A DNA stretch of 64,000 bases from an uncultured Actinomycetes bacterium (lineage in GTDB: Bacteria; Actinomycetota; UBA4738; HRBIN12): assembly GCA_963751665.1 (NCBI GenBank), contig CAVVVF010000001.1, positions 18,652 to 82,651 on the forward strand, in the 5' to 3' direction. Within the stretch, counting starts at the first letter, position 1. Every line of letters starts with the position of its first letter. The notes under the pieces were generated by a model that saw nothing but the letters and a program-made list of their open reading frames with translations, was not told where the DNA came from and did no database searches. Both the position numbers and the translations under genes were made by a program. Below, in pieces: positions 1 through 64,000 of this stretch.

Positions 1-296
1 TCCAGGCGTGGTCGGAGAGGCCGGTCAGGTCGGCATGGGTCACCAGCGAGCCGTCGGGCTCCCTGCGCAGGAGAAGCCCATCGCTCCCGAGACGATCAGC
101 AGGCGCCCATCGGGCAGCCAGTCGATGCAGAATCGGAAACGACTGGCACGCGGACGATGACCTCGCTCTTGCCCTCGAGATCGACGGCGATGACCTCTTG
201 CGCGCCCCAGTCGGAGAACCAGAGACGGCCCTCGTGCCAACGCGGCGACTCGCCGAACGCGAGACCGGTCATCAGGGTTTGCAGCTCAGGCACGAG
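1..296 (-). pseudogene. SMP-30/gluconolactonase/LRE-like protein, N-terminal part, runs off window, apparent frameshift
   Basis: Translation MTGLAFGESPRWHEGRLWFSDWGAQEVIAVDLEGKSEV and, in another frame, WLPDGRLLIVSGAMG are typical SGL beta-propeller motifs; two reading frames needed. Confidence 0.4.
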
Positions 297-893
297 GGGC
301 CTCTCCTGCTGGCTGGTAGGTGAACTGGAATCAGGACGCCCGTGCCTGTCGTCGTGGAGTCGACGAGCCTCAGCGCGGTCGTCGCGCTCCCGTCCCTGAA
401 GAGACGCCGCCCGCTCCCCAGCACGATGGGGTGGACCATGAGCCGATACACGTCGACGAGGTCGTGCTCCATCAGCGTCTGGGCGAGATCGCCGCTGCCG
501 ATCACCTGGAGGTCCTTTCCGGGCTGCGCCTTCAGCTTGGCGATCCCTTCGGCGACATCGCCCTTGATCAGATGCGAGTTGTTCCACTCGAGGGGCTCCT
601 TCAGGGCTCTTCGAAACGACGTACTTGGGGAGGCTGTTGATCGTCTCGGCCAACGGGTCATGGGCCGCTGGAGCGGACGGCCAGAACGCCGCGAAGATCT
701 CGTAGGTCTTTCGCCCCAGAAGGAAACCGTCCGACGCGGCCATCCCCTCGAAGATGGCCTTTCCCGCGGCGTCGTCGAAGTACGGCCCCTGCCACCCACC
801 GTGCTCGAAGCCCCCACTCGGGTCCTCGTCCGCCCCTCCCGGGGCCTGCATGACCCCATCCAGCGTCAGGAACTCACTCACGATCACCCTCAT
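272..893 (-). pseudogene. dihydrofolate reductase-like (RibD C-terminal domain family) protein, frameshifted near 600
   Basis: N-terminal MRVIVSEFLTLDGVMQAPGG...GRKTYEIFAAFWP in one frame and C-terminal LQVIGSGDLAQTLMEHDLVDVYRLMVHPIVLGSGRRLF in another frame; both halves are RibD_C/DHFR-like. Confidence 0.55.
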
Positions 894-1571
894 CGCGACC
901 TCCTTCTCCTCCTGTCTCGGAGCTCTCACCTACCAGACGACGCGCCGCCGCCGAACTCATCGGTCGCTCGATGAGTTTGGCCGGGCCAACCGGTCTGTCT
1001 TGGAAAGAAGGATGGAAGGAGAGGCGCGGTTGGCCGGTCCCGAGGAGCCGCCGACGACATCGGTGCGTGGGGTGCGGACGCCTCCCGAGGCGAACGCCAT
1101 CCATGTGGTCATCAGCGGCCCGATGACCGGCGCAGCCATCGCGGGGCTCTGCGAACGCGTCCGGAGTGGCGCTGGAGGGCAGCGGCGCCGATCTGGTCGT
1201 ATGCGACGTCGGGGCGCTGGGCGACCCGGACGCCGTCACGATCGAGGCGCTGGCCCGGCTCCAGCTGACCGCGCTGAGGCTCGGGTGTCGCATCCGTGCT
1301 GCGCGACACGAGTGGCGAACTCCAGGAACTGCTCGCCCTGGTCGGGCTGGGCGACGTCGTCCCGCTCTGCGCGCCGGTTAGGCGCTCAGGCGTCGAGCCG
1401 GGCGGCAGCCCGAAGAGCGGGAACAGGGCTGCGGTGTCGAGGAAGAAGCTGATGCCGGCGATCCGACCGTCTGAGACCTCGAGCACCTGCAGCGCCCACG
1501 GCTCGTGCCCGCCGTGCGGGCGCTCGGCTTGTACTGCCCGAACGCGGGCGAGCCGTTCGCCACGGTCGGCA

Positions 1572-2380
1572 TCAGGCGCGAGCCGCGGCAGCCGATACCC
1601 GGGCCCGAGGCACCACGCGGCGGATGTCGTCGTGGGTCTGCAGCCACAGCGCGTAGGGCGGCATCGACCACGTGGCGTCCTCGCGCAGCAGCGACGTGAG
1701 CGAGTCCATGTCGTAGCGCTCGAAGGCGTCGACGTAGCGGGCGAGGAGCGCCCGCTGCTCGTCGTCCATCGGATCGCAGCGGCTCGGCGTCGTCGATCGT
1801 CGGCGGCCTCGAGGGTCGCGCGGGCGCGCTGCAGCGCGCTGTTGACCGAGGCGACGGACGTGTCGAGCAGCTCGGCGACCTCGGCGGCCTTCCAGCCGCA
1901 GCACCTCGCGCAGGATCAGCACCGCGCGCTGCCGCGGCGGCAGGTGCTGCAGCGCGGCGACGAAGGCGAGGCGGATCGACTCGCGCGCCCGGCCACCTCG
2001 GCGGGGTCGCCGCCCGGTCGGCACGACCGACCGTCGGGGATCGGCAGGATCCACGTCGCCTCGGGCAAGCGGCTCGCCGAGGCGGCGTCTCGGCCGCTTC
2101 GCGGGCCCGAGATCCATCGGCCGCGCCCGGCGCTCCTTCCCGCTCAGCATGTCGAGGCACACGTTGGTCGCGATGCGGTAGAGCCACGAGCGCAGCGCCG
2201 AGCGGCCCTCGAACGCGCTCGAAGCCCCGCCAGGCCCGCAGCATCGTCTCCTGCACGGCGTCCTCGGCCTCGAACGCCGGAGCCGAGCATCCGGTAGCCG
2301 TAGGCGGTCAGCTCGAGGCGATGCTGCTCCAGCCGGAGCTCCAGCTCCTCGGACCCGCGCGTCTTCGTGCTCTGAGCTAC
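1572..2380 (-). pseudogene. ECF sigma-70 factor with C-terminal SnoaL-like domain (SigJ-type), at least 2 frameshifts
   Basis: Region 2 (YGYRMLGS, QETMLRAWRGFE), region 4 (LPPRQRAVLILREVL) and SnoaL-like tail (LLARYVDAFERYDMDSLTSLLREDATW) found in three different frames of the minus strand. Confidence 0.55.
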
Positions 2381-2565
2381 GTCGTTCTCTCCGCCGCCAG
2401 CTCGGTCAACCCCGGTCGCTCCTCTCCGCCCAACCAGCCAACACTCTACGACGGTCGCCGGACGAGGAACTCATCGGGCACGACCGATGAGTCGTGCGGC
2501 GCTTCACCGTCCAAACAGGAATGATGGGAAGAGCGCCCGCGAGCGATTCGGCGGGAGGAGGAAAC

Positions 2566-3200
2566 GGATGGCTGAGGGACGGGTCCTCGTGGACATCTCG
2601 ATGTCTTTGGGATGGTTTCATCGCCGGGCCGAACGACAGCCCCGAACTGGGCCTGGGCGAAGGGGGGGAGCAGCTCCATCAATGGCTCTACGGCCTGGAG
2701 AGCTGGCGCAAGCCGCACGGCCTCGCCGGGGGCGGAGGTGAACCAGGAGTCCGAGGTGCTGGCGGAAGCCTCGCGCAACATCGGGGCCGCGGTGATGGGC
2801 CGCCGCATGTTCGACAACGCGGTGGACGCGTGGGGAGAGACCCGCCCTTCCACATGCCGGTGTTCGTGCTGACCCATGAAGCCCGCGAGCCACTGGTCAA
2901 GCAGGGGGGCACGACGTTCATCTTTGTCACGGATGGCATCGAGAGCGCGCTCCGGCAGGCGCAGGGCGGCCGCCGGGTGACAAGGATGTCTCGCTCGCCG
3001 GTGGGGCGAACATCATCCAGCAATACCTGAAGGCGGGGCTCGCTCGACGAGGTGCAACTCCACCTGGTCCCCATCCTGCTCGGTGGCGGCATGCGGCTGT
3101 TCGAGAACCTGGGCGCGCAGCCCGATCGAACTGCAAAAGACGAGGGTGATCGAATCCCCCGGTGTCACCCATCTACGGTTCCACGTCGTCAAGTAGATGG
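2566..3200 (+). pseudogene. second dihydrofolate reductase-like (RibD_C family) protein, multiply frameshifted
   Basis: MAEGRVLVDISMSL-DGFIAGPNDSPE..., ...GRRMFDNAVDAWGE..HMPVFVLTHEAREPL..., ...QLHLVPILLGGGMRLFENLG spread over three frames. Confidence 0.45.
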
Positions 3201-3343
3201 CGGCGAGGCGCAGAGTCGAACGGAGGTTCCGATGGGAAACGTGATCGTCTCGATGTTCCTGACGCTGGATTCGAGGATGCCGATCTGACGGGTGCCCGAC
3301 GCGGGACCGATGAGTTTTCCGGGCGATCCGGGGGTCGAAGCAG

Positions 3344-4777
3344 ATGACCACTACCCAAAAGGAGCTCCTCATGAAGTCCTCGCCTTCCCAGCCCACGACC
3401 ATCTCGATCCCGCAGCTCCGCGCCGCCCTCAACGGCCGGGTGATCGCGCCGGACGACGCCGGGTACGACGAGGCGCGCACCGTCTTCTACGGCGGGATCG
3501 ACCGCCGGCCGGCGGTCATCGTCCGGGTCGCGGACGCGGCCGACGTCGCGCGCGTCGTCTCGCTCGCGCGCGAGACCGGGCTGGAGCTCGCCGTCCGCAG
3601 CGGCGGCCACAGCGTCGCCGGCCACAGCGTCACCGACGGCGGGATCGTGCTCGACCTCGCGCGACATGCGGGCGCTGGAGATCGACGCCGAACGGACGCA
3701 CCGCCTGGGCCGAGACGGGCCTGACCGCCGGCGAGTACACGACCGCGGCGGCGGCCCACGGCCTCGCCACCGGCTTCGGCGACACCGGCTCGGTCGGGAT
3801 CGGCGGGCATCACGCTGGGCGGCGGCGTCGGCTACCTCGTCCGCAAGCACGGCCTCACGATCGACGACCTGCTGGCCGCCGACATCGTGACCGCGGACGG
3901 CCAGCTCCTGCGCGTGGACGCCGAGACGCACCCGGACCTCTTCTGGGCGATCCGCGGCGGCGGCGGCAACTTCGGCGTCGCGACCCGCTTCCAGTTCCGG
4001 CTGCACGAGGTCGACACGGTCGTGGGCGGGATGCTGATCCTGCCGGCGACGCCCGACGTCATCGCCGCGCTTCATCGCCGAGGCGGAGGCCGCGCCGGAG
4101 GAGCTGTCGACCATCGCCAACGTCATGCCCGCGCCGCCGATGCCGTTCCTGCCCGCGGAGCATCACGGCCAGCTGGTCGTCATGGCCATGCTGGTCTACG
4201 CCGGCGACGGTCGAGGCCGGCGAGCGCGCCGTCGCGCCGTTCCGGGCGCTCGCCACGCCGATCGCCGACATGGTCCGGCCGATGCGCTACCCGGAGATCT
4301 ACCCGCCGGAGGACGACGCGCTACCACCCGACCGCGGTGGCGCGCACGATGTTCGTCGACACGATCGACCGCGACGTGGCCGAGACGATCGTCGAGCACC
4401 TCGAGGCGTCCGACGCGCCGATGCGCGTGGCGCAGCTCCGGGTGCTCGGCGGGGCGATGGCCCGCGTGCCGGCGAGGCCACCGCGTTCGCCCACCGCGCG
4501 AGCCGGATCATGGTGAACGTCGCCGCGTTCTACGAGCGGCCCGAGGACCGAGGCGGTGCGCGAGGCCTGGGTCGACGACTTCGCGGCGGCGCTGCAGCCA
4601 GGGCGACGCCGGCGCGTACGTCAACTTCCTCGGCGACGAGGGCGAGGCGCGGGTCCGCGAGGCCTACCCGGGGCCGACCTGGGACCGGCTGGCGGCGATC
4701 AAGCCCGCTACGACCCGACCAACCTCTTCCGGCTCAACCAGAACATCCCGCCGCTGAACGAGGGTCCCGGGCCGTGA
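3344..4777 (+). pseudogene. FAD-binding oxidoreductase (FAD_binding_4 / berberine-bridge-enzyme-like), about 8 frameshifts
   Basis: Continuous homology to FAD-linked oxidases ([56 protein letters not shown]-terminal BBE-like YVNFLGDEGEARVREAYPGPTWDRLAAIKARYDPTNLFRLNQNIPP) can only be followed by hopping frames roughly every 150-200 bp. Confidence 0.6.
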
Positions 4778-4904
4778 GGGGGCTCCACCCTTCAGGCGCG
4801 GAATGAACGTGGGGCGAGGTGATCGCCCACGGATGATCGGTGACTCGAGGACGGCATCATCGGATAGTCTCTGGCCCACATCACCGAGCTCGGAGTTCGC
4901 GGGG

Positions 4905-5550
4905 ATGGCGTTTCGTGGCTGGCCGGCGGAGGCCCTCGAGTTCTTCGAGGGACTCGAGGCCGACAACTCAAAGACCTATTGGCAGCGGAACAAGGATGTC
5001 TACGAGTCGTTGGTTCGCGCCCCGATGGAGCAGCTGCTGGAAGAGCTCGCGCCCGAGTTTGGCGAGGGCCGGATCTTTCGACCGTATCGGGACATCCGAT
5101 TCAGCTCCGACAAGTCGCCGTACAAGACCAACATCGCAGCGATGATCGGCGAAGGCTACGTTGAACTCACCGCCGATGGATTGGGGGCTGGGATGCGGCA
5201 TGTGGGATATGGCTCCGGACCAGCTCGAGCGCTATCGAGAGGCGGTGACCGAGGATCGGTCCGGTGGCAAACTGGTTGATCTGGTGGCGAAGGCACGGGA
5301 GGCGGGACTGACGATCACTGGCCACGAGGTCCTGAAGTCCGCACCGAAGGGATACCCAAAGGATCATCCCCGGATCGGGCTCCTTCGGTACAAAGGCCTG
5401 ATCACGTGGTGCGAGTGGCCCGCGGCAGCATGGCTGGGGACCCGGCGAGCAAAGGATCGGGTGGCCGAGTTCTTCCGGCTTTCCAGGCCGCTCAACACGT
5501 GGCTGCGGACTAACGTCGGTCCCTCGACCCTTCCCGAGCGGCGGCGATAG
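4905..5550 (+). pseudogene. DUF2461 (TIGR02453) family protein, one frameshift near 5190
   Basis: MAFRGWPAEALEFFEGLEADNSKTYWQRNKDVYE...IFRPYRDIRFSSDKSPYKTN then, in another frame, ...KLVDLVAKAREAGLTITGHEVLKSAPKGYPKDHPRIGLLRYKGL. Confidence 0.5.
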
Positions 5551-5584
5551 TCTCGGCGACCGGCAACGTATGGAAGGAGGCCGC

Positions 5585-5938
5585 ATGAACCTGAACAGCA
5601 TCATGATCGGGTCCGAGGACCCTCGGCGCTTGACCGACTACTACGCCAAGCTCTTCGGCATGCCCGCCTGGGAAGAAGGGGACTTCAAGGGCTGGCAGAT
5701 CGGCTCGGGCTCCGTCTCCGTTGGGCTGCATGATCAGGTGAAAGGCAAGAACACCCACCCGGGCCGAGTGATGTGGAACATCGAGACCGCCGACGTGAAG
5801 GGCGATTTCGAACGGCTCAAGGCCGCCGGAGCGACTGTGGTCCAAGAGCCGTACCAACCGGAAGGGGCGCCCGAGATGCTGGTCGCCACGTTCTCCGACC
5901 CGGACGACAACTATTTCCAGCTCATGAGCCCGATGTAG
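5585..5938 (+). CDS. VOC family (glyoxalase/bleomycin-resistance-like) protein
   Basis: 118 aa ORF with GGAAGGAGG ribosome-binding site 5 bp upstream of ATG; small VOC-fold-like sequence. Confidence 0.55.
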   Translation: MNLNSIMIGSEDPRRLTDYYAKLFGMPAWEEGDFKGWQIGSGSVSVGLHDQVKGKNTHPGRVMWNIETADVKGDFERLKAAGATVVQEPYQPEGAPEMLVATFSDPDDNYFQLMSPM

Positions 5939-5960
5939 CGACCGGCCGATGACCGCCGGG

Positions 5961-7101
5961 CTATCGCCCCGACGGAGGACCCGTCGACCGTCGGAGGACG
6001 AGCTCTCCGGGCAGGACCGATGATCGCTGCGGAGGCTCGCCTCGGATCGACGAGAGGATGGAAGCCATCGCCATCCGGCCCATCTCGCGGCGGGGCTGCC
6101 GGATCGTCGTGAGCGGCGGCTCGCTGAAGGCTGCCATCTCGATGTCGTCGAATCCGATCACCGACAAGACGCCGGGCACTTCGATCCCGTGCGCGTGCAC
6201 GGCTCGGATCACGCCGATCGCGGTGGCGTCGTCGTACGCCACGATCGCGGTCGGGGCGTCGTCGGGCGGCGAAGCCAGGAGATCCTGCGTGGCCTGGAAC
6301 CCGCCCTCGGGGCTCCGAGGCGAGGACACGATCGCTCCGGGCAGGCAGTCCCGCCTCGAGAAGCGCACTGCGGAACCCGAGGACCCGAAGAAGCGATGGC
6401 CGGATCGGCTCGGCGCCGACGAAGGCGATCCGCTCATGCCCGAGCGAGATCAGATGGCGAACGACCTCCTGAGCCGCGCCATAGTCGTCGAACACGATCT
6501 GCGAGAGGGACGCTTCGGTCTCCGTCGCCGCCCGGACGGCCTCGAGGACCCGCTGCGGTGACCCCGTCCGCACGATCGTGACGAACCGCGCCGGGAACGC
6601 AGCGTCCCAGTTGACGATGACTACCGGGACGTCGGGCTCTTCGCCGTAGAACCAGGAGGCCGACTCACCTGCGGCGCCGGCGATGATGATGCCTGCGACG
6701 CGCTGTGCCAGGAACACCTCGATCATCCGCCGCTCGCGCTCCGGCTCCGAGTGCGAGTTCGCGAACAGCACCGAGTAGTTGGCCTCGGAGGCGGCCTCCT
6801 CGATGCCCGCCGCTACTTCGCCCCAGAACGAGTCGACCGACGAGGGGATCAACATCCCGACGGTGCTCGACGTGCGGGTCACGAGCGCGCGGGCGATGTG
6901 ATCCGGGCGGTAGTCCAGCCGCCGTGCAGCCGCTTCGACCTTGCTGCGGGTCTCGTCGCGGACCGCCGGGTGACCTTGGAGCGCGCGGGTCACCGTGGCC
7001 GTCGAAACCCCCGCTGCCTCGGCTACGTCTCGAACCGTCACGCGCGTCCGCCCGGCGGAAGCGCGACTCCGTCGCCGGCACCCTCCAGAACCGTCGTTCA
7101 T
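5961..7101 (-). pseudogene. LacI family transcriptional regulator, one frameshift near 6400
   Basis: N-terminal HTH VTVRDVAEAAGVSTATVTRALQG and periplasmic-binding-like core in one frame; C-terminal part (IVAYDDATAIGVIRAVHAHGIEVPGVLSVIGFDDIEMAAF) in another. Confidence 0.6.
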
Positions 7102-7240
7102 CGCTATGAAAACCATTACATGCGCCGGTGGCGCGGGTCAAAGGGGCCACGACTCTCCGATGGAGCTCCATTGACCGCGGCGATGTCGGTGGTGTAAACG
7201 CTTGCAGGGAACGCCGGACCGCGAGAGGAGCCACGCGCGC

Positions 7241-8134
7241 ATGAAGATCCGCCTCGGCAACGGCCCGGACTCGTGGGGCGTGTGGTTCCCGCAGGATCCG
7301 GACCAGGTCCAGTGGGATCGGTTCCTGACCGACGTGGCCGGCGCCGGCTATCGGTGGATCGAGCTCGGGCCGTACGGCTACCTGCCGACGGACATCGACC
7401 AACTGAGGGGCGAGCTCGCGTCGCGCGATCTGCGTCCGGTCGCCACCTTCATCGAGGCGCCGCTCGAGGATCCGGACAGTGCCGCCGGGATCGAGGAGCG
7501 AGTGGACAAGCTCGGCGAGTGGCTTGCGTCCTTCGGCGGACGGTTCCTCAACGTGATCGACGACGCATACCGCGATCTGAGGACGGGCAGGGCTGTCGCG
7601 CCCGCTACCCTCACCGAGGAATCGTGGCTCCAGCTGGTCGGAACGCTCGATCGCCTTGGACGGCTCGTGCGGGATCGCCACGGGATCGCGCTCACCGTGC
7701 ACCCCCACGTGGACACGCACATCGAGACGACGGAGCAAACCGAGACGATGCTCGCCGACACCGATCCCGAGGCGGTGTTCGTGTGCTTGGACACCGGCCA
7801 CTTCGCGTATCGGGGCGGCGACCCGGTGGACTTCTACCGCAAGCATCGCGATCGGATCCCGTATCTCCACATCAAGAACGTCGACCCGAAGGTCCTTGAG
7901 GTTGTGAACCGGCAGGACCTTCCGTTGGTCGAGGCGGTGAAGATGGAGGTCTTCTGCGAACCGCAGGCGGGCCTCATCGACTTCGTGGGCCTGCGGAGAG
8001 CGCTCGAGGAAACGGGCTTCGACGGCTACCTGATGGTGGAGCAGGATATGTACCAGCCCGACCACGACGCGCCGCTCCCGATCGCGCGGCGCACCCGTGA
8101 GTTCTTGGAGGGTATCGGGCTCGGCGACTCTTGA
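7241..8134 (+). CDS. sugar phosphate isomerase/epimerase, xylose isomerase-like TIM barrel (IolE/inosose dehydratase-like)
   Basis: MKIRLGNGPDSWGVWF...DTGHFAYRGGDPVDFYRKH pattern typical of the AP-endonuclease-2/xylose-isomerase-like TIM barrel family; intact 297 aa ORF. Confidence 0.6.
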   Translation: MKIRLGNGPDSWGVWFPQDPDQVQWDRFLTDVAGAGYRWIELGPYGYLPTDIDQLRGELASRDLRPVATFIEAPLEDPDSAAGIEERVDKLGEWLASFGGRFLNVIDDAYRDLRTGRAVAPATLTEESWLQLVGTLDRLGRLVRDRHGIALTVHPHVDTHIETTEQTETMLADTDPEAVFVCLDTGHFAYRGGDPVDFYRKHRDRIPYLHIKNVDPKVLEVVNRQDLPLVEAVKMEVFCEPQAGLIDFVGLRRALEETGFDGYLMVEQDMYQPDHDAPLPIARRTREFLEGIGLGDS

Positions 8135-8144
8135 GGGGGGATCG

Positions 8145-9290
8145 ATGGAGCAGGTCCGCGCCGCCGTGATGGTCGGTCCCGGCAAGATCGAGATCGAGGA
8201 GTTCCCGCTCCCCGACCCCGAGCCCGGCGCCGTGGTGATGCGTGTGAGTCTCTCGGGCATCTGCGGCACGGACAAGCACACGTTCCGAGGCGAGATATCG
8301 CAGTACTCCGGGACCGACCACGCCCGCGAGATCTCATACCCGCTGATCTGCGGACACGAGAACGTTGGGGTTGTCGCCTCCGTCGGCGGATCGGTGCTGG
8401 ACAGTGCCGGGCGCCCGGTTCGGGTCGGAGATCGGATCGTCCCCGGCGCCAACATCGCCTGCGGCGAGTGCTACTTCTGTCGGAACGGGTTCCGCTACTA
8501 CCTGTGCGAGCGGCTCGAGGATTACGGCAACAGCCTGAGCTGCGCTCGCGCGCCCCACCTGTTCGGGGGCTGGGCCGAGTACATGTATCTGCTCCCGGGA
8601 ACGCGCATCTTCCCCGTGCCCGATGACGTGCCCGACGAAGTCGCCGTGCTCACGGAAGTCATGGCTGTCACGCACGGTCTGGGCAGCGCCGCCTCGACCC
8701 TCCTCTCGTCGGGCGGTCCGGGGTTCGCGCACTCTGTCGCGGTGATCGGCGTCGGACCGCTCGGCCTCTGCCACCTCATCAAGGCGCGGGTCCTGGGAGC
8801 GAGCGAGCTGATCGCGATCGACCGGCTCCCCGGGCGACTCGGCTTCGCGACCGCCTTCGGTGCCACGCTCACGATCGACGCCGGAACCACGACGTTCGAG
8901 GAGCGGCGGCAGGCGGTCTTCGATCGCACGGCTGGTAGGGGGGCCGACGTGGTGGTCGACTGCACCGGGGTTTCGGCGACCTTCCCGGAGGCCCTTCGCC
9001 TCGTGCGCCCCGGTGGTGTGGTCGTCGAGGCGGGGGCGTTCGTCGATGTCGGGACCGTGAACGTGAACCCTGCGGCCGACCTCTGCACGAGGGACGTCAC
9101 GGTGATCGGGGTCGGTGGCGAGCGCGCCGAGGACTATCCCGCTTCCCTCGCCATGATGTCGGCGCACGCCGGTCGGATCCCGTTCGACCGAGCGGTGACC
9201 CACCGAAGCCGGATCGAGGACGCCGCGGATGCGGTGGAGCTCTCGCAGAAACCGGAGGCGATGAAGGTCGTGATCGACCCCGGGCTATAG
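8145..9290 (+). CDS. zinc-dependent alcohol dehydrogenase family (MDR) oxidoreductase
   Basis: GICGTDKH, GHENVGVV, CGECYFCRNG (structural Zn Cys cluster), GVGPLG Rossmann motif. Confidence 0.7.
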   Translation: MEQVRAAVMVGPGKIEIEEFPLPDPEPGAVVMRVSLSGICGTDKHTFRGEISQYSGTDHAREISYPLICGHENVGVVASVGGSVLDSAGRPVRVGDRIVPGANIACGECYFCRNGFRYYLCERLEDYGNSLSCARAPHLFGGWAEYMYLLPGTRIFPVPDDVPDEVAVLTEVMAVTHGLGSAASTLLSSGGPGFAHSVAVIGVGPLGLCHLIKARVLGASELIAIDRLPGRLGFATAFGATLTIDAGTTTFEERRQAVFDRTAGRGADVVVDCTGVSATFPEALRLVRPGGVVVEAGAFVDVGTVNVNPAADLCTRDVTVIGVGGERAEDYPASLAMMSAHAGRIPFDRAVTHRSRIEDAADAVELSQKPEAMKVVIDPGL

Positions 9291-9294
9291 CTGG

Positions 9295-10432
9295 CTAGAT
9301 CCGCACCGACCCCGGGACCGACGTCGGCGCGTCGATCGCGGCACCCGTCCTGTGCGCCTCGACGATCGATCGGCAAAGCGCGATATCCCGGAGCGCGTCG
9401 TCGCCGTTGGTGAGCGGCGCGCGCCCCTCGACGATGCTGGAGTGGAACTCGAGAAGCTCCCTGCGGAACGCCTCGTCGTAGGAGACCAGCTCCTCGACCC
9501 GGCGCGACCCGGCAGGCTCGACCCCGCCTTCCTCGAGCACGAGCATCGTAGGCATGTTCCGGAGGAAGGGGGAGGGGAACGTCAACGTGGCCCGCGCGCT
9601 CGGCGCGAGGAACGTCCAGTCCTGCTCGTAACGCGGCAGCCCGGGCAGGTCGACCCACATCGCGATGCACTCGGTGTCGCCGAATCGAAGGACCGCGCTC
9701 ACGCCCTGTTTTCTGACCGATGCGAACGCGAGTTCGTCCGGCTCGCCGAGCAGCCCCCGCATGGCGTTGAGCTCGTGGATCATGCTGTCCAGCAGGATGT
9801 TGCGGTAGACCGCGCGGACGATGGGGTCGACATCTCCGCCCAGGGCGGACTCGGTCCGCTGGCGGTCGTCCTCGACCAACGCCTCGGTCGTCTCCGTAGG
9901 CACGTCGTCGACCCGGATCAACGGGACATGCGCGACGTACGGCTGCTGCGGGGCCTCGAAGGTGGTGAACCGCACGAGCGGCAGCGGCTGGAGCTGTGGG
10001 AGGATCTCGGCCACCCGTTCGTACGCCGGGTCGAACCGCTTCATGTACCCGACCATCAGCGACACGCTGGCCTTGCTCGCTGCGGCGATCATCTCGAGCC
10101 CCTCAGCGATCGAGAGGCCCATCGGCTTCTCGACGAACACGTGCAGGCCGGCGCGGGCCGCGGCGATCGCGGCGGGCGCATGGCTCCCCGGCGTCAACAC
10201 CATCACGGCGTCCAACGGCTCCGCGAGCAGATCCTCCCATCGGGTGTGCCGCCGCTCGACCCCGTAGGCGTCGGCAACGCCGGTGAGGGTGCCCGGCGAG
10301 ATGTCGCACAGGGCGGTGATCTCGAACTCCTCGGCGAGGTCCCGGAGGTGTGGAAGGTGTTTCAGCCTGGGCGATCAGGCCGCAGCCGATCAGCCCGACG
10401 CGGATACGTTGGGTGGCCACGGCGCGAAGCAT
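9295..10432 (-). pseudogene. Gfo/Idh/MocA family oxidoreductase (inositol 2-dehydrogenase-like), one frameshift near 10340
   Basis: N-terminus MLRAVATQRIRVGLIGCGLIAQ in one frame; remainder (VMVLTPGSHAPAAIAAARAGLHVFVEKPM...) in the long 306 aa ORF. Confidence 0.6.
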
Positions 10433-10604
10433 AGCGGGACGTCCTTCGTGCCACGGTCGTGGCCATCGCTTGATACATGCAGCCACGTCACGTTGCCTTG
10501 ACACCTTCGTGCACGACGGCTAGCGTCGCTCCCCGGGACTCCATGAAAGCGCTTACACCCGCCGGTGCGGTGGCACGGCCATCCCGCTCGCCGAGGCTCG
10601 ACCG

Positions 10605-11741
10605 TTGAGGGAACCGAGCGCCAGCAGCGTCGAGTTCCGATCCGTGGAGAAGCGGTTTGGCACCGTGCAGGTGCTGAACGACTTCTCGCTGGAGATCCCC
10701 GAGGGTGCGTTCCTGGTCGTCCTGGGTCCGTCCGGGTGTGGCAAGACGACCGCGCTGCGCATCCTGGCCGGCCTCGAGCCGCCGAGCGGAGGCCGTGTGC
10801 TGATCGGCGGCGACGACGTGACCGACCTCCCGCCGCGCCGCCGGAACGTGGCGATGGTGTTCCAGAGCTACGCGCTGTATCCGCACATGAACATCGAGGA
10901 GAACATCGGGTACCCGCTCAAGATCCGCAACGTCCCCAAGCCCGAGCGCCACGCTGCCGTCATGCAGGTGGCGGAGCTCGTGGGGATCCCCCACCTGCTC
11001 GACCGGCGGCCGCGACAGCTCTCGGGCGGCCAGCGGCAGCGGGTCGCGCTCGCGCGGGCGATGGTGCGCAATCCGTCGTGCTTCCTGATGGACGAGCCGC
11101 TCTCCAATCTCGACGCGAAGCTGCGGACATCGATGCGGGGCGAGCTGAAGCGGCTCCAGAAAGAGCTGGGCACGACGACGCTCTATGTGACGCACGACCA
11201 GGCCGAAGCCACGACCATGGCCGATCTGATCGCGGTCATCGACAACGGCGACCTGCAGCAGATCGCGACGCCCAACGAGATCTACGACCGCCCCGCGAAC
11301 CGGTTCGTCGCGACCTTCGTGGGCAATCCGGCGCTCTCGCTCGTGCCGGGACGGATGGACCGCGTCGCCGGACGGTTCGTGAGCGATCTCGGCGCGGTTC
11401 GGCTATCGGAACGGACGCTGTCCGCCTCGGCGGACGCGGCCGTCGAGCAGATGGGGGTGAGGCCCGAGGACCTACGGTTGACATCGCCCGAAGAAGAGGG
11501 CGTGCTGCGGGGACAGGTATACGTCGTGGAGCCGATGGGCCACGAGACGATCGTCGAGGTCCAGGCGGGGGACGTGCATCTGGTCGTGCTGGCCCCTCGC
11601 GATTGGCGGGGCGCATTCGGCCAATCCGTGGGCATCCGCGTCGACGACCGGACGGCGTGCTTCTTCGACGCGGAGGGCAGAACGACGATCCAACGCAGTG
11701 ACCGCGGCGGACGGGCCGATCAGGAGGAGGTCGCGATATGA
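10605..11741 (+). CDS. ABC transporter ATP-binding protein, sugar-import MalK/UgpC/MsmK type
   Basis: Walker A GPSGCGKTT, signature LSGGQRQRVALARA, Walker B FLMDEPLSNLD, C-terminal TOBE-like regulatory domain. Confidence 0.8.
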   Translation: MREPSASSVEFRSVEKRFGTVQVLNDFSLEIPEGAFLVVLGPSGCGKTTALRILAGLEPPSGGRVLIGGDDVTDLPPRRRNVAMVFQSYALYPHMNIEENIGYPLKIRNVPKPERHAAVMQVAELVGIPHLLDRRPRQLSGGQRQRVALARAMVRNPSCFLMDEPLSNLDAKLRTSMRGELKRLQKELGTTTLYVTHDQAEATTMADLIAVIDNGDLQQIATPNEIYDRPANRFVATFVGNPALSLVPGRMDRVAGRFVSDLGAVRLSERTLSASADAAVEQMGVRPEDLRLTSPEEEGVLRGQVYVVEPMGHETIVEVQAGDVHLVVLAPRDWRGAFGQSVGIRVDDRTACFFDAEGRTTIQRSDRGGRADQEEVAI

Positions 11742-13091
11742 AGAGTGTGTTCGATGCGCGTCTCACGCGGCGAGAGCTGCTGCGCAACTCCGCGGTGTTC
11801 GGCGCCGCGACGTTCGCGGCGACGACCCTGTCGGCGTGCGGGCTGGGCAAGAGCAGCTCCGAAGAGAGCTCGGGCAAGATCGTGATCGGGGCCTTCCAGG
11901 ACAACGCGCTGGCGCCACTCCGGGACACGTTCTTCAAGCGGTTCACGGACGAGACCGGCATCAAGGTCCAGTACAACGAGACCAACTACGACAGCTGGTA
12001 CCAGAACGCGAAGAACGACGGGCTGAACAAGACCGGCGCCTACGATATCTACATCATGGACGACAACTGGGTGCCGGAGTTCGCGGCCGCGGGGATCCTG
12101 ATCGATCTCGAGGCCGCCGGACTGAAGCCGAACCCCGACCTGCTCGAGAACGGTCTGAACCAGGGGTATTGGCCGCCCAAGGTCGGCCCCCGTCTCAAGG
12201 ACGTCGCGAACGACGAACCCGAAGTTGTACGCGCTCCCGATCGACGACGACGTCCAGATGCTCTACTACAACTCGGACCAGTTCTCCTCCCCGCCGGCGA
12301 CGTGGGACGAGATCTTCGCCGCGATGAAGGACAAGGCGAATCCGCCGAATATGTACGGGTGGACGATCCGCGGGGTGAAGGGCAATCCGATCATGCAGAC
12401 CTTCCTCCCGGTCCTGAACTCCTACGGCGGGGCCTTCGCGAACGATGACTGGACGCCCGGGTTCGACGGGCCTGAGGGCGTCGGCGCGCTCGAGCGGATC
12501 TTCAGCTTCATCCCGTATATGCCATCGGGGATCGTGGAGTTCGACACGGACCAGGAGATCCAGGTCCTGCTGCAGGGCCAGAGCCTCGCACTCACCGAGT
12601 ACACCGGCCTCACGCAGCGCATCGACGACCCCGAGTCCTCGACGGTGGTCGGCAAGATCGACTGCGCGGCGACGCCCGCGGAGGAAAAGAGCGGTCCGGC
12701 GATCGGCATCTTCAACGCCGGCGTCCCGCCCTCGGCGCCGAACACCGACGGGGCGATCCGGTTCCTCGACTGGTTCACGAGCGATGACGTCCAGTTGGAC
12801 TTCGCGAAGACGGGAAGTGCCGCGGTGACCCGCAAGGCGCTGACGGACCCGTCGGCGATCTCCGAGGCGCGATGGCTGCCGGCGATGGCGGACGCCGTGG
12901 ACAACTCGACCCCGAAGCCTCGGACCCCGGATGAGCCCAAGATGGAGGACATCCTGGGGACGGAGCTCAACAAGGCGCTCGTAGAGGCGATCGCGGCGAA
13001 CGGAGACTACGGCGGCATCGCGCAGAAGCACCTGAGCGCCGCCGCCGACCAGATGACGTCCTACCTGGAACAGCAGGGGGGCTACTACTAG
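11738..13091 (+). CDS. ABC transporter substrate-binding protein (SBP_bac_1-like), lipoprotein/Tat-like signal; apparent frameshift near 12215
   Basis: Start overlaps ATPase stop; signal RRELLRNSAVFGAATFAATTLSAC; two frames needed (…KDVANDEPEV / KLYALPIDDDVQMLYYNSDQF…). Confidence 0.6.
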
Positions 13092-13113
13092 ACCGGGCGG
13101 GGACGGCGGAGCG

Positions 13114-14037
13114 GTGGCCGGCGACGCGATCGCGGTTCGGCGGCCGACTGCGGGCCTCGGGCGGGCCGTCGCCGCCGGCTCGCCCTACCTGCTGATCGCG
13201 CCCGCCCTGCTCTTCATGGCCGCCGTGTCGGTCTACCCGCTGTTCTACGGCGTGCGCGCGAGCCTGGCCGCGTACAAGTACGGGCGCGAACTGGGCTTCC
13301 ACGGGCTGGACAGTTACCGGACGGTGCTCGCCGACGACGTCTTCTGGCAGGCGATGTACGTGACGCTGCGGTTCGTCTTCCTGGCGGTGACGATCGAGAC
13401 GATCCTTGGCGTCGCCCTCGCCGTCCTGCTCTCGCGCGACCTGCGGTTCGCCGGAGCGATCCGCACCGGGTTGATCATCCCGATGACCGTGGCGCCGGTT
13501 GTGGTCGGCATCGTGTGGCGGCTGCTCTATGCGTCCGACGTCGGCATCGTGAACCCGCTCTTCCGGATGGTCGGGCTGCACGCGCCCGACGTGCTCTCCC
13601 ACGGCACGAGCGCGTTCATGGGTCTCGTAGCCGTCGACGTGTGGGAGTGGACGCCGCTCATCATGTTGATCGTGCTGGCCGGGCTGAACGGCCTGCCTCG
13701 CGACCCGATCGAGGGGGCGCGCGTCGACGGGGCGAGCGAGCTGCGCGTCTTCTTCGACCACACGCTGCCGCTCGTGCGTCCGGTGCTGCTCGTGGCGATC
13801 ATCCTTCGGACGATCGACGCGATCGGGACGTTCGACCAGGTGTTCGTGCTGACGAAGGGCGGACCCGGCACGTCCACCCAGCTGATCGCGATCTACGGCT
13901 ACAACACGGCGTTCCGCTTCAGCCAGTACGGGCAGGCTTCGGCGATGATGCTGCTGGTGCTCGTCGGGATGTCCGTGCTGCTGGTTGCGGCGATCCGTAC
14001 CATTCGCGGCGCGGCGAAGAAAGCGACGGGCGCGTAG
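13114..14037 (+). CDS. carbohydrate ABC transporter permease (MalF/UgpA-like)
   Basis: Six-helix TM profile with EAA-like loop ...VDGASELRVFFDHTLPLVRPVL. Confidence 0.75.
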   Translation: MAGDAIAVRRPTAGLGRAVAAGSPYLLIAPALLFMAAVSVYPLFYGVRASLAAYKYGRELGFHGLDSYRTVLADDVFWQAMYVTLRFVFLAVTIETILGVALAVLLSRDLRFAGAIRTGLIIPMTVAPVVVGIVWRLLYASDVGIVNPLFRMVGLHAPDVLSHGTSAFMGLVAVDVWEWTPLIMLIVLAGLNGLPRDPIEGARVDGASELRVFFDHTLPLVRPVLLVAIILRTIDAIGTFDQVFVLTKGGPGTSTQLIAIYGYNTAFRFSQYGQASAMMLLVLVGMSVLLVAAIRTIRGAAKKATGA

Positions 14038-14864
14038 TGCGCAGCCGAACCCGGACGGTGACGATGTACGTGGCCATCGCGTTCGCGCTGGTGATCGGGC
14101 TATTCCCCATCTGGTGGATGATCGTCACGTCGTTCAAGCAGCCAGTCGACATCTACTCGGGCGTCTCAATGATCCCTCAGCACTTCACGATGGACAACTA
14201 CGTCGAGCTGTTCCGAGACCGGCACTTCGGCAGCTATCTCGGTAACAGCCTGGTGGTCGTCGCGCTCTCGGTGGCCATCAGCCTGGCCGTCGGGACGCTC
14301 GCCGCGTACGCGCTGACGCGATCGACGATCGGCGAGCGCATCGGCCGTCTCTCGCTCGTCGGGGCGCTCGTCGTGCGCATGGTGCCGCCGATCCTGCTCG
14401 CGATCCCGTTGTACATCGTGCTCGGGAAGTTCGGACTGCTCGACACGAAGCTCGGCCTGATCTTCGTCTACGCCGGGCTCAACGTGAGCCTTGTGGTCTG
14501 GATGATGGAGAGCTACCTGGGCGAGATCCCGCCCGAGATCGAGGAAGCGGCGCTCGTCGACGGGGACACGCCGCTGTCCGCGCTTCGCCGGATCATCCTG
14601 CCGCTCGCGGCCCCTGGCATGGTGGCGACGGCGATCTTCAGCGTGATCGTCACGTACAACGAGTTCCTGTTGGCCCTGTCGTTCACGTCGACGCCGAACT
14701 CGCAGACGATCACGGTGGGCGTGAGCACGCTGATCGGCAAGATCCAGATCGAGTGGGGGCCCATGGCGGCCGCCGGCGTGATCGGCGCCGTTCCGATCAT
14801 CGTCTTCGCGCTCCTCGTGCAACGTCACTTCGTCCGGGGTCTCACGCTCGGGGCGATCAAGTAG
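14038..14864 (+). CDS. carbohydrate ABC transporter permease (MalG/UgpE-like)
   Basis: GTG start abutting upstream stop; EAA motif EEAALVDGDTPLSALRRIILPLAAPG. Confidence 0.75.
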
Positions 14865-15047
14865 CGAGGTTGAAGTCCCGGCTGTCCCGCCGGAAACCCA
14901 GTGTTCCACGGGTCACTCGGATACCTGCGGCGATGCGCGAATCTGGTCGCGACCTGCGCATCTAGTTGATCGGCCCTTCGCATCGCTGGGCGTGGAGGAG
15001 GTTGTCGGCGAGACGCAGGTCCTTGGGGCCCGGGCTATGGTTGGTCG

Positions 15048-18000
15048 ATGGTCTGCCCCGAGTGCGCGACGCCGAACCCGGATGGAGCTCGGTTCTGTCT
15101 GAACTGCGGGGTTCCTCTCGAGCGGTCCTCGTCGACCGGGCGTGCGACGCGACTCGAGTCCTACCTCCCGAGCGGGATGCTTGCCAAGCTCGAGGCGGCG
15201 CGGGCGGGTCGATCGATGCAGGGCGAGCGCCGGATCGTGACGATGCTCTTCTGCGACGTTGTGGGCTCGACGGCGATGGCCGAGCGGCTCGATCCCGAGG
15301 AGTGGACCGAGATCATGAACGGGGCATTCGAGAACCTCATCGCCCCGGTCTATCGCTACGAGGGCACGTTGGCCCGGCTGATGGGCGATGCGATCTTCGC
15401 GTTCTTCGGCGCGCCGATCGCCCATGAGGACGACCCGCAGCGGGCGGTCGCCGCCGGCCTGGAGATCGTCGAGGGGATCCGCGCCTACCGCGAGAGGATG
15501 AAGGGCGATCGCGATCTGGACTTGAACGTCCGCGTGGGCATCAACACGGGCCCCGTCGTGGTCGGCGAGGTCGGCTCGGATCTTCGACTCGAGTACACGG
15601 CCATGGGCGACGCGGTGAACGTCGCGGCTCGAATGGAGCAGACGGCCGAGCCCGGCACGGTGCAGATCACGGCAGAGACGCACCGCCTCGTCGCTCCGCT
15701 CTTCGACGTCGAGTCCCGAGGCGCCGTCCAGGTCAAGGGGAAGGCCGAGCCGGTTGCGGCCTATCGGGTCGTCCGAAGGAAGAAGCAGCCTGGACCCACG
15801 CGCGGGTTCCGTGCCGGCGGGGCGCCGCTGGTGGGGCGGGGGCGCGAGATGGCACTGCTCCAGCGTGCCGTCGACGAGGTGATCGACGGACGAGGCCAGA
15901 TCGTCTCGCTGATCGGAGAGGCCGGTCTGGGGAAGAGCCGGTTGATCGAGGAGACCCGTGAGGTCTGGGCGACACGTCGGGCAGAGGGGGACTACGAGGT
16001 CGGGGACATCCGACGGATCTGGGAAGTCTGGCAGTGCGTGTCCTACGACACGACACGCCCCTACGCGCAATACCGGCGCATGCTGGCCAAGATCGCTGGG
16101 ATCGACGACACCGACCCACCGGACGTCGTCCGGGAGAAGCTGGCACGGACCATCGATTTTTCTGCGGATTGGGTGGAACCCCACATGCGGGTCTGGCGCT
16201 CGCTCTTCGGTATTCCGGAGCCCGGAGAAGTACCACTGGAAGGCGAGGCATTCAGGCGCGCGATCACGGAGCTGGTCGTTTCATCCACCCGCCACGTCGG
16301 CTCCGAACCCCGGCTACTGGTGTTCGAGGACTTGCACTGGTGCGACGAAGCTTCCATGGACCTGTTGATCGAGACGGCCAAGGTCGTCGATGACCTACCG
16401 AGCCTGTTCCTGTTCGCCTTCCGTCCCGACCGGCAGGCGCCGTCCTGGCGTCTGAAACAGTGGCTCGAGGTCGAGTATCCGCACCGCTCCACGGAGATCG
16501 TGCTCACTCCTCTCTCGGATCAGGAGAGCAGCGATTTGATCGACGAACTGCTGCCGGAAGAGGGCAGATCAGACACCATCCGAACCCAGATCCTCGAAAG
16601 GACGGAGGGCAACCCGCTGTTCGTGGAGGAAGTGGCTGCCGCCGTCCTCGAGCAGGGATCCACGGATGAGGGCATCGCGGTTCCGACCACCCTGCAGGCG
16701 CTGATTACCGCGCGCCTCGACACGCTCGACGACGAGGCCAGACGTACGCTGCAGCTCGCCTCGGTCATAGGGCGCTCGTTCCTCGAACCCGTCCTTGCCG
16801 CCGTCGCAGGCGACGGCACCGACCTCCGAGCGCGACTGAGCACGCTGGAGCGGGTGAGTCTCATCAGCGAGACCGCCCGGATGCCCGAGCGCGAGTACGC
16901 GTTCCACCACAGCCTGACCCAGGAGGCCACGTACGGCACGATCCTGCGGCGAGAGCGGCGCAAGCTCCATCTGCGGGTCGGAGAAGCCTTGGAGCGGCTG
17001 TACGTGAACCGGATCGAGGATTTCGCGCCCCTGCTCGCTCGCCACTTCCAGGAGGCCGGCGACGACGACCGCACGCTCCGCTACGCCACCGTCGCGGGCG
17101 ATCACGCGGCCAAGCTCTACGCCAATGCCGATGCGGTGACCCACTACACGAATGCGATCGACGCCGCTCGGCGGCTCGAGCGTTCGGAGGAGCAGCTCCG
17201 GCTGTTCCCGAGCCGCGGCAGGGCGTTCGAGCTCGCGGCGCGCTACGACGACGCGGTTGCCAACGACGAGTCGTGGCGCGCGCTCGCGGAGGAGGGGGGC
17301 GATCGGTCAGCCGTGCTCGGCGCCGAAATGGCGCTCGCCACCCTGTTCTCGACGCCGACCCCGAAGTTCGATGCCGAGCGCGGTCGAGCGCTCTCGGAAC
17401 GCACGCTGGACCTGGCGCGCGAGCTCGGCGATCGCGTGGCCGAGTCCAAGGCTCTGTGGAACTTGATGATCCTGAACGTGTACGGCGGCGGGGACCTCCG
17501 CGAGGCCGTGGACGCGGGAGAGCGGTCGCTGGCCATCGCGCGTGAGCTGGATGCGCGGGAGCAGATGGCCTTCACGCTGAACGACCTGTGGCGTCCGAAC
17601 GTCGCGATCGGTGGGTTGGGAGCATCACGCGCGAGCCTGGAGGAGGCGCGGACGCTCTGGCGCGAGCTCGGCAACCTCCCGATGCTGAGTGAGAACCTTG
17701 CCAGCTCTGCCTCGGTTGCCCGCCTCGTCGGGAACGACCGGGATGCGCTCGCCCTCGCCGAGGAGGCCCACGGGATCGCCAAGGACATCGGCAACCTGTG
17801 GGGCCAGGCGTACAGCCTGATGAACATCTACGGCATCTACCTGGATCGCGGCGAGCTAGGAAGGGCCATGGAAACGATGCGGGAATGCATCGCGATCGCC
17901 GAGCCCGCCGGGTTCATCCCTCCACAGGCGACCACCCGCGCCGACCTCGCGTCCGTCCACGCGTACCTCGGCGATCTCGAGGGGGCCCAGGAGCTCGTGC

Positions 18001-18590
18001 GGGTCGCCCTCGACGTGGCGAGGCAGAAGCAGCCGATCGCGCTCCCGTGGGTTATGGGCGCGAAGTCGGAGCTCCACCTTCTGGCAGGCGAGCTCGACGA
18101 GGCCGAGGCCGCCGTCGGTGGGAGCCAGGTCGAGCTGCTCCCGGAGCCGCTCCAGTCCACAGCGTCCATCCACGTGGCGCTCGTCCGCGGCCGCATCGCC
18201 TTGGCGAGAGGCGACCAGGCCCGAGCCGTCGAGATCGCCGACACGATCCTCGAGCGTTTGCGCCGGCTCGAGGTCCGGCAGTTCGCCGCAGACGTCCTCT
18301 TGCTCAAGGGAAGCTCACTCGCCTCGGCTGGAAAGACCGATGAGGCCGAGCGCGTGCTCGGGGAGGCGCGGGCGGAGGCGGAGAGGCTCGAGTGCCGGCG
18401 AATCTTGTGGGAGGTGCTTTGGGCGCTGAGCGAGATCTTGGACGTACAGGGGAACGCGGAGGACGCCAAAGAGCTCCGGGCCGAAGCTCGGCGCCTCGTT
18501 GAGCGGATAGCGGAAAGTGTCGATGAGGAGGAGCTCCGGTTGGGCTTCCTGGAACGGCCCGACGTGATGGTCGTGCTTACCGACCATTGA
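15048..18590 (+). CDS. class III adenylate/guanylate cyclase with N-terminal zinc ribbon, AAA/STAND NTPase and C-terminal TPR repeats
   Basis: CPECATPNPDGARFCLNCG; cyclase core FCDVVGSTAMAERL...GDAIFAFFGAP...RVGINTGPVVVGEVGS...AMGDAVNVAARME; Walker A GEAGLGKSRL; long TPR-like C-terminus; intact 1180 aa. Confidence 0.8.
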   Translation: MVCPECATPNPDGARFCLNCGVPLERSSSTGRATRLESYLPSGMLAKLEAARAGRSMQGERRIVTMLFCDVVGSTAMAERLDPEEWTEIMNGAFENLIAPVYRYEGTLARLMGDAIFAFFGAPIAHEDDPQRAVAAGLEIVEGIRAYRERMKGDRDLDLNVRVGINTGPVVVGEVGSDLRLEYTAMGDAVNVAARMEQTAEPGTVQITAETHRLVAPLFDVESRGAVQVKGKAEPVAAYRVVRRKKQPGPTRGFRAGGAPLVGRGREMALLQRAVDEVIDGRGQIVSLIGEAGLGKSRLIEETREVWATRRAEGDYEVGDIRRIWEVWQCVSYDTTRPYAQYRRMLAKIAGIDDTDPPDVVREKLARTIDFSADWVEPHMRVWRSLFGIPEPGEVPLEGEAFRRAITELVVSSTRHVGSEPRLLVFEDLHWCDEASMDLLIETAKVVDDLPSLFLFAFRPDRQAPSWRLKQWLEVEYPHRSTEIVLTPLSDQESSDLIDELLPEEGRSDTIRTQILERTEGNPLFVEEVAAAVLEQGSTDEGIAVPTTLQALITARLDTLDDEARRTLQLASVIGRSFLEPVLAAVAGDGTDLRARLSTLERVSLISETARMPEREYAFHHSLTQEATYGTILRRERRKLHLRVGEALERLYVNRIEDFAPLLARHFQEAGDDDRTLRYATVAGDHAAKLYANADAVTHYTNAIDAARRLERSEEQLRLFPSRGRAFELAARYDDAVANDESWRALAEEGGDRSAVLGAEMALATLFSTPTPKFDAERGRALSERTLDLARELGDRVAESKALWNLMILNVYGGGDLREAVDAGERSLAIARELDAREQMAFTLNDLWRPNVAIGGLGASRASLEEARTLWRELGNLPMLSENLASSASVARLVGNDRDALALAEEAHGIAKDIGNLWGQAYSLMNIYGIYLDRGELGRAMETMRECIAIAEPAGFIPPQATTRADLASVHAYLGDLEGAQELVRVALDVARQKQPIALPWVMGAKSELHLLAGELDEAEAAVGGSQVELLPEPLQSTASIHVALVRGRIALARGDQARAVEIADTILERLRRLEVRQFAADVLLLKGSSLASAGKTDEAERVLGEARAEAERLECRRILWEVLWALSEILDVQGNAEDAKELRAEARRLVERIAESVDEEELRLGFLERPDVMVVLTDH

Positions 18591-18670
18591 CATCGGCTGG
18601 TCTCTTTCTCTTCCGCGCAGAGCGCGCGGGACGACTATGTTTGGTCCGACTGACGGGTGGGAGCCGCGGC

Positions 18671-21532
18671 ATGGGGATCGCTTCACGAACGCTGCGCATC
18701 AGGACAGGCGAGGGTCGCATTGCGGCGCTGCTTGTCAGTCTGACGTTCGCGTCTATGGCCGCCCTTACGGTGGGCGAGAGCGGGATCGACGCGTTGTTCT
18801 TCGACCGCGTCGGCACGGACGCGCTTCCGCTCATGTACCTCCTGCAGGGAGGCGCGACGTTCGTTGCGATGCTGGTGCTCACAGGCATCCTCGGTAGGTT
18901 TGGCCCGCGACGGGCGTACGTCTTGGCACCCCTCGCACTTGGCGTGCTCGTGGTGGCCGAGCGCAGCGTGCTCGTCACCGACGTCCGGTGGATCTACCCG
19001 GTCCTGTGGGTAACGGTCGCTCTCGCTTGGCTCATCCAGGGCATCTTCCTGTGGGGAACGGCTGGGGCCGTCGTCGACACTCGGCAGGCCAAGCGCCTGT
19101 TCCCGATCTTCGCTGCCGGGGGAATCCTCGGCTCAGTCGTCGGCGGCTTGATCACGCGGCCCATTGCCTCGACGATCGGAGCGGAGAACCTCCTTCTCGT
19201 CTGGGCGGGTGTGCTCGGCGGCGTATTCGTCTTGTGTCGAGCGGCGCTCGGTCCTGCCTCGGGCGGCGTACGCCGACGGGTCGCGCGGAAGCGCGTGTCG
19301 GCGCTGAAAGACATTGCCCAAGGCCTCGCGTACGTTCGTCGATCGAGGCTGCTCATGTGGATGACGGCCGCAGCGGTCCTTTTCTCCGTCCTCTACTACT
19401 CGCTGTACCTGCCCTACGCGCGGGCCGCGAGTGATCGCTTCCCGGACGCAGACAAGCTCGCCGGCTTCTTCGGGCTGTTCTGGGCGGGCGTGACCGGTGT
19501 CGCGTTCCTGGTCTCCATGCTGCTCACGAACCGCCTGTTCGCATGGTTCGGCTTGGCGGCGATGGTCATCGTGCTCCCGATGCTGTACACGGGGGCGTTC
19601 GGCATCCTCCTCCTGGGATCGGGGTTCCTGACACTGGTCGCGGTACGGTTCGCGATCGGTGTGTGGCTCCAGGGTGTCGCATCGCCGGGTTGGGAGACGC
19701 TCGTCAACGTCGTCCCGGAGACCAGACGCGACCAGACGCGGGCGTTCCTCAACGGCGGGCCGGCGCAGATAGGGACGGCGATCGCAGGCGTCGTGGCGCT
19801 CGTCGGTCAGGACGTCTTGACGCAGCGCCAGCTCGCTGCTATCGGTCTTGTGGCGGCAGCGTTGACGGTCGTCGCGGCGTTCGGCATCCGCCGATCCTAC
19901 GCGGACGCGCTTGCAGACGCCCTCCGCGCCGGCTGGCCGCAGGTGTTTGACCGCGCCTTCGTCCGCGGGATCCCGATCCCGGTCGCCGTCGATGCAGAAG
20001 CGGCACGGGTACTCGCCGACTTGGTGCGATCGCCGGACGTGCGCGTCCGTCGGCTCGCGTTCCAGATGGTCGCTGACCTGCCGCCGGACACACGACCGAT
20101 CGAGTTTGCGGAGGGGCTCGACGACGCCGACCCGATCGTTCGGCTCGCCGCCGTCCGGGCCCTCGACGTTGCGACCATCTCTTGGCGCGATGCGCTGTTG
20201 GCGAGGATCGACGACCCTGACACTGCGGTCGCCGCAGCGGCAGCCGCGCGCGCGATCGGCCTCGTCGCGGACCCAAGACCGGCGGCTCGACTGCGCGAGC
20301 TCCTCGCCGCCGCCGACACCGAGACTCGTCGCGCGGCGCTCGAGCAGCTCGCGCTCGCGCCGCGCGATCAAGCGGCGGCGTTCGCCTCGGAGCTGGTCGC
20401 CGATGCGTCCGGCGACGTCCGTGCCCTGGCGCTCGAGAGACTGGCCGATGCCGCCCCCGCCGAAGCCGTAGAGCCTGCGCTCGCCGGGATGGGGGACCCG
20501 GACCCCGCGGTCCGGATGGCGGCGGGGCGGGCCCTCGGCATGGCGGACGGCCGAGCTCTTGACCACGTCTTGGCAGCACTCGACGATCCACAAACGGCCG
20601 GTGCCGCAATCGAGGCGGTTCGCCGTTTGGAACTCGACGGCAGGGGAGATCGGGTCCGAGAATTCGTCCGTTCGACGGCCGCGCGCGCCATGCGAGATCG
20701 GGAACTGGTCGCCGCGATCCCTCCCGACGGGGAAGAGGTCTCGCTCCTGCGCGATGCGATCCTCGATCGGGGACGACGCGTAGCCCTCTCCGCCCTCTGG
20801 GCGGCGACGATGGTCGCCCACCGGCGCGGCCTGATGGTGGAGGCGATCGAGAACCTTGACAGCAAGTCCGGTCAACTCGCGAACGCGCTCGAGACGCTCG
20901 AGGCCGCGGGGGACCCACTCGTACATCCACTCCTCGGCCTGTGGGAGCCCGCTGGAGCAATGACCCACGGCGCCGGCGAGGACTGGCTGGCCCGGGCCCT
21001 CGCGGACGGTGACGGATTCATCGGTCAATGCGCGGAGCTCGTGCGCGCTCGAAGAGAAGGAGAATCGATGACTGGGTCGACGATGACGCTCTCGGTGATC
21101 GAACGGGTGCTCTTCCTCCGGCAGGTTTCGCTGTTTGTCGATCTCCCTCCGGCCGATCTTGAGCGCGTGGCCTCGATCGCCGATGAGCTCAGCTATTCCG
21201 ACGGGGACGTGATCGCAGCGGAGGGCGAGTTCGGCCAGGAGCTCCACATCGTGGTCGATGGGACATTGCTGGTGACCCAGGACCGCGACGGATCGGAACA
21301 GGAGCTGGCGCGCCGAACCACCGGAGACGTTGTGGGTGAGATGTCCCTCATCACCCAGACGCCGCGGATCGCCTCGCTCGTGGCCGACGGCGATGTACGC
21401 ACGATCCGGATCGGCCATCGAGAGTTCGAGAGCATGCTTCGCGAGCGCCCTGGGGTCGGCCTCGCCGTGATGCGTGTGCTCGCCAATCGCCTCGCAGAGG
21501 TGTCGCCCCGTCCGGAACCGGGCAGGGTATGA
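18671..21532 (+). CDS. TLC (ATP/ADP translocase-like nucleotide transporter family) membrane domain fused to HEAT/PBS-lyase repeats and a C-terminal cyclic-nucleotide-binding domain
   Basis: About 12 TM helices with NTT-like motif QAKRLFPIFAAGGILGSVVGG; repeated DPD/DPDPAVRMAAGRALG HEAT-like units; cNMP fold LFLRQVSLFVDLPPADLERVA...GEMSLIT...RTIRIGHREFESMLRE. Frame is open from a TTG at 18587 overlapping the upstream stop; first ATG at 18671. Confidence 0.7.
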   Translation: MGIASRTLRIRTGEGRIAALLVSLTFASMAALTVGESGIDALFFDRVGTDALPLMYLLQGGATFVAMLVLTGILGRFGPRRAYVLAPLALGVLVVAERSVLVTDVRWIYPVLWVTVALAWLIQGIFLWGTAGAVVDTRQAKRLFPIFAAGGILGSVVGGLITRPIASTIGAENLLLVWAGVLGGVFVLCRAALGPASGGVRRRVARKRVSALKDIAQGLAYVRRSRLLMWMTAAAVLFSVLYYSLYLPYARAASDRFPDADKLAGFFGLFWAGVTGVAFLVSMLLTNRLFAWFGLAAMVIVLPMLYTGAFGILLLGSGFLTLVAVRFAIGVWLQGVASPGWETLVNVVPETRRDQTRAFLNGGPAQIGTAIAGVVALVGQDVLTQRQLAAIGLVAAALTVVAAFGIRRSYADALADALRAGWPQVFDRAFVRGIPIPVAVDAEAARVLADLVRSPDVRVRRLAFQMVADLPPDTRPIEFAEGLDDADPIVRLAAVRALDVATISWRDALLARIDDPDTAVAAAAAARAIGLVADPRPAARLRELLAAADTETRRAALEQLALAPRDQAAAFASELVADASGDVRALALERLADAAPAEAVEPALAGMGDPDPAVRMAAGRALGMADGRALDHVLAALDDPQTAGAAIEAVRRLELDGRGDRVREFVRSTAARAMRDRELVAAIPPDGEEVSLLRDAILDRGRRVALSALWAATMVAHRRGLMVEAIENLDSKSGQLANALETLEAAGDPLVHPLLGLWEPAGAMTHGAGEDWLARALADGDGFIGQCAELVRARREGESMTGSTMTLSVIERVLFLRQVSLFVDLPPADLERVASIADELSYSDGDVIAAEGEFGQELHIVVDGTLLVTQDRDGSEQELARRTTGDVVGEMSLITQTPRIASLVADGDVRTIRIGHREFESMLRERPGVGLAVMRVLANRLAEVSPRPEPGRV

Positions 21533-21617
21533 GCGGATGGTGCGCGTCGCATCTGGACTCATCGGGCGTTCCGGGCGAGCCGCGTGTCCAGCACTCCTCT
21601 GGCCTGCGGGGCTCTTC

Positions 21618-21659
21618 GTAGTCCCAACGGGATTTGAACCCGTGTCTCCACCTTGAGAG
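21618..21659 (-). repeat. direct repeat copy 1 of the 42-bp 3' half of tRNA-Glu (putative distal att site of island 1)
   Basis: gtagtcccaacgggatttgaacccgtgtctccaccttgagag identical to 47606-47647 and to the 3' half of the intact tRNA at 54851-54892. Confidence 0.75.
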
Positions 21660-21754
21660 TGTTCTAGGGGCCACTCTCGCTACCCGGGGCGATTCGCGAA
21701 TCTGCCTCCTGAACTGCGCATTTTGTTGCTCAGCCCTTCTCGTTGTTTCTTCCC

Positions 21755-21788
21755 GTCTCCCGGTCGTTCGCGGGACGAATGCGGGACG
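21755..21788. repeat. arm-type repeat gtctcccggtcgttcgcgggacgaatgcgggacg next to att copy 1 (second copy at 47742-47780)
   Basis: Exact 33-34 bp match between the two island left ends, embedded in about 130 bp of roughly 65% similar flanks; contains internal direct repeat gcgggacgaa. Confidence 0.6.
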
Positions 21789-22248
21789 GGAACGACCTCT
21801 TTCGGCGGAGCCCGGCGAAGCTGCCTTGGGACTCGCCAGATCGGTGGCCGTCAGGTCTTGGTGTCACGGGGGCGAGGGCCGGGTCTGCAGAAAACGCGGA
21901 AGATACCCTCCTGACCAGCAGCATCCAGCACACGAGTGCAGCTAGTGGGTGTCCCGGGCGCCGGATCGGCGTGGCCGGGGACGTTCGACCGTGTTCGGGC
22001 CAGGTTTCGGCCGGCCCTCGTCGTTGCGTGGGGTCAGGCGGCAGTCGCGACGCCTGCGCGCTTGCGGTGACGGTGCCATCTGAGGCTTGAAGTTCGCCCC
22101 GGTTCCGGGAACCGATCTCCAGAACGCGGCCCTCGGCGTGGGCGACCGGTTCCCCGCGGCGCTCACCGAAACCGATCCGCTGCTCGAACCAGACCCCCAC
22201 CGGATGGAAGAAGGCGAAGATGGGATGACTCTCCGTCACGAACGCAGC

Positions 22249-24387
22249 TCAGTAGTCCACCCCCTGGACGTAGGTCCGATCCGCGTCGTTCGCCTGTACG
22301 CTGGTCGGGCGCATCATTTCGTTGTCCTCGTGGTCGATGATGTGGCAGTGCCAGACGTAGCCGTGCCCGCCGTCGGGATCGAACGGGTATGACGCATCGG
22401 CGGGATCCGTGTTCGCCGGCAAGTTGGTCGGAGCCCAGCGAACCGCGATCCGCGTCACCTGACCCGGATACATGACTACCGTGTCCTTCCATCCCGCCTC
22501 GTTCGGCTCTGGAGGCTTGGCCGGACCCTTGAGGAACGGCACCACGTCCGGGTTGCCACCCAGCGCCCGAGCGTTCCCCGTGTAGTAGTCGAGGGGCGGC
22601 CCGAACCCGGGCCGGTAGACCCCTCCTTGGAAGGCGGCCGCGTACGTCGTGTCGTACTTCCCGACGTCGAAAGCCTGCCGGTTCATCAGCTGGAACTGCA
22701 CGAGGTGGAGGTGGATCGGGTGAGCGTCGGCGGTGAGGTTGACCACCTCCCAGACCTCGGTCTCGCCCTCTTGCGGCAGCTCCGAGTAGTAAGTGGTGAG
22801 CCCGTCGACCGTGATGGGTGTGAAGTCCGATCGATCGGTGCCCGGCAAGTCGGTGTTATTTACGAGTATCTCGAGCGGTCCACCTTCGTACGTGACGCCG
22901 CCGACCTCCGACGGCTCGCCGATGACTTCGTTCAGCGTCAGCTGACGCGTCTTCTGGACGGCCACGTCCGAGGCCAGCGTCCCCGCGGCCGGGTCGACCA
23001 GCCGCACCATCGGCGTTCGCAAAGGCGTGTGAGTGGCCGGGTCGTAGCTCGTGTCGGGACCGGTCGAGGGAACGACCCGGAACTGCATCACACGACCGGT
23101 GGTGCTCCCTTGGGGAGCCTCGCCCCCGGGGTACGGCGCCTTGGCGATGTTACGAAGGAGCAGCCTGGTCCCCGGTGCCAGTCCGGCGAAGTCGACGATC
23201 ACATCGGCGCGCTCGCCGGGCAGGATCAGCAATCGCTGGAGTGCACCCTTGGGCGCGTTCGGATCGATCTTCACGGGCCGGTCGAGGTAGCCGCCGTCGG
23301 TTCCGATCTGCCATATCGACGGCCCCATCGTCTTGGAAGCAGGGTTCGTCAAGAAGAGCTCGTACCCCCGGGCGTTGGAGCCATCGAGGAATAGGAATCG
23401 GTATCGCTTCGGCTCGACCTCCAGGTACGGCCAGACCTTGCCGTTCACCGCGATCGTGTCGCCGATGAACTCCGGGACCCAGAAAGGGTGCTCCGGGTTG
23501 GGTGTGAACGGTATCCCCGCCGGGAAGAACAGCTGGCCGTCCGTGTCGAACATGCGATCTTGGATGATCAGTGGTATCGGCAGCGGAAGGTTGGCGGGGG
23601 GCGGGTCATCCGGATCGGTGATCAGGTAGCCGCCCGCGAGGCCCGCGTAAACGCTCAGCCGCGTCACGCCCAGCGTGTGGTCGTGGAACCAGATTGGAGC
23701 CGCTTCCTGGACGTTCGGGTAGCGGTAGATGGCGTAGTTCTTGGGCGACGTGCCATCCTCGCTGTAGTAGGCGGGCCCAACGTAGCTCCCGTCGCTCGTG
23801 AACCAGGAGTCCGGTCCTCCGTCGATGCCGGCAGGCACCTCTCCGCCGTGAAGGTGTGGGGTCCCAGGGATGGGCCCTGCGTAGTGGAGAGCGCACGCGC
23901 CCGTCGGCGGGTTCCGCGGCTCAACGCTTTCCGCGCAGGCATTCGCCTCGCCGTTGAGCGGATCGGCCCAGTGCACGGTTTGGTCCGTCGAATCGACCCA
24001 CGCCTTGAGGTGCGTGTGGCTCGTGTCACCGAGATTGTTGACCCACTTGATCTCGGTCGGCGTGCCGCGCTCGGCGACGATCACCGGGCCCAGGTAGGTG
24101 GATCTGGCCGACTGGCCGGGCTGCAGGTACCCCCAGACCCAGGTCTTGGGGGATCCTTTCGGCAGCACCTGCGCCTTGAACTCGGTCATCCGCAACTCGA
24201 TCGGGCTCGCGCCCGCGAGGATGACGTCCAGGCTGGGCAGCGAGTCGACGAACTGTGGGATGGAACTGCCTGCGAGCGGAGTCTGCGCCGCAGCGACAAA
24301 CGACCTCGACCATCCGAGGCGGGGCAGAACCACCAAGCCGGCACCCGCGGCGAGGCCTCCGTTCAGGAACTGTCTCCGAGTAATCAT
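22249..24387 (-). CDS. Tat-secreted multicopper oxidase (bilirubin oxidase/CotA-like)
   Basis: Twin-arginine signal MITRRQFLNGGLAAGAGL; copper ligand motifs incl. C-terminal HCHIIDHEDNEMM; intact 712 aa. Confidence 0.8.
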   Translation of the reverse strand: MITRRQFLNGGLAAGAGLVVLPRLGWSRSFVAAAQTPLAGSSIPQFVDSLPSLDVILAGASPIELRMTEFKAQVLPKGSPKTWVWGYLQPGQSARSTYLGPVIVAERGTPTEIKWVNNLGDTSHTHLKAWVDSTDQTVHWADPLNGEANACAESVEPRNPPTGACALHYAGPIPGTPHLHGGEVPAGIDGGPDSWFTSDGSYVGPAYYSEDGTSPKNYAIYRYPNVQEAAPIWFHDHTLGVTRLSVYAGLAGGYLITDPDDPPPANLPLPIPLIIQDRMFDTDGQLFFPAGIPFTPNPEHPFWVPEFIGDTIAVNGKVWPYLEVEPKRYRFLFLDGSNARGYELFLTNPASKTMGPSIWQIGTDGGYLDRPVKIDPNAPKGALQRLLILPGERADVIVDFAGLAPGTRLLLRNIAKAPYPGGEAPQGSTTGRVMQFRVVPSTGPDTSYDPATHTPLRTPMVRLVDPAAGTLASDVAVQKTRQLTLNEVIGEPSEVGGVTYEGGPLEILVNNTDLPGTDRSDFTPITVDGLTTYYSELPQEGETEVWEVVNLTADAHPIHLHLVQFQLMNRQAFDVGKYDTTYAAAFQGGVYRPGFGPPLDYYTGNARALGGNPDVVPFLKGPAKPPEPNEAGWKDTVVMYPGQVTRIAVRWAPTNLPANTDPADASYPFDPDGGHGYVWHCHIIDHEDNEMMRPTSVQANDADRTYVQGVDY

Positions 24388-25369
24388 GGCGTCCTCCCTC
24401 CCGGCAACCCGAGCCTCGGGCCGGGCCGGAGTCGCCTTCGCGCTATCCCTATCTCCTGTTCACCTCGATTCATACCGGTGCACGGGTGGCTTATCAGGGC
24501 CAGAGGACCTGGAGTCGATGTGCCCATCGGGACCCGGCACGGGGCATCCCGGCCGCCCGCGCTGGCTTCGGCGCCTAGCTCAGCGGCTGGTTTCGCGCGA
24601 CGTCGGCGGGCGTTCTCTTGCGCCAGGGCAGCGCGCCACGACGTCGATGTCGATCGCGGAGCTGAGCAGAACTCTCACGAGGACAATCACACCGAGGGTG
24701 GTGGCACTCTCTAGCGTCGGCGCCACGCCTGTCGTGCGGACGATGTCGACGCCTGACGCCTGGAAACGCCGCGAAGCACCGACAGGACGTGGGTGCCGAA
24801 ACGAGGTCGCTCCCGCCGATCACCAGCACGAGGACGCCCTTGCGCTCTTCGCCATCGCTTTGGCCTTCAGATCGGATCTCTAGGGCCTGTGACGAACCCT
24901 TTATCATGCCCTCGATTCGATCCGCGTCTCGATGGATCCGGGGAAGCTCGGGCCAGCAAGACCCAGAAAGACCCAGCAATGACAAGGCGACCATCTCAAG
25001 GTGGAGTTTTCGGGGAACCCCGCCAACGCGGCGGCGGGCCTTAGCGTGGCTCCGGTGCTCGTCGGTATGACGGCTGCTGTGGGCGTCGCGATGCTGGTGC
25101 GAGCGGAGCGTCCCCAGGAGTGGCTGCATCTCCTGCCCGGGGTCGTCAAGTCGTCCACTCGCCCCGTTGGTTGGTCCGCAGACGAGAAGGGGTACCAACA
25201 TGCGCGGGCTGCTCGCGTCCTCGTGCCAACGGTGCCAGTCAAAGATTCGTGGACCCCGCAGGCCATGACAAGGCCGGGCAAGCACGCCGGCCACGACCTC
25301 CAACACCGTGGACAGGATCATGGGCAAGGTGCTCACTCCGGCGCGGCGGCAGATGAATACACTCCCGAC

Positions 25370-26578
25370 ATGGGCGGCGATGAGGGGCTGCGTGCCGTTG
25401 AGGCGGAGAACCGGCTGCTCCGCCGGGTGATCGAGACGATCACATCGAATCTCGACCTGGACACCTTGCTCGCCTCCTTGATCGACCTGGTTACCGAGGC
25501 GACCCGGGGCGACGCGTGCTTCCTATTCCTCTGGGACCCCGACGAGGAGCAGCTCGTGCTGCGCGCCGCCTCCCCCGAGTTCGAGGGAGCGGTGGGCTCT
25601 GTCCGCTTGCGTCTGGGCGAAGGCGTTTCCGGCTGGGTCGCCGAGAACCGGGAGGTCGTCGCGATCCCCGAGGACAAGTGGTCCGACCACCGGTACAAGT
25701 ACAACCCGGAGCTTGAGGGCGAACGGTTCACGTCGATGCTGTCGGTGCCGGTGGTCTCGAAGACGGGCGTGCTCCTCGGCGTCTTCAACGTCCACACGCA
25801 TGCCCGCCGGGACTTCAGCGAGCGGGACATCCGGTTCCTCCGGCTTACCGCCTCCCTTGTGGCTGAGTCCATCGAACACGCCCACCTGTTCGGAGCGCTC
25901 GCTGACAAAGAGTCGGCGCTCGAGGCGCTCGTGCGAACCACGATCGAGGCTCAGGAGGAGGAGCGTCGCCGCGTGGCCACCGAGATCCACGACGGCGTGA
26001 CGCAGCAGCTGGTTTCGATCTGGTACCGGCTCCAGGCGTGCGGGAGAACGCTCCGCGTGGATCCGGGCCGCGCCGAGCACGAGCTGGCGACGGCCCGTGA
26101 CCTGGTGGACGGTGCGCTCGAGGAGGCGCGATCCGCGATCTACGACCTGCGGCCCTCGCTCCTGGACGACTTGGGACTCTCCCCCAGCCTGCGAGCCCTC
26201 GCGCTCAGCCAGCTCGAAGGGGAGGCAAAGGTGGATCTGCAGATCGACGACGTGGTGCAGCTCCCGCCTCACCTTGAGGTGGCCCTGTATCGGATCGCCC
26301 AGGAGGCGTTGACCAACGTCCGCAAACACGCCCGGGCATCGCGCGTGAAGATTACCCTCCGAGAAGCCGACGGCTATCTTGAGCTCGAGATCGAGGACGA
26401 CGGCTGTGGGTTCGCGAGCCAGCCCTCGCAGTCGCAGCGCCCACCGACTTCGTTCGGTCTCACCGGTATGGCCGAGCGGGCGTCGCTGATCGGGGGCGAA
26501 CTCAGCCTGCGGAGCGCCCCCCGCCGCGGCACGGTCGTCACTGTTCGCGTCCCGACCCAGGCCGAGGCGCGCACGTGA
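25370..26578 (+). CDS. GAF-domain sensor histidine kinase (HisKA_3 + HATPase_c, NarL-partner type)
   Basis: GAF region then phospho-acceptor ATEIHDGVTQQLVS and ATPase motifs ALTNVRKHARA, DDGCGF, GLTGMAERA. Confidence 0.75.
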   Translation: MGGDEGLRAVEAENRLLRRVIETITSNLDLDTLLASLIDLVTEATRGDACFLFLWDPDEEQLVLRAASPEFEGAVGSVRLRLGEGVSGWVAENREVVAIPEDKWSDHRYKYNPELEGERFTSMLSVPVVSKTGVLLGVFNVHTHARRDFSERDIRFLRLTASLVAESIEHAHLFGALADKESALEALVRTTIEAQEEERRRVATEIHDGVTQQLVSIWYRLQACGRTLRVDPGRAEHELATARDLVDGALEEARSAIYDLRPSLLDDLGLSPSLRALALSQLEGEAKVDLQIDDVVQLPPHLEVALYRIAQEALTNVRKHARASRVKITLREADGYLELEIEDDGCGFASQPSQSQRPPTSFGLTGMAERASLIGGELSLRSAPRRGTVVTVRVPTQAEART

Positions 26579-27228
26579 ACGAGCCGATGCGCGTGGTGTT
26601 GGTGGATGACCACCGCGTGGTGCGCGAAGGCTTGAAGGCCATGCTCGAGGACGTCTCGGAGCTGGAAATCGTGGGGGAGGCGGAGGACGTCGCCGGTGCG
26701 CTCGTCGCCATCGAGAACGGCCGGCCCCACGTTGTACTTCTCGACGTTCGGCTCCAGCGATCGAGCGGCCTCGATGCGTGCCGAACCATCCGGGAACGCC
26801 ATCCCGAGGTGAACGTGGTCTTCCTCACTGTTTACGAGGACGAGCAGTACGTCTTCGAGGCCCTCCGCGCCGGCGGCCGCGGCTACATGTTGAAAAAGGC
26901 GCTCCCCGAGGACATCGTTCGGGTCCTGCAGGCGGTGCAGGGAGGCGATATCGTCATCGACCCGGCGCTCGGGGGCCAGATCGCCCTGCGAGCCGCGGCG
27001 CTCCGCGAGGGCAACGAATGGCCGGGCGCTCACCTCGGCCTCACGCAGCGCGAGGGGGAGGTCCTCGGCCATCTCGCCAAGGGACTGGACAACCGGGCAA
27101 TCGCCCACGCCCTGTACATCAGCGAGGGGACCGTGAAGTCCCACGTGAAGGGCATCTTTCGAAAGCTCGGCGCCAAGGACCGAGCTCAGGTCGTCTCGAT
27201 TGCGCTTCGCGAGGGCTTGGTTCGCTGA
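26575..27228 (+). CDS. response regulator, NarL/FixJ (LuxR-type HTH) family
   Basis: Receiver VVLVDDH...LLDVRL and C-terminal LTQREGEVLGHLAKGLDNRAIAHALYISEGTVKSHV; start overlaps kinase stop. Confidence 0.8.
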   Translation: MNEPMRVVLVDDHRVVREGLKAMLEDVSELEIVGEAEDVAGALVAIENGRPHVVLLDVRLQRSSGLDACRTIRERHPEVNVVFLTVYEDEQYVFEALRAGGRGYMLKKALPEDIVRVLQAVQGGDIVIDPALGGQIALRAAALREGNEWPGAHLGLTQREGEVLGHLAKGLDNRAIAHALYISEGTVKSHVKGIFRKLGAKDRAQVVSIALREGLVR

Positions 27229-27270
27229 GCGACTCGTGACTCTTGGGCGGGTCACGGGTACAGACCGACG

Positions 27271-28194
27271 CTAGCGCCCGATCGCGGGGGGCCGCGCGGC
27301 CAGCACCGCGCGCCTCGCGGCCGCGCCGGAGGCAAAGCGCAGGAACGCCTGGGCCGGAGCCGGCAAGAACCCGTCCTCCAGGTATTGCAGGAACCATCGT
27401 CGCCGAAGCGGCGTTCCCCGCGCCCGCAGGCGTGCCAGGGTCCCGGCTGCGATCTCCAAGGCCACCGCCTGAGCCGAGATGAGGGTCACGCCGAGCCCGA
27501 CTGCAGCTGCTTGTTTCACGGCTCCATTGCTGCCCAGGTTCAGCACACGCCGGGGCTCGATCTCGTGCCGGGCAAGGAACTCCTCCGTCGTAGAGCGCGT
27601 CCCAGAGCCGGGCTCGCGAAGGAGCCATGTGTCGTTGAGCCGTCGCGGGTCGATGCCCGAGCGACCGGCTAGCGGATGGTCTGGAGCCGACACGATGACC
27701 AGGTCGTTCGCGAGGAACCCCCGGCCGTCGACGGGCCCGTCTGCCGGCGGACGTCCGCCGACGGCCAGGTCCGCCTCCCGGGCCAGCAAGCGCTCCAGAA
27801 CCAAAGCCCGGTTCCCCACCTCCAGCACCGGGTCCACCTCCGGGTACTGTTCCTGAAAGGCCTTGAGGATGGGGGGGACAACGTACTCGCCGGCGGTCGT
27901 GACCGCGGCGAGCCGCAGTCGGCCCCGGCCAGGGTGCGCGGCCGCGACGGCGGAGTCCCTACCCTGTTCCAGCAACGCCAGGCACTGCGCCGCGAAGACG
28001 GCCAGGGCCTCGCCCGAAGGGGTCGGGCGCACGCCCTGCCGGTCCCGGACCACTAATCGGACGCCCACGTCGCGCTCGAGCGCGGCCAGGCTCGCCGAGA
28101 CCGCCGGCTGCGTCACATACAGCTCGGCTGCGGCGCCAGTCACCGAGCGGTGTCGCACCACCGCGAGGAATGCACGCAACTGAGCGAGGGTCAT
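27271..28194 (-). CDS. cbbR: LysR-family transcriptional regulator, divergent from RuBisCO genes (CbbR-like)
   Basis: [43 protein letters not shown]; position divergent to cbbL is the canonical CbbR arrangement. Confidence 0.7.
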
Positions 28195-28285
28195 AAAGAA
28201 AGCTTATATGGGAACACGAAAGATTCAATTGTATCTGATCTCGCAAGGCCCTAGGGTGGAATGTGATCCAGAAGGGGAGGAACCG
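28195..28285. promoter_or_regulatory. cbbR-cbbL divergent intergenic control region (locally AT-rich, putative LysR T-N11-A boxes, RBS GAAGGGGAGGA)
   Basis: aaagaaagcttatatgggaacacgaaagattcaattgtatctgatctcgcaa is markedly AT-rich for this genome and lies between divergent regulator and operon. Confidence 0.3.
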
Positions 28286-29728
28286 ATGGCCCTCACCAAC
28301 CACACGAAGTTGTTCGACGCGGGAGTGAAGCTCTACAAGGACATGGGCTACTTCGAGCCCGGCTACGCGCCGAAGGAGACTGACGTCCTCGCGGCGTTCC
28401 GTGTCACGCCTCAGGAGGACGTCCCCCCCGAGGAGGCCGCTGCGGCCGTCGCCGCCGAGTCCTCGACCGGCACCTGGACCTCGGTCTGGACCGACCGCCT
28501 CACCGACCTGGAGCGCTACCGGGGCCGGTGCTACCGGATCGACCCGGTCCCGGGCGAGCCGAGCCAGTACATCGCCTACGTCGCCTATGACCTCGACCTG
28601 TTCGAGGAGGGTTCGATCGCGAACATGGCCTCATCGATCGTCGGGAACGTGTTCGGGTTCAAGGCCCTCCGGGCCCTCCGCCTGGAGGACCTTCGGGTAC
28701 CGATCGCCTACCTGAAGACGTTCCAGGGACCGCCCCACGGGATCCGGGTGGAGCGCGACAAACTGAATAAGTACGGCCGGCCCCTGCTTGGCTGCACGAT
28801 CAAGCCGAAGCTCGGGCTCTCCGCTCGCACCTATGGGCTCGCGGTATACGAATGCCTGCGCGGAGGTCTCGACTTCACGAAGGACGACGAGAACATCAAC
28901 TCCCAGCCGTTCATGCGCTGGCGGGACCGGTACGAGTTCGTCATGGAGGCGGTTCGCAAAGCCGAGGACGAGACCGGGGAGCGCAAGGGCCACTACCTGA
29001 ACGTCACCGCCCCAGGATTCGAAGAGATGATCGAGAGGGCCGAGCTCGCGAAGGAGCTCGGCGCGCCGATCATCATGGTCGATTACCTCACCGTCGGGTT
29101 CACCGCGTTCACGTCGCTGTCGCGGTGGTGCCGACGGAACGGGGTGCTGCTGCATTGCCACCGTGCCATGCATGCGGTAATCGACCGCCAGCGCAACCAC
29201 GGCATCCACTGGCGGGTGCTCGCGAAGTGGTGCAGGATGATCGGGGCAGATCACCTGCACAACGGGACCGTCGTCGGGAAGCTCGAGGGCGACCGGGCCG
29301 CGACGATGGCCATCAACGACCTCTTGCGGGAAGACTTCGTCGCGCGGGATCGGTCGCGCGGGATCTACTTCGACCAGCCCTGGGCGTCGTTGCCGGGCCT
29401 GTTCCCGGTGGCTTCGGGCGGGATCCACGTCGGTCACATGCCGGACCTCGTTGCCATCTTCGGCGACGACGCAGTGTTCCAGTTCGGGGGTGGGACGCTT
29501 GGCCACCCTTGGGGCAGCGCAGCCGGAGCCACCGCGAATCGGGTCGCGCTCGAGGCCGTGATCCAGGCCCGAAACGAAGGCCGGGAGATCGCTGCGGAGG
29601 GCGCGGACGTCCTACGGAAGGCGGCGGCGCACTCTCCCGAGCTGCGCGCGGCCCTCGAGACGTGGCAGGATGTCACCTTCGAGTTCGATGCGGTCGACGC
29701 CCTCGACCAAGCACAGGTGACGTCGTGA
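28286..29728 (+). CDS. cbbL: ribulose-1,5-bisphosphate carboxylase/oxygenase large subunit, form I
   Basis: Signature [42 protein letters not shown], followed by small subunit gene. Confidence 0.9.
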
Positions 29729-30042
29729 CGACGAGCACTCGCCGCCTGGAAACCTTCTCCTACCTGCCGCCTCTCACCGACGAGCAGATCACCGCGCAGA
29801 CCGGCTCGATCCTGGAGCGCGGGTTGATCCCCGCGATCGAGCACACGACCGACCCTGGACCGCGAAACACCTACTGGAGCCTGTGGAAGCTCCCGCTGTT
29901 CGACGCGCGAACGCCGGAGGCGGTTCTGGCCGAGGTCGAGGCCTGCGCGCGAGCCAACCCCGACGCATACGTCCGGCTGAGTGGCTACGACCCGAAGCGC
30001 CAGGGGCAGGTCGCGAGCTTCCTGCTCCGCCGCCCCAGTTGA
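29725..30042 (+). CDS. cbbS: RuBisCO small subunit
   Basis: [14 protein letters not shown]...[11 protein letters not shown]; GTG start overlaps cbbL stop. Confidence 0.85.
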
Positions 30043-30353
30043 GAGCCCACAGGGCGTTCTAGGTTCGGAACGCTGGATCGCTGGCGAGTCCGGGCCCAGG
30101 CTTTCCCCATCGTGCTCCCGCAGCTCGCTGGGAACCTTCCCTCCCTGGGGGGAGGCCGGTCTCCCCCTCCCTCCCCCCACTCCGGGTGATAACGGGCGCG
30201 GGGACCTCGCCTACGGTAATGATCGAGCAGCGGCTATGGATCTCCCTCGGGGAGGCTCGGGCTTCCGAACGAACCACCCGACACCCACGCGACGACGTGT
30301 GGGGACGATCCATGGCGACAGCATGCGGGACAGAGAGAAGAGGTGAGGCGGCC

Positions 30354-31268
30354 GTGAGACCGGTCATGCTGGCGATCGTCGGAGACAGCGCCGCCGGCAA
30401 GACGACCTTCACTCAAGGGGTCGTGGGGCTGCTCGGGGAGGGGCGCGTCGCCGTGATGTGTACCGACGACTATCACCGCTACGATCGTGTCCAGCGCCGC
30501 GAGCTGAACATCACACCCCTCGACCCTGACGGCAACTACATGGACATCATGGCCCAGCATCTTCGGTTGCTCGCCGCCGGGGAGCCGATCTTGAAGCCCG
30601 TCTACGACCACAGCCATGGCAACTTCGCGCCTCCCGAGTACGTGGTCGCCCGGCAGTTCATGGTCGTTGAAGGCCTTCTCGGCCTGACGACCAAGCCCAT
30701 GCGTGACTGCTACGCGGTGAGGGTCTACCTCGATCCGCCCGAGGACATGCGGCATCGGTGGAAGATCCAGCGCGACTGCGCGAAGCGCGGCTACACCCCA
30801 GATCAGGTGCTCGAGGAGCTGGAAAGGCGCGAGCCGGACTCGGCCGTCTTCATCCGGCCCCAGCGCGGGAGCGCGGACATCGTCGTGCGCTTCGAGCCTC
30901 CGAACGGCTTCGTCGACAGCGCGCGCCTGTCGATGCGCATGGTGTTGCGCCCGACGATCTCTCATCGAGATCTCACCGAACTCGCCGAGAAGGCCGTTTC
31001 GGACGGATGCGAGTCGATCCGGCTGGAGCTCGGGCGCGACGAGGGACACCCGGCCGACCTCCTCTACGTATCCGCGGACATCTCCGCCGAGGAGACCGCG
31101 CACCTGGAATCGCTGCTCTGGGAGCGCATGGATTTCGATCATCATCTCGAGCGCGAGGATATCGGCACCTTCGTCGAGGGCAACCGCCGCCGCCACTCGG
31201 ACTGCCTCGCTATCGCGCAGCTGTTCATCACCTACCACCTCCTGAACGCCGCGGCAGGCGGGCAGTGA
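30354..31268 (+). CDS. prk: phosphoribulokinase
   Basis: P-loop IVGDSAAGKTT and PRK-specific DDYHRYDR motif. Confidence 0.8.
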   Translation: MRPVMLAIVGDSAAGKTTFTQGVVGLLGEGRVAVMCTDDYHRYDRVQRRELNITPLDPDGNYMDIMAQHLRLLAAGEPILKPVYDHSHGNFAPPEYVVARQFMVVEGLLGLTTKPMRDCYAVRVYLDPPEDMRHRWKIQRDCAKRGYTPDQVLEELERREPDSAVFIRPQRGSADIVVRFEPPNGFVDSARLSMRMVLRPTISHRDLTELAEKAVSDGCESIRLELGRDEGHPADLLYVSADISAEETAHLESLLWERMDFDHHLEREDIGTFVEGNRRRHSDCLAIAQLFITYHLLNAAAGGQ

Positions 31269-31293
31269 TGGCCCGGGTGCGGGTGGCTGCTCG

Positions 31294-32688
31294 GTGACGA
31301 CCCCGGCCGGGTCGATCCTCCTCGCCGGCGGGGCGATGTCGAGCCTCGACGACTACATCGCCGCGGGCGGAGGGAGGGCGCTCGTCGCGGCGCTCGAACG
31401 CTCGCCGCAGGCGGTGATCGATGAGGTGAAACGCTCGGGCCTTCGGGGCCGCGGGGGAGGGGGGTTCGCTACAGGCGTGAAGTGGGAGTCCGTCCGGTCC
31501 GACCCATGCCCCACCAAGTTCGTGATCTGCAACGCGGCCGAAGGGGAGCCCGGCACGTTCAAGGACCGCTGGCTCCTGCGGCACAACCCCTACCAGGTGC
31601 TGGAAGGCATCGCCATCGCCACCCGCGCGGTGGGGGCCGACCGCGCGTTCATCGCGGTCAAGCGCGCGTTCGAGCGGGAGATCCGCACGCTTCGTCGAGC
31701 CATCGCCGAGATGAGAGGGAGCGACATGCTCGGCCCCGTTCCCATCGAGATCATCCTTGGGCCCGACGAGTACCTCTTCGGAGAAGAGAAGGCGCTCCTC
31801 GAGGTGATCGAGGGGAACGACCCCCTCCCGCGGATCCTCCCTCCCTACCAGGTTGGGCTGTTCGCCAGACGGGGATCTAGCAACCCCACAGCCGTCAACA
31901 ACGTCGAGACCCTTGCCAACGTGCCTCACATCATCACCAAGGGCTCGGAGTGGTTCCGGTCGTTCGGAACCGAGACCTCGCCTGGGACCGGGGTGTTCAC
32001 CCTGTGCGGGGACGTGCGCCGGCCCGGCATCTATGAGCTCCCCCTCGGCCTGCCCCTACGGACCCTCCTGTACGACATCGGCGGAGGCTCGCCCGAGGGC
32101 AGAGCGCTAAAGGCCGTCTTCCCCGGTGCATCCAACGCAGTCCTCTCGGCCGAGCAGTTCGACACCCCGATGGACTTCGACTCGATGAGGGCGGTGGGGT
32201 CCGGGCTGGGATCGGCGGGATTCGTGGCGTACGACGAGTCGGCGTGCATCGTGAGGGCCACCCTCGCGTACTCTCGGTTCCTCTACGTCGAGTCGTGCGC
32301 GCAGTGCCCGGCCTGCAAGCAGGGCTCCGAGGAGATCACCGACTGCCTGGAGAGGATGGAGCGAGGCGAGGGCTCGGAGTCAGACGTAGAGTCCGCACTC
32401 GCCAGGTGCCTCGCGGTGACGGGTGGCCGGCGGTGCGCCCTTCCCACGGGTGAGTCGCTTCTCGTCCAGAGCGCCATCCACGCGTTCGAGGTCGAGTTCC
32501 GGGAGCACCTCGGCCGGCCCTGCCCCAGGCCGCGCGACCTTCCTCTCCCCAAGCTCGTGGACTTCGACGAGGAGGGCGGGCGGTTCGTTTACGACGACCG
32601 GTATCGGCTGAAGCGGCCGGACTGGACGTTCGAATCCGGGCGGAAAGGTGCTCGGTCGATGCCGGCGCGAGAGGAAGCACCAGCGTGA
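31294..32688 (+). CDS. NuoF-like NAD(H)-binding FMN/Fe-S flavoprotein (Complex I 51 kDa family), stand-alone
   Basis: GLRGRGGGGFATGVKW FMN/NADH motif, C-terminal 4Fe-4S cysteine cluster ESCAQCPACKQG. Confidence 0.75.
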   Translation: MTTPAGSILLAGGAMSSLDDYIAAGGGRALVAALERSPQAVIDEVKRSGLRGRGGGGFATGVKWESVRSDPCPTKFVICNAAEGEPGTFKDRWLLRHNPYQVLEGIAIATRAVGADRAFIAVKRAFEREIRTLRRAIAEMRGSDMLGPVPIEIILGPDEYLFGEEKALLEVIEGNDPLPRILPPYQVGLFARRGSSNPTAVNNVETLANVPHIITKGSEWFRSFGTETSPGTGVFTLCGDVRRPGIYELPLGLPLRTLLYDIGGGSPEGRALKAVFPGASNAVLSAEQFDTPMDFDSMRAVGSGLGSAGFVAYDESACIVRATLAYSRFLYVESCAQCPACKQGSEEITDCLERMERGEGSESDVESALARCLAVTGGRRCALPTGESLLVQSAIHAFEVEFREHLGRPCPRPRDLPLPKLVDFDEEGGRFVYDDRYRLKRPDWTFESGRKGARSMPAREEAPA

Positions 32689-33356
32689 AGGTGGGAGACC
32701 TCGCCACAGCCCCGGTCGTTTCCGTCCGCCCGGAGCAGTCCGTGCGCCAAGCCGCGCGAGTGATGATGGAACACGGAACCGGCTCGACGGTCGTCCTCGA
32801 TGGGGGAGCGCTGGTCGGGATCCTGACCGAGCGAGATCTCCTGCGGGCCGCTGCGACGGGAACGGATCTGGACGGGACGAGGGTCGAGCAGTTCATGTCC
32901 CCGCACGTGAAGACGATCGGTCCCGACTGGGAGGTCTACGAGGCAACGGCGGAGATGGCGGCCCAGCACATCCGCCACCTGGTCGTATGTGAGAACGCGC
33001 AGGTGGTCGGCGTCTTGTCGGTACGGGACGTGCTCCTGGCGGGCCAGCGAGTGGAGCTCACGGCCGGGAGCTGGGCCGTGCTGCGGGACCCGTTGACCTT
33101 GACCATCAGGGAACGCCGACGCCTCCAGCGGTGCCTACTCATGCTCCGCGGGACCGACCCCGCCGAGTTCGAGCTCGCGGGCTTGATCGGCCTCCTGGTG
33201 GGGAGCTGGTCGTTTGAGGTGGCCCTTCCGGCAGAGTCCGAGAGCCTACGGTCGATACCCGCCGCAGACTATGAGTTGCTCAGGGCGGCGGTGTTGGCCG
33301 AGCTCCCCGACCTTCAGCGCTCCGTGCACCCCTCACCCGGGTGGCGGCGGAGGTAA
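32685..33356 (+). CDS. CBS domain pair protein
   Basis: Two CBS-like units (…VVLDGGALVGILTERDLL… / …HLVVCENAQVVGVLSVRDVL…); overlaps upstream stop. Confidence 0.65.
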   Translation: MKVGDLATAPVVSVRPEQSVRQAARVMMEHGTGSTVVLDGGALVGILTERDLLRAAATGTDLDGTRVEQFMSPHVKTIGPDWEVYEATAEMAAQHIRHLVVCENAQVVGVLSVRDVLLAGQRVELTAGSWAVLRDPLTLTIRERRRLQRCLLMLRGTDPAEFELAGLIGLLVGSWSFEVALPAESESLRSIPAADYELLRAAVLAELPDLQRSVHPSPGWRRR

Positions 33357-33394
33357 GAGACAGCGTGAAAGATCGACGAGCCCTGGAAGTGCAC

Positions 33395-34105
33395 GTGAGA
33401 GAGCCCGCGATCGTCGCGTCGGTCCTTGGCGCCGATTACGCCAACCTGGGGCGGGAGGTGGCGGAGCTCGAGGCCGCCGGGGTCGACCGCATCCAGTGGG
33501 ACGTGATGGACGGGCGCTTCGTCCCGAACCTGACGTTCGGTTCCGACGTCGTGGCCGCTTGCCGCCGCCTCTCGGAGCTTCCGTTCGAGGCCCACCTCAT
33601 GGTTGAGGAGCCCGATCGATGGCTCGAACCCTTCGCCGCCGCCGGCTGTGACACGTTGATCGTCCACCAGGAGGCGTGCCGGCACCTGCACCGGACGCTC
33701 ACGCAGATTCGGGCGCTAGACGTGCTCGCGGGCGTCGCGCTCAACCCGGCGACCCCGATCGAGTGCGTGCGTCACGTGCTCGACCAGGTCGACGTCTTGC
33801 TCGTTATGACCGTCAACCCCGGCTTCGGAGGGCAGTCGTACATCGCGGCGATGGAGGAAAAGGTGGCCGAGGCCCGGCACCTGATCGACCGGTCGCGGTT
33901 CGCTACGACGATCGAGGTCGACGGGGGGATCTCCGCTGCGACCGTTGCGGGGGCGTGGAAGGCCGGGGCGGAGCTCCTCGTAGCCGGATCGGCCATCCTC
34001 GGCCATGCCGAGGGGAAGCAGGCCGCGGTGGCCGAGCTCCGGCGATGCCTGGAGCTCTCACAGAGACCGGTCCCAACCCGCGGACCGTTGGAGTCCCAAC
34101 GATGA
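33395..34105 (+). CDS. rpe: ribulose-phosphate 3-epimerase
   Basis: [35 protein letters not shown] motifs; start codon choice (GTG 33389/33395) uncertain. Confidence 0.8.
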
Positions 34106-36163
34106 CCCTCTCTGGCGCCGCCCGCCCAACGGCTCACGCCGGCGACCTCGATGACCTCTGCATCAACACGATCCGTGCCACAGCCGTGGACGCGATCGAG
34201 AGGGCGAACTCCGGTCACCCAGGGACTCCCATGGGGGCCGCCCCCATGGCGTATGTGTTGTGGACCCGCTTCCTGCGGCACAACCCTCGAAACCCTCGTT
34301 GGTCTGACCGCGACCGGTTCGTGCTTTCGGCCGGGCACGCCTCCATGCTCTTGTACGCGCTGCTGCACCTGACCGGCTACGACGTTGCGCTCGAGGAACT
34401 CCAGCGGTTCCGCCAGTGGGGATCGAGGACCCCGGGCCATCCCGAGTACGGACTCACACCGGGAGTGGAGACGACGACCGGGCCCCTCGGCCAGGGGTTC
34501 GGGAACGCCGTGGGGATGACGATCGGCGAGCGCATGCTCGCCGATCGCTTCAACCGGCCCGGCCTCGACATAGTCGACCATTACACCTACGCCATCTGCT
34601 CCGACGGGGACATGATGGAGGGGGTGGCCTCGGAAGCCGCATCGTTGGCCGGCCACCTGGGCCTTGGCAAGCTGATCTGCCTCTACGACGACAACGACAT
34701 CTCGATCGACGGCCACACCGACCTATCGTTCAGCGAGGACGTGGGGAGCAGGTTCGATGCTTACCGCTGGCACGTCCGGCACGTGTTAGACGGCAACGAC
34801 CTTGCAGTCCTGGAGGCGGCGCTCGCCGAAGCGCGGGAGGAAACTGAACGTCCCTCCCTGATCGTGGTGAGGACCCACATCGGATTTGGTGCTCCCACGA
34901 AGCAGGACACGGCGGAGGCGCATGGGGCTCCCCTCGGAGCCGACGAGGTGAGGGCGTGGAAGGAGCGGATCGGCTGGCCCGACGGCGAATTCTTCATCCC
35001 CGAGATGGCCCAGTGCCGGTTCCGCGAGGCCCTGGAGCGCGGCGCCGAGCTGGAGCGGGGCTGGCGTCGGCTGTTCGAGCGCTGGGCGGCGGCGGAGCCC
35101 GACCTCGCTGCGGAGTGGGACCGAGTGATGGCAGGCCGCTTGCCTCTCGGTTGGGAGCAAGGGTTTCCGGATTTCCGAGATCAGACCGCGTTGTCCACCC
35201 GGAAGGCTTCCGGGAAGGTCCTGGGGGCCTTGGCCACGAGACTCCCCGAGCTGGTCGGGGGCTCGGCCGACCTGACCGAGTCGACCAACGTCGCGTTGCC
35301 GGGCGAGACGTCGTTCTGCCGTGAGCGCACCGGTCGCTACATCCACTTCGGGGTGCGAGAGCACGGCATGGGAGCCATCCTGAACGGACTGTCGCTCCAT
35401 GGTGGGCTTCGACCGTTCGGGGGGACCTTCCTGATCTTCTCGGACTACATGCGCCCGTCGATGCGCCTGGCCGCACTGATGGAGCAGCCGGTCGTCTACG
35501 TCCTCACCCATGACTCGATCGGTCTGGGGGAGGACGGCCCCACCCACGAACCTGTGGAGCACCTCCCGTCGCTGCGGGCCATGCCCGGGCTCGTCGTGAT
35601 TCGGCCGGCAGATGCGGCCGAGACCGCCGAGGCCTGGAAGGTGGCACTCGAGCGTCGGGACGGTCCGACCGCGCTGATCCTCTCGAGGCAGGACCTTCCC
35701 GTGCTCGATCGAGATCGGCTCGCTCCCGCCGGTCTCCTGGCTCGCGGAGCGTACGTGCTAGCCGACGCTCACGGCCAGCCGGAGGACCTCATCCTATTAG
35801 CCTCCGGGTCGGAGGTGCCCGTCGCCCTGGCCACGGCAGACCTCTTGCAGTCCGAACACGGGCTGTCCGTGCGGGTGGTGAGTATGCCCTCGTGGGAGCT
35901 GTTCGAGCAACAGGACGAAGCGTACCGTGGGAAGGTCCTCCCCCCCGACATCCCCGTCCGGTCTGGCTGTGGAGGCCGCAACTCCCCTCGGATGGACCCG
36001 GTGGGTGGGCAACGCGGGAGCGGTGGTGGGGGTCGATCGCTTCGGGGCCTCCGCCCCCGGTTCGGTCGTCCTGGAGCAGTACGGCTTCACCGCAGAGAAC
36101 GTGGCGGCCCGCGCCTTGGAGCTCCTGCTCACGAGCGGGTTGTCCTCGACCTTGGGGAGGTGA
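34102..36163 (+). CDS. tkt: transketolase (apparent frameshift near 35950 before last about 70 aa)
   Basis: SGHPGTPMG thiamine-PP motif, full TK domains; C-terminal [16 protein letters not shown]...[16 protein letters not shown] only in a second frame. Confidence 0.75.
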
Positions 36164-36165
36164 GG

Positions 36166-37440
36166 GTGGTCCCTTCCATCCGTCCCTACCGACCGGACGA
36201 CCTCGGCCGGATCGTCGAACTGTGGTCCGGGGCGGGCGAGCCTCCGGGCTTGGTTCACCAGCTCCACGAGGTCCTGAGCCTCGTCAACCACGAGAGCGCC
36301 ATCGTCCTCGTGGTTGAGAGGGAGGGCGAGATCGTCGGGGCGGGCTTCGGTACCGTGTCTGGTGCTCTCGGTTGGATCCATGATCTCGCCGTTACCGAGC
36401 GGCCCGAGGCCGATGTCGCCCTTGACCGCCTCATCGACCAGATGGAATCTGGGATGGCCGATCGGGGCGCGCACGTGATCGATGCCCTCGTCGGAATCGA
36501 AGGACGCCTGCACCGAGGCCTTCGGCAGCGGGGCTACGAGATGGTCCGCGACGCCGTCTGCGTTCGGCGGGATATCTCCAGCACCGTCTCTGCCCCCTCG
36601 GTCCTGGCGGAGCTCGGAGGCGTCACGATCGACCCCGGCCTGTGGGATCGCCTCAAAGGGATGGAAGGGCCCAAGGACATCATCGAACGGCGGGTCATCC
36701 TTCCCCTTTCCGAGCCGGAACTCGCCGAGCGTCACAGCGTCGAACGACCGAAGGCGATCGTCCTGTTCGGGCCACCTGGGACCGGCAAGACGACGTTCGC
36801 CAAGGGGATCGCGTCCCGGCTCGGGTGGCCCTTCGTAGAGATCGAGCCGAGCGGGCTCGTCGACGAGGGTATCGAGCACGAGGGGAGGCTCCTCGCCCGA
36901 GCCTTCGAGCGGCTCCTGGAGCTGCCCTCGGCGGTGGTGTTCGTCGACGAGGTGGAGGACCTCGCCTCGATCCGTCACAACGAGCGCAGGGTGAGCCCCA
37001 GCGTGACGAACGAGTTCCTGAAGCAGATCCCCAGATTCCGGACGGTCCCGCATCACCTATTGGTGTGCGCTACGAACTGGGTCGGAACGCTGGATCCAGC
37101 GTTCCTCCGCCCGGGCCGGTTCGACTACGTCTTGCCCGTCGGGCCGCCGGACGCGGTCGCCCGGGCCGCCATCTGGCGTCGTTACGTAGCGGAGATCAGC
37201 GATCAGGACATTGACGTCGACGTTCTGGTCGAGGCCACCAGGTACTTCACGCCTGCAGACATCGAGTTCGCTGCCCGCAAGGCGGCCCAATCGGCGTTCG
37301 AGCGGGAGGTCTTCCGAGGGTCCGGGGCCAAGGCCGGCACCGATGACTTCCTGAATGCGATCGGGCAGATGAAGCCCACCCTCTCGCAGGAGATGATCGA
37401 GGTCTTCGAGGGGGACGTCGAGCGGTTCGCCCGGTACTGA
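36166..37440 (+). CDS. GNAT acetyltransferase domain fused to AAA+ ATPase (FtsH/CDC48-like core), within cbb operon
   Basis: N-terminal GNAT fold ([19 protein letters not shown]...WIHDLAVTE), then Walker [10 protein letters not shown], Walker [10 protein letters not shown], second region of homology [19 protein letters not shown]. Confidence 0.65.
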
Positions 37441-37500
37441 ACGTCATCCGCGATCGGCGACGCCGACCGAAACCTGACGCCAGAAAGAGGGAGGAAGGCG

Positions 37501-38523
37501 ATGGGCGTGGAGGAACTGGAGCGAACGGCCCGGGCCCTGGTTGCCCCGGGCAAGGGCATCCTGGCAGCGGACGAGAGCAGCGGCACGATCAAGAAGCGGT
37601 TCGACTCGATCGGCGTGGAGTCCACCGAGGAGAACCGCCGCGCCTACCGAGAGATGTTGTTCACCACGCCGGGGATGGAGGAGTTCATCAGCGGGGTGAT
37701 CATGTTCGACGAGACGCTCCGCCAATCGACGAGCGGCGGGATCGCCTTCGCCAATGTCCTTGAGGCCGTCGGTGTCATCCCGGGCATCAAGGTCGATACA
37801 GGAGCGAGGCCTCTGGCCGGGTTCCCGGGTGAGACGGTGACCGAGGGACTCGATGGCTTGCGGGAACGCCTGGCCGAGTACCGCGAGATGGGCGCAGGGT
37901 TCACGAAGTGGCGAGCCGTCATGACCATCGGAGACGGCATCCCGACCCAGTCCTGCGTCGACGCGAACGCCGAAGCCCTCGCGCGGTTCGCCGCCCTGTC
38001 CCAGGAGGCGGGGCTGGTCCCGATCGTGGAGCCGGAAACCTTGATGGACGGCGACCACACGATCGACCGTCACTACGACGCCACACGCCGGACACTCGAA
38101 GCACTGTTCGACCGGCTGTTCGCGCACCGGGTCGAACTGGCCGGGACCCTGCTCAAGACCAACATGGTCCTGTCGGGGAAATCCGCGCCTGAACAGGCGG
38201 GGGTCGAAGAGGTTGCGGGGTGGACGCTCCGCCTCCTCCGTGGATGCGTCCCACCGGCCATTCCCGGGATCGTCTTCCTCTCCGGAGGGCAGACCGACGA
38301 GGCCTCCACCGCGCACCTCTCCGAGATGAACAGGATCGGTGGAGTGCCGTGGGAGCTGTCGTTCTCGTATGGGCGTGCGCTGCAGGCGCCGGCCCTAAAG
38401 GCCTGGGGCGGAAAGGCGGAGAACCTGGAGACAGGACAGCGCGCCCTCTACCAGCGGGCGCGGCTCAACGGCGTGGCGAGGAGCGGGAACTACAGGCCGG
38501 ACATGGAACACGCTCCAGCCTGA
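37501..38523 (+). CDS. fba: fructose-bisphosphate aldolase, class I
   Basis: GKGILAADESSGTIKKRF and Schiff-base lysine context typical of class I FBA. Confidence 0.85.
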   Translation: MGVEELERTARALVAPGKGILAADESSGTIKKRFDSIGVESTEENRRAYREMLFTTPGMEEFISGVIMFDETLRQSTSGGIAFANVLEAVGVIPGIKVDTGARPLAGFPGETVTEGLDGLRERLAEYREMGAGFTKWRAVMTIGDGIPTQSCVDANAEALARFAALSQEAGLVPIVEPETLMDGDHTIDRHYDATRRTLEALFDRLFAHRVELAGTLLKTNMVLSGKSAPEQAGVEEVAGWTLRLLRGCVPPAIPGIVFLSGGQTDEASTAHLSEMNRIGGVPWELSFSYGRALQAPALKAWGGKAENLETGQRALYQRARLNGVARSGNYRPDMEHAPA

Positions 38524-38593
38524 CCCGTAAACCATGCGCCGTGTTGGCGCCGCTGGCGGCCAAGCGATGGGACCGTCGGGTACGAAAACTCGA

Positions 38594-39783
38594 TCATGCC
38601 GCCCTCATGTACTCGTGGACGAGCCCACCGAGGAGATCTCGCCGTTCGATGTCGGGCACGCCGTCGGCCTCTTCGACGGGAGCGAGACTCTCGGGTACCT
38701 GCAGCTCCAGTCCTCGATGCGGGCGTCGCCGGTTGTAGTGCTGCGCATAGATCCGAATGATGCGATCGAGATGCCGGGGGCCGAGGATCAGCAGCCAGTC
38801 CAGGCACTCTGCGCGAAGCGTCTCTATCCAGCGCTCGGCGAAGGCATTGGCGTTCGGCGCCCTGATCGGCGTGCAGGTCACCCGGATCCCTTCTGATACG
38901 AAGACATCATCGAAGGAGCGGGAGAACTTGGCGTCTCGGTCGCGGATGAGAAAGCCGATCTGCGTGCCCTCCTCGGCGGGCCCATCGCAAGGTTCCTCGC
39001 CTGCTGGGTGACGAAGGAAGAGTCCGGGTTGGTCGTTGAGACCGTGACGTGCACGCGCCGTGTCCCGATCTCGATGAAGAACAGGACATAGAGCGTCTTG
39101 AGAAACGCCGTCTCGACCGTGAAGAAATCGCAAGCCTGGACGCCCGATGCCTGAGCCTTCAGGAACTGGCGCCACGTCGGGCCCCGGCGGGGGGCCGGAC
39201 CGACGCCGGAGCGGCGAAGAAGCATCGCGACGCTCGTCGCGGACACGCGGATCCCCAGCTTTCGCAGCTCGCCTTTGATCCTCATGCATCCCCACCGGGG
39301 GTTCTCTCTTGCCATCTGAAGGATCAGCATGCAGACCTCTGGATCGATCGCGGGGCGCCCGGGCGGGCGATGCGGCCTCGTCCACTTTGCCGCGACGAGT
39401 GACCGGTGCCAGCGCAGAAGCGTCTCGGGACGAACGAGGAACGCACCCCAGCGCTCTTTGGGAAGGATCCGGCTTGCTGCAGCGAGCAGCGCACGGTCCC
39501 CGTGCCGGTAGACCGGGCGCTTGACCTGTCGGCGTAGGACCTGGAGTTGGTGGCGAAGGACAAAGATCTCAATTGCGGCATCGTCGGAGCGATGTTTCGG
39601 CGCGACAAGGGTGAGGAGCCGACGAAGCATCATATAGAGGAGTGAAGCAAGCATGGCGGCGATACTGTCATGCCGGGCGATGCTCAACCACCGACCACTC
39701 CGGCGGGGCTGCCTGATCGAGTTCTTGTACCCCACGGGTTCGTAACGGAACCGACATCGGCCTCCAGGAGGCAGCTGCGCCAC
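38594..39783 (-). mobile_element. rve/DDE-type IS transposase (IS481-like), single frameshift near 38980
   Basis: N-terminal HTH and start of integrase core (CDFFTVETAFLKTLYVLFFIEIGTRRVHV) in one frame; rest of core (IRDRDAKF...HYNRRRPHRGL) in another. Confidence 0.6.
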
Positions 39784-39952
39784 GACCTACCCGAGCAGCG
39801 GCAGCGAAGGAAGGCGGGATGTCGCCGCTTAGGGACCGTGCTCCCCATCTCAGCAGCTCTCGTGATTCTCGCGGCGGTAGTCGCCGTCATGCGCGGCTGG
39901 GTTCCTAAAGGTCGAGACGGCGCAGGCAGACAGATTATCGGGACACGAGGGC

Positions 39953-40939
39953 TCAGCGGCAGGGAGTCCAGGGGGTGTCGAACAGGTCGAAGGTCTTTCG
40001 AATGGCGTTGCGGTTCGCCGAGTTGGCCTGAGGGCAGAACTTGGATGTCGAGAGCTTGTATTCCACTTGGAACACGGCCTTGCCTGCGGTGGCGAAGTAG
40101 GTCGTGTAGTTCCCGCACTCGTTGTACTGCTCGCACTGCTCGTTGATCGCGTAGTCGAAATACGGCGCCAGGTCGGGGACCTGCTCCACGTCGTTCTTCA
40201 GGGCGACCGTCAGTCCATTGCTGTGGGCGAGGTTCGCGAGCGCTGTATTGAACAGCAGCTGCGTGTCTGCGCTGATCGTGAGCCCTGTTCGGTTCGACCA
40301 CGCGTCGACCACGTCCATCTCGACGCCGTCAAAACGGTTCGCCGCGCAGCGGTCGAGGCGGTTCGCGATCTGGCCGAGAATGAAGTCCCGCTGCCCCTGG
40401 TCGTTGTTGATGTTCAGCCAGAACTCGTTTCGGAACCCGGAGACTGGCCTGCCAAACAGGCACCCGTCGCAGTTGGTGTTGAACGCCACGTACTGGGGAT
40501 AGTCGGGCCGAAAGCTCTCGGCCGTGCCCGCGTCGATGTAGCAGATCGCCTTGGCTCCATTCGCATGGATCGCACTCACCGCGGCGCCGTTCTCCTGCGT
40601 GATCGTTCCGCCCGTGCACGCGCCGTCGATCTGGAAGTCGATGTCGAAGACCGCGGGGCTCACCGCCGCCGCACCCGTGAACGGCGTACCAGTGATGTTC
40701 ACATTGATCCCGCCGGTCGAGGTGTACAGACAGTTGCCGGACTTGTCCCGGGCAGCCTGCAGCTGGTACTGCCACCGGGAGTTCGTGGCCGGAGTCCAGC
40801 AGGCGGCGGTGGCCGTGTTGCAGGCCACCGGTGCCGCGCACCCAGCCGTCGGGCAGCTCGCCTGCGCGGGCGGCGCCAGGACCGCGAGCCCTCCGACGCC
40901 CATGAACGTGGTGAGAAACAAGAAGGTTGCGACCGGCAT
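39953..40939 (-). CDS. secreted TIM-barrel glycoside hydrolase, GH114-like (endo-alpha-1,4-polygalactosaminidase-like)
   Basis: Signal peptide, Cys-rich N-terminal segment, then AICYIDAGTAE...FDGVEMDVVDAW... pattern resembling PF03537; assignment tentative. Confidence 0.45.
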   Translation of the reverse strand: MPVATFLFLTTFMGVGGLAVLAPPAQASCPTAGCAAPVACNTATAACWTPATNSRWQYQLQAARDKSGNCLYTSTGGINVNITGTPFTGAAAVSPAVFDIDFQIDGACTGGTITQENGAAVSAIHANGAKAICYIDAGTAESFRPDYPQYVAFNTNCDGCLFGRPVSGFRNEFWLNINNDQGQRDFILGQIANRLDRCAANRFDGVEMDVVDAWSNRTGLTISADTQLLFNTALANLAHSNGLTVALKNDVEQVPDLAPYFDYAINEQCEQYNECGNYTTYFATAGKAVFQVEYKLSTSKFCPQANSANRNAIRKTFDLFDTPWTPCR

Positions 40940-41336
40940 GGCCTATTCTCTGGTTTGCTTCGGTGCATCCACTCGACAGTAATCGAAGGATGGCCCGTGT
41001 TGGAGGGCCATGTCCTGCGCCCCATGTAACTCACGCCATTCCGGAGGGCTCCACGATTCTCAACGACTCGTTCCCTTCCAGTCCTCCGAACCCGTCGAGG
41101 AAGACGGCCGCCCGCCGCATCCGCGCACCCAGGCCTCCGGTCGACATCGAGGCTGCGTTCAAGGATCAAAGCCCCTTCTAAGGCATCGCCTGACCAGCTG
41201 CTCGGCCTGGCGTCGGGGTTGGAACGCTGGGGGTGCTTATTGATCAACGTCCGCGTCTCCTGCCCGCGATCCGTTGATACCCTCAGGGCCCGCCTGGGGG
41301 AGGGGCGGCTTCGGTCGCCCTGAGCGGGCGTCGGTC

Positions 41337-41912
41337 TCATCTGGCTCCGACATTGGCGGGAGCGTCCGGCTCCTCCGCGCGCTCGTGATCCGGCTCCGCC
41401 TTCGGTCCAAAGAGCCTCGACCTGTACCACTCGGTGGCCCGGCGCGCCGCATCCTCATAGGCCATCCGCAGTTCGTCTTCTGGATACGCAGACCCGTCTG
41501 TCTCGCCAGGGGCGTCCTCGAGGTCCATGTTCGACTGGCCAGAGAACAGGGCCCCCTCTCTCACCACCAAGACCTTGGATCGGATTTTGCCCTCCACCCG
41601 GCAACCCTGGGCCAGCTCGGCCTTCGTCCGTGCGGTGATGTTGCCCTTGAGCGTCCCCCCCATTACCACGTTTTGGGCCTGGATGTCGGCCTCCACGTGG
41701 CTGTGGGACGAGAGGATCACGTCGCCTCGGGCGGCGATCTTCCCCTTGGCCTGGCCGTCTATGCGAATTGATTCGGCCGATACCAGCGTCCCCTCCAGCT
41801 GAGCCCCACGACCCACCACGGTCATCTCGGGACCGAGGGCCTCTTTGATTCCAAGTTCTCTCGGCTGGACCGCACCACGGCCGCCCTCCCGATGTCGTCG
41901 CCTCAACATCAT
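41337..41912 (-). CDS. bactofilin family cytoskeletal protein
   Basis: Repetitive beta-helical DUF583 core GRGAQLEGTLVSAESIRIDGQAKGKIAARGDVILSSHSHVEADIQAQNVVMGGTLKGNITA. Confidence 0.65.
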   Translation of the reverse strand: MMLRRRHREGGRGAVQPRELGIKEALGPEMTVVGRGAQLEGTLVSAESIRIDGQAKGKIAARGDVILSSHSHVEADIQAQNVVMGGTLKGNITARTKAELAQGCRVEGKIRSKVLVVREGALFSGQSNMDLEDAPGETDGSAYPEDELRMAYEDAARRATEWYRSRLFGPKAEPDHERAEEPDAPANVGAR

Positions 41913-42202
41913 GCCTCCTCACCGGTCTGCGGTTCGCCCGGGCGGCGACCCGACCGCGACCGCTCACGGGTAGGAGATAGAGCCGGATTAACCGTTCCGG
42001 GTCTCCTTAACTACCTTCTTGGGTCGCTTGCCGCATTGGCATTGCTCCCTCGTCGATTGGCGACCTCACTGGCATCGTCAACCGGGCCCGCAGGCTTTAG
42101 CGGGATGCGCTCCGCACAAAGCGCCTGAGGGGTGCATAGATCGCCACACCGGGCTTGAGCAGGAGCATCACGTAGCGTCGCCGGCTCCGTCTCTTCCCAA
42201 GG

Positions 42203-42375
42203 AGGAGCCCGATGCTGCTCTCGCTCGTCTACTTTGCGGCGTGTCGTCTGCTCGGCGCGCTGCTGCTGCCGTCGGACCGTGACGATGCCGCTCGGGACGT
42301 CGAGCTCTGGTCCTCCGCCACCAGCGGTCAGATGTCGGTGGACGCACTTCCGATCTCCCCACAACCGCCGTGGGG
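42203..42375 (+). mobile_element. N-terminal remnant of a second copy of the rve-type IS transposase
   Basis: AAGGAGGA RBS then MLLSLVYFAACRLLGALLLPSDRDDAARDVEL..., similar to start of the 39783 transposase (MLASLLYMMLRRLLTLVAPKHRSDDAAIEIFVL); truncated after about 57 codons. Confidence 0.35.
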
Positions 42376-42701
42376 ATCGTGAAAAGTGCTAACGGTCAGT
42401 TCCGGCTTGCGCGCGGAGAGGCCCAGATCGAGTCCCGAGCCGACGGGACGACGCTGATCACGTTCCACCTGGTCGGCTAGCGACCCTCGGGTGGGGCGGG
42501 CGGCGCCCTCCTGGTAGGAGGAGGTCGGCTCGACGTTTGTGACGGCGTCTGGCAAGAGGTCGAGGTACAGCCGTACCGAGCTGCGGTCGGTGCATGGCTC
42601 CCTACCGACTAGGTGCTTTCAGGGGCCGTGGGGGGTCGCGATGAGCGCTCGAGCCTTCGCGCGATCTCAGTGGACGGTGTCGCCGGTGGGTTTGTCGGCG
42701 G

Positions 42702-43496
42702 TCACGCCTCCCTCCCTCCGGGACCGCGACCTTTCAGCCCGCCCGCTCGCTTGTGTGCTCGTACCAGCAGCGTCAATCCGGTATCCGGCCGCCGCGCCAC
42801 GCGCTCCGCCAGATCCGAGATCGGCTTTCCCATCACCCTCAGCAGGACGTAGCCGAGGATCTTCGCCGGCAGTAGCCGCGGAGGCAGATCGTCGAGGCGC
42901 CAAGAGAGACGTACGAGCCGGAGCGCGAGCGGGGTCGTGAGGATGTAGCGGGTCCGCTCCACCTCGAAGCCGGCGCGGCCGAGCTTGTCTCGGACCACCT
43001 CGGGCGTGTACAGCGTGTAGGCCGCGTACCGGGTTCGGTGGGCGGCTCGCTCGGAATCGGTGATCTCCGGGTTCGAGAGGCTGTCCGCAGAGATCGCGAT
43101 GACTCCCCCCGGACGCAGCACTCGGTGCAGCTCGGCGAGGACCACTTCGTCGTTAGGGAAGTGTTCGATCGCACAGAAGGACACAACCTTGTCGAAGGAC
43201 TGGTCGTCGAACCCGAGATCCGCTGCGTCCATCCGGTGGAACACCGGGAGCGATGAACCCTTCCTCGCGGTCGCGATCGCCAGGCGTTCGAGGTTCACAT
43301 CAATTCCCACGACGCTCGCGCCGACCCTGGCGATCGCGGCGGCATTGGACCCATCGCCGCAGCCCACGTCGAGGATCCGCTCCCCAGGCGCGGCCTCCAG
43401 CCACCGGATGAGGGTCGCGCACTCCTCGACCCGCCGAAGGTTGAGCCGATTGAGGAGGGAATAGCTGGACGCCAAGAGCCCGCGATTTCGCCTCAC
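42702..43496 (-). CDS. class I SAM-dependent methyltransferase
   Basis: Motif I ILDVGCGDG, post-I and motif II (Methyltransf_11/25-like); intact 264 aa. Confidence 0.75.
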   Translation of the reverse strand: MRRNRGLLASSYSLLNRLNLRRVEECATLIRWLEAAPGERILDVGCGDGSNAAAIARVGASVVGIDVNLERLAIATARKGSSLPVFHRMDAADLGFDDQSFDKVVSFCAIEHFPNDEVVLAELHRVLRPGGVIAISADSLSNPEITDSERAAHRTRYAAYTLYTPEVVRDKLGRAGFEVERTRYILTTPLALRLVRLSWRLDDLPPRLLPAKILGYVLLRVMGKPISDLAERVARRPDTGLTLLVRAHKRAGGLKGRGPGGREA

Positions 43497-44308
43497 CCCT
43501 GATTCCTAGTCCGCCGGCGAAAGCCGGGCAAATCCGACCTGCGCGGGACTCACCCGCCGACGCGGGCGAGACATTCTCAGGTCGCGAGGGCATGATCCCA
43601 ATAGTTTGCCCAGTCTCTGAGGGGCTTGCGATAATGCTTGAGCATTGACGGGCCTGCGTCTCCGGGTGCACGTGCTGTCTCCCGTCGGAGACTGTTGCCT
43701 CCGCGCCGAAGGAGCACGCATGAGGCGGTGCCTTCTGCTCGAACACTTCGAGCCCAGGACGGGGAGATTCGAGGGTCGGGGCACGCGAGACTGTGGCCGG
43801 AGGAGCGAGCGCGGATAGGAGCGGGGCCGCTCAATCCCGCGAGCGAAGCCTCGCCTGGCCTTCCAGGACCACAACTCAGCGTTGGGAGGTCGTCGGCTCG
43901 GCGCGTTCGCCCGGCCCTCTCCATGCGCCGCAGTTGCACTCGCTGTAGAGGCAACGACGGAAGCCGTCGTCGCTGTGAATGAATTCGGAGTGCGCGCAGC
44001 CGGCGCAGAAGACGCGACGCGAATCAACGGCGTGCCGGAAGATCGAATCCGCATCGGCCGGAAATCTCATGCCTCGCCCTCGAAACCGGGTTCCTGCCTT
44101 CACTGTAGGGATATCGGGCGAATCTCGACATCGGCCAAAAGTCCGCATTTCGGTTTCCTATTCGCCACCGTTTGCAGGCCCGCCGCGACGTCATGCCGTC
44201 AGCCCAGGAGGTCCCTGTGTTGTACCAGTCTCCGTTCGCGGTTCTAGAGTTCTTCGAAGAGGTCACGGACCTCCTCGGACGAGCAGACGCAGGGAAGGAG
44301 CAGGGGAC

Positions 44309-45367
44309 ATGAGATTCGGAATCAAGACCGTCGCGCTGGTCACGATCCTGACTCTGCATGCCATCACTCCGGTCCAGGCTATGCCGAACCTCACCGGGTA
44401 CCCGAATTCGATGGCCGCGACCGGGGATTCCATCACCCGCGCCTACAACACGGGCACGTTGCCGTTCTCCGACGCCGCCGGCAACTCCTGGTCGACAGGC
44501 ACGCGGGCCTCCGTGGAGAGCCACTACACCCGGATCCTTGTTGCCCAACCCGCCATCCTCGGCCGGAACTACAACCATGCGGTGACGGGGGCGAAGATGG
44601 CCGGACTTGAGTCGCAGATGCAACAGGTCAACGACCAGGCCGTGGCGTACGTGACGATCCTGATGGGCGCGAACGACCTATGCACACGAGGGGTCGCTGA
44701 GATGACGTCGGTGGCCGACTTCCGTTCCCAGTTCGAACGTGCCATGGCTACGCTCTCCGCCGGCTCCCCCCGAGCTCGCATCTATGTCGTGAGCATCCCA
44801 GACGTCTTCCAGCTGTGGGTCATCTTGAAGGACAATCTCCTGGCTCGTTTGGCCTGGCGGACCTTGGACATATGCCAGTCGCTGCTGCAGCACCCGCGCT
44901 CCACCGATGCCTCCGACGTGATGCGGCGACTGACCGTGCGGCAGCGCAATATCGACTTCAACGTCCAGCTGGCGGAGGTGTGCGCGATGTACATCCACTG
45001 CCGCCTCGATCAGAACGCCATCTTCTCCGACCCATTCCAGCCCGAGGACGTCTCGAGGCGCGACTACTTCCATCCCTCGCTCCAGGGCCAACAGCGCCTG
45101 GCCCAGGTGGCGTGGAGCGCGACCTTCGACTTTTCGGACCAGATACCTCCTTTGACCACGGCGAGCACGGCGGTGGTCGAGGGCGGCATCTTGGTCTCGC
45201 TGGAGGCCACCGATGACGTCGGCGTGGCCGGCATCGAGTACCGGCTCAACCTCGGGGCCTTTCAGCGCTATGTAGGCCCGTTCGTTCTAACCACAGGCAG
45301 CAACATCCGCTTCCGAGCGGTAGACGTGAACGGCAACATCGAGACCACACAGTCGCTCGCCGCGTGA
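44309..45367 (+). CDS. secreted SGNH/GDSL hydrolase with C-terminal chitobiase/hexosaminidase-C-like (CHB_HEX_C) domain
   Basis: GGAAGGAG RBS; signal peptide; GDSIT block, GANDLC block, DYFHPS (catalytic D-x-x-H); C-terminal GIEYRLNLGAF...IRFRAVDVNGNIET. Confidence 0.65.
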   Translation: MRFGIKTVALVTILTLHAITPVQAMPNLTGYPNSMAATGDSITRAYNTGTLPFSDAAGNSWSTGTRASVESHYTRILVAQPAILGRNYNHAVTGAKMAGLESQMQQVNDQAVAYVTILMGANDLCTRGVAEMTSVADFRSQFERAMATLSAGSPRARIYVVSIPDVFQLWVILKDNLLARLAWRTLDICQSLLQHPRSTDASDVMRRLTVRQRNIDFNVQLAEVCAMYIHCRLDQNAIFSDPFQPEDVSRRDYFHPSLQGQQRLAQVAWSATFDFSDQIPPLTTASTAVVEGGILVSLEATDDVGVAGIEYRLNLGAFQRYVGPFVLTTGSNIRFRAVDVNGNIETTQSLAA

Positions 45368-45589
45368 AAGCGACATCGATCAAGGACTTCCTTCTTCCGT
45401 GTGTGCAGTGCTGCTCGGGCACGGGGGGCTGGCGTCGACAGGACGAGGCGTGCCACCGAATCGAACGAGAGTCGGGCGCCGCCGAAGGCAACAGGGAAGA
45501 TCCATCTCAGCCAGGCGGCGGGCGCGCAGGGGTGGATCGGCGCGGCCAGCTCGTTTGCTAGATGCCGAGGGTGGCGAACCGAAGACCAA

Positions 45590-46046
45590 GCGCTCCCGCC
45601 GCTGGGTGACCGTGCCGGAATTCGTCTCCGCTTCTTTGGCCGAGCACGTCCGGAAGTACCCGCCGGGTCCCGACGGACTCGTGTTCACCGCACCGAAGGG
45701 AGGGCCGATCCGGCGCCCCGCCTTCTACAGGCTCGTCTGGTCCAAGGCAACACGAGCGGCTGGCCTCGAAGGCTTCCCGTTTCGCAACCTGCGGCACACG
45801 GGAGCAACATTGGCGCTTCAGGAGGGCACGAGTCCCGTCCTGGTGGCCTTTCGTTTAGGACATGCATCGACAGCCATGATCGAGCGACACTACGGCGAAC
45901 TCGTTGAGGGCTTCGACCGGGAGATCGCCGATCGCCTCGCGGAAGCCCGGAGAAGAGAGCGCCGAAGTCCTGACCTTGCCCCTGTGTCGTCCCTGGCCGC
46001 CGCCCGGCGGTCTCGCAGGAGGAATCCTCGCAAGAGGACTCGCTGA
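45590..46046 (+). pseudogene. C-terminal catalytic-domain fragment of a tyrosine recombinase/phage-type integrase
   Basis: LRHTGATLALQEG ... LGHASTAMIERHYGEL (H-x-x-R, second H, catalytic Y) without N-terminal SAM-like/core-binding domains. Confidence 0.55.
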
Positions 46047-46096
46047 TTCCTGTTGGAGGACGGACCTCCAGGCTATTGAGCACTGGGGCGCAGTGC

Positions 46097-47130
46097 TCAC
46101 TCCGGAGCGGGTCGGATCCAGTCCGGGAAGAGGCCGCCGCGCGGCATCCCCTGGATGTCGAGCGAGGCGCGACCCGTGCCGTCGGGCCGGATGACGTAGA
46201 GGTCGTAGCCGGACACGAGCAGGTACCTCCCGTCCGGGGACCAGGTCACGAACTGGCCGAACTCCGGCGTGACGCGTGTGAGCCCGGTCCCATCCGCGTT
46301 CACGACCCAGATGTCGTGGTGGGGCCCGATGTCGCCCGTGGTCCGGCAATCGGGCGCGTCCGAGTAGGCGCAGTCGTCGCGGACCGACGCGAACGCGATG
46401 CGCGTGCCGTCCGGCGACCAGGCCGGCCACCCGTCCGGGCCTGGTGAGTCCGTGAGCTGCACCGGGTTCGACCCGTCGGCGTTCATGACCCAGATGTCGT
46501 ACTCGGCCGGCCCGTCGGGGCCGCCCATGAACGCGATGCGCGTGCCGTCGGGCGACCAGGCGGGGTACTCGACCCACATGTCCGTGGGGATCCTGCGCAG
46601 TTTCGATCCGTCCGGGTTCACGAGGTACCCGCTCATCGTCGAGCCGTGGCGGGTCGAGTTGAACACGATCGTGCGGCCGTCCGGCGACCAGTCCGGTCCC
46701 TAGTCGTTGTCGGGATCGTTCGTGATGTCCCTGCGTTCCGAGCCGTCGGCGTTCATCACGTAGATCTCGTCGTCGTGGTTGATGCCGCGGCGCGAGTCCC
46801 GGTACACGATCCGACTCCCGTCGGGCGACCAGGACGGGTCGAACTCGGCGCCGCGCCTGCTCGTCACTTGCACCAGGCCGGTGCCGTCGACGTTCGCCGT
46901 GTAAACGTCGTCCTCGGTGGACAGGACGATCCTGCCTCGGAGCGTGCTCCTGTCGATCGGCGTCCCAAGGATCACGGGCACCCTCGAGTCGACCGGCGAC
47001 GCCTGCAGGCTGGGCGCGGCCGTCGAGGATGAGGATGCGGAACGGTTCGTCGGAGCCTGCGTGCACGACGCGGGGAGGACGACGAGGACAAGGATCCAGG
47101 CCGATCCGGCTCGACGAGCGCGCGGACTCA
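46097..47130 (-). pseudogene. TolB-like PD40 beta-propeller lipoprotein, one frameshift near 46690
   Basis: Lipobox-like LVLVVLPASC; repeated WSPDGSRIVY / WSPDGTRIAF / DIWVMNADGS PD40 units split over two frames. Confidence 0.5.
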
Positions 47131-47605
47131 CGACGGCCTCCTCGCTGGTCGGGGGCATCGAAGATACGCCGATGAGGCCCCCGAGGTTCCGCCCCGCGTG
47201 CGCGAGCTCCACGCCCAGCGCGGCGACCGAGTCCTTCCCCGCGATGAGTTTGCCGGGTTCCGGCAGTCTGGATCGGGCAGAGGAGTGGCACCGGCATGGC
47301 TCGTGCCCGGACACCCCAGCACCTTGTCGACGGAGGGCACGCCCTCGGCCGGCAGACCTTGCTCGCGGCCGACGGAGACCTCCGTCGGGCGGTGTCGTAG
47401 TCGGACTCGAGCTGGGGGCGGCCCTGTGATCCGGATCTGCGCGGCGCAAGGGTGGCGAGTGCATCCACCCTCGACACCCGCACTACTTTCGCGCACTCGC
47501 TACGCTTGATCCGGCGCGGGATATTTGCGGGATATCCGGCGTTTGATCTTGGTTCAACCAGCCGATCGATTCAGGACTAGCGCCCTGACCTGGCGCTTTG
47601 CTCTA

Positions 47606-47647
47606 GTAGTCCCAACGGGATTTGAACCCGTGTCTCCACCTTGAGAG
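47606..47647 (-). repeat. direct repeat copy 2 of the 42-bp tRNA-Glu 3' half (att site between island 1 and island 2)
   Basis: Identical 42-mer; following about 6 bp (tgttct) also identical to copy 1 but not to the tRNA. Confidence 0.75.
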
Positions 47648-47741
47648 TGTTCTCGGGGGACGATTCCGCTACCTGCGGCGATGCCCGAATCCAGTACCTG
47701 ACCCGCGGATTCGATGCTCCAGCCGTTCCCGTCATTTCTTG

Positions 47742-47780
47742 ACGTCTCCCGGTCGTTCGCGGGACGAATGCGGGACGAAC
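47742..47780. repeat. second copy of arm-type repeat (see 21755-21788)
   Basis: cgtctcccggtcgttcgcgggacgaatgcgggacgaacg. Confidence 0.6.
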
Positions 47781-47870
47781 GCGAGATTGGCCAGTGTTGG
47801 ATCGACGGCTCCGGGGGTCCTATCGACCGATCGAGAGCGTTGCACCGTAGCCACATCGATCCTGTTTGGG

Positions 47871-50800
47871 CTACCACGCGGAAGCGCAAGATATGAGCCA
47901 AGCACTCCTGCTCTGTGCGCACCGATCCACGTGAAGGTACTGGCGGCATTCCTCGTCGGTGAGCGATCTCGTGACCTCCCGGGGCGATCTCGAGGAGGTC
48001 GTCGATGTCGAGGGCCCAGATCCGAACACCATCGCACGCGCTCGTGGAGGCGAGCTTCGTACCGTCCGGGCTGAAGGCCACGCTCTGGATACGGCGCATC
48101 CGATGCCCCCGCAGGACCAGCTGCTGCGCGCCGGTGTCCGCCTCGAACAGCCGAACCGTGCCGTCGAGCCCGCGGTGGCGACGCGCGATCCGTCGGGGCT
48201 GAAGGCGACATCGTTGACGCCCCCGAGTTCCCGGCGAGCACCGCCAAGCGCGTTCCGCTCTCCACGTCCCAGATCTCCGCGTGTCCGGCCTGACCGGCCG
48301 TGGCGATACGGGAACCGCTGGGATCGAAGTCCATGCGACGCGTCGCGCTGATCGTGCGGACGATCACGCCCCGCTCCCAGTCCCAGATCTTCAAGCGGTA
48401 TCGGCCTTCGGCGATGCGGGCCGCCGTGGCGACCAGGCGGCCGTCGGGGCTGAACGTGCCGCGAACAGAGACGACCCCTCGTCTGCGCAGGACCCGGATC
48501 ACGCGGCCGGAGCGATCGACGATCTTCGCCTCCCGTCCCAGCTCGCGGTGACCAGATACTCCCCATCCGGACTGAATGCGACCTCGTTGACGTCGAGGCG
48601 GTGCCCGATCTGGAAGAGCTCCTCCCCGGTCGACAAATCCCATACCCTCACCGCTACGTCGCCGCCGCAGCACTCGGGCCGCTCCAGCCGCCGAGCGGCG
48701 ATCGACGCGCCGTCCGGGCTGACGTCGAATGAACCGAAGAACCCAGAAGAAAGTCGAAGTGGCAGGGGTCCGATCGTTCGAAGGACCCGCCCCGTCTGCA
48801 GGTCCCAGATCGGCACCGCATGGTCCGTCCACGCTGGTCGCCACGACGCGCCGTCCGTCCGGCATGAACTCCGCGGGATGCGCCGGCGGCGGGAAGGTTC
48901 GCCCACTCGGCGTCGCCGTTCGGCCCCAGGTCCCAGATCTTCACGGCGGTGATCCCCGCGTCACCGGCCATCACCCGGGTCCCATCGGGCGAGAACGCCA
49001 CTCCCACGATCCCGCTCCTCGTCTCTTGTGCCGACAGCGACCAGAGCTCCCGGACACCTCCGTCCCGATCCCCACACCTTCGCGGTGCCGTCGATACCGC
49101 CCGTGACCAGGCGAGAGGAATCCGGACTCCAGGCGGCGCTCAGGACGAACCCGCTGTGGCCGAAGGTGAGCCGGAGCCTTCCCGTCCCCGCATCCCAGAC
49201 TCCCGTGCCGTCCTCGCTCTCGCGGCGATGTATCGGCCATCCGGGCTCCAGGACACGCCCCCGTGAAGCACGACGACGCTGCAACAATTGGGTTCCGCTC
49301 AGTTGAACGCTTCCTCGCCGGTCCTCGACGATCGAACACGGCGCCGTCTTCGCCACGAGAGGACGACCACGGCGAGGCGCTTCCCGTCAGGACTGAGGGC
49401 GGTGTCGATCGGGCCGTCGCAAGCAAGAGTCCAGACCACCCGGCCCGTGGACAGGTCCAGGACCCGGACGACGCCCCCGAAGTCGTCGTGCCAGGCAGCG
49501 GCGACGAGCGAACCGTCGGCGCTGAACGAAGGGCCGAAGCACCGCGCCCTCCCCCGACAGCGCTCGCAGAGGAGTCGCCGGTCGAGGGATCCCACACCTT
49601 CAACGTCCCGTCGTCGCCGGTGGAGGCGAGCATGGAGCCGTCCGGAGCTGAACGCGACGTCGTTGACATCGCCATCGTGTCCCTCGGAACGAGAGGACGC
49701 TCTCCCCCGTCTCGCCGTCCCTGATGTCGATGATCCCCGAGTCCTCGCCCCTCGGTCACGAAGACGCCCGTCGGGCTCCAGGCGAGGAGCCCGCCCACCC
49801 CGGGCACCTCCATCACGAGCCGGGATGCCACGACGGCCCGGTGCAGCGCCTCCTCGGCCTCCGGCAGCACGGATCCGTCGACCGATCGGGTGAGCTCGAC
49901 GGCCTCGATCGCGAGCAGGACGCTGAGCTCGGGGTCGGCCTCGAGGTTCGCGACCGCGGCGGCGGCAAGCTCCCTCGCCGTCGCGACCCTCGCCTCGCGC
50001 CCGCTCGCTCGCTCTGGTTGGTCGCGACGATGGTGAGCGATCCGGCGACCAGAGCCGCGACCGCGAAGACGGCAACGAGGCCGCGCAGCCGGCGTGCGGA
50101 TCGCCGCTCGATCCGCGCCTCGTGCTCGCGCCGCCGCTCCTCCTCCTCCCGCTCCCGGTCGCGCTGATCGACGCTCGCCTTCAGGTACGCGCGCTCGGGC
50201 CGCCCGATCGCGAGGTCCGTGGTCGCGGCCCAGGCCTCGAGCTGCTCGAGTCGGGCACCCCGCAGGAGGAAGCTCGGATCGCCGTCGGAGCCCCGCCACT
50301 CGGCGGCCGCCTGGGCCAGCCCCCGTTCCTGACGGAGGTCCTCGCGCGCGTCGTCGATCCAGGTGCGCAGCCGCCCCCACGCGCCGAGCAGCGCCTCGTG
50401 GGCGATCTCGACCGTCGGCTCCCGGGTGGAGGGCTCCCGATCGAAGGTCAGGAGCCGGTGGCGTCCGAAGGTGTCCAGGACGCGTCGATCGCTTCCGGTT
50501 CCACGTCGATGTCGTCCAGCTCGCTCCTCGCGACGCGCCGCCGCGTGTCCTGCCTGCCCTCCCCGAGGGTGACCAACCGCAGGAACACCTGCTTGATCGC
50601 CCGTCGCCCCTGCGGTCGGTCGCCTCGTAGATGCGCTCGGCTCGCGCGGACAGGGCCCCGGCGACCCCGCCGATCTCCCGGTAGGCGGCGAGGGTCAGCC
50701 GATCCTCGTCCCGCCGTTCGAAGAGCTCCGTGAGCGCGTACTGCAGGAGCGGGAGCGCGCCGGGCTGATGGGCGACGTCGGCGATCATCTCCGCCACCAG

Positions 50801-53595
50801 CCCGGGCTCGGGCCGGACGCCGACCCGTTCGGCCGGGCCTCGGATCGCCTGCTCGAGCTCGTCGGGCATGAGCGGGGGAACCGCCTCGGTCCGTTCGGCG
50901 AGCAGCTCGCCGAACCGGGGGTAGAGGAGCGGGCGGTCGTAGAAGTCGGCCCGGAGCGTCACGATCACCGGAGCCGGCTCTCGGGGTCGGCGGTCGCGAC
51001 GCGAAGCGACTCCAGGAACAGCTCGCGCTCGCGTTCGTCGGTGGTGAGCGTGAAGACCTCCTCGAACTGGTCGACAACGAGCACGACCTCCGACTCGCCG
51101 GCCGCGACGAGATCCACGGCCTCGAGCAGCCCCCGGGATCCTGAATCGAGCAGGTCGTGCAGCCGGGGCACCGGACGCACCGCGATCCGAAGCAGCGCCG
51201 CCTCGAGCTCCTCGATGGGGTGCGACCCGGGGAACATCTCGGCGATGAAGGCGATCCTCCGGCCTCCCCAGGGCCCCGTCCCGGATCGCCGGGACCAGGC
51301 CCGCGCGGACCACCGAGGACTTCCGCCCCCGCTCGGGCCGACGACGGCGAGGAACCTCGACCCGGGCCCGCGCCTCCTCAGCCTGGCGACGAGGCGCTGG
51401 GTGAGCTCCCCCCGCCCGAAGAAGTCGCGGGCGTCGGCCTCGGTGAACGGCCGGAGGCCCTTGTACGGGTTCCGTTCGTCGGTCCGTCGGGGGCGGCGAT
51501 CGCGTAGGTTCGAGGGCCGTGCGGGCGGCCACGGCGAACGCGTCCGCCTCCGGGTGCATCCGTCCCGACTCGACCCGCTCGACGAGCTCCGCGAAGGACG
51601 GCTTCGTCCGGCAGCAGGCCCGTGGCGAGCCGGCGAGCTCCCGGACGTCCTCCGGGGGTCCGGCGCCGCGCCGACCCCGATCTGGAAGTCCCCGAGGTAG
51701 GCGTTCCCCTCGGCGTCGAACAAGACGTTGGACGATCCATGCTCCCGTGCGCCATCCCCTGCCGGTGCGCGAACGCGAGCGCGGAGGAGATCTGCTCGAC
51801 GAGGCGGATGGCTCGGTCCCGCTGGAGCGACTCCCCGCGCTCCTCGAGGGCCCGCAGGCTGCCCCCGCGCAGGTACCGGGAGACGATGTAGGCGCGGCCG
51901 GGCTCTCGCCAGTAGTCGTAGATCGGGACGATGTGCGGATGCTCCAGGGCCGCGACGGCCTGGGCCTCCGCCTCGAAACGCCCCACGAAGGCCGGGTCGG
52001 TGGCGACGTGCTCGTGGAACACCTTGACGGCCACGTCGCGCTCGACGTGGGGTTGGATGGCCCGGAAGACGGCGCCGTCGGCCCGTCGTCGATCTTCTCC
52101 AGGAGCCGGTAGCCGCGGAGGGGCTCTCCCCGCAGATCGAGTCCGGGGTCTTGCTTCAGGACCCGCTCGTGGAGCCTCACGAGCTCGGGCGAGGGGTCGA
52201 TCCCGAGCTCGTCGGCCAGGATCTCCCTCGCCCGCTGGTAGGCGCCCAGCGCCTCGGCCTGACGCCCCTCGCGGTAGAGGGCCAGCATCGAGCAGGCCCC
52301 ACAGGCTCTCCCGCCAGGGGTGGCGCGCGAGCAGGGTCTCCAGCTCCCCGATCGCCCGGGCCTGGGCACCGCTCGCCAGGAGCCCCTCGATCCTGGCTTC
52401 CTGCGCCTCGAGCCGAAGCTCGTCGAGCCGGGCGGCCTCGGCGACCAGCGAGGGCTGGTCGGCGAGGTCGGCGAGCGCCGGGCCGCGCCACAGCGCCAAG
52501 GCATCCTCGAGCGTGGCGACCGCGATGTTCGGATCGACGGGGAGGGCCTTCTTCGCGTCCCTCATGAGCGCGTCGAACCGTGCCGCGTCCAACTCGGAGG
52601 GGTCGAGCCAGGCGGTAGCCGGGTGCGTGGCTCTGGATCCGGTCGTGGCCGAGGGCCTTCCGGAGGTGCGAGACGTAGGTCTGGATGATGTTCCGGGCTT
52701 TCTCGGGCGGTTCTTCGCCCCAGACCTCGTCGATCAGCGTCTCGGCGGGCACGAGCTCGTTCGCGCGGATGAGCAGGTGGGCGAGGACCGCGCGCTGCTT
52801 CGGCCCGCCGAGGGGGATCGGCCCGCTCCCCGCGTCGACCTCGAGCGGTCCGAGGACGCGGAACTGCAGCCTCCCCCCGTACACGCGCCGCGCCGGCTGC
52901 CTGGGCAGGAGCGCTCGCATCTGCTCGGCGACGTCGCTCCCCTCCGAAGCGATCGCCAGGACGTGGACGGGATCGGAGAGCCCCTTGAGATGCAGCTCCC
53001 CGCGATCGACGTAGGTGATGCCATCGAGCGCGCGAGCGAGGTGAACGACGCTCTGACTGCACAGGATCTCGCCGGGGCCGGCCTGCCCGCACAACCGCGC
53101 CGCGAGGTTCAGGGCCCCACCCCGGTATCCGCCCTCGACCTGAACCGCCTCGCCCGCATCCAGCCCGATCCCCACGGGGAGCGGGAGATCCGGAGTCGCC
53201 AGCGTCTCCTGCAGGAGGCGCGCCTGCAGCTCGACCGCCGTCCTGATCGCCTGACGGGGCGAACCAAAGACGGCGAGGGCCTCATCACCCCGCAGCTCGA
53301 TCACCGAGCCGTCACGAGCCTCTACCTGCTCGCGAACGATGTCGGCGAACCGAGCTGCGAGCTTGGCAGCCGCTTCGTCACCGCGCTCATGGGTGAAGTG
53401 GGTGTATCCGCGAACGTCCGCGATCAGGAACGTCCTGACCTCCTCGGTGCCGGCAGGCGGCGTGTTTCGGCTTTCCTCTCGGACATCGATGGGGCCCGAT
53501 CCCTGGGGAGCGTGCTCCATCCCCCTCATGCGGCCGAGTATCGAGCCTTGGATTCTCGAGCGCCAGGCCGCCGTCTCGTCCTGTGTGTCGCTCAC
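47871..53595 (-). pseudogene. giant multidomain signalling gene: class III adenylate cyclase - SARP (OmpR-type winged helix + BTAD) - protein-kinase-like segment - NB-ARC/AAA - WD40 repeats; many frameshifts
   Basis: Cyclase core (FLIADVRGYTHFTH...GDEALAVFGSP...GIGLDAGEAV) and SARP DNA-binding (LQFRVLGPLEVD...PKQRAVLAHLLIRANELVPAETLIDEVWGE) in 52177-53595 ORF; BTAD + kinase-like (VAVKVF...HPHIVPIYDYW...YIVSRYLRGGSL) in 51378-52592; Walker/NB-ARC-like LAVVGPSGGGS in 50965-51723; at least 12 WD40 units (VAFSPDG..., ...WD...) scattered over five minus-strand frames between 47871 and 50075; C-terminal LTDEECRQYLHVD. Confidence 0.6.
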
Positions 53596-53720
53596 GCTCT
53601 CTCGAGCATCGGGTGAGTCCCTTGAGAACGGCTTGAAAGAGGCGTCCAGCCGTTCTCAGGGCTCCTCCGCCAACCTCGAGCGTGGTCCTCATAGGAGCGA
53701 CCAGAGGAAGGGAGGAAGGT

Positions 53721-54482
53721 ATGACACACACCGATCGAACCGGCAGCGGTGCGGAACGCTCGAGCAGCGCGATGCGATGGCCTGCGGCCTCGCTCCTGCT
53801 CGCCTTCGCGCTGATGGCGGGGGCGTGCGGAGGCGCAACGCAAGAGGGTCCCGAGGCGACGGGTGGATCTAACGCGCCATCGAGTTCGACCACGACCCCT
53901 GCGCACCTCCCGAGCGGCGGCGCGTTGGAGCCCGGGACGTATGTCGTCACCGCGATCGATCCCGACTTTGATGCGGCGCACCGGATCACGATCAGCGTTC
54001 CAGAGGGCTACCAGGCCCTCTTCGGATGGGGCATCCTGAAGAACGAGGGGCGCCAATGGGTGAGCGCTTCGGTCGTTGGCAACGTCTACGCCGATGCGTG
54101 CCAGTGGGAAGGCACGCTCCTCGACCCACCGGTGGGCTCGAACTTCGATGCTCTCGTCGCCGCGCTTGCAAATCAGCTCGGGCCTCGCACGTCGACGCCG
54201 ACGGACGTCACGCTGGCTGGGTTCGCCGGGAAGCGGATGGTGTTGTTGGTGCCCGCCAGCATCAACGTGCGCCTCTGCGACAACGGCCAGTTCCGATTCT
54301 GGCTCGACACCGGCGGGGGAGAGCGGTACTCGCCGTTTTCCGGTGAGCGCGACCGGCTGTGGATCTTGGATGTCGACGGCGTTCCGCTCGTGATCGAGGC
54401 AGCGTGGCCAGCCGGGGCATCGGCGCAGGTTCAAGCCGAGCTTGTCCAGATGGTGGAGTCGGTCCGCATCGACCCTTCGTAA
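53721..54482 (+). CDS. hypothetical secreted lipoprotein
   Basis: GGGAGGAAGG RBS; lipobox LLLAFALMAGAC after N-terminal extension; no recognisable domain. Confidence 0.5.
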   Translation: MTHTDRTGSGAERSSSAMRWPAASLLLAFALMAGACGGATQEGPEATGGSNAPSSSTTTPAHLPSGGALEPGTYVVTAIDPDFDAAHRITISVPEGYQALFGWGILKNEGRQWVSASVVGNVYADACQWEGTLLDPPVGSNFDALVAALANQLGPRTSTPTDVTLAGFAGKRMVLLVPASINVRLCDNGQFRFWLDTGGGERYSPFSGERDRLWILDVDGVPLVIEAAWPAGASAQVQAELVQMVESVRIDPS

Positions 54483-54848
54483 CAGGCCAACGAAGGAGTG
54501 CGCCGAGAAAGCCCGGTCCCGCCCTGAGGGACCGGGCTTCTCGGCCTGAACCGATCTCGACGCAGCACTCCCGCGCCGTCACCCGGCGGCATTGGATCGC
54601 GTTCGAACTCGCGGTCCAGACCGCAGGGTCTATCGGTGGCGCATGCGCCTCAGGTGTCTTACCGGATTGCGAGGTCCAGGGGTGATCTGCCCGTGACGCC
54701 TCGCGGTCGGCTGCGGGGACAGATGCGGGACGAGAAGAGGGGCGGCCCAGCCTGTTCAGCGCGCTTGATCGGCGCTTCGGTGCGACTGAAAGGCCGTGTC
54801 TGCACCTTGACCAGGGTGGAGACGGGAACTCCGACGATGCGTTTCCCC

Positions 54849-54924
54849 TGGTAGTCCCAACGGGATTTGAACCCGTGTCTCCACCTTGAGAGGGTGGTGT
54901 CCTCGGCCACTAGACGATGGGACC
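54849..54924 (-). tRNA. tRNA-Glu, anticodon CUC, 3' CCA encoded
   Basis: Reverse complement GGTCCCATCGTCTAGTGGCCGAGGACACCACCCTCTCAAGGTGGAGACACGGGTTCAAATCCCGTTGGGACTACCA folds as cloverleaf (7-bp acceptor with G1-U72, 5-bp anticodon stem CCACC/GGTGG, loop CUCUCAA, T-arm ACGGG-TTCAAAT-CCCGT); same length and architecture as canonical bacterial tRNA-Glu. Confidence 0.8.
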
Positions 54925-54961
54925 TCGCGACGCCGACGGACGAGTCTAGCAAGCGGTTTCC

Positions 54962-55496
54962 GGTGATCTTCACCGTGGGGCACGGCACGCGGCCGATCGA
55001 GGAGTTCCTGGCCATCCTGGACGCGGCAGGGGTCCGGCGACTGGTCGACGTCCGTACCGCGCCCGGCTCCCGGCGCCATCCGCAGTTCGGTCAGGATGCC
55101 CTGGCGGCCTCGCTCCAGGCACAGGCCATCGAGTACGTCTGGCGGAAGGACCTCGGCGGGTTCCGGAAGCCCCGGCCCGACTCACCCCACATCGCGCTTC
55201 GAAACGATGCCTTCCGTGGCTACGCCGACCACATGGAGACCGAGGAGTTCCGCTCCGCCCTGGACTGGCTGATCGACACGTCGCGCGACACGCCTACCGC
55301 GATCATGTGCGCCGAGTCGCTGTGGTGGCGGTGCCACCGCCGGATGATCTCGGATGCCCTTACGGTGGCCGGCTGCGAGGTGATCCATCTCCTCGACGGG
55401 GGGCGGCGCGAGCCCCACCGGCTGAATCCGAGCGCCAGGGTCGAGGGCTCTCGGCTGATCTACGACGTCGGCGCGCAGCAGGCCCTCGCGCCCTGA
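54962..55496 (+). CDS. DUF488 family protein
   Basis: IFTVGHGTRPIEEFLAILDAAGVRRLVDVRTAPGSRRHPQF...CAESLWWRCHRRMI; GTG start; the upstream MNPCLHLE ORF extension is just antisense tRNA. Confidence 0.65.
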
Positions 55497-55556
55497 TCCG
55501 GGTCCCGTCGACCCGTGCCCGGAACCGGGGTCGGCTTGATATCGTTCCTCGTTCCC

Positions 55557-57027
55557 ATGACCGACCGGATCCCATCGCGCCCGCTCCGCTCCGCGTTGCC
55601 GGCCGTGCTGCTGGTCCTGGCACTCCTGGCCGCGGCCTGCACGCGCTCGGACGCGGCGACGGAGGTCTCAGCCTCACCGTCGGCGAGCAGGTCGGCGCCC
55701 CTCCAGGGGTTCGACAACATCCAGCACGTCATCTTCGTGGTGCAGGAGAACCGGTCCTTCGATCACTACTTCGGGACGTTCCCCGGAGCGAACGGCATCC
55801 CGATGAAGGACGGGAAGCCGACCGTGTGCATCCCGGACCCGGTGCTCGGCACATGCGTCCGGCCGTTCCACGAGGCCGCCCTGATCAACCAGGGCGGGCC
55901 CCACGACCTGTCGCACTCGAAGATCGACGTGAACGGCGGAAAGATGGACGGCTTCGTCCGCTCGGTGGCCCAGTACTCGCCGAACCCGTGTGCCCGCACT
56001 CGACTGGCCCAGTACTGCGAGGGCACGCTCGGCCCCCAGGGCCAGCCCGACGTGATGGGGTGGCACGACGCGCGGGAGATCCCGAACTACTGGGCGTACG
56101 CGGAGAACTTCGTGCTCCAGGACCGGATGTTCGCCCCGACCGACTCGTGGACGCTCCCCGCGCACCTGTTCCTGGTCTCCGGATGGTCGGCCCGATGCCA
56201 GAGCCCGTGGAAGCCGATGAGCTGCGACGACCGACCTCCTCCAGAAGGGCGTCGTGGACCTCCAGCGCCACGGCGAGCACCCGCCGATCTACGCGTGGAC
56301 GGACATCACCTGGCTCCTGCACCGGGAGGGGATCAGCTGGGCCTACTACGCGGGGAAGAACCTGTGCGGGCCCGAGGTCCCGGTCAAGGAGTGCGCCTCG
56401 GGCGGCGCGACGCCCGCGCAGAACCCGCTGCCGTCGTTCACCGACGTGCACCAGACCAAGCAGCTCGGCAAGGTGCAGACCCACGATGACTTCTTCAACG
56501 CGGTCTCGAGCGGCACACTGCCGCAGGTCTCGTGGGTGGTGCCGGGACGGGGCGGCATCAGCGAACACCCGGGGACCGGCGCGCCGCTCACGGGCGGCCA
56601 GACCTGGGTCACCAGGGTGGTGAACGCCGTGATGCAGAGCCAGCTGTGGAACACCAGCGCGATCTTCGTCACGTGGGACGACTGGGGCGGGTTCTACGAT
56701 CACGTGGTGCCGCCGAGGGTGGACGGAAGCGGCTACGGCATGAGGGTCCCGGGCCTGCTGATCAGCCCGTGGGCCAAGGCCGGCACGATCGATCACCAGA
56801 CGCTGTCATTCGACGCGTACCTGAAGTTCATCGAGGACCTGTTCCTGGGGAGCCAGCGCCTGGACCCCAAGACCGACGGGCGGCCGGACTCCCGGCCCAC
56901 CGTGCGGGAGAACATGAAGCAGCTGGGCGACCTGCGGAACGAGTTCGACTTCACGCAGGACCCGCTGCCGCCGCTGATCCTCGACCCTCATCCGTCGCCG
57001 GGCCCGGCGTCGATCCCGGGGACGTGA
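55557..57027 (+). pseudogene. phosphoesterase family protein (phospholipase C / acid phosphatase AcpA family), copy 1, frameshift near 56230
   Basis: Lipoprotein-like signal; IQHVIFVVQENRSFDHYFGTFPGANG; C-terminal half ([18 protein letters not shown]...[17 protein letters not shown]) in a second frame. Confidence 0.65.
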
Positions 57028-57029
57028 CG

Positions 57030-58489
57030 ATGAAACCGTCCAGGCGGTCGCTCGCGTCGCTCCTCGCCTGCTTCGCGCTCGCGGCTGCCTGCGCGCACTC
57101 GGCCGGCGACTCCACCGGAGGGGACGGCCCAAGGGCCGGGGCCGCGAGCCCGGCCTCGCCCGCGACGACGGCACCACCGTCGCAGCTCGACCTGGCGAGG
57201 CAGCACATCGACCACGTCATCGTCATCGTCCAGGAGAACCGGTCGTTCGATCACTACTTCGGGACCTACCCGGGCGCCGACGGCATCCCCATGGCGAACG
57301 GCTCGCCCACCGTGTGCGTGCCCGACCCCGTCCTGCAGAAGTGCGTGCCCCCGTTCCACTCGACGAGCCAGCTCCAGAAGGGCGGACCCCACACCCACCG
57401 CCACTCGGTCGCCGACGTGGACGGGGGGAAGATGGACGGCTTCATCCGCACGGCCATCTCCGGAAAGATCGATTGCGCGACCAGCCGGAGTGATCCGGGG
57501 TGCGAGAGCTACCTGGGACCGCAGGGCCAGCCCGACGTGATGAGCTATCACACGCCGGGACGAGATCCCGAACTACTGGGCCTACGCCGATCACTTCGTG
57601 CTCCAGGACCGGATGTTCGCGCCGGCGGACTCCTGGACCTTGCCCGCGCACCTGTACCTGGTCTCGGCGTGGTCGGCCTCGTGCACGAGCCCGTACGACC
57701 CCATGAGCTGCTCGTCGGACCTCGGCCTCGGGGACCAGGCCGAAGATCCAGCGGGGTGGCCAGGTGCCGATGTGGGCGTGGACCGACGTCACCTGGCTCC
57801 TTGACCGGGCCGGCGTGAGCTGGGCCTACTACGTGGGCGAGGACACCTGCTTCATCGACCCCTGTCCCCATGCCAGCGGCAAGTACACGCCGGCGTTCCA
57901 GAACCCGCTCCCAGGGTTCACCACGGTCCGGCAGAACCACCAGCTCCGGAACATCCGCTCTCACAGCGACTACTTCGCGAGGGCTGCGGCCGGGACGCTC
58001 CCGTCGGTGTCCTGGGTCATGCCGTACAACGGCGCCGCCGAGCACCCGAGCAGCGGCCAGCCCATCTGGAAGGGCATGGCCCACGTGACGAAGGTGATAA
58101 ACGCGGCGATGAACGGGCCCGACTGGAACAGCACGGCGATCTTCCTCACCTGGGACGACTGGGGCGGGTTCTACGACCACGTCGTGCCCCCACGCGTTGA
58201 CGCGAACGGCTTCGGCATCAGGGTCCCGGCCCTGATGATCAGCCCGTGGGCCAAGGCCGGCACGATCGATCACCAGACGCTGTCGTTCGACGCCTATCTG
58301 AAATTCATCGAGGACCTGTTCCTGGGACGTCAGCGCCTGAACCCCAAGACCGACGGGCGGCCGGATTCCCGGCCCACCGTGCGGGAGAAGCTCCCGATCC
58401 TGGGCGACCTGCTGAACGAGTTCGACTTCGCGCAGGACCCGTTGCCGCCGCTGGCCCTGAACCCCACCCCGCTTCCCGGCACGCCGTAG
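57030..58489 (+). pseudogene. phosphoesterase family protein (PLC/AcpA family), tandem paralogue copy 2, two frameshifts (about 57545 and 57770)
   Basis: IDHVIVIVQENRSFDHYFGTYPGADG ... then three frames to reach ...[59 protein letters not shown], nearly identical to copy 1 C-terminus. Confidence 0.65.
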
Positions 58490-58609
58490 CCTTCCTGGCG
58501 GCAGCTATCATCCCGTGTTGAACGGAGGTGGAATCCCACGGAGCTTCAACGTGAGCTCGCCGGCGACCCGGCGCTCGAGGGAACCATCGAACGGTTCCGG
58601 AGCTCTGGC

Positions 58610-60027
58610 GTGGTCCTTCCGACCTTCGCCGAGCTGGCCGATCCGAGCAAGATCTCCGAACGGATCCGCCCGGCACTTGCCTCCGTGGATCCCGATGCGG
58701 CCCACCCACTGAACCTGTTCCGGGTCCACTGGTACAACGGCGCCCGATCGGAGGCAGCAGGTGACCGTGCCGGAGCACGTGGTGCTGTCCGCGCGAGCTC
58801 ACCGGGGTGGATGCGAGGATCGTGGTCGCGCTGGGGGACCGGTTCCCCATGATCGGCGCGCACAAGGTGCTGGCGGCCTACGGGTGCCTGGCTCCCCGCA
58901 TCGTGACCGGCAGCTTCGACCCGGGCCGCCACCGGGCGGTGTGGCCGTCCACCGGCAACTACTGCCGGGGCGGGGTGGCCATCTCCCGGATCATGGGCTG
59001 TCGAGGCGTGGCCGTCCTGCCCGAGGGCATGAGCCGAGAGCGGTTCGACTGGCTGGAGCGGTGGGTGGCCGAGCCCGAGGACATCGTGCGGACGCCCGGG
59101 ACCGAGAGCAACGTCAGGGAGATCTACGACGCGTGCAAGGAGCTGGCACGGGATCCCGAGAACGTGATCCTGAACCAGTTCTCCGAGTTCGGGAACCACC
59201 TCGCGCATTACGCGTGCACCGGCGCGGCGTTGGAGCGGGTGTACGAGTCCATGCGCGAGCGCGACGGCTCGCTTCAGCTGCGGGCTTTCGTGTCGGCGAG
59301 CGGCTCGGCCGGGACGCTCGGCGCCGGCGACTACCTGAAGGAGCGGCACGGGTCGAAGATCGTGGCCGTCGAGGCCCTGGAGTGCCCGACCATGCTGTAC
59401 AACGGGTTCGGCGAGCACAACATCCAGGGCATCGGGGACAAACACATCCCGTTCATCCACAACGTCATGAACACCGACGCCGTGACGGCGATCTCGGACC
59501 GGGACACCGACAGGCTGAACGTCCTGTTCAACACCGACGTCGGCCGAAGCCTGCTGGCCCGGCGGGGAGTGGAGGCCGGCGTGATCGAGGCGCTCTCCTC
59601 GTTCGGCCTGTCCAGCATCTGCAACGTGCTGGCGGCGATCAAGGCGGCGCGGTCCTTCGCCATGGGGCCGGACGATGTGATCGTCACGGTGGCCACCGAC
59701 GGCGCCGCCATGTACGGGACGGAGAAGGACAAGGTGCTGGGGCGCGACTTCCCGGACGGCTTCGACGAGACCGCCGCGGCCGAGACGTTCGGCGGCTCGC
59801 TCGAGGGCCTGAGCACCGATCACTTCCTGGAGCTCGGGGAGCGGGACCGCGAACGCGTGTTCAACCTGGGGTACTTCACGTGGGTCGAGCAGCAAGGGGT
59901 CTCGGTGGAGGACTTCACGGCGCGGCGGTCCCAAGGGTTCTGGCGGGACCTGCGCGACCAGCTACCCCTGTGGGACTCGATGATCGAGGAGCTCAACGCC
60001 CGCACCGGCCTGGCGGAGGAAGCGTGA
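58610..60027 (+). CDS. pyridoxal-phosphate-dependent enzyme, tryptophan-synthase-beta (PALP) fold, with N-terminal extension; apparent frameshift near 58800
   Basis: PALP-like core in 406 aa ORF (…[14 protein letters not shown]…[13 protein letters not shown]…); conserved-looking N-terminal peptide ([41 protein letters not shown]) lies upstream in another frame; start uncertain. Confidence 0.5.
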
Positions 60028-60031
60028 GGCC

Positions 60032-61378
60032 GTGACCGGGAACGCCACCTCCATCGTGTGCGCGGGGTGCGGCTTCGCCGTGCCGCCCGAGGAGCCTTAT
60101 CCCTTCCGATGCCCGAACGCCAGGCCCGGCGATGACATCGATCACGTGCTCGTCCGGGAGCTCGACCCCACCCACGTGGGGTTCCCCCAGGGCGACGAGG
60201 CCAACCCGTACGTTCGCTATCGCGAACTGTTCCACGCCTACCACCTGTGCCTCCGGCACGGGATGACCGACGGCGGCTTCGTCGACCTGGTGGAGTCGCT
60301 GGACAAGGCCGTGGCCGAGGTGGACGGCCGAAGCTTCCTGATCACCCCGTTCTTTCGTGCCGACGAGCTCTCGGATCGGCTTCGGTTCTCCTCGGAGGGT
60401 GGGGTGTGGGTGAAGGACGAGACCGGCAACGTCTCGGGCTCGCACAAGGCCCGGCATCTGATGGGGGTCATGCTGCTCCTTCTTGTCGCGGAACAGGCCG
60501 GCCTTGCCCCGGACGGGGAGCGACCCCTGGCCATCGCCTCCTGCGGGAACGCGGCCCTGGCCGCCGCGGTGGTGGCCCGGGCCGCGGACCGGACCCTGAA
60601 GGTGTTCGTCCCCACGTGGGCCGACCCGGACATCCGCTCGCGCCTTGAAGCCCTGGGGGCCGAGGTGGTGGTGTGCCGCCGGAAGGAAGGAGTGTCCGGC
60701 GACCCGGCGTACCTCGCCATGCGCGAGGCGCTGGATGAGGGGGCGCTGCCCTTCACCGTGCAGGGCCCGGACAACGGGATGGCCATCGAGGGCGGGGAGA
60801 CCATCGGCTACGAGATGATCTCGGAGCTCGCCCGGACCGACGTCGGCCTGGACCGACTCGTGGTGCAGGTGGGTGGCGGGGCGTTGGCCAGCTCGTCCAT
60901 CCGGGCCTTCGAGGACGCGGCTCTGCTCGAAGCCCGGGTCAAGCTGCCGAAGATCCACGCGGTCCAGACGCTCGGCGGCTACCCGCTCAGGCGGGCCTAC
61001 GGGCTGCTCGTCGCAAGGATGGAGGATCCCACTTCACCGGTCGACATCGTGGAGGCGCTGCGGTACGCGCGCACCCACCGCTCGAAGTTCATGTGGCCGT
61101 GGGAGGAGGAGCCGAAGAGCATCGCCACCGGCATCATCGACGACGAGACCTACGATTGGGCGGCGGTGGTCGCCGGGATGCTGGCCACCGGCGGCTCGCC
61201 GGTGCTCGTCTCGGACGAGACCGTCGTGGAGGCCGAGGCCATAGCCCACGTCACCACGGAGATCCCGGTCGATCCCACGGGGGCGGCCGGCCTGGCCGGC
61301 CTCCTGGAGCTGGTGCGGGGCGGCGAGGTCGAACCCGACGAGCGGGTGGCGGTGCTGTTCACCGGGAGCAAGCGCTGA
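60032..61378 (+). CDS. pyridoxal-phosphate-dependent enzyme (threonine-synthase-like PALP fold) with N-terminal zinc-ribbon
   Basis: CAGCGF...FRCPNARPGD Cys cluster; PLP-lysine region KDETGNVSGSHKARHL; glycine-rich loop VQVGGGALASS. Confidence 0.6.
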   Translation: MTGNATSIVCAGCGFAVPPEEPYPFRCPNARPGDDIDHVLVRELDPTHVGFPQGDEANPYVRYRELFHAYHLCLRHGMTDGGFVDLVESLDKAVAEVDGRSFLITPFFRADELSDRLRFSSEGGVWVKDETGNVSGSHKARHLMGVMLLLLVAEQAGLAPDGERPLAIASCGNAALAAAVVARAADRTLKVFVPTWADPDIRSRLEALGAEVVVCRRKEGVSGDPAYLAMREALDEGALPFTVQGPDNGMAIEGGETIGYEMISELARTDVGLDRLVVQVGGGALASSSIRAFEDAALLEARVKLPKIHAVQTLGGYPLRRAYGLLVARMEDPTSPVDIVEALRYARTHRSKFMWPWEEEPKSIATGIIDDETYDWAAVVAGMLATGGSPVLVSDETVVEAEAIAHVTTEIPVDPTGAAGLAGLLELVRGGEVEPDERVAVLFTGSKR

Positions 61379-61401
61379 ACGAACGAGGAGGAACGCAGAC
61401 G

Positions 61402-62391
61402 ATGAGGAGCTTCCTGGGCCGGGACATCCTGTCGCTCAAGGACTTCGAGCGGGAGGAGTACTTCCACGTCTTCGAGGTGGCCGATCATCTCGCGCCCCAC
61501 GCCCGGGACCGGCGGAACGGGGACCTGCTCCGGGAGAAGACCCTGGTCACCGCGTTCTACCAGCCGAGTACGCGGACCCGCCTGGCCACCGAGGGCGCCA
61601 TGCACCGCCTCGGCGGCCACGTATGCGGGTTCTCCGACGCCAAGATGACCAGGGCCGGGGACTTCTATCAGGAGTCCATCAAGGACACGGTCCACATGCT
61701 GGAGTTCTACGGCGACGTCATCGCCATGCGGCACTTCCAGCAGGGGGCACCGGCCGAGGCGGCGCGGTGGGCGTCGGTGCCGGTGATCAACTGTGGCGAC
61801 GGCTGGGGCGAGCACCCCACGCAGGTCCTGACCGACCTGTACACCATGTGGCACGAGAAGGGGACGCTCGACGGGCTCACGGTGCTCTGCGTCGGCGACA
61901 TGCGGATGCGGACCATGCACTCCATCCTGTACGCGATGTCGCAGTTCGACATGGAGGCGTTGATCGTGTGCCCGCCCGAGATGACGCTCCTCCCGGAGTT
62001 CAAGTCCGAGCTCGACGATCGGAGCGTGTCCTATCGCGAGGTCGAGTCGGTGGACAAGTGCATCGGCGAGGCCGACGTGATCTACATGGAGCCGGTGGTC
62101 CAGGCCGACTACACGAAGGGACGGGACGAGCGCGGGGGGGAGCTGCCGACGACGCCCGAGGCCTACCGGGTGACCCGGCAGCTGCTCCGGGACAAGGGCA
62201 AGAGCGACTCCATCGTGCTCCACTCGCTGCCCCGGATGGACGAGCTGCCGGTCGACGTGGACGATACGCACCATGCGCGATACTGGATCGAGGCCTACAA
62301 CGGCGTCGTGATGCGGATGGCCCTGCTGGCGCTGGTGCTGGGCGGCGGTGGAGTGACGCGAAAGGGGTGCCGGCCGTGCGGTTCACGTTGA
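61402..62391 (+). CDS. aspartate/ornithine carbamoyltransferase family protein (YgeW-like possibility)
   Basis: STRTR carbamoyl-phosphate motif, HPTQ motif, HSLP (HCLP variant); GAGGAGGAACG RBS. Confidence 0.7.
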   Translation: MRSFLGRDILSLKDFEREEYFHVFEVADHLAPHARDRRNGDLLREKTLVTAFYQPSTRTRLATEGAMHRLGGHVCGFSDAKMTRAGDFYQESIKDTVHMLEFYGDVIAMRHFQQGAPAEAARWASVPVINCGDGWGEHPTQVLTDLYTMWHEKGTLDGLTVLCVGDMRMRTMHSILYAMSQFDMEALIVCPPEMTLLPEFKSELDDRSVSYREVESVDKCIGEADVIYMEPVVQADYTKGRDERGGELPTTPEAYRVTRQLLRDKGKSDSIVLHSLPRMDELPVDVDDTHHARYWIEAYNGVVMRMALLALVLGGGGVTRKGCRPCGSR

Positions 62392-64000
62392 ACGGGGAGC
62401 CAGTCGAGGCCGAGGTCCGCCCGGGGATGAGCCTGCTCGAGCTGCTCCGCGAGGAGTGCGGCGTCACCTCGGTGAAGGACGGCTGTGCTCCCGAAGGCTC
62501 CTGCGGAGCGTGCACCGTGCTGGTCGACGGCAAGGCGGTCGTGTCGTGCGCCCAGAAGGCCGGACACGCGGATGGGCGGAGCGTGGTGACCCAGGAGGGG
62601 CTGTCGGCCGCCGAGCGCGACATGTGGGCGGACTGCTTCGTTGCCTCCGGCGCCTCGCAGTGCGGGTTCTGCTCGCCGGGCATCGTGATGAAGGCCGAGG
62701 GGCTCCTGGCCAAGAACCCCGAGCCGTCGCGCAACGAGATCGCTCGCGCGCTGGCCGGCAACCTGTGCCGGTGCACCGGCTACGTGAAGATCGTGGACGC
62801 CATCGAGTTCGCCGCGGGAGCCAAGCGCGGCGAGCCGGTGCCGGAGCCCGACTGGAGCGGGAAGGTCGGCTCCCGAACCGGCCGGTACCAGGGCCGGGAG
62901 CTGGCCCTCGGGCGACAAGCCGTACGTGAACGATCTGAAGGCCGAGGGGATGCTGCACGCGGCCATCCGGTTCTCCGATCATCCCCGGGCCAGGGTGCTT
63001 CGCATCGACGCGTCGACGGCGGTCGCGCACCCCGGCGTCGTTGCCGTCGCGACGGCTGCCGGACGTGCCCGGCGAGCGGACGCAGGGGTTGATCACCAGG
63101 GACTGGCGCCAGCTCGTCGCCGAAGGCGAGGTCACGAGCTACGTCGGCGACGTGCTGGCGGTCGTGGCCGCGGACACTCGCCAGGCGGCGCGCGAGGCCG
63201 CCGCGATGGTCGAGGTGGAGTACGAGGTCCTGGAGCCGGTGACCGACCCGTTTCGCGCGCTGGAGCCGGATGCGCCGAGGCTGCACGACGGCGGGAACCT
63301 GCTGTCGACCTCGATCGTGAGGCGAGGCGACGTCGACGCGGCCCTGGCGGGCTCGGCCCACGTGCTGACCGAGACGTTCCAGACCCAAGCCGTGGAGCAC
63401 GCCTTCCTGGAGCCGGAGTCGTCCTTCGCCGTGCCGCAGGACGGCGGCTTCCACGTGTCCTCGCAGGGCCAGGGGGTGTGGGAGGACCGGCGGCAGGTCG
63501 CCTCGTTCCTCGGCCTGCCCGAGGAGAAGGTGCGGGTGACGCTGGTGTCGAACGGCGGCGCATTCGGGGCCAAGGAGGACCTGAACGTCCAGTGCCACGC
63601 CGCGCTGATGGCACACCTCACCGGGCGGCCCGTGCTGCTCACGCTGACCCGCGAGGAGAGCCTGAAGTTCCACCCCAAGCGCCACCCGCTCACGATGGAG
63701 TACACGATCGGGGCCGACGCCGACGGCCGCCTCACGGGCATCCGCGCACGCATCGTGGGCGACACCGGCGCGTACGCGAGCGTCGGCGACAAGGTCCTGG
63801 AGCGGGCGGCGGGCCACGCGTGCGGGCCGTACCGGTTCGAGGCCGTCGACGTCGAGGCGAAGGCCGTGTACACGAACAACCCGCCGAACGGCGCGATGCG
63901 CGGCTTCGGCGTGAACCAGGTGGCGTTCGCCGTGGACGGCATGCTCGACCGGCTGGCCGAGAAGGTCGGCGTGGACGGCTGGGAGATCCGGTGGCGGAAC
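62376..64000 (+). CDS. xanthine dehydrogenase/aldehyde oxidase family protein: (2Fe-2S) small-subunit domain fused to molybdopterin-binding large-subunit domain; runs off window; at least 2 apparent frameshifts (about 62905, 63070)
   Basis: GCAPEGSCGACTV, SQCGFCSPGIVM, NLCRCTGY Fe-S motifs; then MLHAAIRFSDHPRARVLRIDAS...GVNQVAFAVDGMLDRLAEKVG (Mo-binding domain) in shifted frames. Confidence 0.65.

Follow-up and report, generated by a model that had tools for sequence, protein, structure and literature searches.

Calvin-cycle genes travelling as accessory DNA are known from the proteobacterium Cupriavidus metallidurans CH34, whose cbb genes lie on genomic island CMGI-3, a 97-kb conjugative-type island and Tn4371-family ICE that also carries cbbQ/cbbO and hydrogenase genes (PMC2864759). 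On an actinobacterial accessory replicon, a Mycobacterium intracellulare plasmid (NZ_CP012886.2; L104 in our comparisons), cbbLS-cbbX is accompanied by class I fba, rpe, tkt and prk and by an adjacent GAF sensor kinase/response regulator pair. Form IE RuBisCO has been reported from soil Actinobacteriota, Chloroflexota and Dormibacterota (PMC9561532; PMC13454268), and has been both related to forms IC/ID (PMC9561532) and treated as a paraphyletic, mainly actinobacterial grade (PMC13454268). The known RuBisCO activases are CbbX, Rca and CbbQ/O (PMC5437159, PMC4660213).

Here we analyze a 64,000-nucleotide stretch of DNA (the window) from an uncultured soil actinobacterium, all close matches to which are metagenome contigs or MAGs. 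We consider it likely that the region under study is a CbbR-type regulated Calvin-cycle cluster carried as cargo on a now-immobile element of ~26 kb, one of two related tandem insertions in the 3′ end of a tRNA-Glu(CTC) gene. Such carriage of autotrophy genes as accessory DNA is clear but not unprecedented, and its kind is already known. As in CMGI-3, Calvin-cycle genes and cbbR would be the accessory cargo of an integrated element, with IS elements on either side of the cassette or directly next to it, which allows autotrophy to be lost. Unlike CMGI-3, the locus is a 26-kb tRNA-Glu element with a truncated integrase, no conjugation genes within its 26 kb and a RuBisCO of another clade, in an actinobacterium. 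The mycobacterial plasmid resembles the window as actinobacterial accessory DNA with a similar gene content, but its CbbX-linked CbbL shares only 63% identity with the window enzyme and clusters with red-type IC, its small subunit is larger, hyp hydrogenase maturation genes are adjacent, and it lacks both the NuoF-like/CBS pair and the GNAT-AAA gene described below. The cluster and its regulatory genes comprise the following features:

25265-26578, plus strand: GAF-HisKA_3 sensor histidine kinase (Pfam; start from the 437-aa P0251)
26575-27228, plus strand: NarL/LuxR-type response regulator (Pfam Response_reg and GerE)
27271-28194, minus strand: cbbR, LysR-type regulator (Pfam HTH_1 and LysR_substrate)
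28195-28285, no strand: divergent control region, with TAA-N7-TTA (T-N11-A) at ~28196-28208 and putative RBS GGGGAGGAA, read from the sequence
28286-29728, plus strand: cbbL, form I RuBisCO large subunit (Pfam, 443 bits; PDB comparison; tree)
29725-30042, plus strand: cbbS, short small subunit of 105 aa (Pfam RuBisCO_small)
30354-31268, plus strand: prk, phosphoribulokinase (Pfam PRK; NCBIfam NF005655, cyanobacterial-type PRK, 367 bits against a cut-off of 236)
31294-32688, plus strand: solitary NuoF-like FMN/NADH/4Fe-4S flavoprotein (Pfam Complex1_51K, SLBB, NADH_4Fe-4S)
32685-33356, plus strand: CBS-pair protein (two Pfam CBS domains)
33341-34105, plus strand: rpe, ribulose-phosphate 3-epimerase (Pfam; TIGR01163 above cut-off)
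34102-36164, plus strand: tkt, transketolase, frameshifted (+1) by an extra G at 35960 (three-frame translations; alignment to L002/L085)
36166-37440, plus strand: GNAT-fold and classical-clade AAA+ ATPase (Pfam AAA; NCBIfam GNAT model; AF2, Foldseek; family alignment)
37501-38523, plus strand: class I fba, fructose-bisphosphate aldolase (Pfam Glycolytic; NF033379, 498 bits)

Most of what an earlier note had read from this sequence is borne out: Pfam and NCBIfam match each gene identity in place, including a minus-strand cbbR divergent from the plus-strand cbb cluster, and all four of the signature motifs it quoted are found in the translations. Its overlapping ten-gene operon does show several overlaps (4-16 nt) but lists nine genes, not ten, in the order cbbL, cbbS, prk, NuoF-like, CBS, rpe, tkt, GNAT-like AAA+ and class I fba, with cbbS and prk separated by 311 nt on the same strand. 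The cycle was also called complete, which is too strong, because 27271-38523 encodes only RuBisCO, PRK, RPE, TKT and FBA; FBPase/SBPase, GAPDH, PGK, TPI and RPI are missing from the operon, and none of them turned up in the window genes that were scanned.

The best NCBIfam match of the regulator is CbbR, at 219 bits and below the cut-off of 450. The 91-nt cbbR-cbbL spacer contains the TAA-N7-TTA sequence as a candidate T-N11-A site, a search of this divergent region for a sigma-70 consensus returned none, and an in-frame ATG for cbbL also occurs upstream, at 28208. The sensor kinase is linked to the cbb core in all the relatives noted (L085, L089, L103 and L104). In the scheme we propose, the LysR regulator, the GAF sensor kinase and the NarL-type regulator would use the divergent intergenic region to turn on cbbLS-prk-rpe-tkt-fba; an L8S8 RuBisCO and PRK would provide the two cycle-specific steps and Rpe, Tkt and Fba would strengthen RuBP regeneration, with FBPase, GAPDH, PGK, TPI and RPI presumably supplied by housekeeping genes. 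Every operon gene is under purifying selection (dN/dS 0.08-0.26, window against L085), and dS in the same comparison is mosaic along the operon.

Both RuBisCO subunits give full-length Pfam matches, and their catalytic motifs are intact in translation. In a neighbor-joining tree with no outgroup and no curated IE reference set, CbbL joins MAGs of Actinomycetes, Chloroflexota and Dormibacterota in a grade that lies apart from the IA/IB crowns and the red-type clade, and it is probably not of form IA, IB or IC. Of the forms that the earlier note had proposed to compare (IA, IC and IE), IE is favored: the enzyme would belong to a basal, mostly actinobacterial/Chloroflexota grade that is form IE in the broad sense. 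This placement fits the usage of form IE as a grade (PMC13454268), and the window shares with form IE systems a form I enzyme with its small subunit in uncultured soil Actinomycetes, with Dormibacterota and Chloroflexota MAGs among the near CbbL relatives (76-80%). It differs in that, in the PDB comparison, the CbbL scores place it nearer IB and IA than IC and ID, whereas IE has been related to the latter two (PMC9561532), and in that no high-affinity hydrogenase or CODH genes were found in the window. Since the closest CbbL relatives come from Actinomycetes MAGs without exception, any transfer of the cbb genes probably stayed inside the phylum.

The structure of the surrounding DNA is defined by the following features:

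21618-21659, minus strand: copy 1 of the tRNA-Glu 3′ 42 nt, left border of element B and distal att scar (exact match to 54851-54892)
21660-21790, no strand: arm beside copy 1, homologous to the arm beside copy 2 (47648-47777)
22249-24387, minus strand: multicopper oxidase, first cargo gene of element B (Pfam Cu-oxidase_2/3)
38573-39737, minus strand: IS481-like insertion sequence with 32-nt terminal inverted repeats and a frameshifted transposase
39953-40939, minus strand: GH114 (Pfam; cargo)
41337-41912, minus strand: bactofilin (Pfam; cargo)
42702-43496, minus strand: methyltransferase (Pfam; cargo)
44309-45367, plus strand: GDSL lipase (Pfam; cargo)
45399-46046, plus strand: truncated tyrosine recombinase, C-terminal catalytic half only (Pfam Phage_integrase, profile 67-165 of 172)
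47606-47647, minus strand: copy 2 of the tRNA-Glu 3′ end, border of elements B and A (exact 42-nt match)
47648-54850, no strand: element A, a degraded cyclase/Trans_reg_C/BTAD/Pkinase/nSTAND1/WD40 gene (Pfam on fragments) and a 266-aa ORF without family match
54849-54924, minus strand: intact tRNA-Glu(CTC), integration target and only tRNA in the window (ARAGORN; Rfam, 65.4 bits)

The operon thus sits, as expected of the tRNA-associated island the earlier note had described, between exact 42-nt tRNA-Glu repeats (21618, 47606 and 54851), which are present as three copies in direct orientation with none expected by chance. The arms beside copies 1 and 2 are about 75-80% identical and share one 35-nt identical block. 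Element B (~26 kb, 21.6-47.6 kb) contains the operon, the IS and the truncated tyrosine integrase, and is followed by the 7-kb element A, which has no integrase. Only part of the element B integrase remains, 1.6 kb from copy 2, which leaves the element immobile. We envisage that a tyrosine integrase would have acted between the chromosomal tRNA-Glu and an attP containing the 3′ half of the tRNA, so that the original 3′ half ended up at the element's far end, that a second, related element would have inserted in the same way, and that the integrase would later have been truncated and the element fixed in place.

An independent JGI metagenome contig (L101) spans the left flank and copy 1 (with one mismatch) on through cbbL at 99.4% identity, and an 87%-identical relative (L091) has the left flank in common (15177-21542) and then diverges at the left border. 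The core from the sensor kinase/response regulator pair through cbbR and cbbLS to prk recurs in differing contexts, with nucleotide identities of 82-88% in L103 and L085 and 74-80% in L089: L103 has only the kinase through prk in common (25369-31270), with other flanks, L089 has a rearranged cluster beside two serine recombinases, and L085 diverges directly after fba. In L001, a decayed tkt 3′ end and the AAA gene lie beside EF-Tu and ribosomal genes. Three 98%-identical contigs (L002-4) cover prk through the methyltransferase, and their synteny ends at 44277, inside the proposed element. The sister-strain comparison that the earlier note had put forward therefore yielded the same core in other contexts and a break in L091 synteny at the border, but no empty attB (tRNA-Glu joined to the left flank) was recovered, and L091 has no tRNA within 1.65 kb. 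Horizontal acquisition of the operon on an island, as the note claimed, is favored by the att repeats, the integrase remnant, the IS, the L101 junction, the L091 break and the differing contexts of the module; the typical composition, the empty site not recovered, the incomplete integrase (with none in element A) and the break of the L002-4 contigs at 44277 speak against it.

An ancestral, vertically inherited cluster, with the tRNA fragments as scars of unrelated integrations or excisions and the cluster brought between them by later rearrangement, would account for a composition indistinguishable from the adjacent flank: operon and left flank have GC of 0.678 and 0.679, GC3 of 0.856 and 0.870, and tetranucleotide usage that does not set them apart (the right flank has a GC3 of 0.94). 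The exclusively actinomycete origin of the closest CbbL relatives is likewise compatible with vertical descent and local rearrangement, and the core is common to several lineages, with identities in L103 and L085 similar to that of the L091 flank (87%). We nevertheless regard this explanation as unlikely, because under the standard integration model everything from a displaced tRNA 3′ fragment to the intact tRNA is element DNA, the neighbors of the module differ in each relative examined, L091 synteny ends at the border, and the element contains an integrase remnant and an IS.

Whether borne by an element or not, the operon could be a decaying, non-functional relic. The tkt frameshift, found neither in L002-4 nor in L085, where tkt is intact (685 aa in L002, 684 aa in L085), removes the last ~67 of the 685 residues present in L002 and may impair tkt in this genome; an IS starts 50 nt past fba, and many window genes are disrupted (the IS transposase, intact at 360 aa in L003/L004, a STAND gene, two phosphoesterases, an SBP and a GFO/IDH gene). 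Yet the remaining operon genes are all intact with low dN/dS, other indels in coding sequence, compared with close strains, have lengths divisible by 3, and only the end of Tkt is lost, with a housekeeping tkt probably located elsewhere. A single-base assembly error at 35960 is equally possible, and the majority of single-base indels are extra bases on the window side. We thus deem decay quite improbable. That the island is an assembly chimera, a cbb contig joined to the tRNA locus via the repeated 42-nt sequence, is scarcely credible even for an apparently uncultured organism and repeats that can mis-join contigs, given that L101 crosses the left border independently, L002-4 extend from prk into the downstream cargo, and the arms, at 75-83% identity, differ enough for assembly to resolve them.

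The cargo reading retained here leaves the accessory genes of the operon to be considered. The NuoF-like protein has FMN, NADH and CxxCxxC...C motifs and a dN/dS of 0.25 (window against L085), but a true complex I 51-kDa NuoF is rejected by a TIGR01959 score of 355.8 bits, below the cut-off of 558.65, and by its neighbors, prk and the CBS protein rather than nuoE/nuoG. The NuoF-like and CBS genes always occur together, the pair being kept in L002-4, L085 and L089 across two cluster arrangements, and they are conserved accessories, probably forming a redox/adenylate-sensing or NAD(H)-coupling module.

Like the known activases, the AAA+ ATPase is encoded within a RuBisCO operon and is under purifying selection. 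It carries a GNAT-fold N-domain (residues 4-112; NCBIfam GNAT model, E=3e-8), and by sequence and fold (AF2 model and Foldseek) it is closest to Cdc48/VAT, PAN/Rpt and Vps4, rather than to CbbX, Rca or MoxR, none of which is among its best 60 matches; its top PDB/NCBIfam matches are VAT/Cdc48, PAN, CdvC and FtsH, and the family alignment reveals no aromatic residue in pore loop 1. The gene is linked to RuBisCO genes only in the window, L002-4 and L085, is absent from the L089 and L103 clusters and stands alone in L087, L088 and L090, as do most members of its family. Membership in any of the three known activase lineages (CbbX, Rca and CbbQ/O) is rejected on its best-matching clades, the linkage to RuBisCO genes is not conserved either, and we infer a lineage-specific recruit from a widespread stand-alone family. 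It is a speculative proposal, to which we attach little probability, that the NuoF-like/CBS pair links the cycle to NAD(H) redox and adenylate state and that the GNAT-fold AAA+ protein is a fourth, unrelated activase or remodeller. If true, the target of the AAA+ protein would be RuBisCO or some other enzyme of the cycle, in a system with a basal form I enzyme and without CbbX, Rca or CbbQO, and the accessory genes would play a working part in an actinobacterial mode of Calvin-cycle control that has yet to be described.

Scans against Pfam and NCBIfam, used to check the gene identities named in the earlier note for the Calvin-Benson-Bassham (cbb) locus, confirmed all of them, and the four motifs quoted there are likewise all present in the window (4/4), with the RuBisCO active-site motifs found in CbbL. 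The scans support the following assignments:

27271-28194, minus strand: cbbR, LysR family
28286-29728, plus strand: cbbL
29725-30042, plus strand: cbbS
30354-31268, plus strand: prk
31294-32688, plus strand: NuoF-like flavoprotein
32685-33356, plus strand: CBS-pair protein
33341-34105, plus strand: rpe
34102-36164, plus strand: tkt
36166-37440, plus strand: AAA+ protein
37501-38523, plus strand: class I aldolase (fba)

The plus-strand genes had been counted as ten, although the list given with that count contains nine. The description of the operon as complete is too strong, since only RuBisCO, PRK, RPE, TKT and FBA are encoded, and FBPase/SBPase, GAPDH, PGK, TPI and RPI were found neither in the cluster nor among the window genes scanned. 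The 91-nt, AT-rich spacer between cbbR and cbbL contains a predicted LysR-type site, TAA-N7-TTA (T-N11-A), and a strong ribosome-binding site. A search for a promoter consensus found none, the Rfam match in the window is the tRNA alone, folding of the 311-nt spacer between cbbS and prk is on a par with that of its shuffles (z = -0.5), and the sole terminator-like site sits inside tkt. GC content is ~68% over the 64 kb, and the closest matches to the window are metagenome contigs and Actinomycetes MAGs.

ARAGORN and Rfam detect a single tRNA gene in the window, the minus-strand tRNA-Glu(CTC) at 54849-54924. The 3'-terminal 42 nt of this gene, which run from anticodon loop to acceptor end, are present as three mismatch-free direct copies, at 21618 (copy 1), 47606 (copy 2) and 54851, with none expected by chance. 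The 130-170 nt adjoining copies 1 and 2 are mutually homologous and include a 35-nt identical block. Judged from sequence, such repeats with homologous arms are the classic pattern left when two related elements integrate in tandem into a tRNA gene, and they delimit these putative units:

21.66-47.6 kb: element B, its extent set by the tRNA-Glu 3' copies
38573-39737: IS481-like insertion sequence (IS) with 32-nt inverted repeats, starting 50 nt past fba
47.65-54.85 kb (47648-54850): element A, bounded by tRNA-Glu

The left part of element B carries a multicopper oxidase, a GAF-HisKA_3 kinase, a NarL-type regulator, cbbR and the operon; after the IS come genes for GH114, bactofilin, a methyltransferase and a GDSL lipase, then a fragment of a tyrosine recombinase of which the N-terminal half is missing, and the element also encodes PD40 proteins. 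Element A holds a 266-aa ORF that matches no family and a single giant gene, with cyclase, Trans_reg_C, BTAD, Pkinase, nSTAND1 and WD40 parts, whose frame is broken repeatedly; no integrase was found in the element. The IS481-like transposase is polymorphic, being doubly frameshifted in the window, split in L002 and of full length (360 aa, intact) in both L003 and L004; these three JGI contigs (L002-4) are 98% identical to the window.

The proposal that this region is an island is supported by the three tRNA-Glu 3' copies, the integrase remnant and the IS, but its composition is not atypical, as the operon matches the adjacent left flank in GC, GC3 and tetranucleotide usage. Nor was an unoccupied tRNA-Glu site recovered, a metagenome scan with the left-flank gene giving short contigs only. 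Exact-protein look-ups with the window fba and the 61402-62391 gene returned no match, and hence no same-strain contig covering the right junction; host marker genes were absent from the 64-kb window. A link to a prophage is unsupported, since the att arm had no match in viral contigs. An assembly artefact is ruled out as the origin of the island structure because an independent contig, L101, runs from the left flank through copy 1 and into cbbL at 99.4% identity to the window. The reading in the earlier note is largely right apart from the overstated completeness, but horizontal acquisition of the operon cannot yet count as proven.

Comparison with related contigs places parts of this module in several settings. 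L091 shares 15177-21542 at 87%, with divergence starting ten bases past the stop codon of the flanking gene, beyond which it carries a protease and an IS fragment. Kinase, regulator, cbbR and all nine operon genes recur in L085 at 83-88%, the DNA directly past fba being different and fba itself only 64% identical to that of the window (dS 1.25). In L089 (CbbL 85%) the order is kinase, regulator, DeoC-type aldolase, prk, NuoF-like, CBS, rpe, tkt, cbbR and cbbLS, followed by two serine recombinases, and the AAA+ gene is absent. The 3.1-Mb contig L103 has exactly the segment from kinase through prk (25369-31270) in common, between unrelated flanks. Given these differing contexts, the kinase/regulator/cbbR/cbbLS/prk core behaves, on comparative grounds, as flexible DNA. 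In L001 (9828-11278), a decayed 170-nt tkt 3' end precedes a 91%-identical AAA+ gene with EF-Tu, L33, SecE, NusG, L11 and L1 as neighbours, an arrangement that implies the footprint of a former cbb operon's loss or relocation. L002-4 part from the window at 44277, where L002 continues with other genes and a tRNA-Met; window segments 40283-41284 and 43531-43885 are absent from them, and their GH114 is reduced to 127 aa. Synonymous divergence across the operon is a mosaic, both against L002 (prk 0.17, nuoF 0.07, other operon genes 0.01-0.04) and against L085, where all operon genes other than fba lie at 0.3-0.6, and this suggests recombination within the operon.

The window tkt changes frame near 35960, leaving its final 68 codons (67 residues and the stop) in the +1 frame. 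Alignment against L002-4 and L085, in which tkt is intact (685/684 aa), locates one extra G at 35955-35965. As written, the product loses ~67 C-terminal residues and the frame continues into the AAA+ gene, producing a 1112-codon ORF. Because the remaining coding indels relative to L002-4 and L085 are all multiples of three, the lesion is a mutation of recent date or else a single, isolated error of the assembly. Disrupted genes, which may be pseudogenes or the product of indel errors, are abundant elsewhere in the window: at 55515-58489 a tandem pair of phosphoesterase (PF04185) paralogues, ~80% identical, is broken across reading frames in both copies, and there are a truncated SBP (12225), a truncated GFO/IDH (9295-10215) and a broken DUF2461 gene (about 4905-5531).

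Every operon gene, the three unusual ones included, has a dN/dS of 0.08-0.26 between the window and L085. The NuoF-like protein retains FMN, NADH and CxxCxxC...C motifs, scores under the cut-off of the NCBIfam equivalog model for NuoF and is flanked by neither NuoE nor NuoG; the CBS gene accompanies it in both cluster arrangements. The AAA+ protein combines an N-domain of GNAT topology (AF2 model, pLDDT 77; NCBIfam GNAT model E=3e-8), in which the Q/RxxGxG/A motif is not conserved, with a single AAA+ module of the classical clade that has intact Walker and arginine-finger motifs and a pore loop 1 without an aromatic residue. Identity as a CbbX-like activase was rejected, as its closest relatives are VAT/Cdc48, PAN/Rpt and Vps4, and the protein lies outside the known activase families. 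Given that its large family consists mostly of stand-alone genes, its placement in the operon is best read as a lineage-specific recruitment. Beside one stand-alone homologue (87%), at a distance of ~900 nt, contig L087 carries a DUF2461 gene (8458-9083) whose window counterpart (4905-5531) lies 31 kb upstream of the operon AAA+ gene. For the kinase, a DosS/DosT-like heme sensor identity was dropped, its one GAF domain being most like PtsP/NifA-type GAFs. The NuoF-like/CBS pair and the operon-embedded AAA+ gene are candidates for unstudied regulation of these RuBisCOs.

Among solved structures, the best match to the window CbbL is 7qsw, a reconstructed form I ancestor (874 bits), followed by forms IB (about 805), IA (about 771), IC (655) and ID (640). 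In a bootstrapped NJ tree, it groups with L085, P0124 (a protein of the comparison set) and L103 at 100%, and with L089 and one MAG from Actinomycetes at 89%. The clade is nested in a grade composed of sequences from Chloroflexota, Dormibacterota, Rokubacteria and Limnochorda, and this grade has the red-type clade on one side and the crowns of IA and IB on the other. On the form placement proposed as a check in the earlier note, CbbL fits form IE as broadly defined, as a paraphyletic group, in PMC13454268, a label that is provisional because the tree has neither an outgroup nor a curated reference set; it does not fit the IC/ID-related sense of PMC9561532. A genome-contig scan with CbbL returned mostly cyanobacterial form IB and no close genome. 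Two rbcL sequences in the tree, from short contigs labelled Streptomyces brasiliensis (L063) and Clostridia (L083), cluster with banana chloroplast rbcL and are probably plant contamination of those assemblies.

Many proteobacterial plasmids carry Calvin-cycle genes. Such genes are also known as island cargo, in CMGI-3 of Cupriavidus metallidurans (PMC2864759). As in the window element, they are cargo on a Mycobacterium intracellulare plasmid, whose CbbX-linked enzyme is 63% identical to the window CbbL. On that mobilizable 437-kb plasmid (NZ_CP012886.2), the segment 318600-339991 brings together cbbLS-cbbX, a class I fba, rpe-tkt-prk, a GAF kinase with its regulator, and hyp genes for hydrogenase maturation. 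The window locus clearly adds a new case of Calvin-cycle cargo, from an uncultured actinobacterium and with unusually legible integration scars. In surveyed soil and cold-desert metagenomes, the form I enzymes of soil Actinomycetota and neighbouring groups are reported to be the dominant form I type (10.64898/2026.05.21.726994, PMC9561532). Their spread between lineages has mostly been deduced from trees. The locus provides physical evidence for one route of spread, in the att scars and integrase remnant at a tRNA and in a portable core of sensor kinase, regulator, cbbR, cbbLS and prk that occupies varied contexts in relatives, together with signs of loss in the tkt remnant of one relative and the frameshift in the window.

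Follow-up and report, generated by a model that had tools for sequence, protein, structure and literature searches.

A translationally coupled NuoF-like flavoprotein and CBS-pair protein in Calvin-cycle gene clusters of soil Actinobacteria

The window, by which we mean the whole 64-kb stretch of DNA analysed here, contains a Calvin-cycle (CBB) gene cluster in which a divergent cbbR gene lies beside genes in the order cbbL-cbbS-prk-NuoF-like-CBS-rpe-tkt-AAA-fba (Table 1). A first-pass annotation of this DNA had placed a NuoF-like gene and an overlapping CBS gene inside the CBB operon; the coordinates it gave for the two ORFs proved exact, Pfam recovered the domains of both products, and NCBIfam scores identify prk upstream and rpe downstream. 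The TGA stop codon of the NuoF-like gene and the GTG start codon of the CBS gene share 4 nt (GTGA), codon-position GC backs both reading frames (GC3 0.85–0.87), and no terminator-like or promoter-like site was found in the interval between prk and rpe. The rpe reading frame opens at 33341 and, as we read the sequence, its likely start is the GTG at either 33365 or 33395. The frameshift in tkt became apparent in tblastn searches with the tkt genes of two related loci (L085 and L086), which matched in two frames. An ORF of 1254 aa (33676-37440) that might be taken for a giant protein is an artefact, its single frame running through the overlap with rpe, the frameshifted tkt and the AAA gene. A GAF-HisKA_3 kinase and a NarL-type regulator accompany the pair in most related clusters and were also found in L085, L086, L090, L091, L103, L107, L112, L114, L116, L126, and L127. 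As the first-pass annotation had noted, partners of the complex I type are missing: tblastn of the window with NuoE, NuoG, NuoB, and NuoD queries gave no match, and Pfam scans of 20 further large ORFs of the window found no hydrogenase or diaphorase partner.

Table 1 Features of the Calvin-cycle gene cluster (positions are those of the window).
Feature	Position	Strand	Basis or remark
GAF-HisKA_3 sensor kinase	ORF 25001-26578, true start probably near 25370	+	
NarL-type response regulator	26575-27228	+	
cbbR, divergent LysR-type regulator	27271..28194	-	Pfam HTH_1 and LysR_substrate; kept in related loci
RuBisCO form I large subunit (cbbL)	28286-29728	+	Pfam; NF003252 767 bits
RuBisCO form I small subunit (cbbS)	about 29725-30042	+	Pfam; translation
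prk (phosphoribulokinase)	30312..31268	+	ORF 30186-31268, probable start 30312; NF005655 367 bits, cut-off 236
NuoF-like flavoprotein, stand-alone	31294..32688	+	GTG start, 464 aa; Pfam and NCBIfam
CBS-pair protein, whole ORF	32685..33356	+	223 aa; two CBS domains, Pfam E 2e-25
CBS pair (Bateman module), aa 1-119 of CBS protein	32685..33041	+	Pfam CBS x2
C-terminal alpha/beta domain of CBS protein, aa 120-218	33042..33338	+	Library search, hhalign
C-terminal tail VHPSPGWRRR of CBS protein	33324..33353	+	Near-invariant/invariant columns V214-R223
rpe (ribulose-phosphate 3-epimerase)	33395..34105	+	TIGR01163 246 bits, cut-off 212
tkt (transketolase)	34102..36160	+	Pfam; frameshift near 35942-35961
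GNAT-like N-terminal domain and Cdc48/PAN-type AAA+ ATPase, fused	36166..37440	+	Conserved cluster member
Class I fructose-bisphosphate aldolase (fba)	37501..38523	+	Pfam Glycolytic, E 1.5e-130

The NuoF-like protein does contain the three core domains of the 51-kDa complex I module that had been proposed for it. Pfam assigns Complex1_51K (E 1e-42), SLBB, and NADH_4Fe-4S (E 2.6e-15), giving an FMN-binding domain at approximately aa 45–212, an SLBB domain at aa 234–295, and a [4Fe-4S] domain of the N3 type at aa 323–405, followed by a family-specific C-terminal extension (aa 406–464). This core, with its Gly-rich FMN loop (GRGGxGF), GEE and NNVET motifs, and four cysteines all retained, is shared with NuoF/Nqo1, HoxF, HydB, NfnB, and FdsB, to which the protein is 38–45% identical, and the cluster ligands C335, C338, C341, and C381 are invariant in our alignment of the NuoF-like family (A1). 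Its PDB sequence matches are NfnB, HydB, HoxF, and NuoF (297–258 bits), relatives of 584–630 aa with which the alignment covers the core only. What did not hold is the assignment to complex I itself. The protein scores below the cut-off of the TIGR01959 nuoF_fam model (355.8 bits against 558.65), as it does with NF010120 (287 against 389) and NF008436 (249 against 749), and NuoF-like proteins form a clade of stand-alone proteins, separate from NuoF, that have a conserved 55-aa C-terminal extension and an altered NADE motif. Specifically, the NADE[SG]EPG of NuoF is replaced by CN[AG]A[ED]GEPG in 117 of 124 NuoF-like relatives, and GAGAY by GPDEY across the family; because several positions of the NAD(H) pocket differ in this way from canonical NuoF family-wide, the nucleotide that the NuoF-like protein binds is uncertain.

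Gene neighbourhoods separate the two groups as well. Whereas nuoF normally has nuoE next door (among the matches listed, 64 of the 66 loci with true NuoF have it adjacent, and L038 and L072 have nuoG), the NuoE, NuoG, NuoB, and NuoD queries matched neither the window nor the loci of the stand-alone NuoF-like clade. HoxF and HydB have additional 2Fe-2S and ferredoxin domains, which the NuoF-like protein lacks, and no partner genes were found for it. The contig scan with the NuoF-like alignment, which returned mostly true NuoF (the best match listed is 52% identical), supplied the unpaired members of the clade together with this NuoE/NuoG control, but no close relatives among the matches listed. 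Most of the wider family has no CBB neighbours (90 of the 124 closest relatives as judged by signature, and loci L001-L013, L081, and L089), and no conserved neighbour was found for the unpaired proteins. Apparent NuoF-like fusions of 960–974 aa in L006 and L010 reflect ORF run-on, their additional 500 aa containing no Pfam domain. Members of the clade that are paired with a CBS protein carry a signature of their own, PxY[QR][VI]GLFA (PPYQVGLFA in the window), which foretold the genomic context rightly in seven out of seven look-ups. Five positions strictly split these CBS-paired proteins from the nearest unpaired type, among them E187V and R191A, in a loop aligning with the NAD(H)-adenine loop of NuoF, and D377G, next to the cluster ligand C381. 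The NuoF-like protein belongs to a distinct, widespread stand-alone family that is mostly unlinked to cbb genes, and is no stray complex I subunit.

The CBS protein had been described as a CBS-pair protein that senses adenine nucleotides. Both predicted ribose-binding motifs of the GhhT/SxxD type are intact (G45-D51 and G109-D115) and invariant in the CBS-protein alignments A2 and A3, with G45, T48, D51, G109, S112, and D115 kept across 60 CBS-protein sequences, and an AF2 model has pLDDT above 90 over the CBS pair. Foldseek searches with the full model returned CBS pairs only, including AMP-binding CBS pairs and CBS-CP12. These observations make the protein a candidate adenine-nucleotide (Bateman) sensor. 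The description was nevertheless incomplete, as the sequence comparisons identify a second conserved domain, of approximately 100 aa, that has phage-chaperone ancestry. Stand-alone homologues of this C-terminal domain were found by library search (phmmer E down to 2e-8) and, in IMG/VR, with a degenerate DNA pattern, and alignment of the CBS proteins (A3) to the small phage proteins (A6) with hhalign gave a probability of 99.4% (E 9e-22) over 99 columns. In L128 and L134 the stand-alone homologue sits between a tail protein gene and the tape-measure gene, which is the position of the tail assembly chaperone. The domain aligns with siphophage proteins that are assigned as gpG-like tail assembly chaperones by genome position; in the window it forms one protein with a CBS pair, and the metabolic operon that encodes it has no phage genes around it. 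Pfam and PHROG have no model for the domain or its stand-alone homologues, and no structure of the phage family has been solved; the domain alone found no fold match in the PDB with Foldseek (best E 2.2), and neither INPHARED phage genomes nor a protein scan of viral sequences yielded a homologue. The protein ends in a tail, VHPSPGWRRR in the window and VHPxPGWRR as an invariant element of the family, that is predicted to be disordered (pLDDT below 50 for residues 218–223) and is a candidate docking peptide. CP12, with its AWD_VEEL core, was absent from the CBS protein by Pfam and by motif, and the C-terminal domain has no conserved cysteine.

Scanning metagenomes with the CBS protein gave 33 loci, to which further loci were added by look-up, and 35 of these are informative in that DNA upstream of the CBS gene is present. 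The NuoF-like gene precedes the CBS gene on the same strand in all 35, down to 56% protein identity, and in 33 of them exactly 4 nt are shared by the stop and start codons, the called genes overlapping by 14 nt in the other two. Approximately 11 gene orders surround the pair: it occurs after prk, after glpX, before cbbLS, fba, rpe or tkt, and as prk-NuoF-like-CBS alone. A CBB gene adjoins it in every locus with at least approximately 2 kb of flank. The gene directly upstream is prk in most related loci; in L126, L127, L116, and L106-L108 the nearest neighbours are instead cbbLS, fba or glpX, and in L095, L102, L118, L126, and L127 the pair lies directly upstream of cbbLS. The proposal that the pair is wired into carbon fixation is strongly supported by this recurrence, and the further remark that neither gene is a standard cbb operon member holds for textbook operons only. 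Neither protein matches CbbR, a known phosphatase or activase, or any enzyme of the CBB cycle (canonical cbbLSXYZ, FPTAGK, and R), yet the clusters of these Actinomycetota regularly include the pair. We found no description of it in the literature searched, including that on cbb and form IE clusters, on unpaired NuoF, and on phosphoribulokinases of the 9qko type. Taken together, our analyses indicate that this translationally coupled pair, present in many Calvin-cycle clusters of soil Actinobacteria, probably serves dark CO2 fixation as an accessory part that has not been described before, most likely a regulatory one.

Actinomycetota carry form IE RuBisCO, which in a recent survey dominates the form I sequences of soil (1820 of 3876; bioRxiv 10.64898/2026.05.21.726994) and has been linked to 'atmospheric chemosynthesis' driven by trace gases (PMC9561532). 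In these bacteria the pair, with its predicted NAD(H)- and adenylate-binding proteins, offers a concrete candidate for control of the Calvin cycle after transcription. The findings also delimit a large family of stand-alone NuoF-like flavoproteins outside complex I and suggest that a phage chaperone-like domain has been domesticated in a metabolic operon.

The phosphoribulokinase encoded upstream of the pair is of the type represented by PDB entries 9qkn and 9qko (E 7e-92, full length). Its P-loop, GDSAAGKTT, contains no cysteine, unlike that of thioredoxin-regulated phosphoribulokinases, and we therefore set regulation of the thioredoxin type aside. Class I (proteobacterial) phosphoribulokinases are activated allosterically by NADH and inhibited by AMP, with the effectors binding to the kinase itself. 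The two signals, NADH and adenylate, and the step they act on in that system are those suggested by the pair and its commonest neighbour, but the pair would divide the NAD(H) and adenylate sites between two proteins, and its neighbouring kinase is of the non-class-I, 9qko type.

The reading we prefer, to which we give somewhat less than even weight, is that the pair acts as an obligate two-protein sensor and adaptor, passing the NAD(H) and adenylate state of the cell on to the Calvin cycle. The soluble FMN/[4Fe-4S] subunit, derived from the NADH-binding subunit of complex I, would read the NAD(H) redox state, the CBS pair of the adaptor would bind adenine nucleotides, and the phage-chaperone-like C-terminal domain and invariant basic tail would make protein–protein contacts, so that the activity of a CBB enzyme is coupled to reductant and energy charge. 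We infer that the two proteins act as a complex, with a regulatory rather than a catalytic role. The phosphoribulokinase is the most likely target, although prk is not always adjacent to the pair; RuBisCO and the adjacent GAF kinase would be the alternatives. Consistent with a sensor and adaptor are the conserved pairing and 4-nt overlap, the linkage to CBB genes through rearrangement, the separate signature of the CBS-paired NuoF-like proteins, the retention of the cofactor and CBS nucleotide motifs, a phosphoribulokinase devoid of the P-loop cysteine, and a C-terminal domain whose homologues occupy the position of protein-binding chaperones and which leads into an invariant, predicted disordered tail. 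In L107, moreover, a short, separate gene for a CBS pair comes after a second prk. Precedent comes from CBS-CP12 of cyanobacteria, likewise a CBS pair with a C-terminal protein-binding domain that is encoded with Calvin-cycle genes, which lowers phosphoribulokinase activity in an AMP-dependent manner (PMC6142219), and from CP12, which joins phosphoribulokinase to an NAD(P)H-binding protein via its terminal peptide (PMC6142219). The structural likeness to CBS-CP12 seen with Foldseek runs through the CBS pair, whereas the C-terminal domain here is homologous to a phage family rather than to CP12 and lacks the cysteine pairs; similarly, the NAD(H)-binding partner in the GAPDH-CP12-phosphoribulokinase complex is GAPDH, whereas here it would be a flavo-iron-sulfur protein in a non-photosynthetic actinobacterial host. 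A bolder form of the idea, and one we think rather improbable, is that the pair constitutes a CP12-like switch built from unrelated parts, in which a NuoF-derived, NAD(H)-reading protein serves as anchor and an AMP/ATP-gated CBS protein tethers and silences (or activates) the phosphoribulokinase through its domesticated phage tail-assembly chaperone domain and WRRR tail. Were this true, non-photosynthetic, trace-gas-oxidising Actinobacteria would be able to gate the Calvin cycle post-translationally by redox and energy state. The sensor and adaptor reading has to contend with the fact that members of the FMN/[4Fe-4S] superfamily are normally enzymes and not sensors, and that the absence of a cysteine pair and of a CP12 motif sets the CBS protein apart from its precedent. 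In addition, the changes in the NAD(H) pocket extend across the whole NuoF-like family, and the far more numerous unpaired relatives do without a CBS partner, as would be expected if the core activity were enzymatic.

The main rival is a catalytic redox role, which we regard as possible but on the unlikely side. The NuoF-like protein would then act as an NAD(P)H:acceptor oxidoreductase, feeding reductant into the CBB cycle or drawing it off, with the CBS protein as its nucleotide-gated regulatory subunit. All of its FMN and N3-cluster motifs are kept, its closest solved relatives (NfnB, HydB, HoxF, and NuoF) are catalytic subunits, and the unpaired relatives suggest an autonomous activity of the family. 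On the other hand, we found no acceptor gene (ferredoxin, hydrogenase, NuoE or NuoG) co-occurring with NuoF-like genes, and a small soluble protein with one cluster and no donor cannot generate NAD(P)H in the bulk that the CBB cycle requires. In one version the protein would be the NADH module missing from a complex-I-like enzyme without NuoEFG, docking as FpoF does in Fpo and using reverse electron flow to provide NADH for CO2 fixation. There is precedent for partial complex I operons recruiting other input modules, the alternatives being FpoF or, on cyanobacterial NDH-1, docking of ferredoxin (PMC4453560), and FpoF-type modules resemble the NuoF-like protein as flavo-FeS proteins encoded away from NuoE and NuoG. 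In L126 a divergent nuoA-B-C-H-I-J-K operon lacking E, F, and G lies beside the pair, and in L120 the CBS gene is followed on the same strand by nuoA-B-C. Such adjacency is nevertheless rare (2 of approximately 37 loci, both from related lineages with NuoB 86% identical), with no nuo genes within 10 kb in the window or any other locus; the constant neighbours of the pair are CBB enzymes, and no route is known by which electrons could pass from N3 to the NuoI clusters without NuoG.

The C-terminal domain lends itself to yet another explanation, in which it would chaperone RuBisCO or phosphoribulokinase under ATP/AMP gating by the CBS pair while the flavoprotein reduces, and so reactivates, an oxidised or inhibited enzyme, much as PduS, a stand-alone Complex1_51K flavoprotein, regenerates a cofactor. 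Homology to proteins at the chaperone position of phages, the loci in which the pair directly precedes cbbLS, and the constant presence of the AAA+ ATPase nearby are all compatible with this; we consider it quite unlikely, as the phage family is uncharacterised and its chaperone role is suggested by position only, known RuBisCO chaperones and activases are unlike either protein, and the commonest immediate neighbour is phosphoribulokinase rather than RuBisCO. Unlikelier still, in our judgement, is that the pair modulates the GAF-HisKA_3 kinase and NarL-type regulator (or CbbR) such that cbb transcription tracks NADH and adenylate. The kinase and regulator are nearly as constant in the clusters as the pair itself, being immediate neighbours of the CBS gene in L112, L114, and L116 and also present in L107, L126, and L127, but in most loci the pair is found among enzyme genes with cbbR and cbbLS between it and the kinase, and L087 and L088 carry the pair and prk with no kinase within 9 kb. 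A chance presence of the two genes in the operon, as passengers without a functional link, would accord with the scarcity of CBB neighbours in the wider NuoF-like family. This had been named at the outset as the outcome that would count against a link to carbon fixation, and we now regard it as highly improbable and effectively refuted by the comparative data, because the pairing, its fixed overlap, and its place beside CBB genes persist in 35 of 35 informative loci across the many gene orders.

The NuoF-like gene and the CBS-pair gene lie between prk and rpe in a cluster of Calvin-Benson-Bassham (CBB) genes, whose real reading frames we picked by codon-position GC (G+C content of the window, 64–74%). 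The first-pass annotation had placed both genes exactly and had described them as overlapping; indeed, the stop of the NuoF-like gene and the start of the CBS gene share the sequence GTGA. The NuoF-like gene starts 25 nt after prk ends, and we found no terminator-like or promoter-like site in the prk–rpe interval. The same annotation held that the flavoprotein lacks NuoE and NuoG partners, which agrees with the absence of NuoE, NuoG, NuoB and NuoD homologues from the 64-kb window, and our check of the window's other large ORFs for a partner diaphorase or hydrogenase found none. We note that the last ~66 residues of tkt (35942–36160) are out of frame with the first 620, owing to a frameshift or else an indel in the assembly, and because of this frame change a mechanical ORF (33676–37440; 1254 aa) joins tkt to the next gene.

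Features of the CBB cluster and its surroundings (L numbers, related loci retrieved from genomes, metagenomes or viral contigs)
Feature	Window position	Strand	Related loci
Adenylate/guanylate cyclase-AAA-TPR gene and HEAT/cNMP-binding gene, upstream of CBB cluster	15048–21532		
Multicopper oxidase (712 aa), between cyclase/HEAT genes and two-component system	22249–24387	minus	
HisKA_3 kinase + NarL-type regulator	25001–27228		L085, L086, L090, L091, L103, L107, L112, L114, L116, L126, L127
GAF-HisKA_3 kinase ORF	25001–26578		
NarL-type response regulator	26575–27228		
cbbR	27271–28194	minus	
cbbL	28286–29728		
cbbS	ends 30042		
prk	about 30312–31268		
NuoF-like gene	31294–32688		
CBS gene	32685–33356		
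rpe	ends 34105		
tkt	34102 to about 36160		
AAA+ gene (GNAT-like/AAA+ fusion)	36166–37440		L085 (14860–16140), L090, L092, L093
Class I fba	37501–38523		
IS-type transposase, directly 3′ of fba at cluster end (two overlapping transposase/integrase-like ORFs)	38594–39783	minus	

Related loci keep the NuoF-like/CBS pair together and keep it beside Calvin-cycle genes. A metagenome scan with an alignment of the CBS protein returned 33 loci, and the full-length family, including the C-terminal domain, occurs in bins named Nitriliruptorales, Mycobacterium, Actinophytocola, Planosporangium and Mycobacteriales. The NuoF-like gene lies upstream of the CBS gene in every locus with DNA there, and the two reading frames share exactly 4 nt in 33 of 35 informative loci (14 nt, from called genes, in the other two). 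The pair's surroundings have been rearranged repeatedly, with the position after prk being one order among several. Specifically, the operon is the same as the window's in L085 and L090; L086 has prk-NuoF-like-CBS-rpe-tkt, followed downstream by cbbR and cbbLS and not far from a NiFe hydrogenase; L091 has kinase-regulator-prk-NuoF-like-CBS-tkt; and in L087 and L088 prk-NuoF-like-CBS stands by itself, adjoining urease genes. Elsewhere the pair is immediately 5′ of cbbLS (L095, L102, L118, L126, L127), adjoins the kinase and regulator (L112, L114, L116), or lies between glpX and fba with a second prk and short CBS gene divergent (L106–L108). The PRK gene is the commonest neighbour, and the CBB neighbourhood is constant despite the changing gene order, so that the proposal of wiring into carbon fixation holds as genomic linkage. 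That the genes are passengers is excluded, having been effectively refuted by the strict pairing and this constant neighbourhood.

The NuoF-like protein contains Complex1_51K, SLBB and NADH_4Fe-4S domains, scores 356 bits against a NuoF cut-off of 559, and has thousands of relatives in the protein database (about 450 aa, 66–89% identity, mainly Actinomycetota metagenome bins). Scanning one genome per species identified at least 80 loci. Among the 80 matches listed, 66 are true NuoF-type genes (about 37–45% identity), 64 of which adjoin nuoE, most of them nuoG as well, while L038 and L072, the remaining two, have nuoG. Neither nuoE nor nuoG accompanies the 14 listed loci in which the match continues into the C-terminal extension (L001–L013, L015), L055, whose match likewise reaches the C-terminus, or any closer relative. 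A neighbour-joining tree cleanly splits true NuoF from NuoF-like proteins with the extension. Judged by its sequence, the window's protein belongs to a family distinct from NuoF, made up of stand-alone proteins. The family retains the FMN loop GRGGxGF, the GEE and NNVET motifs and the four cluster cysteines, but differs from canonical NuoF in having CN[AG]A[ED]GEPG in place of NADE[SG]EPG, GPDEY in place of GAGAY, a 5-residue insertion C-terminal to the PPY loop, and a conserved C-terminal extension (…KLVDFDE..GRFVYDERYRLKRPDWTY). The best solved relatives (NfnB, HydB, HoxF subunits and NuoF; 297–258 bits) are all longer than the NuoF-like protein or have partner subunits. In the window's own FMN loop (31447–31476; aa 52–61) the sequence is GRGGGGFATG, compared with GRGGAGFPT in 113 of 124 relatives, the P-to-A change being rare (2 of 124).

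The motif PxY[QR][VI]GLFA is common to all CBS-paired NuoF-like proteins and corresponds to PP[WF]MEGLFR in the unpaired type closest to them; of the 124 top-scoring hits, 26 are of the former type and 90 of the latter. Strict separation of the two types comes down to five positions, among them E187V and R191A, whose loop is aligned with NuoF's NAD(H)-adenine loop, and D377G, which adjoins the cluster ligand C381. Unpaired members, such as those in L081 and L089, have no recurring adjacent gene.

Within the first 119 residues of the CBS protein lie two CBS domains, with the motifs GILTERD and GVLSVRD invariant in 60 sequences; about 100 further residues match no Pfam model. An AlphaFold2 model (pLDDT 87) predicts the CBS pair, an alpha/beta domain at 120–215 and a disordered end consisting of the invariant VHPxPGWRR(R). 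The whole model matches structurally only CBS pairs, CBS-CP12 among them, and the C-terminal domain modelled by itself (pLDDT 82) has no match in the PDB. Searching 1.8 billion representative proteins with this domain led to stand-alone proteins of 110–150 aa (profile-profile probability 99.4%, E 9e-22, 99 columns). The gene for one of these proteins lies 3′ of a Phage_tube_2 gene (L128). Homologues are also encoded on eleven IMG/VR contigs; in L134 the gene sits between the tail protein and tape-measure genes, in phage genomes the classical place of tail assembly chaperones.

The fixed translational coupling leads us to infer that the two proteins form a stoichiometric complex, and the constancy of the CBB neighbourhood points to a function specific to the CBB cycle. 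We favour a role as sensor and adaptor: NAD(H) would be sensed by the flavo-FeS subunit and adenylates by the CBS pair, and contact with a target would fall to the chaperone-like domain and the basic tail. A candidate target is PRK, whose gene is the pair's commonest neighbour and which has no thioredoxin-type P-loop cysteine. A precedent with the same logic is offered by class I PRKs, which NADH activates and AMP inhibits. Another is CBS-CP12, which inhibits PRK with AMP (PMC6142219). The main rival to the sensor and adaptor is a catalytic redox role, in one version of which the NuoF-like protein serves as input/output module of a complex-I-like enzyme without NuoEFG. Alternative modules have been described for complex-I-like enzymes (PMC4453560), and the pair has NuoEFG-less nuo operons next to it in L126 (1–3725, an Actinophytocola bin; nuoA-B-C-H-I-J-K, with nuoD, E, F and G absent from the stretch seen) and L120 (460–1936; nuoA-B-C 3′ of the CBS gene on the same strand), but such adjacency is rare. 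A chaperone or repair function, or input to the adjacent two-component system, is also possible.

The literature we searched on RuBisCO form IE, soil autotrophy and complex I phylogeny makes no mention of the pair. Apart from one unnamed domain, the pair is built of domain families already known; the combination, the strict pairing and the CBB linkage appear undescribed. We regard the two as probable Calvin-cycle accessory or regulatory proteins, a kind already known, with a minority chance of a new switch mechanism.

Other genes recur in these clusters. One conserved gene of the related CBB clusters encodes a Cdc48/PAN-type AAA+ ATPase with a GNAT-like domain fused to its N-terminus. This protein may be a RuBisCO activase that has gone unrecognised; its AAA_lid_3 sets it apart from the CbbX type, represented in L116 and L126 by CbbX-like AAA proteins with AAA_lid_6. 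Besides CbbR, nearly all related CBB loci encode a one-GAF HisKA_3 sensor kinase and NarL-type response regulator. Over its whole length the window's PRK aligns with PDB 9qkn/9qko (E about 1e-92). Those entries bear the title 'cyanobacteria specific phosphoribulokinase', so the PRK type extends beyond cyanobacteria. The second prk of L107 (1627–3009, minus strand) is more distant (51% identical) and is immediately followed by a separate 128-aa CBS-pair-only gene and then a GAF kinase, an independent prk-CBS association. The window's HEAT/cNMP protein is ~40% identical to one flanking the unpaired NuoF-like gene of L081 (1217–6912), which may reflect remnant synteny or a cNMP-signalling link. 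Transposase genes at the cluster edges, of rve type in L085 and L090, hint that the CBB cluster is mobile. Finally, genes for NiFe-hydrogenase small subunit, HypC, HycI and CooC-like maturation proteins lie a few kb from the CBB cluster in L086 (1–3546) and L127 (13857–16407), which fits H2-driven CO2 fixation in these lineages.

Follow-up and report, generated by a model that had tools for sequence, protein, structure and literature searches.

To our knowledge, RuBisCO activases are known from three AAA+ lineages only. The genes encoding known activases directly adjoin cbbLS, and an aromatic residue in pore loop 1 is required by threading unfoldases, including the activases CbbX and Rca. For CbbX and Rca specifically, this requirement was reportedly established by Mueller-Cajar in 2011 and in later work. 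Soil Actinomycetota carry green-like form I RuBisCOs that are relevant to trace-gas chemosynthesis, and no known activase gene was found within 10 kb of any of the cbb clusters examined here. A genome-wide survey of Calvin-Benson-Bassham (CBB)-associated genes recorded CbbX and CbbQ as the only accompanying activases (PMC7895386).

We analyzed a 64-kb stretch of DNA (the window, 64,000 nucleotides in total) that carries a cbb operon including a gene for a GNAT-AAA+ fusion protein. Behind a divergent LysR-type gene, the operon runs along the plus strand in the order cbbL, cbbS, prk, a NuoF-like gene, a CBS-pair gene, rpe, tkt, the GNAT-AAA gene and fba, as follows:

27271-28194, minus strand: divergent LysR-type (CbbR-like) regulator
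28286-29728, plus strand: cbbL, large subunit of a green-like form I RuBisCO (starting from the ATG further upstream, at 28208, would probably over-extend the gene)
29725-30042, plus strand: cbbS, small subunit, 105 aa (the orthologue at locus L087 has PF00101)
30186-31268, plus strand: prk, phosphoribulokinase (true start probably near 30350)
31294-32688, plus strand: NuoF-like flavoprotein with FMN/NADH and 4Fe-4S domains
32685-33356, plus strand: CBS-pair protein
33341-34105, plus strand: rpe
34102-36163, plus strand: tkt, with a 1-bp insertion near 35959-35960
36166-37440, plus strand: GNAT-fold-AAA+ gene, 424 aa plus stop, GTG start, an intact ORF with full-length homologues at 55-98% identity
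37501-38523, plus strand: class I fructose-bisphosphate aldolase (fba), the last operon gene

Compared with RuBisCO structures in the PDB, the CbbL of the window scored 874 bits against the ancestral form I enzyme (7qsw), 809 bits against a cyanobacterial enzyme (2ybv) and 656 bits against a red-type enzyme (1bxn). A first guess based on the C-terminal sequence, that the RuBisCO was of the red-like form IE, was discarded, as green-like/ancestral form I proved closest in this comparison. No CbbX, CbbQ/O or Rca was found with the operon, and none of the annotated operon and neighboring genes encodes a VWA protein (the CbbO-type partner). A reading made earlier from the sequence alone (hereafter, the sequence-only reading) had described the GNAT-AAA gene as the only AAA+ gene, in the position usually held by a RuBisCO activase. 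The first part holds for classical AAA+ proteins, as a search of every long ORF in the 64-kb window for Walker A found no other, but a further P-loop regulator, a STAND-type cyclase-AAA_16-TPR protein, is encoded at 15048-18590. The second part does not hold, because the gene lies about 6 kb downstream of cbbS rather than beside cbbLS. The placement of fba directly downstream was correct, with 60 bp between the GNAT-AAA stop codon and the start of the aldolase gene at 37501.

The junction with tkt is tight. The tkt stop codon (TGA) occupies 36161-36163, and the GNAT-AAA start codon follows 2 nt later, at 36166. Two further sites overlap the 3' end of tkt:

36156-36160, plus strand: Shine-Dalgarno-like GGAGG within the 3' end of tkt and 5 nt upstream of the GTG start codon, kept in relatives
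36160, plus strand: alternative GTG start, overlapping the tkt stop

The two genes therefore abut much as the sequence-only reading described (it gave 3 bp). The stop codon it quoted, though, is out of frame with the main tkt ORF, since the 1-bp insertion shifts the last 67 codons of tkt; in the window, the main tkt ORF runs through, with the insertion near 35960, into the GNAT-AAA frame. A scan for promoter or terminator signals separating the GNAT-AAA gene from tkt or fba found none, although the high GC content of this DNA makes such a scan uninformative. Because its start abuts the tkt stop, we propose that the GNAT-AAA gene is co-expressed with the genes for RuBisCO, PRK, RPE, TKT and FBA.

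The translation of 36166-37440 (plus strand) contains both GPPGTGKTT and the 19-residue stretch quoted in the sequence-only reading, and the N-terminal GNAT-AAA fusion of roughly 425 aa proposed there was borne out by the 424-aa ORF, a match to PF00004, a YpeA-like profile, and AlphaFold2 (AF2) and Foldseek results. Its parts are as follows (all on the plus strand):

36166-36591: N-domain, residues 1-142, YpeA-like GNAT fold
36400-36420: GNAT motif A position, residues 79-85 (RPEADVA), opposite FRGRGIA of YpeA
36592-36756: linker and N-terminal AAA helices, residues 143-197 (PSVLAELGG and, further on, a 10-residue motif)
36769-36792: Walker A, GPPGTGKT, residues 202-209
36859-36876: pore loop 1 position, residues 232-237 (VDEGIE)
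36934-36951: Walker B, VVFVDE, residues 257-262, with D261 and E262 invariant
37075-37077: sensor-1 Asn304 (CATN), invariant
37108-37119: arginine fingers R315 and R318, in the second region of homology (a 10-residue motif), invariant
37141-37437: helical lid and C-terminal helices, residues 326-424, from the AAA_lid_3 match and AF2 secondary structure

For the window protein alone, no Pfam GNAT model matched at E ≤ 0.01, and the NCBIfam GNAT model NF002959 matched at E = 3e-8. Acetyltransf_1 (PF00583) was matched by 9 of 13 relatives, and a profile of the N-domain aligned with YpeA in the PDB from end to end (E = 1e-16). In addition, the AF2 model of residues 1-142 (pLDDT 84.7) superimposed on the YpeA structures 2pdo, 4qus and 4qvt in Foldseek with TM scores of 0.77-0.79 at about 25% identity. 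The GNAT call, which is weak on the window sequence alone, is thus solid at the family level. Both glycines of motif A are lost in the window protein, and a column survey showed that the loop is unconserved across the large clade to which it belongs. A deep branch of the family, from Microbacteriaceae, keeps the canonical motif (QSQGIG), and the fusion may therefore have started out as an active enzyme. Furthermore, seven metagenome contigs (L105-L111) encode shortened members of 326 aa, which have lost about 100 aa from the GNAT domain by deletion, while the AAA module is still about 70% identical. From these sequence comparisons, the N-domain in the window's clade is most likely a pseudo-acetyltransferase, predicted to serve as a binding module and not as an enzyme.

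This bears on the suggestion in the sequence-only reading of an acetylation-dependent regulator of CBB enzymes. In such a regulator, the GNAT domain would acetylate CBB enzymes or sense acetyl-CoA, and the AAA module would couple this to remodeling. Such a role would suit the clear GNAT fold and the motif retained in Microbacteriaceae, but we consider it very improbable given that the glycines are absent and the loop unconserved throughout the large clade, and that some members lack most of the domain beside a highly conserved AAA module.

In the remainder of the protein, residues 198-325 match Pfam AAA (PF00004; E = 8e-25) and residues 348-381 match AAA_lid_3. The ATPase motifs of a classical-clade AAA+ protein are complete (both Walker motifs, the sensor-1 Asn and two arginine fingers), and two stretches carrying AAA motifs, of 18 and 10 residues, are invariant across 22 relatives. 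Since the Walker A and B motifs, sensor-1 N304 and R315/R318 are invariant, the protein is expected to form an ATP-hydrolyzing ring. Residues 143-197, including a 10-residue motif that is invariant among relatives, align with the D1-D2 linker and the start of D2 in Cdc48/VAT. When a profile built from 22 full-length relatives was searched against solved structures, the best matches were to the D2 modules of archaeal VAT and Cdc48/p97, spanning query residues 144-421 and including the end of the D1-D2 linker. The full-length AF2 model, although of moderate quality (pLDDT 73, pTM 0.47), likewise retrieved classical-clade structures in Foldseek.

None of the curated models for CDC48, PAN, CdvC, FtsH, Mpa or IteA was matched at anything near its cut-off, and the GNAT-AAA protein hence belongs to none of these families. 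A match of the AAA domain to a proteasomal/ARC-type ATPase family, which the sequence-only reading had named as an outcome that would count against it, was accordingly not seen; the resemblance to Cdc48 D2 and PAN is sub-threshold. The same applies to a mobile, defense-type ATPase (IetA/IteA-like or TRIP13-like) carried as a single-gene cassette. The PADLOC IetA model (E = 3e-25) and the NCBIfam IteA model (E = 7e-25) both match, and variable genomic contexts with breakpoints at the gene borders (see below) would be in keeping with a cassette. These matches, however, score 87-88 bits where the cut-off is 510, below the generic Cdc48 and PAN matches, and no IetS-like partner gene is present. 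Many cultured genomes carry one family copy per locus, and the protein sequence is strongly conserved, leaving this reading with hardly any probability. The PADLOC assignment was rejected because the likeness to IetA and TRIP13 is that of AAA proteins in general, with the IetA match confined to the AAA core.

The AAA module departs from threading machines in its pore. An HMM alignment placed E234-G235-I236 opposite W-V-G in D2 and Y-Y-G in D1 of VAT, and an aromatic residue at pore loop 1 was present in 0 of 90 family sequences. Processive threading is therefore unlikely.

Homologues of the fusion are numerous. More than 100 full-length homologues (about 424 aa, 55-98% identity) were identified among the best 120 of 5548 matches, and searching one representative genome per species with the first 240 residues yielded at least 463 loci, with the N-domain covered in all of the best 80 species. 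These 80 comprise MAGs of, for example, Solirubrobacterales, Thermoleophilia, Gaiellaceae, Acidimicrobiia and Rubrobacter, along with cultured Microbacterium, Cryobacterium, Kineococcus, Gordonia, Brachybacterium, Kitasatospora and Aquiluna (1.39 Mb). Members share a four-part signature (a 10-residue motif, TGKTTFAKG, an 11-residue motif and a second 10-residue motif), all of which is carried by the window protein. All-vs-all clustering of ORFs within 6 kb at about 115 loci revealed no neighbor conserved family-wide. This clustering yielded generic ABC ATPases and Cryobacterium-specific synteny only. When the cbb proteins of the window were compared with every locus by tblastn, a cbb gene was found within 10 kb at 1 of the 80 species loci, that being a relic (L015, discussed below). 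Literature searches found no description of a GNAT-AAA protein, family or activase, in agreement with the earlier statement that the architecture had not been described for an activase. GNAT-AAA proteins are a large, uncharacterized actinobacterial family whose gene normally stands alone, and this is not a dedicated RuBisCO-activase family.

Close relatives of the window gene illustrate how it came to be linked to cbb genes. It directly follows tkt within the same operon in L083-85 (98% identity), L087/88 (83%), L090/91 (85-87%) and L124 (81%); in L124, it is the operon's last gene and is followed by an IS. At least five lineages keep the gene in the operon under purifying selection, with dN/dS of 0.19-0.26 and a synonymous divergence of up to about 0.39 among the cbb-operon copies. 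Copies outside the operon are also under purifying selection (dN/dS 0.12-0.24). Basal members of the clade (L123, 76%; L125/126, 78%) are stand-alone genes, where homology to the window stops exactly at the ORF borders. Three further members (L086, L089 and L001, 87-91%) are nested in the cbb-linked crown, yet lie outside a cbb operon, and decayed remnants of the 3' end of tkt were detected upstream of the gene in L001 (about 175 bp) and L089 (about 55 bp). In a neighbor-joining (NJ) tree, the crown clade had a bootstrap value of 96% and the group of L089, L001, the window and L083 one of 95%, while the cbb-linked copies were monophyletic in 1 of 100 NJ replicates. The simplest history is that a stand-alone gene was captured behind tkt and subsequently lost from the operon in some lineages.

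Adjacency to cbb genes was also found in two other subclades, at about 57-58% identity. In L095, the gene is followed by prk, the NuoF-like gene, the CBS gene, cbbL and cbbS. Siblings of this contig are 99% identical over the gene and diverge 9 bp after its stop codon; as they differ downstream, L095 may be an assembly chimera. In L015, a cbbL relic (a 110-aa fragment with an internal stop) lies 1.4 kb downstream, beyond a DUF1232 gene. Three independent cbb adjacencies exceed chance by a rough, informal estimate, which argues for some functional coupling of the GNAT-AAA gene with cbb genes. Conversely, five cbb clusters (L119, L120/121, L122 and L127) contained neither the GNAT-AAA gene nor any other AAA+ gene within 10 kb, although their CbbL is 79-85% identical to that of the window, or 92% identical to that of L095. 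Hence, any CBB role would be dispensable. Gene presence does not track RuBisCO locally (1 of 80 species loci within 10-kb flanks, and five cbb clusters without the gene); the mostly cbb-free family loci together with the gene-less cbb clusters indicate a family that is not RuBisCO-specific and a RuBisCO lineage that does not need the gene. The sequence-only reading had suggested looking for the same fusion beside RuBisCO genes elsewhere; it occurs there in the related operons and, unless that contig is chimeric, in L095, but most homologues are stand-alone and in cbb-free contexts. A complete lack of co-occurrence with RuBisCO, which it had named as evidence against its proposal, is nearly what was found, yet some homologues are cbb-linked.

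Such a distribution could mean that the protein is a housekeeping or general AAA+ ATPase with no Calvin-cycle role, whose gene entered the operon when a plastic, IS-rich stretch was rearranged and is simply transcribed along with it. This would account for a family with no conserved neighborhood, for rearrangement breakpoints that recur within 10-175 bp of the gene ends, for the IS/transposase genes that flank the end of the operon in L083/84, L124 and the window itself, and for related cbb clusters that manage without the gene. Nonetheless, the tight start-stop junction with tkt has been kept in several lineages over a dS of up to about 0.39, and it is improbable that a single gene would come to lie beside cbb genes by chance in two further subclades independently. 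We therefore regard a passive co-transcribed gene as a serious but rather doubtful explanation.

The novel activase put forward in the sequence-only reading would be a fourth, independently evolved RuBisCO activase, driving the ATP-dependent release of inhibitory sugar phosphates from green-like form I RuBisCO in hosts without Rca, CbbX or CbbQ/O. Conserved operon membership under purifying selection, cbb genes or relics adjoining family members in three subclades, intact ATPase motifs and the lack of another AAA+ gene in the window or related cbb clusters are all compatible with this. However, cbb-linked copies are nested among non-linked ones at 76-91% identity, the family is widespread in genomes of heterotrophs and almost never beside cbb genes, and related cbb clusters lack the gene. 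Moreover, the gene does not adjoin cbbLS, pore loop 1 has no aromatic residue, unlike that of CbbX and Rca, and copies outside the operon are still under purifying selection. Of the original proposal, what stands is a conserved operon member in a cluster with no known activase; an activase is possible, but weakened by the family-wide distribution, the dispensability of the gene and the losses in the pore loop and GNAT motif, and we consider it unlikely. There is reported precedent for repeated recruitment, in that AAA+ proteins are stated to have become activases on at least three occasions (10.1101/2020.06.14.151407).

It is gene order that suggests a CBB-related role of the GNAT-AAA gene. 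The explanation we prefer, to which we assign about an even chance, is that a captured stand-alone family gene encodes a non-threading, ATP-driven remodeler or regulator of a Calvin-cycle client in the window's lineage. Its capture behind tkt would date back to the root of the crown clade that includes the window. The AAA ring would then remodel or hold a client recognized by the N-domain and, as the non-aromatic pore loop suggests, would do so without processive threading; in the window's lineage, the client may be RuBisCO, PRK or another Calvin-cycle protein. A bolder reading, a fourth, independently recruited remodeler of RuBisCO or Calvin-cycle enzymes that is non-threading, docks on its client through a pseudo-acetyltransferase and serves the green-like form I RuBisCO of uncultured soil Actinomycetota lacking Rca, CbbX and CbbQ/O, is a candidate we advance only tentatively and think improbable.

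As the sole AAA+ candidate inside some of these cbb operons, the gene nevertheless offers a concrete and cheaply testable activase lead. If it has no CBB role, it would be an uncharacterized housekeeping ATPase that drifted into the operon. In addition, the analysis defines a large, unstudied actinobacterial family that is present in cultured Microbacterium, Gordonia and Kitasatospora.

Among known systems, the likeness to CbbX is one of functional analogy only: both are single-ring AAA+ proteins encoded in cbb operons. The lid of the GNAT-AAA protein is AAA_lid_3 and not AAA_lid_6, there is no pore-loop tyrosine, and the CbbX model was not among the 25 best NCBIfam matches (weakest shown, E = 1.6e-3). 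CbbX also serves red-type RuBisCO, whereas the RuBisCO of the window is green-like and the gene is not beside cbbLS. CbbQ/CbbO and Rca are similar in being AAA+ proteins associated with green-type RuBisCO. Unlike in CbbQ, AAA_5 matches the Walker A stretch only, CbbQ_C is missing and no VWA partner is encoded among the annotated operon and neighboring genes, while Rca was absent from the 60 best PDB matches of the family profile.

A non-aromatic pore loop 1 is shared with rings such as D1 of p97 and D2 of NSF, where it goes with non-threading, structural or regulatory roles. Those are each one ring of a two-ring machine, whereas in the GNAT-AAA protein the non-aromatic ring is the sole ring. 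The N-domain, in turn, has the beta1-alpha1-alpha2-beta2-4-alpha3-beta5-alpha4 topology of YpeA, a GNAT acetyltransferase of E. coli and Shigella. YpeA is free-standing and has FRGRGIA as its acetyl-CoA loop, in contrast to the fused N-domain with RPEADVA described here.

The closest likeness of the AAA module is to D2 of Cdc48/p97/VAT: residues 144-421 correspond to the end of the D1-D2 linker and all of D2 (148 bits per domain for VAT, 5vc7), and the two share Walker A and B, sensor 1 and the arginine fingers. However, Cdc48/p97/VAT proteins have two AAA modules and a double-psi barrel as N-domain, compared to one module and a GNAT fold in the GNAT-AAA protein, which reaches 122 bits with the Cdc48 model TIGR01243 (cut-off 802). 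At pore loop 1, the W/Y-hydrophobic-Gly of Cdc48/VAT is replaced by E-G-I/A in the GNAT-AAA family. The combination of a GNAT fold with a Cdc48-D2-like single ring and a non-aromatic pore appears to be undescribed, giving a classical AAA+ protein with a new N-domain and a new operon context.

Directly 3′ of prk, a gene for a stand-alone NuoF-like flavoprotein and one for a CBS-pair protein are found in seven of the nine cbb clusters examined, and among these clusters the pair is a steadier component than the GNAT-AAA gene. The flavoprotein scores 356 bits, below the cut-off of 559 for the NuoF equivalog. Together, the two proteins may form a regulatory pair that senses redox state or adenylates and acts on PRK or on the cycle; we know of no description of such a pair. 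Upstream of the cluster, a GAF-histidine kinase/response regulator pair accompanies the LysR (CbbR-like) regulator, in the window and at five related loci.

25001-27228: GAF-histidine kinase (HisKA_3) and GerE-type response regulator; also in L087 and L124 (cbb operons with GNAT-AAA) and in L119, L120 and L127 (related clusters lacking it)
31294-33356: NuoF-like flavoprotein and CBS-pair protein; also in L083, L087, L090 and L124 (operons with GNAT-AAA), in L119 and L120 (clusters lacking it), and in L095 (possible chimera)

Gene order differs among the related clusters, and genes of mobile elements lie directly behind four of them, including that of the window. The cbb region lies in a plastic and probably mobile stretch. 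Another breakpoint lies at the 5′ border of the GNAT-AAA gene in contig L092, where window position 33509 is joined to 36159, reflecting either a deletion that removed the whole of tkt together with the remainder of rpe or an artefact of assembly. In the window itself, comparison with L083 and L087 revealed an extra G in tkt (CCGG versus CCG), which puts the last 67 codons out of frame. The tkt frame as read continues with no stop into that of GNAT-AAA (ORF 33676-37440, 1,254 codons), owing either to a mistake in sequencing or assembly or to a true frameshift/fusion.

Window 38878-39783 (-), L083 8430-9511, L124 11538-12464, L119 13140-18991: transposase, integrase (HTH_32, rve) or serine-recombinase genes
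L092 1-1401: CBS gene and 5′ part of rpe, joined directly to the GNAT-AAA start
34102-36163: tkt, with a 1-bp insertion at 35959-35960

Some GNAT-AAA family members (L105-L111) have lost approximately 100 aa of the GNAT domain, retaining only β1-α1 and part of α3, while their AAA module is still about 70% identical to that of the window protein. The window encodes a HEAT-repeat protein with a cNMP-binding domain, and cNMP-binding genes also adjoin the GNAT-AAA copies in L001 and L086, which lie outside cbb operons. In L076, a Microbacteriaceae MAG, a transketolase gene lies ~1.2 kb downstream of a family member on the opposite strand, probably by chance.

L105-L111 (e.g., L105 4755-5735): truncated GNAT-AAA proteins, 326 aa
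Window 15048-21532: adenylate cyclase-AAA_16-TPR (MalT-like) protein, then HEAT-repeat protein with C-terminal cNMP-binding domain
L076 12456-14363 (-): transketolase, 50% identical to that of the window

The actinobacterial CbbL (28286-29728; form I, green-like) has closest named relatives that include sequences of Limnochorda, Carboxydochorda, Rokubacteria and Chloroflexi, at 77-79% identity, and it resembles form I RuBisCO of the green type and of the reconstructed ancestor (7qsw, cyanobacteria, plants) more than that of the red type.
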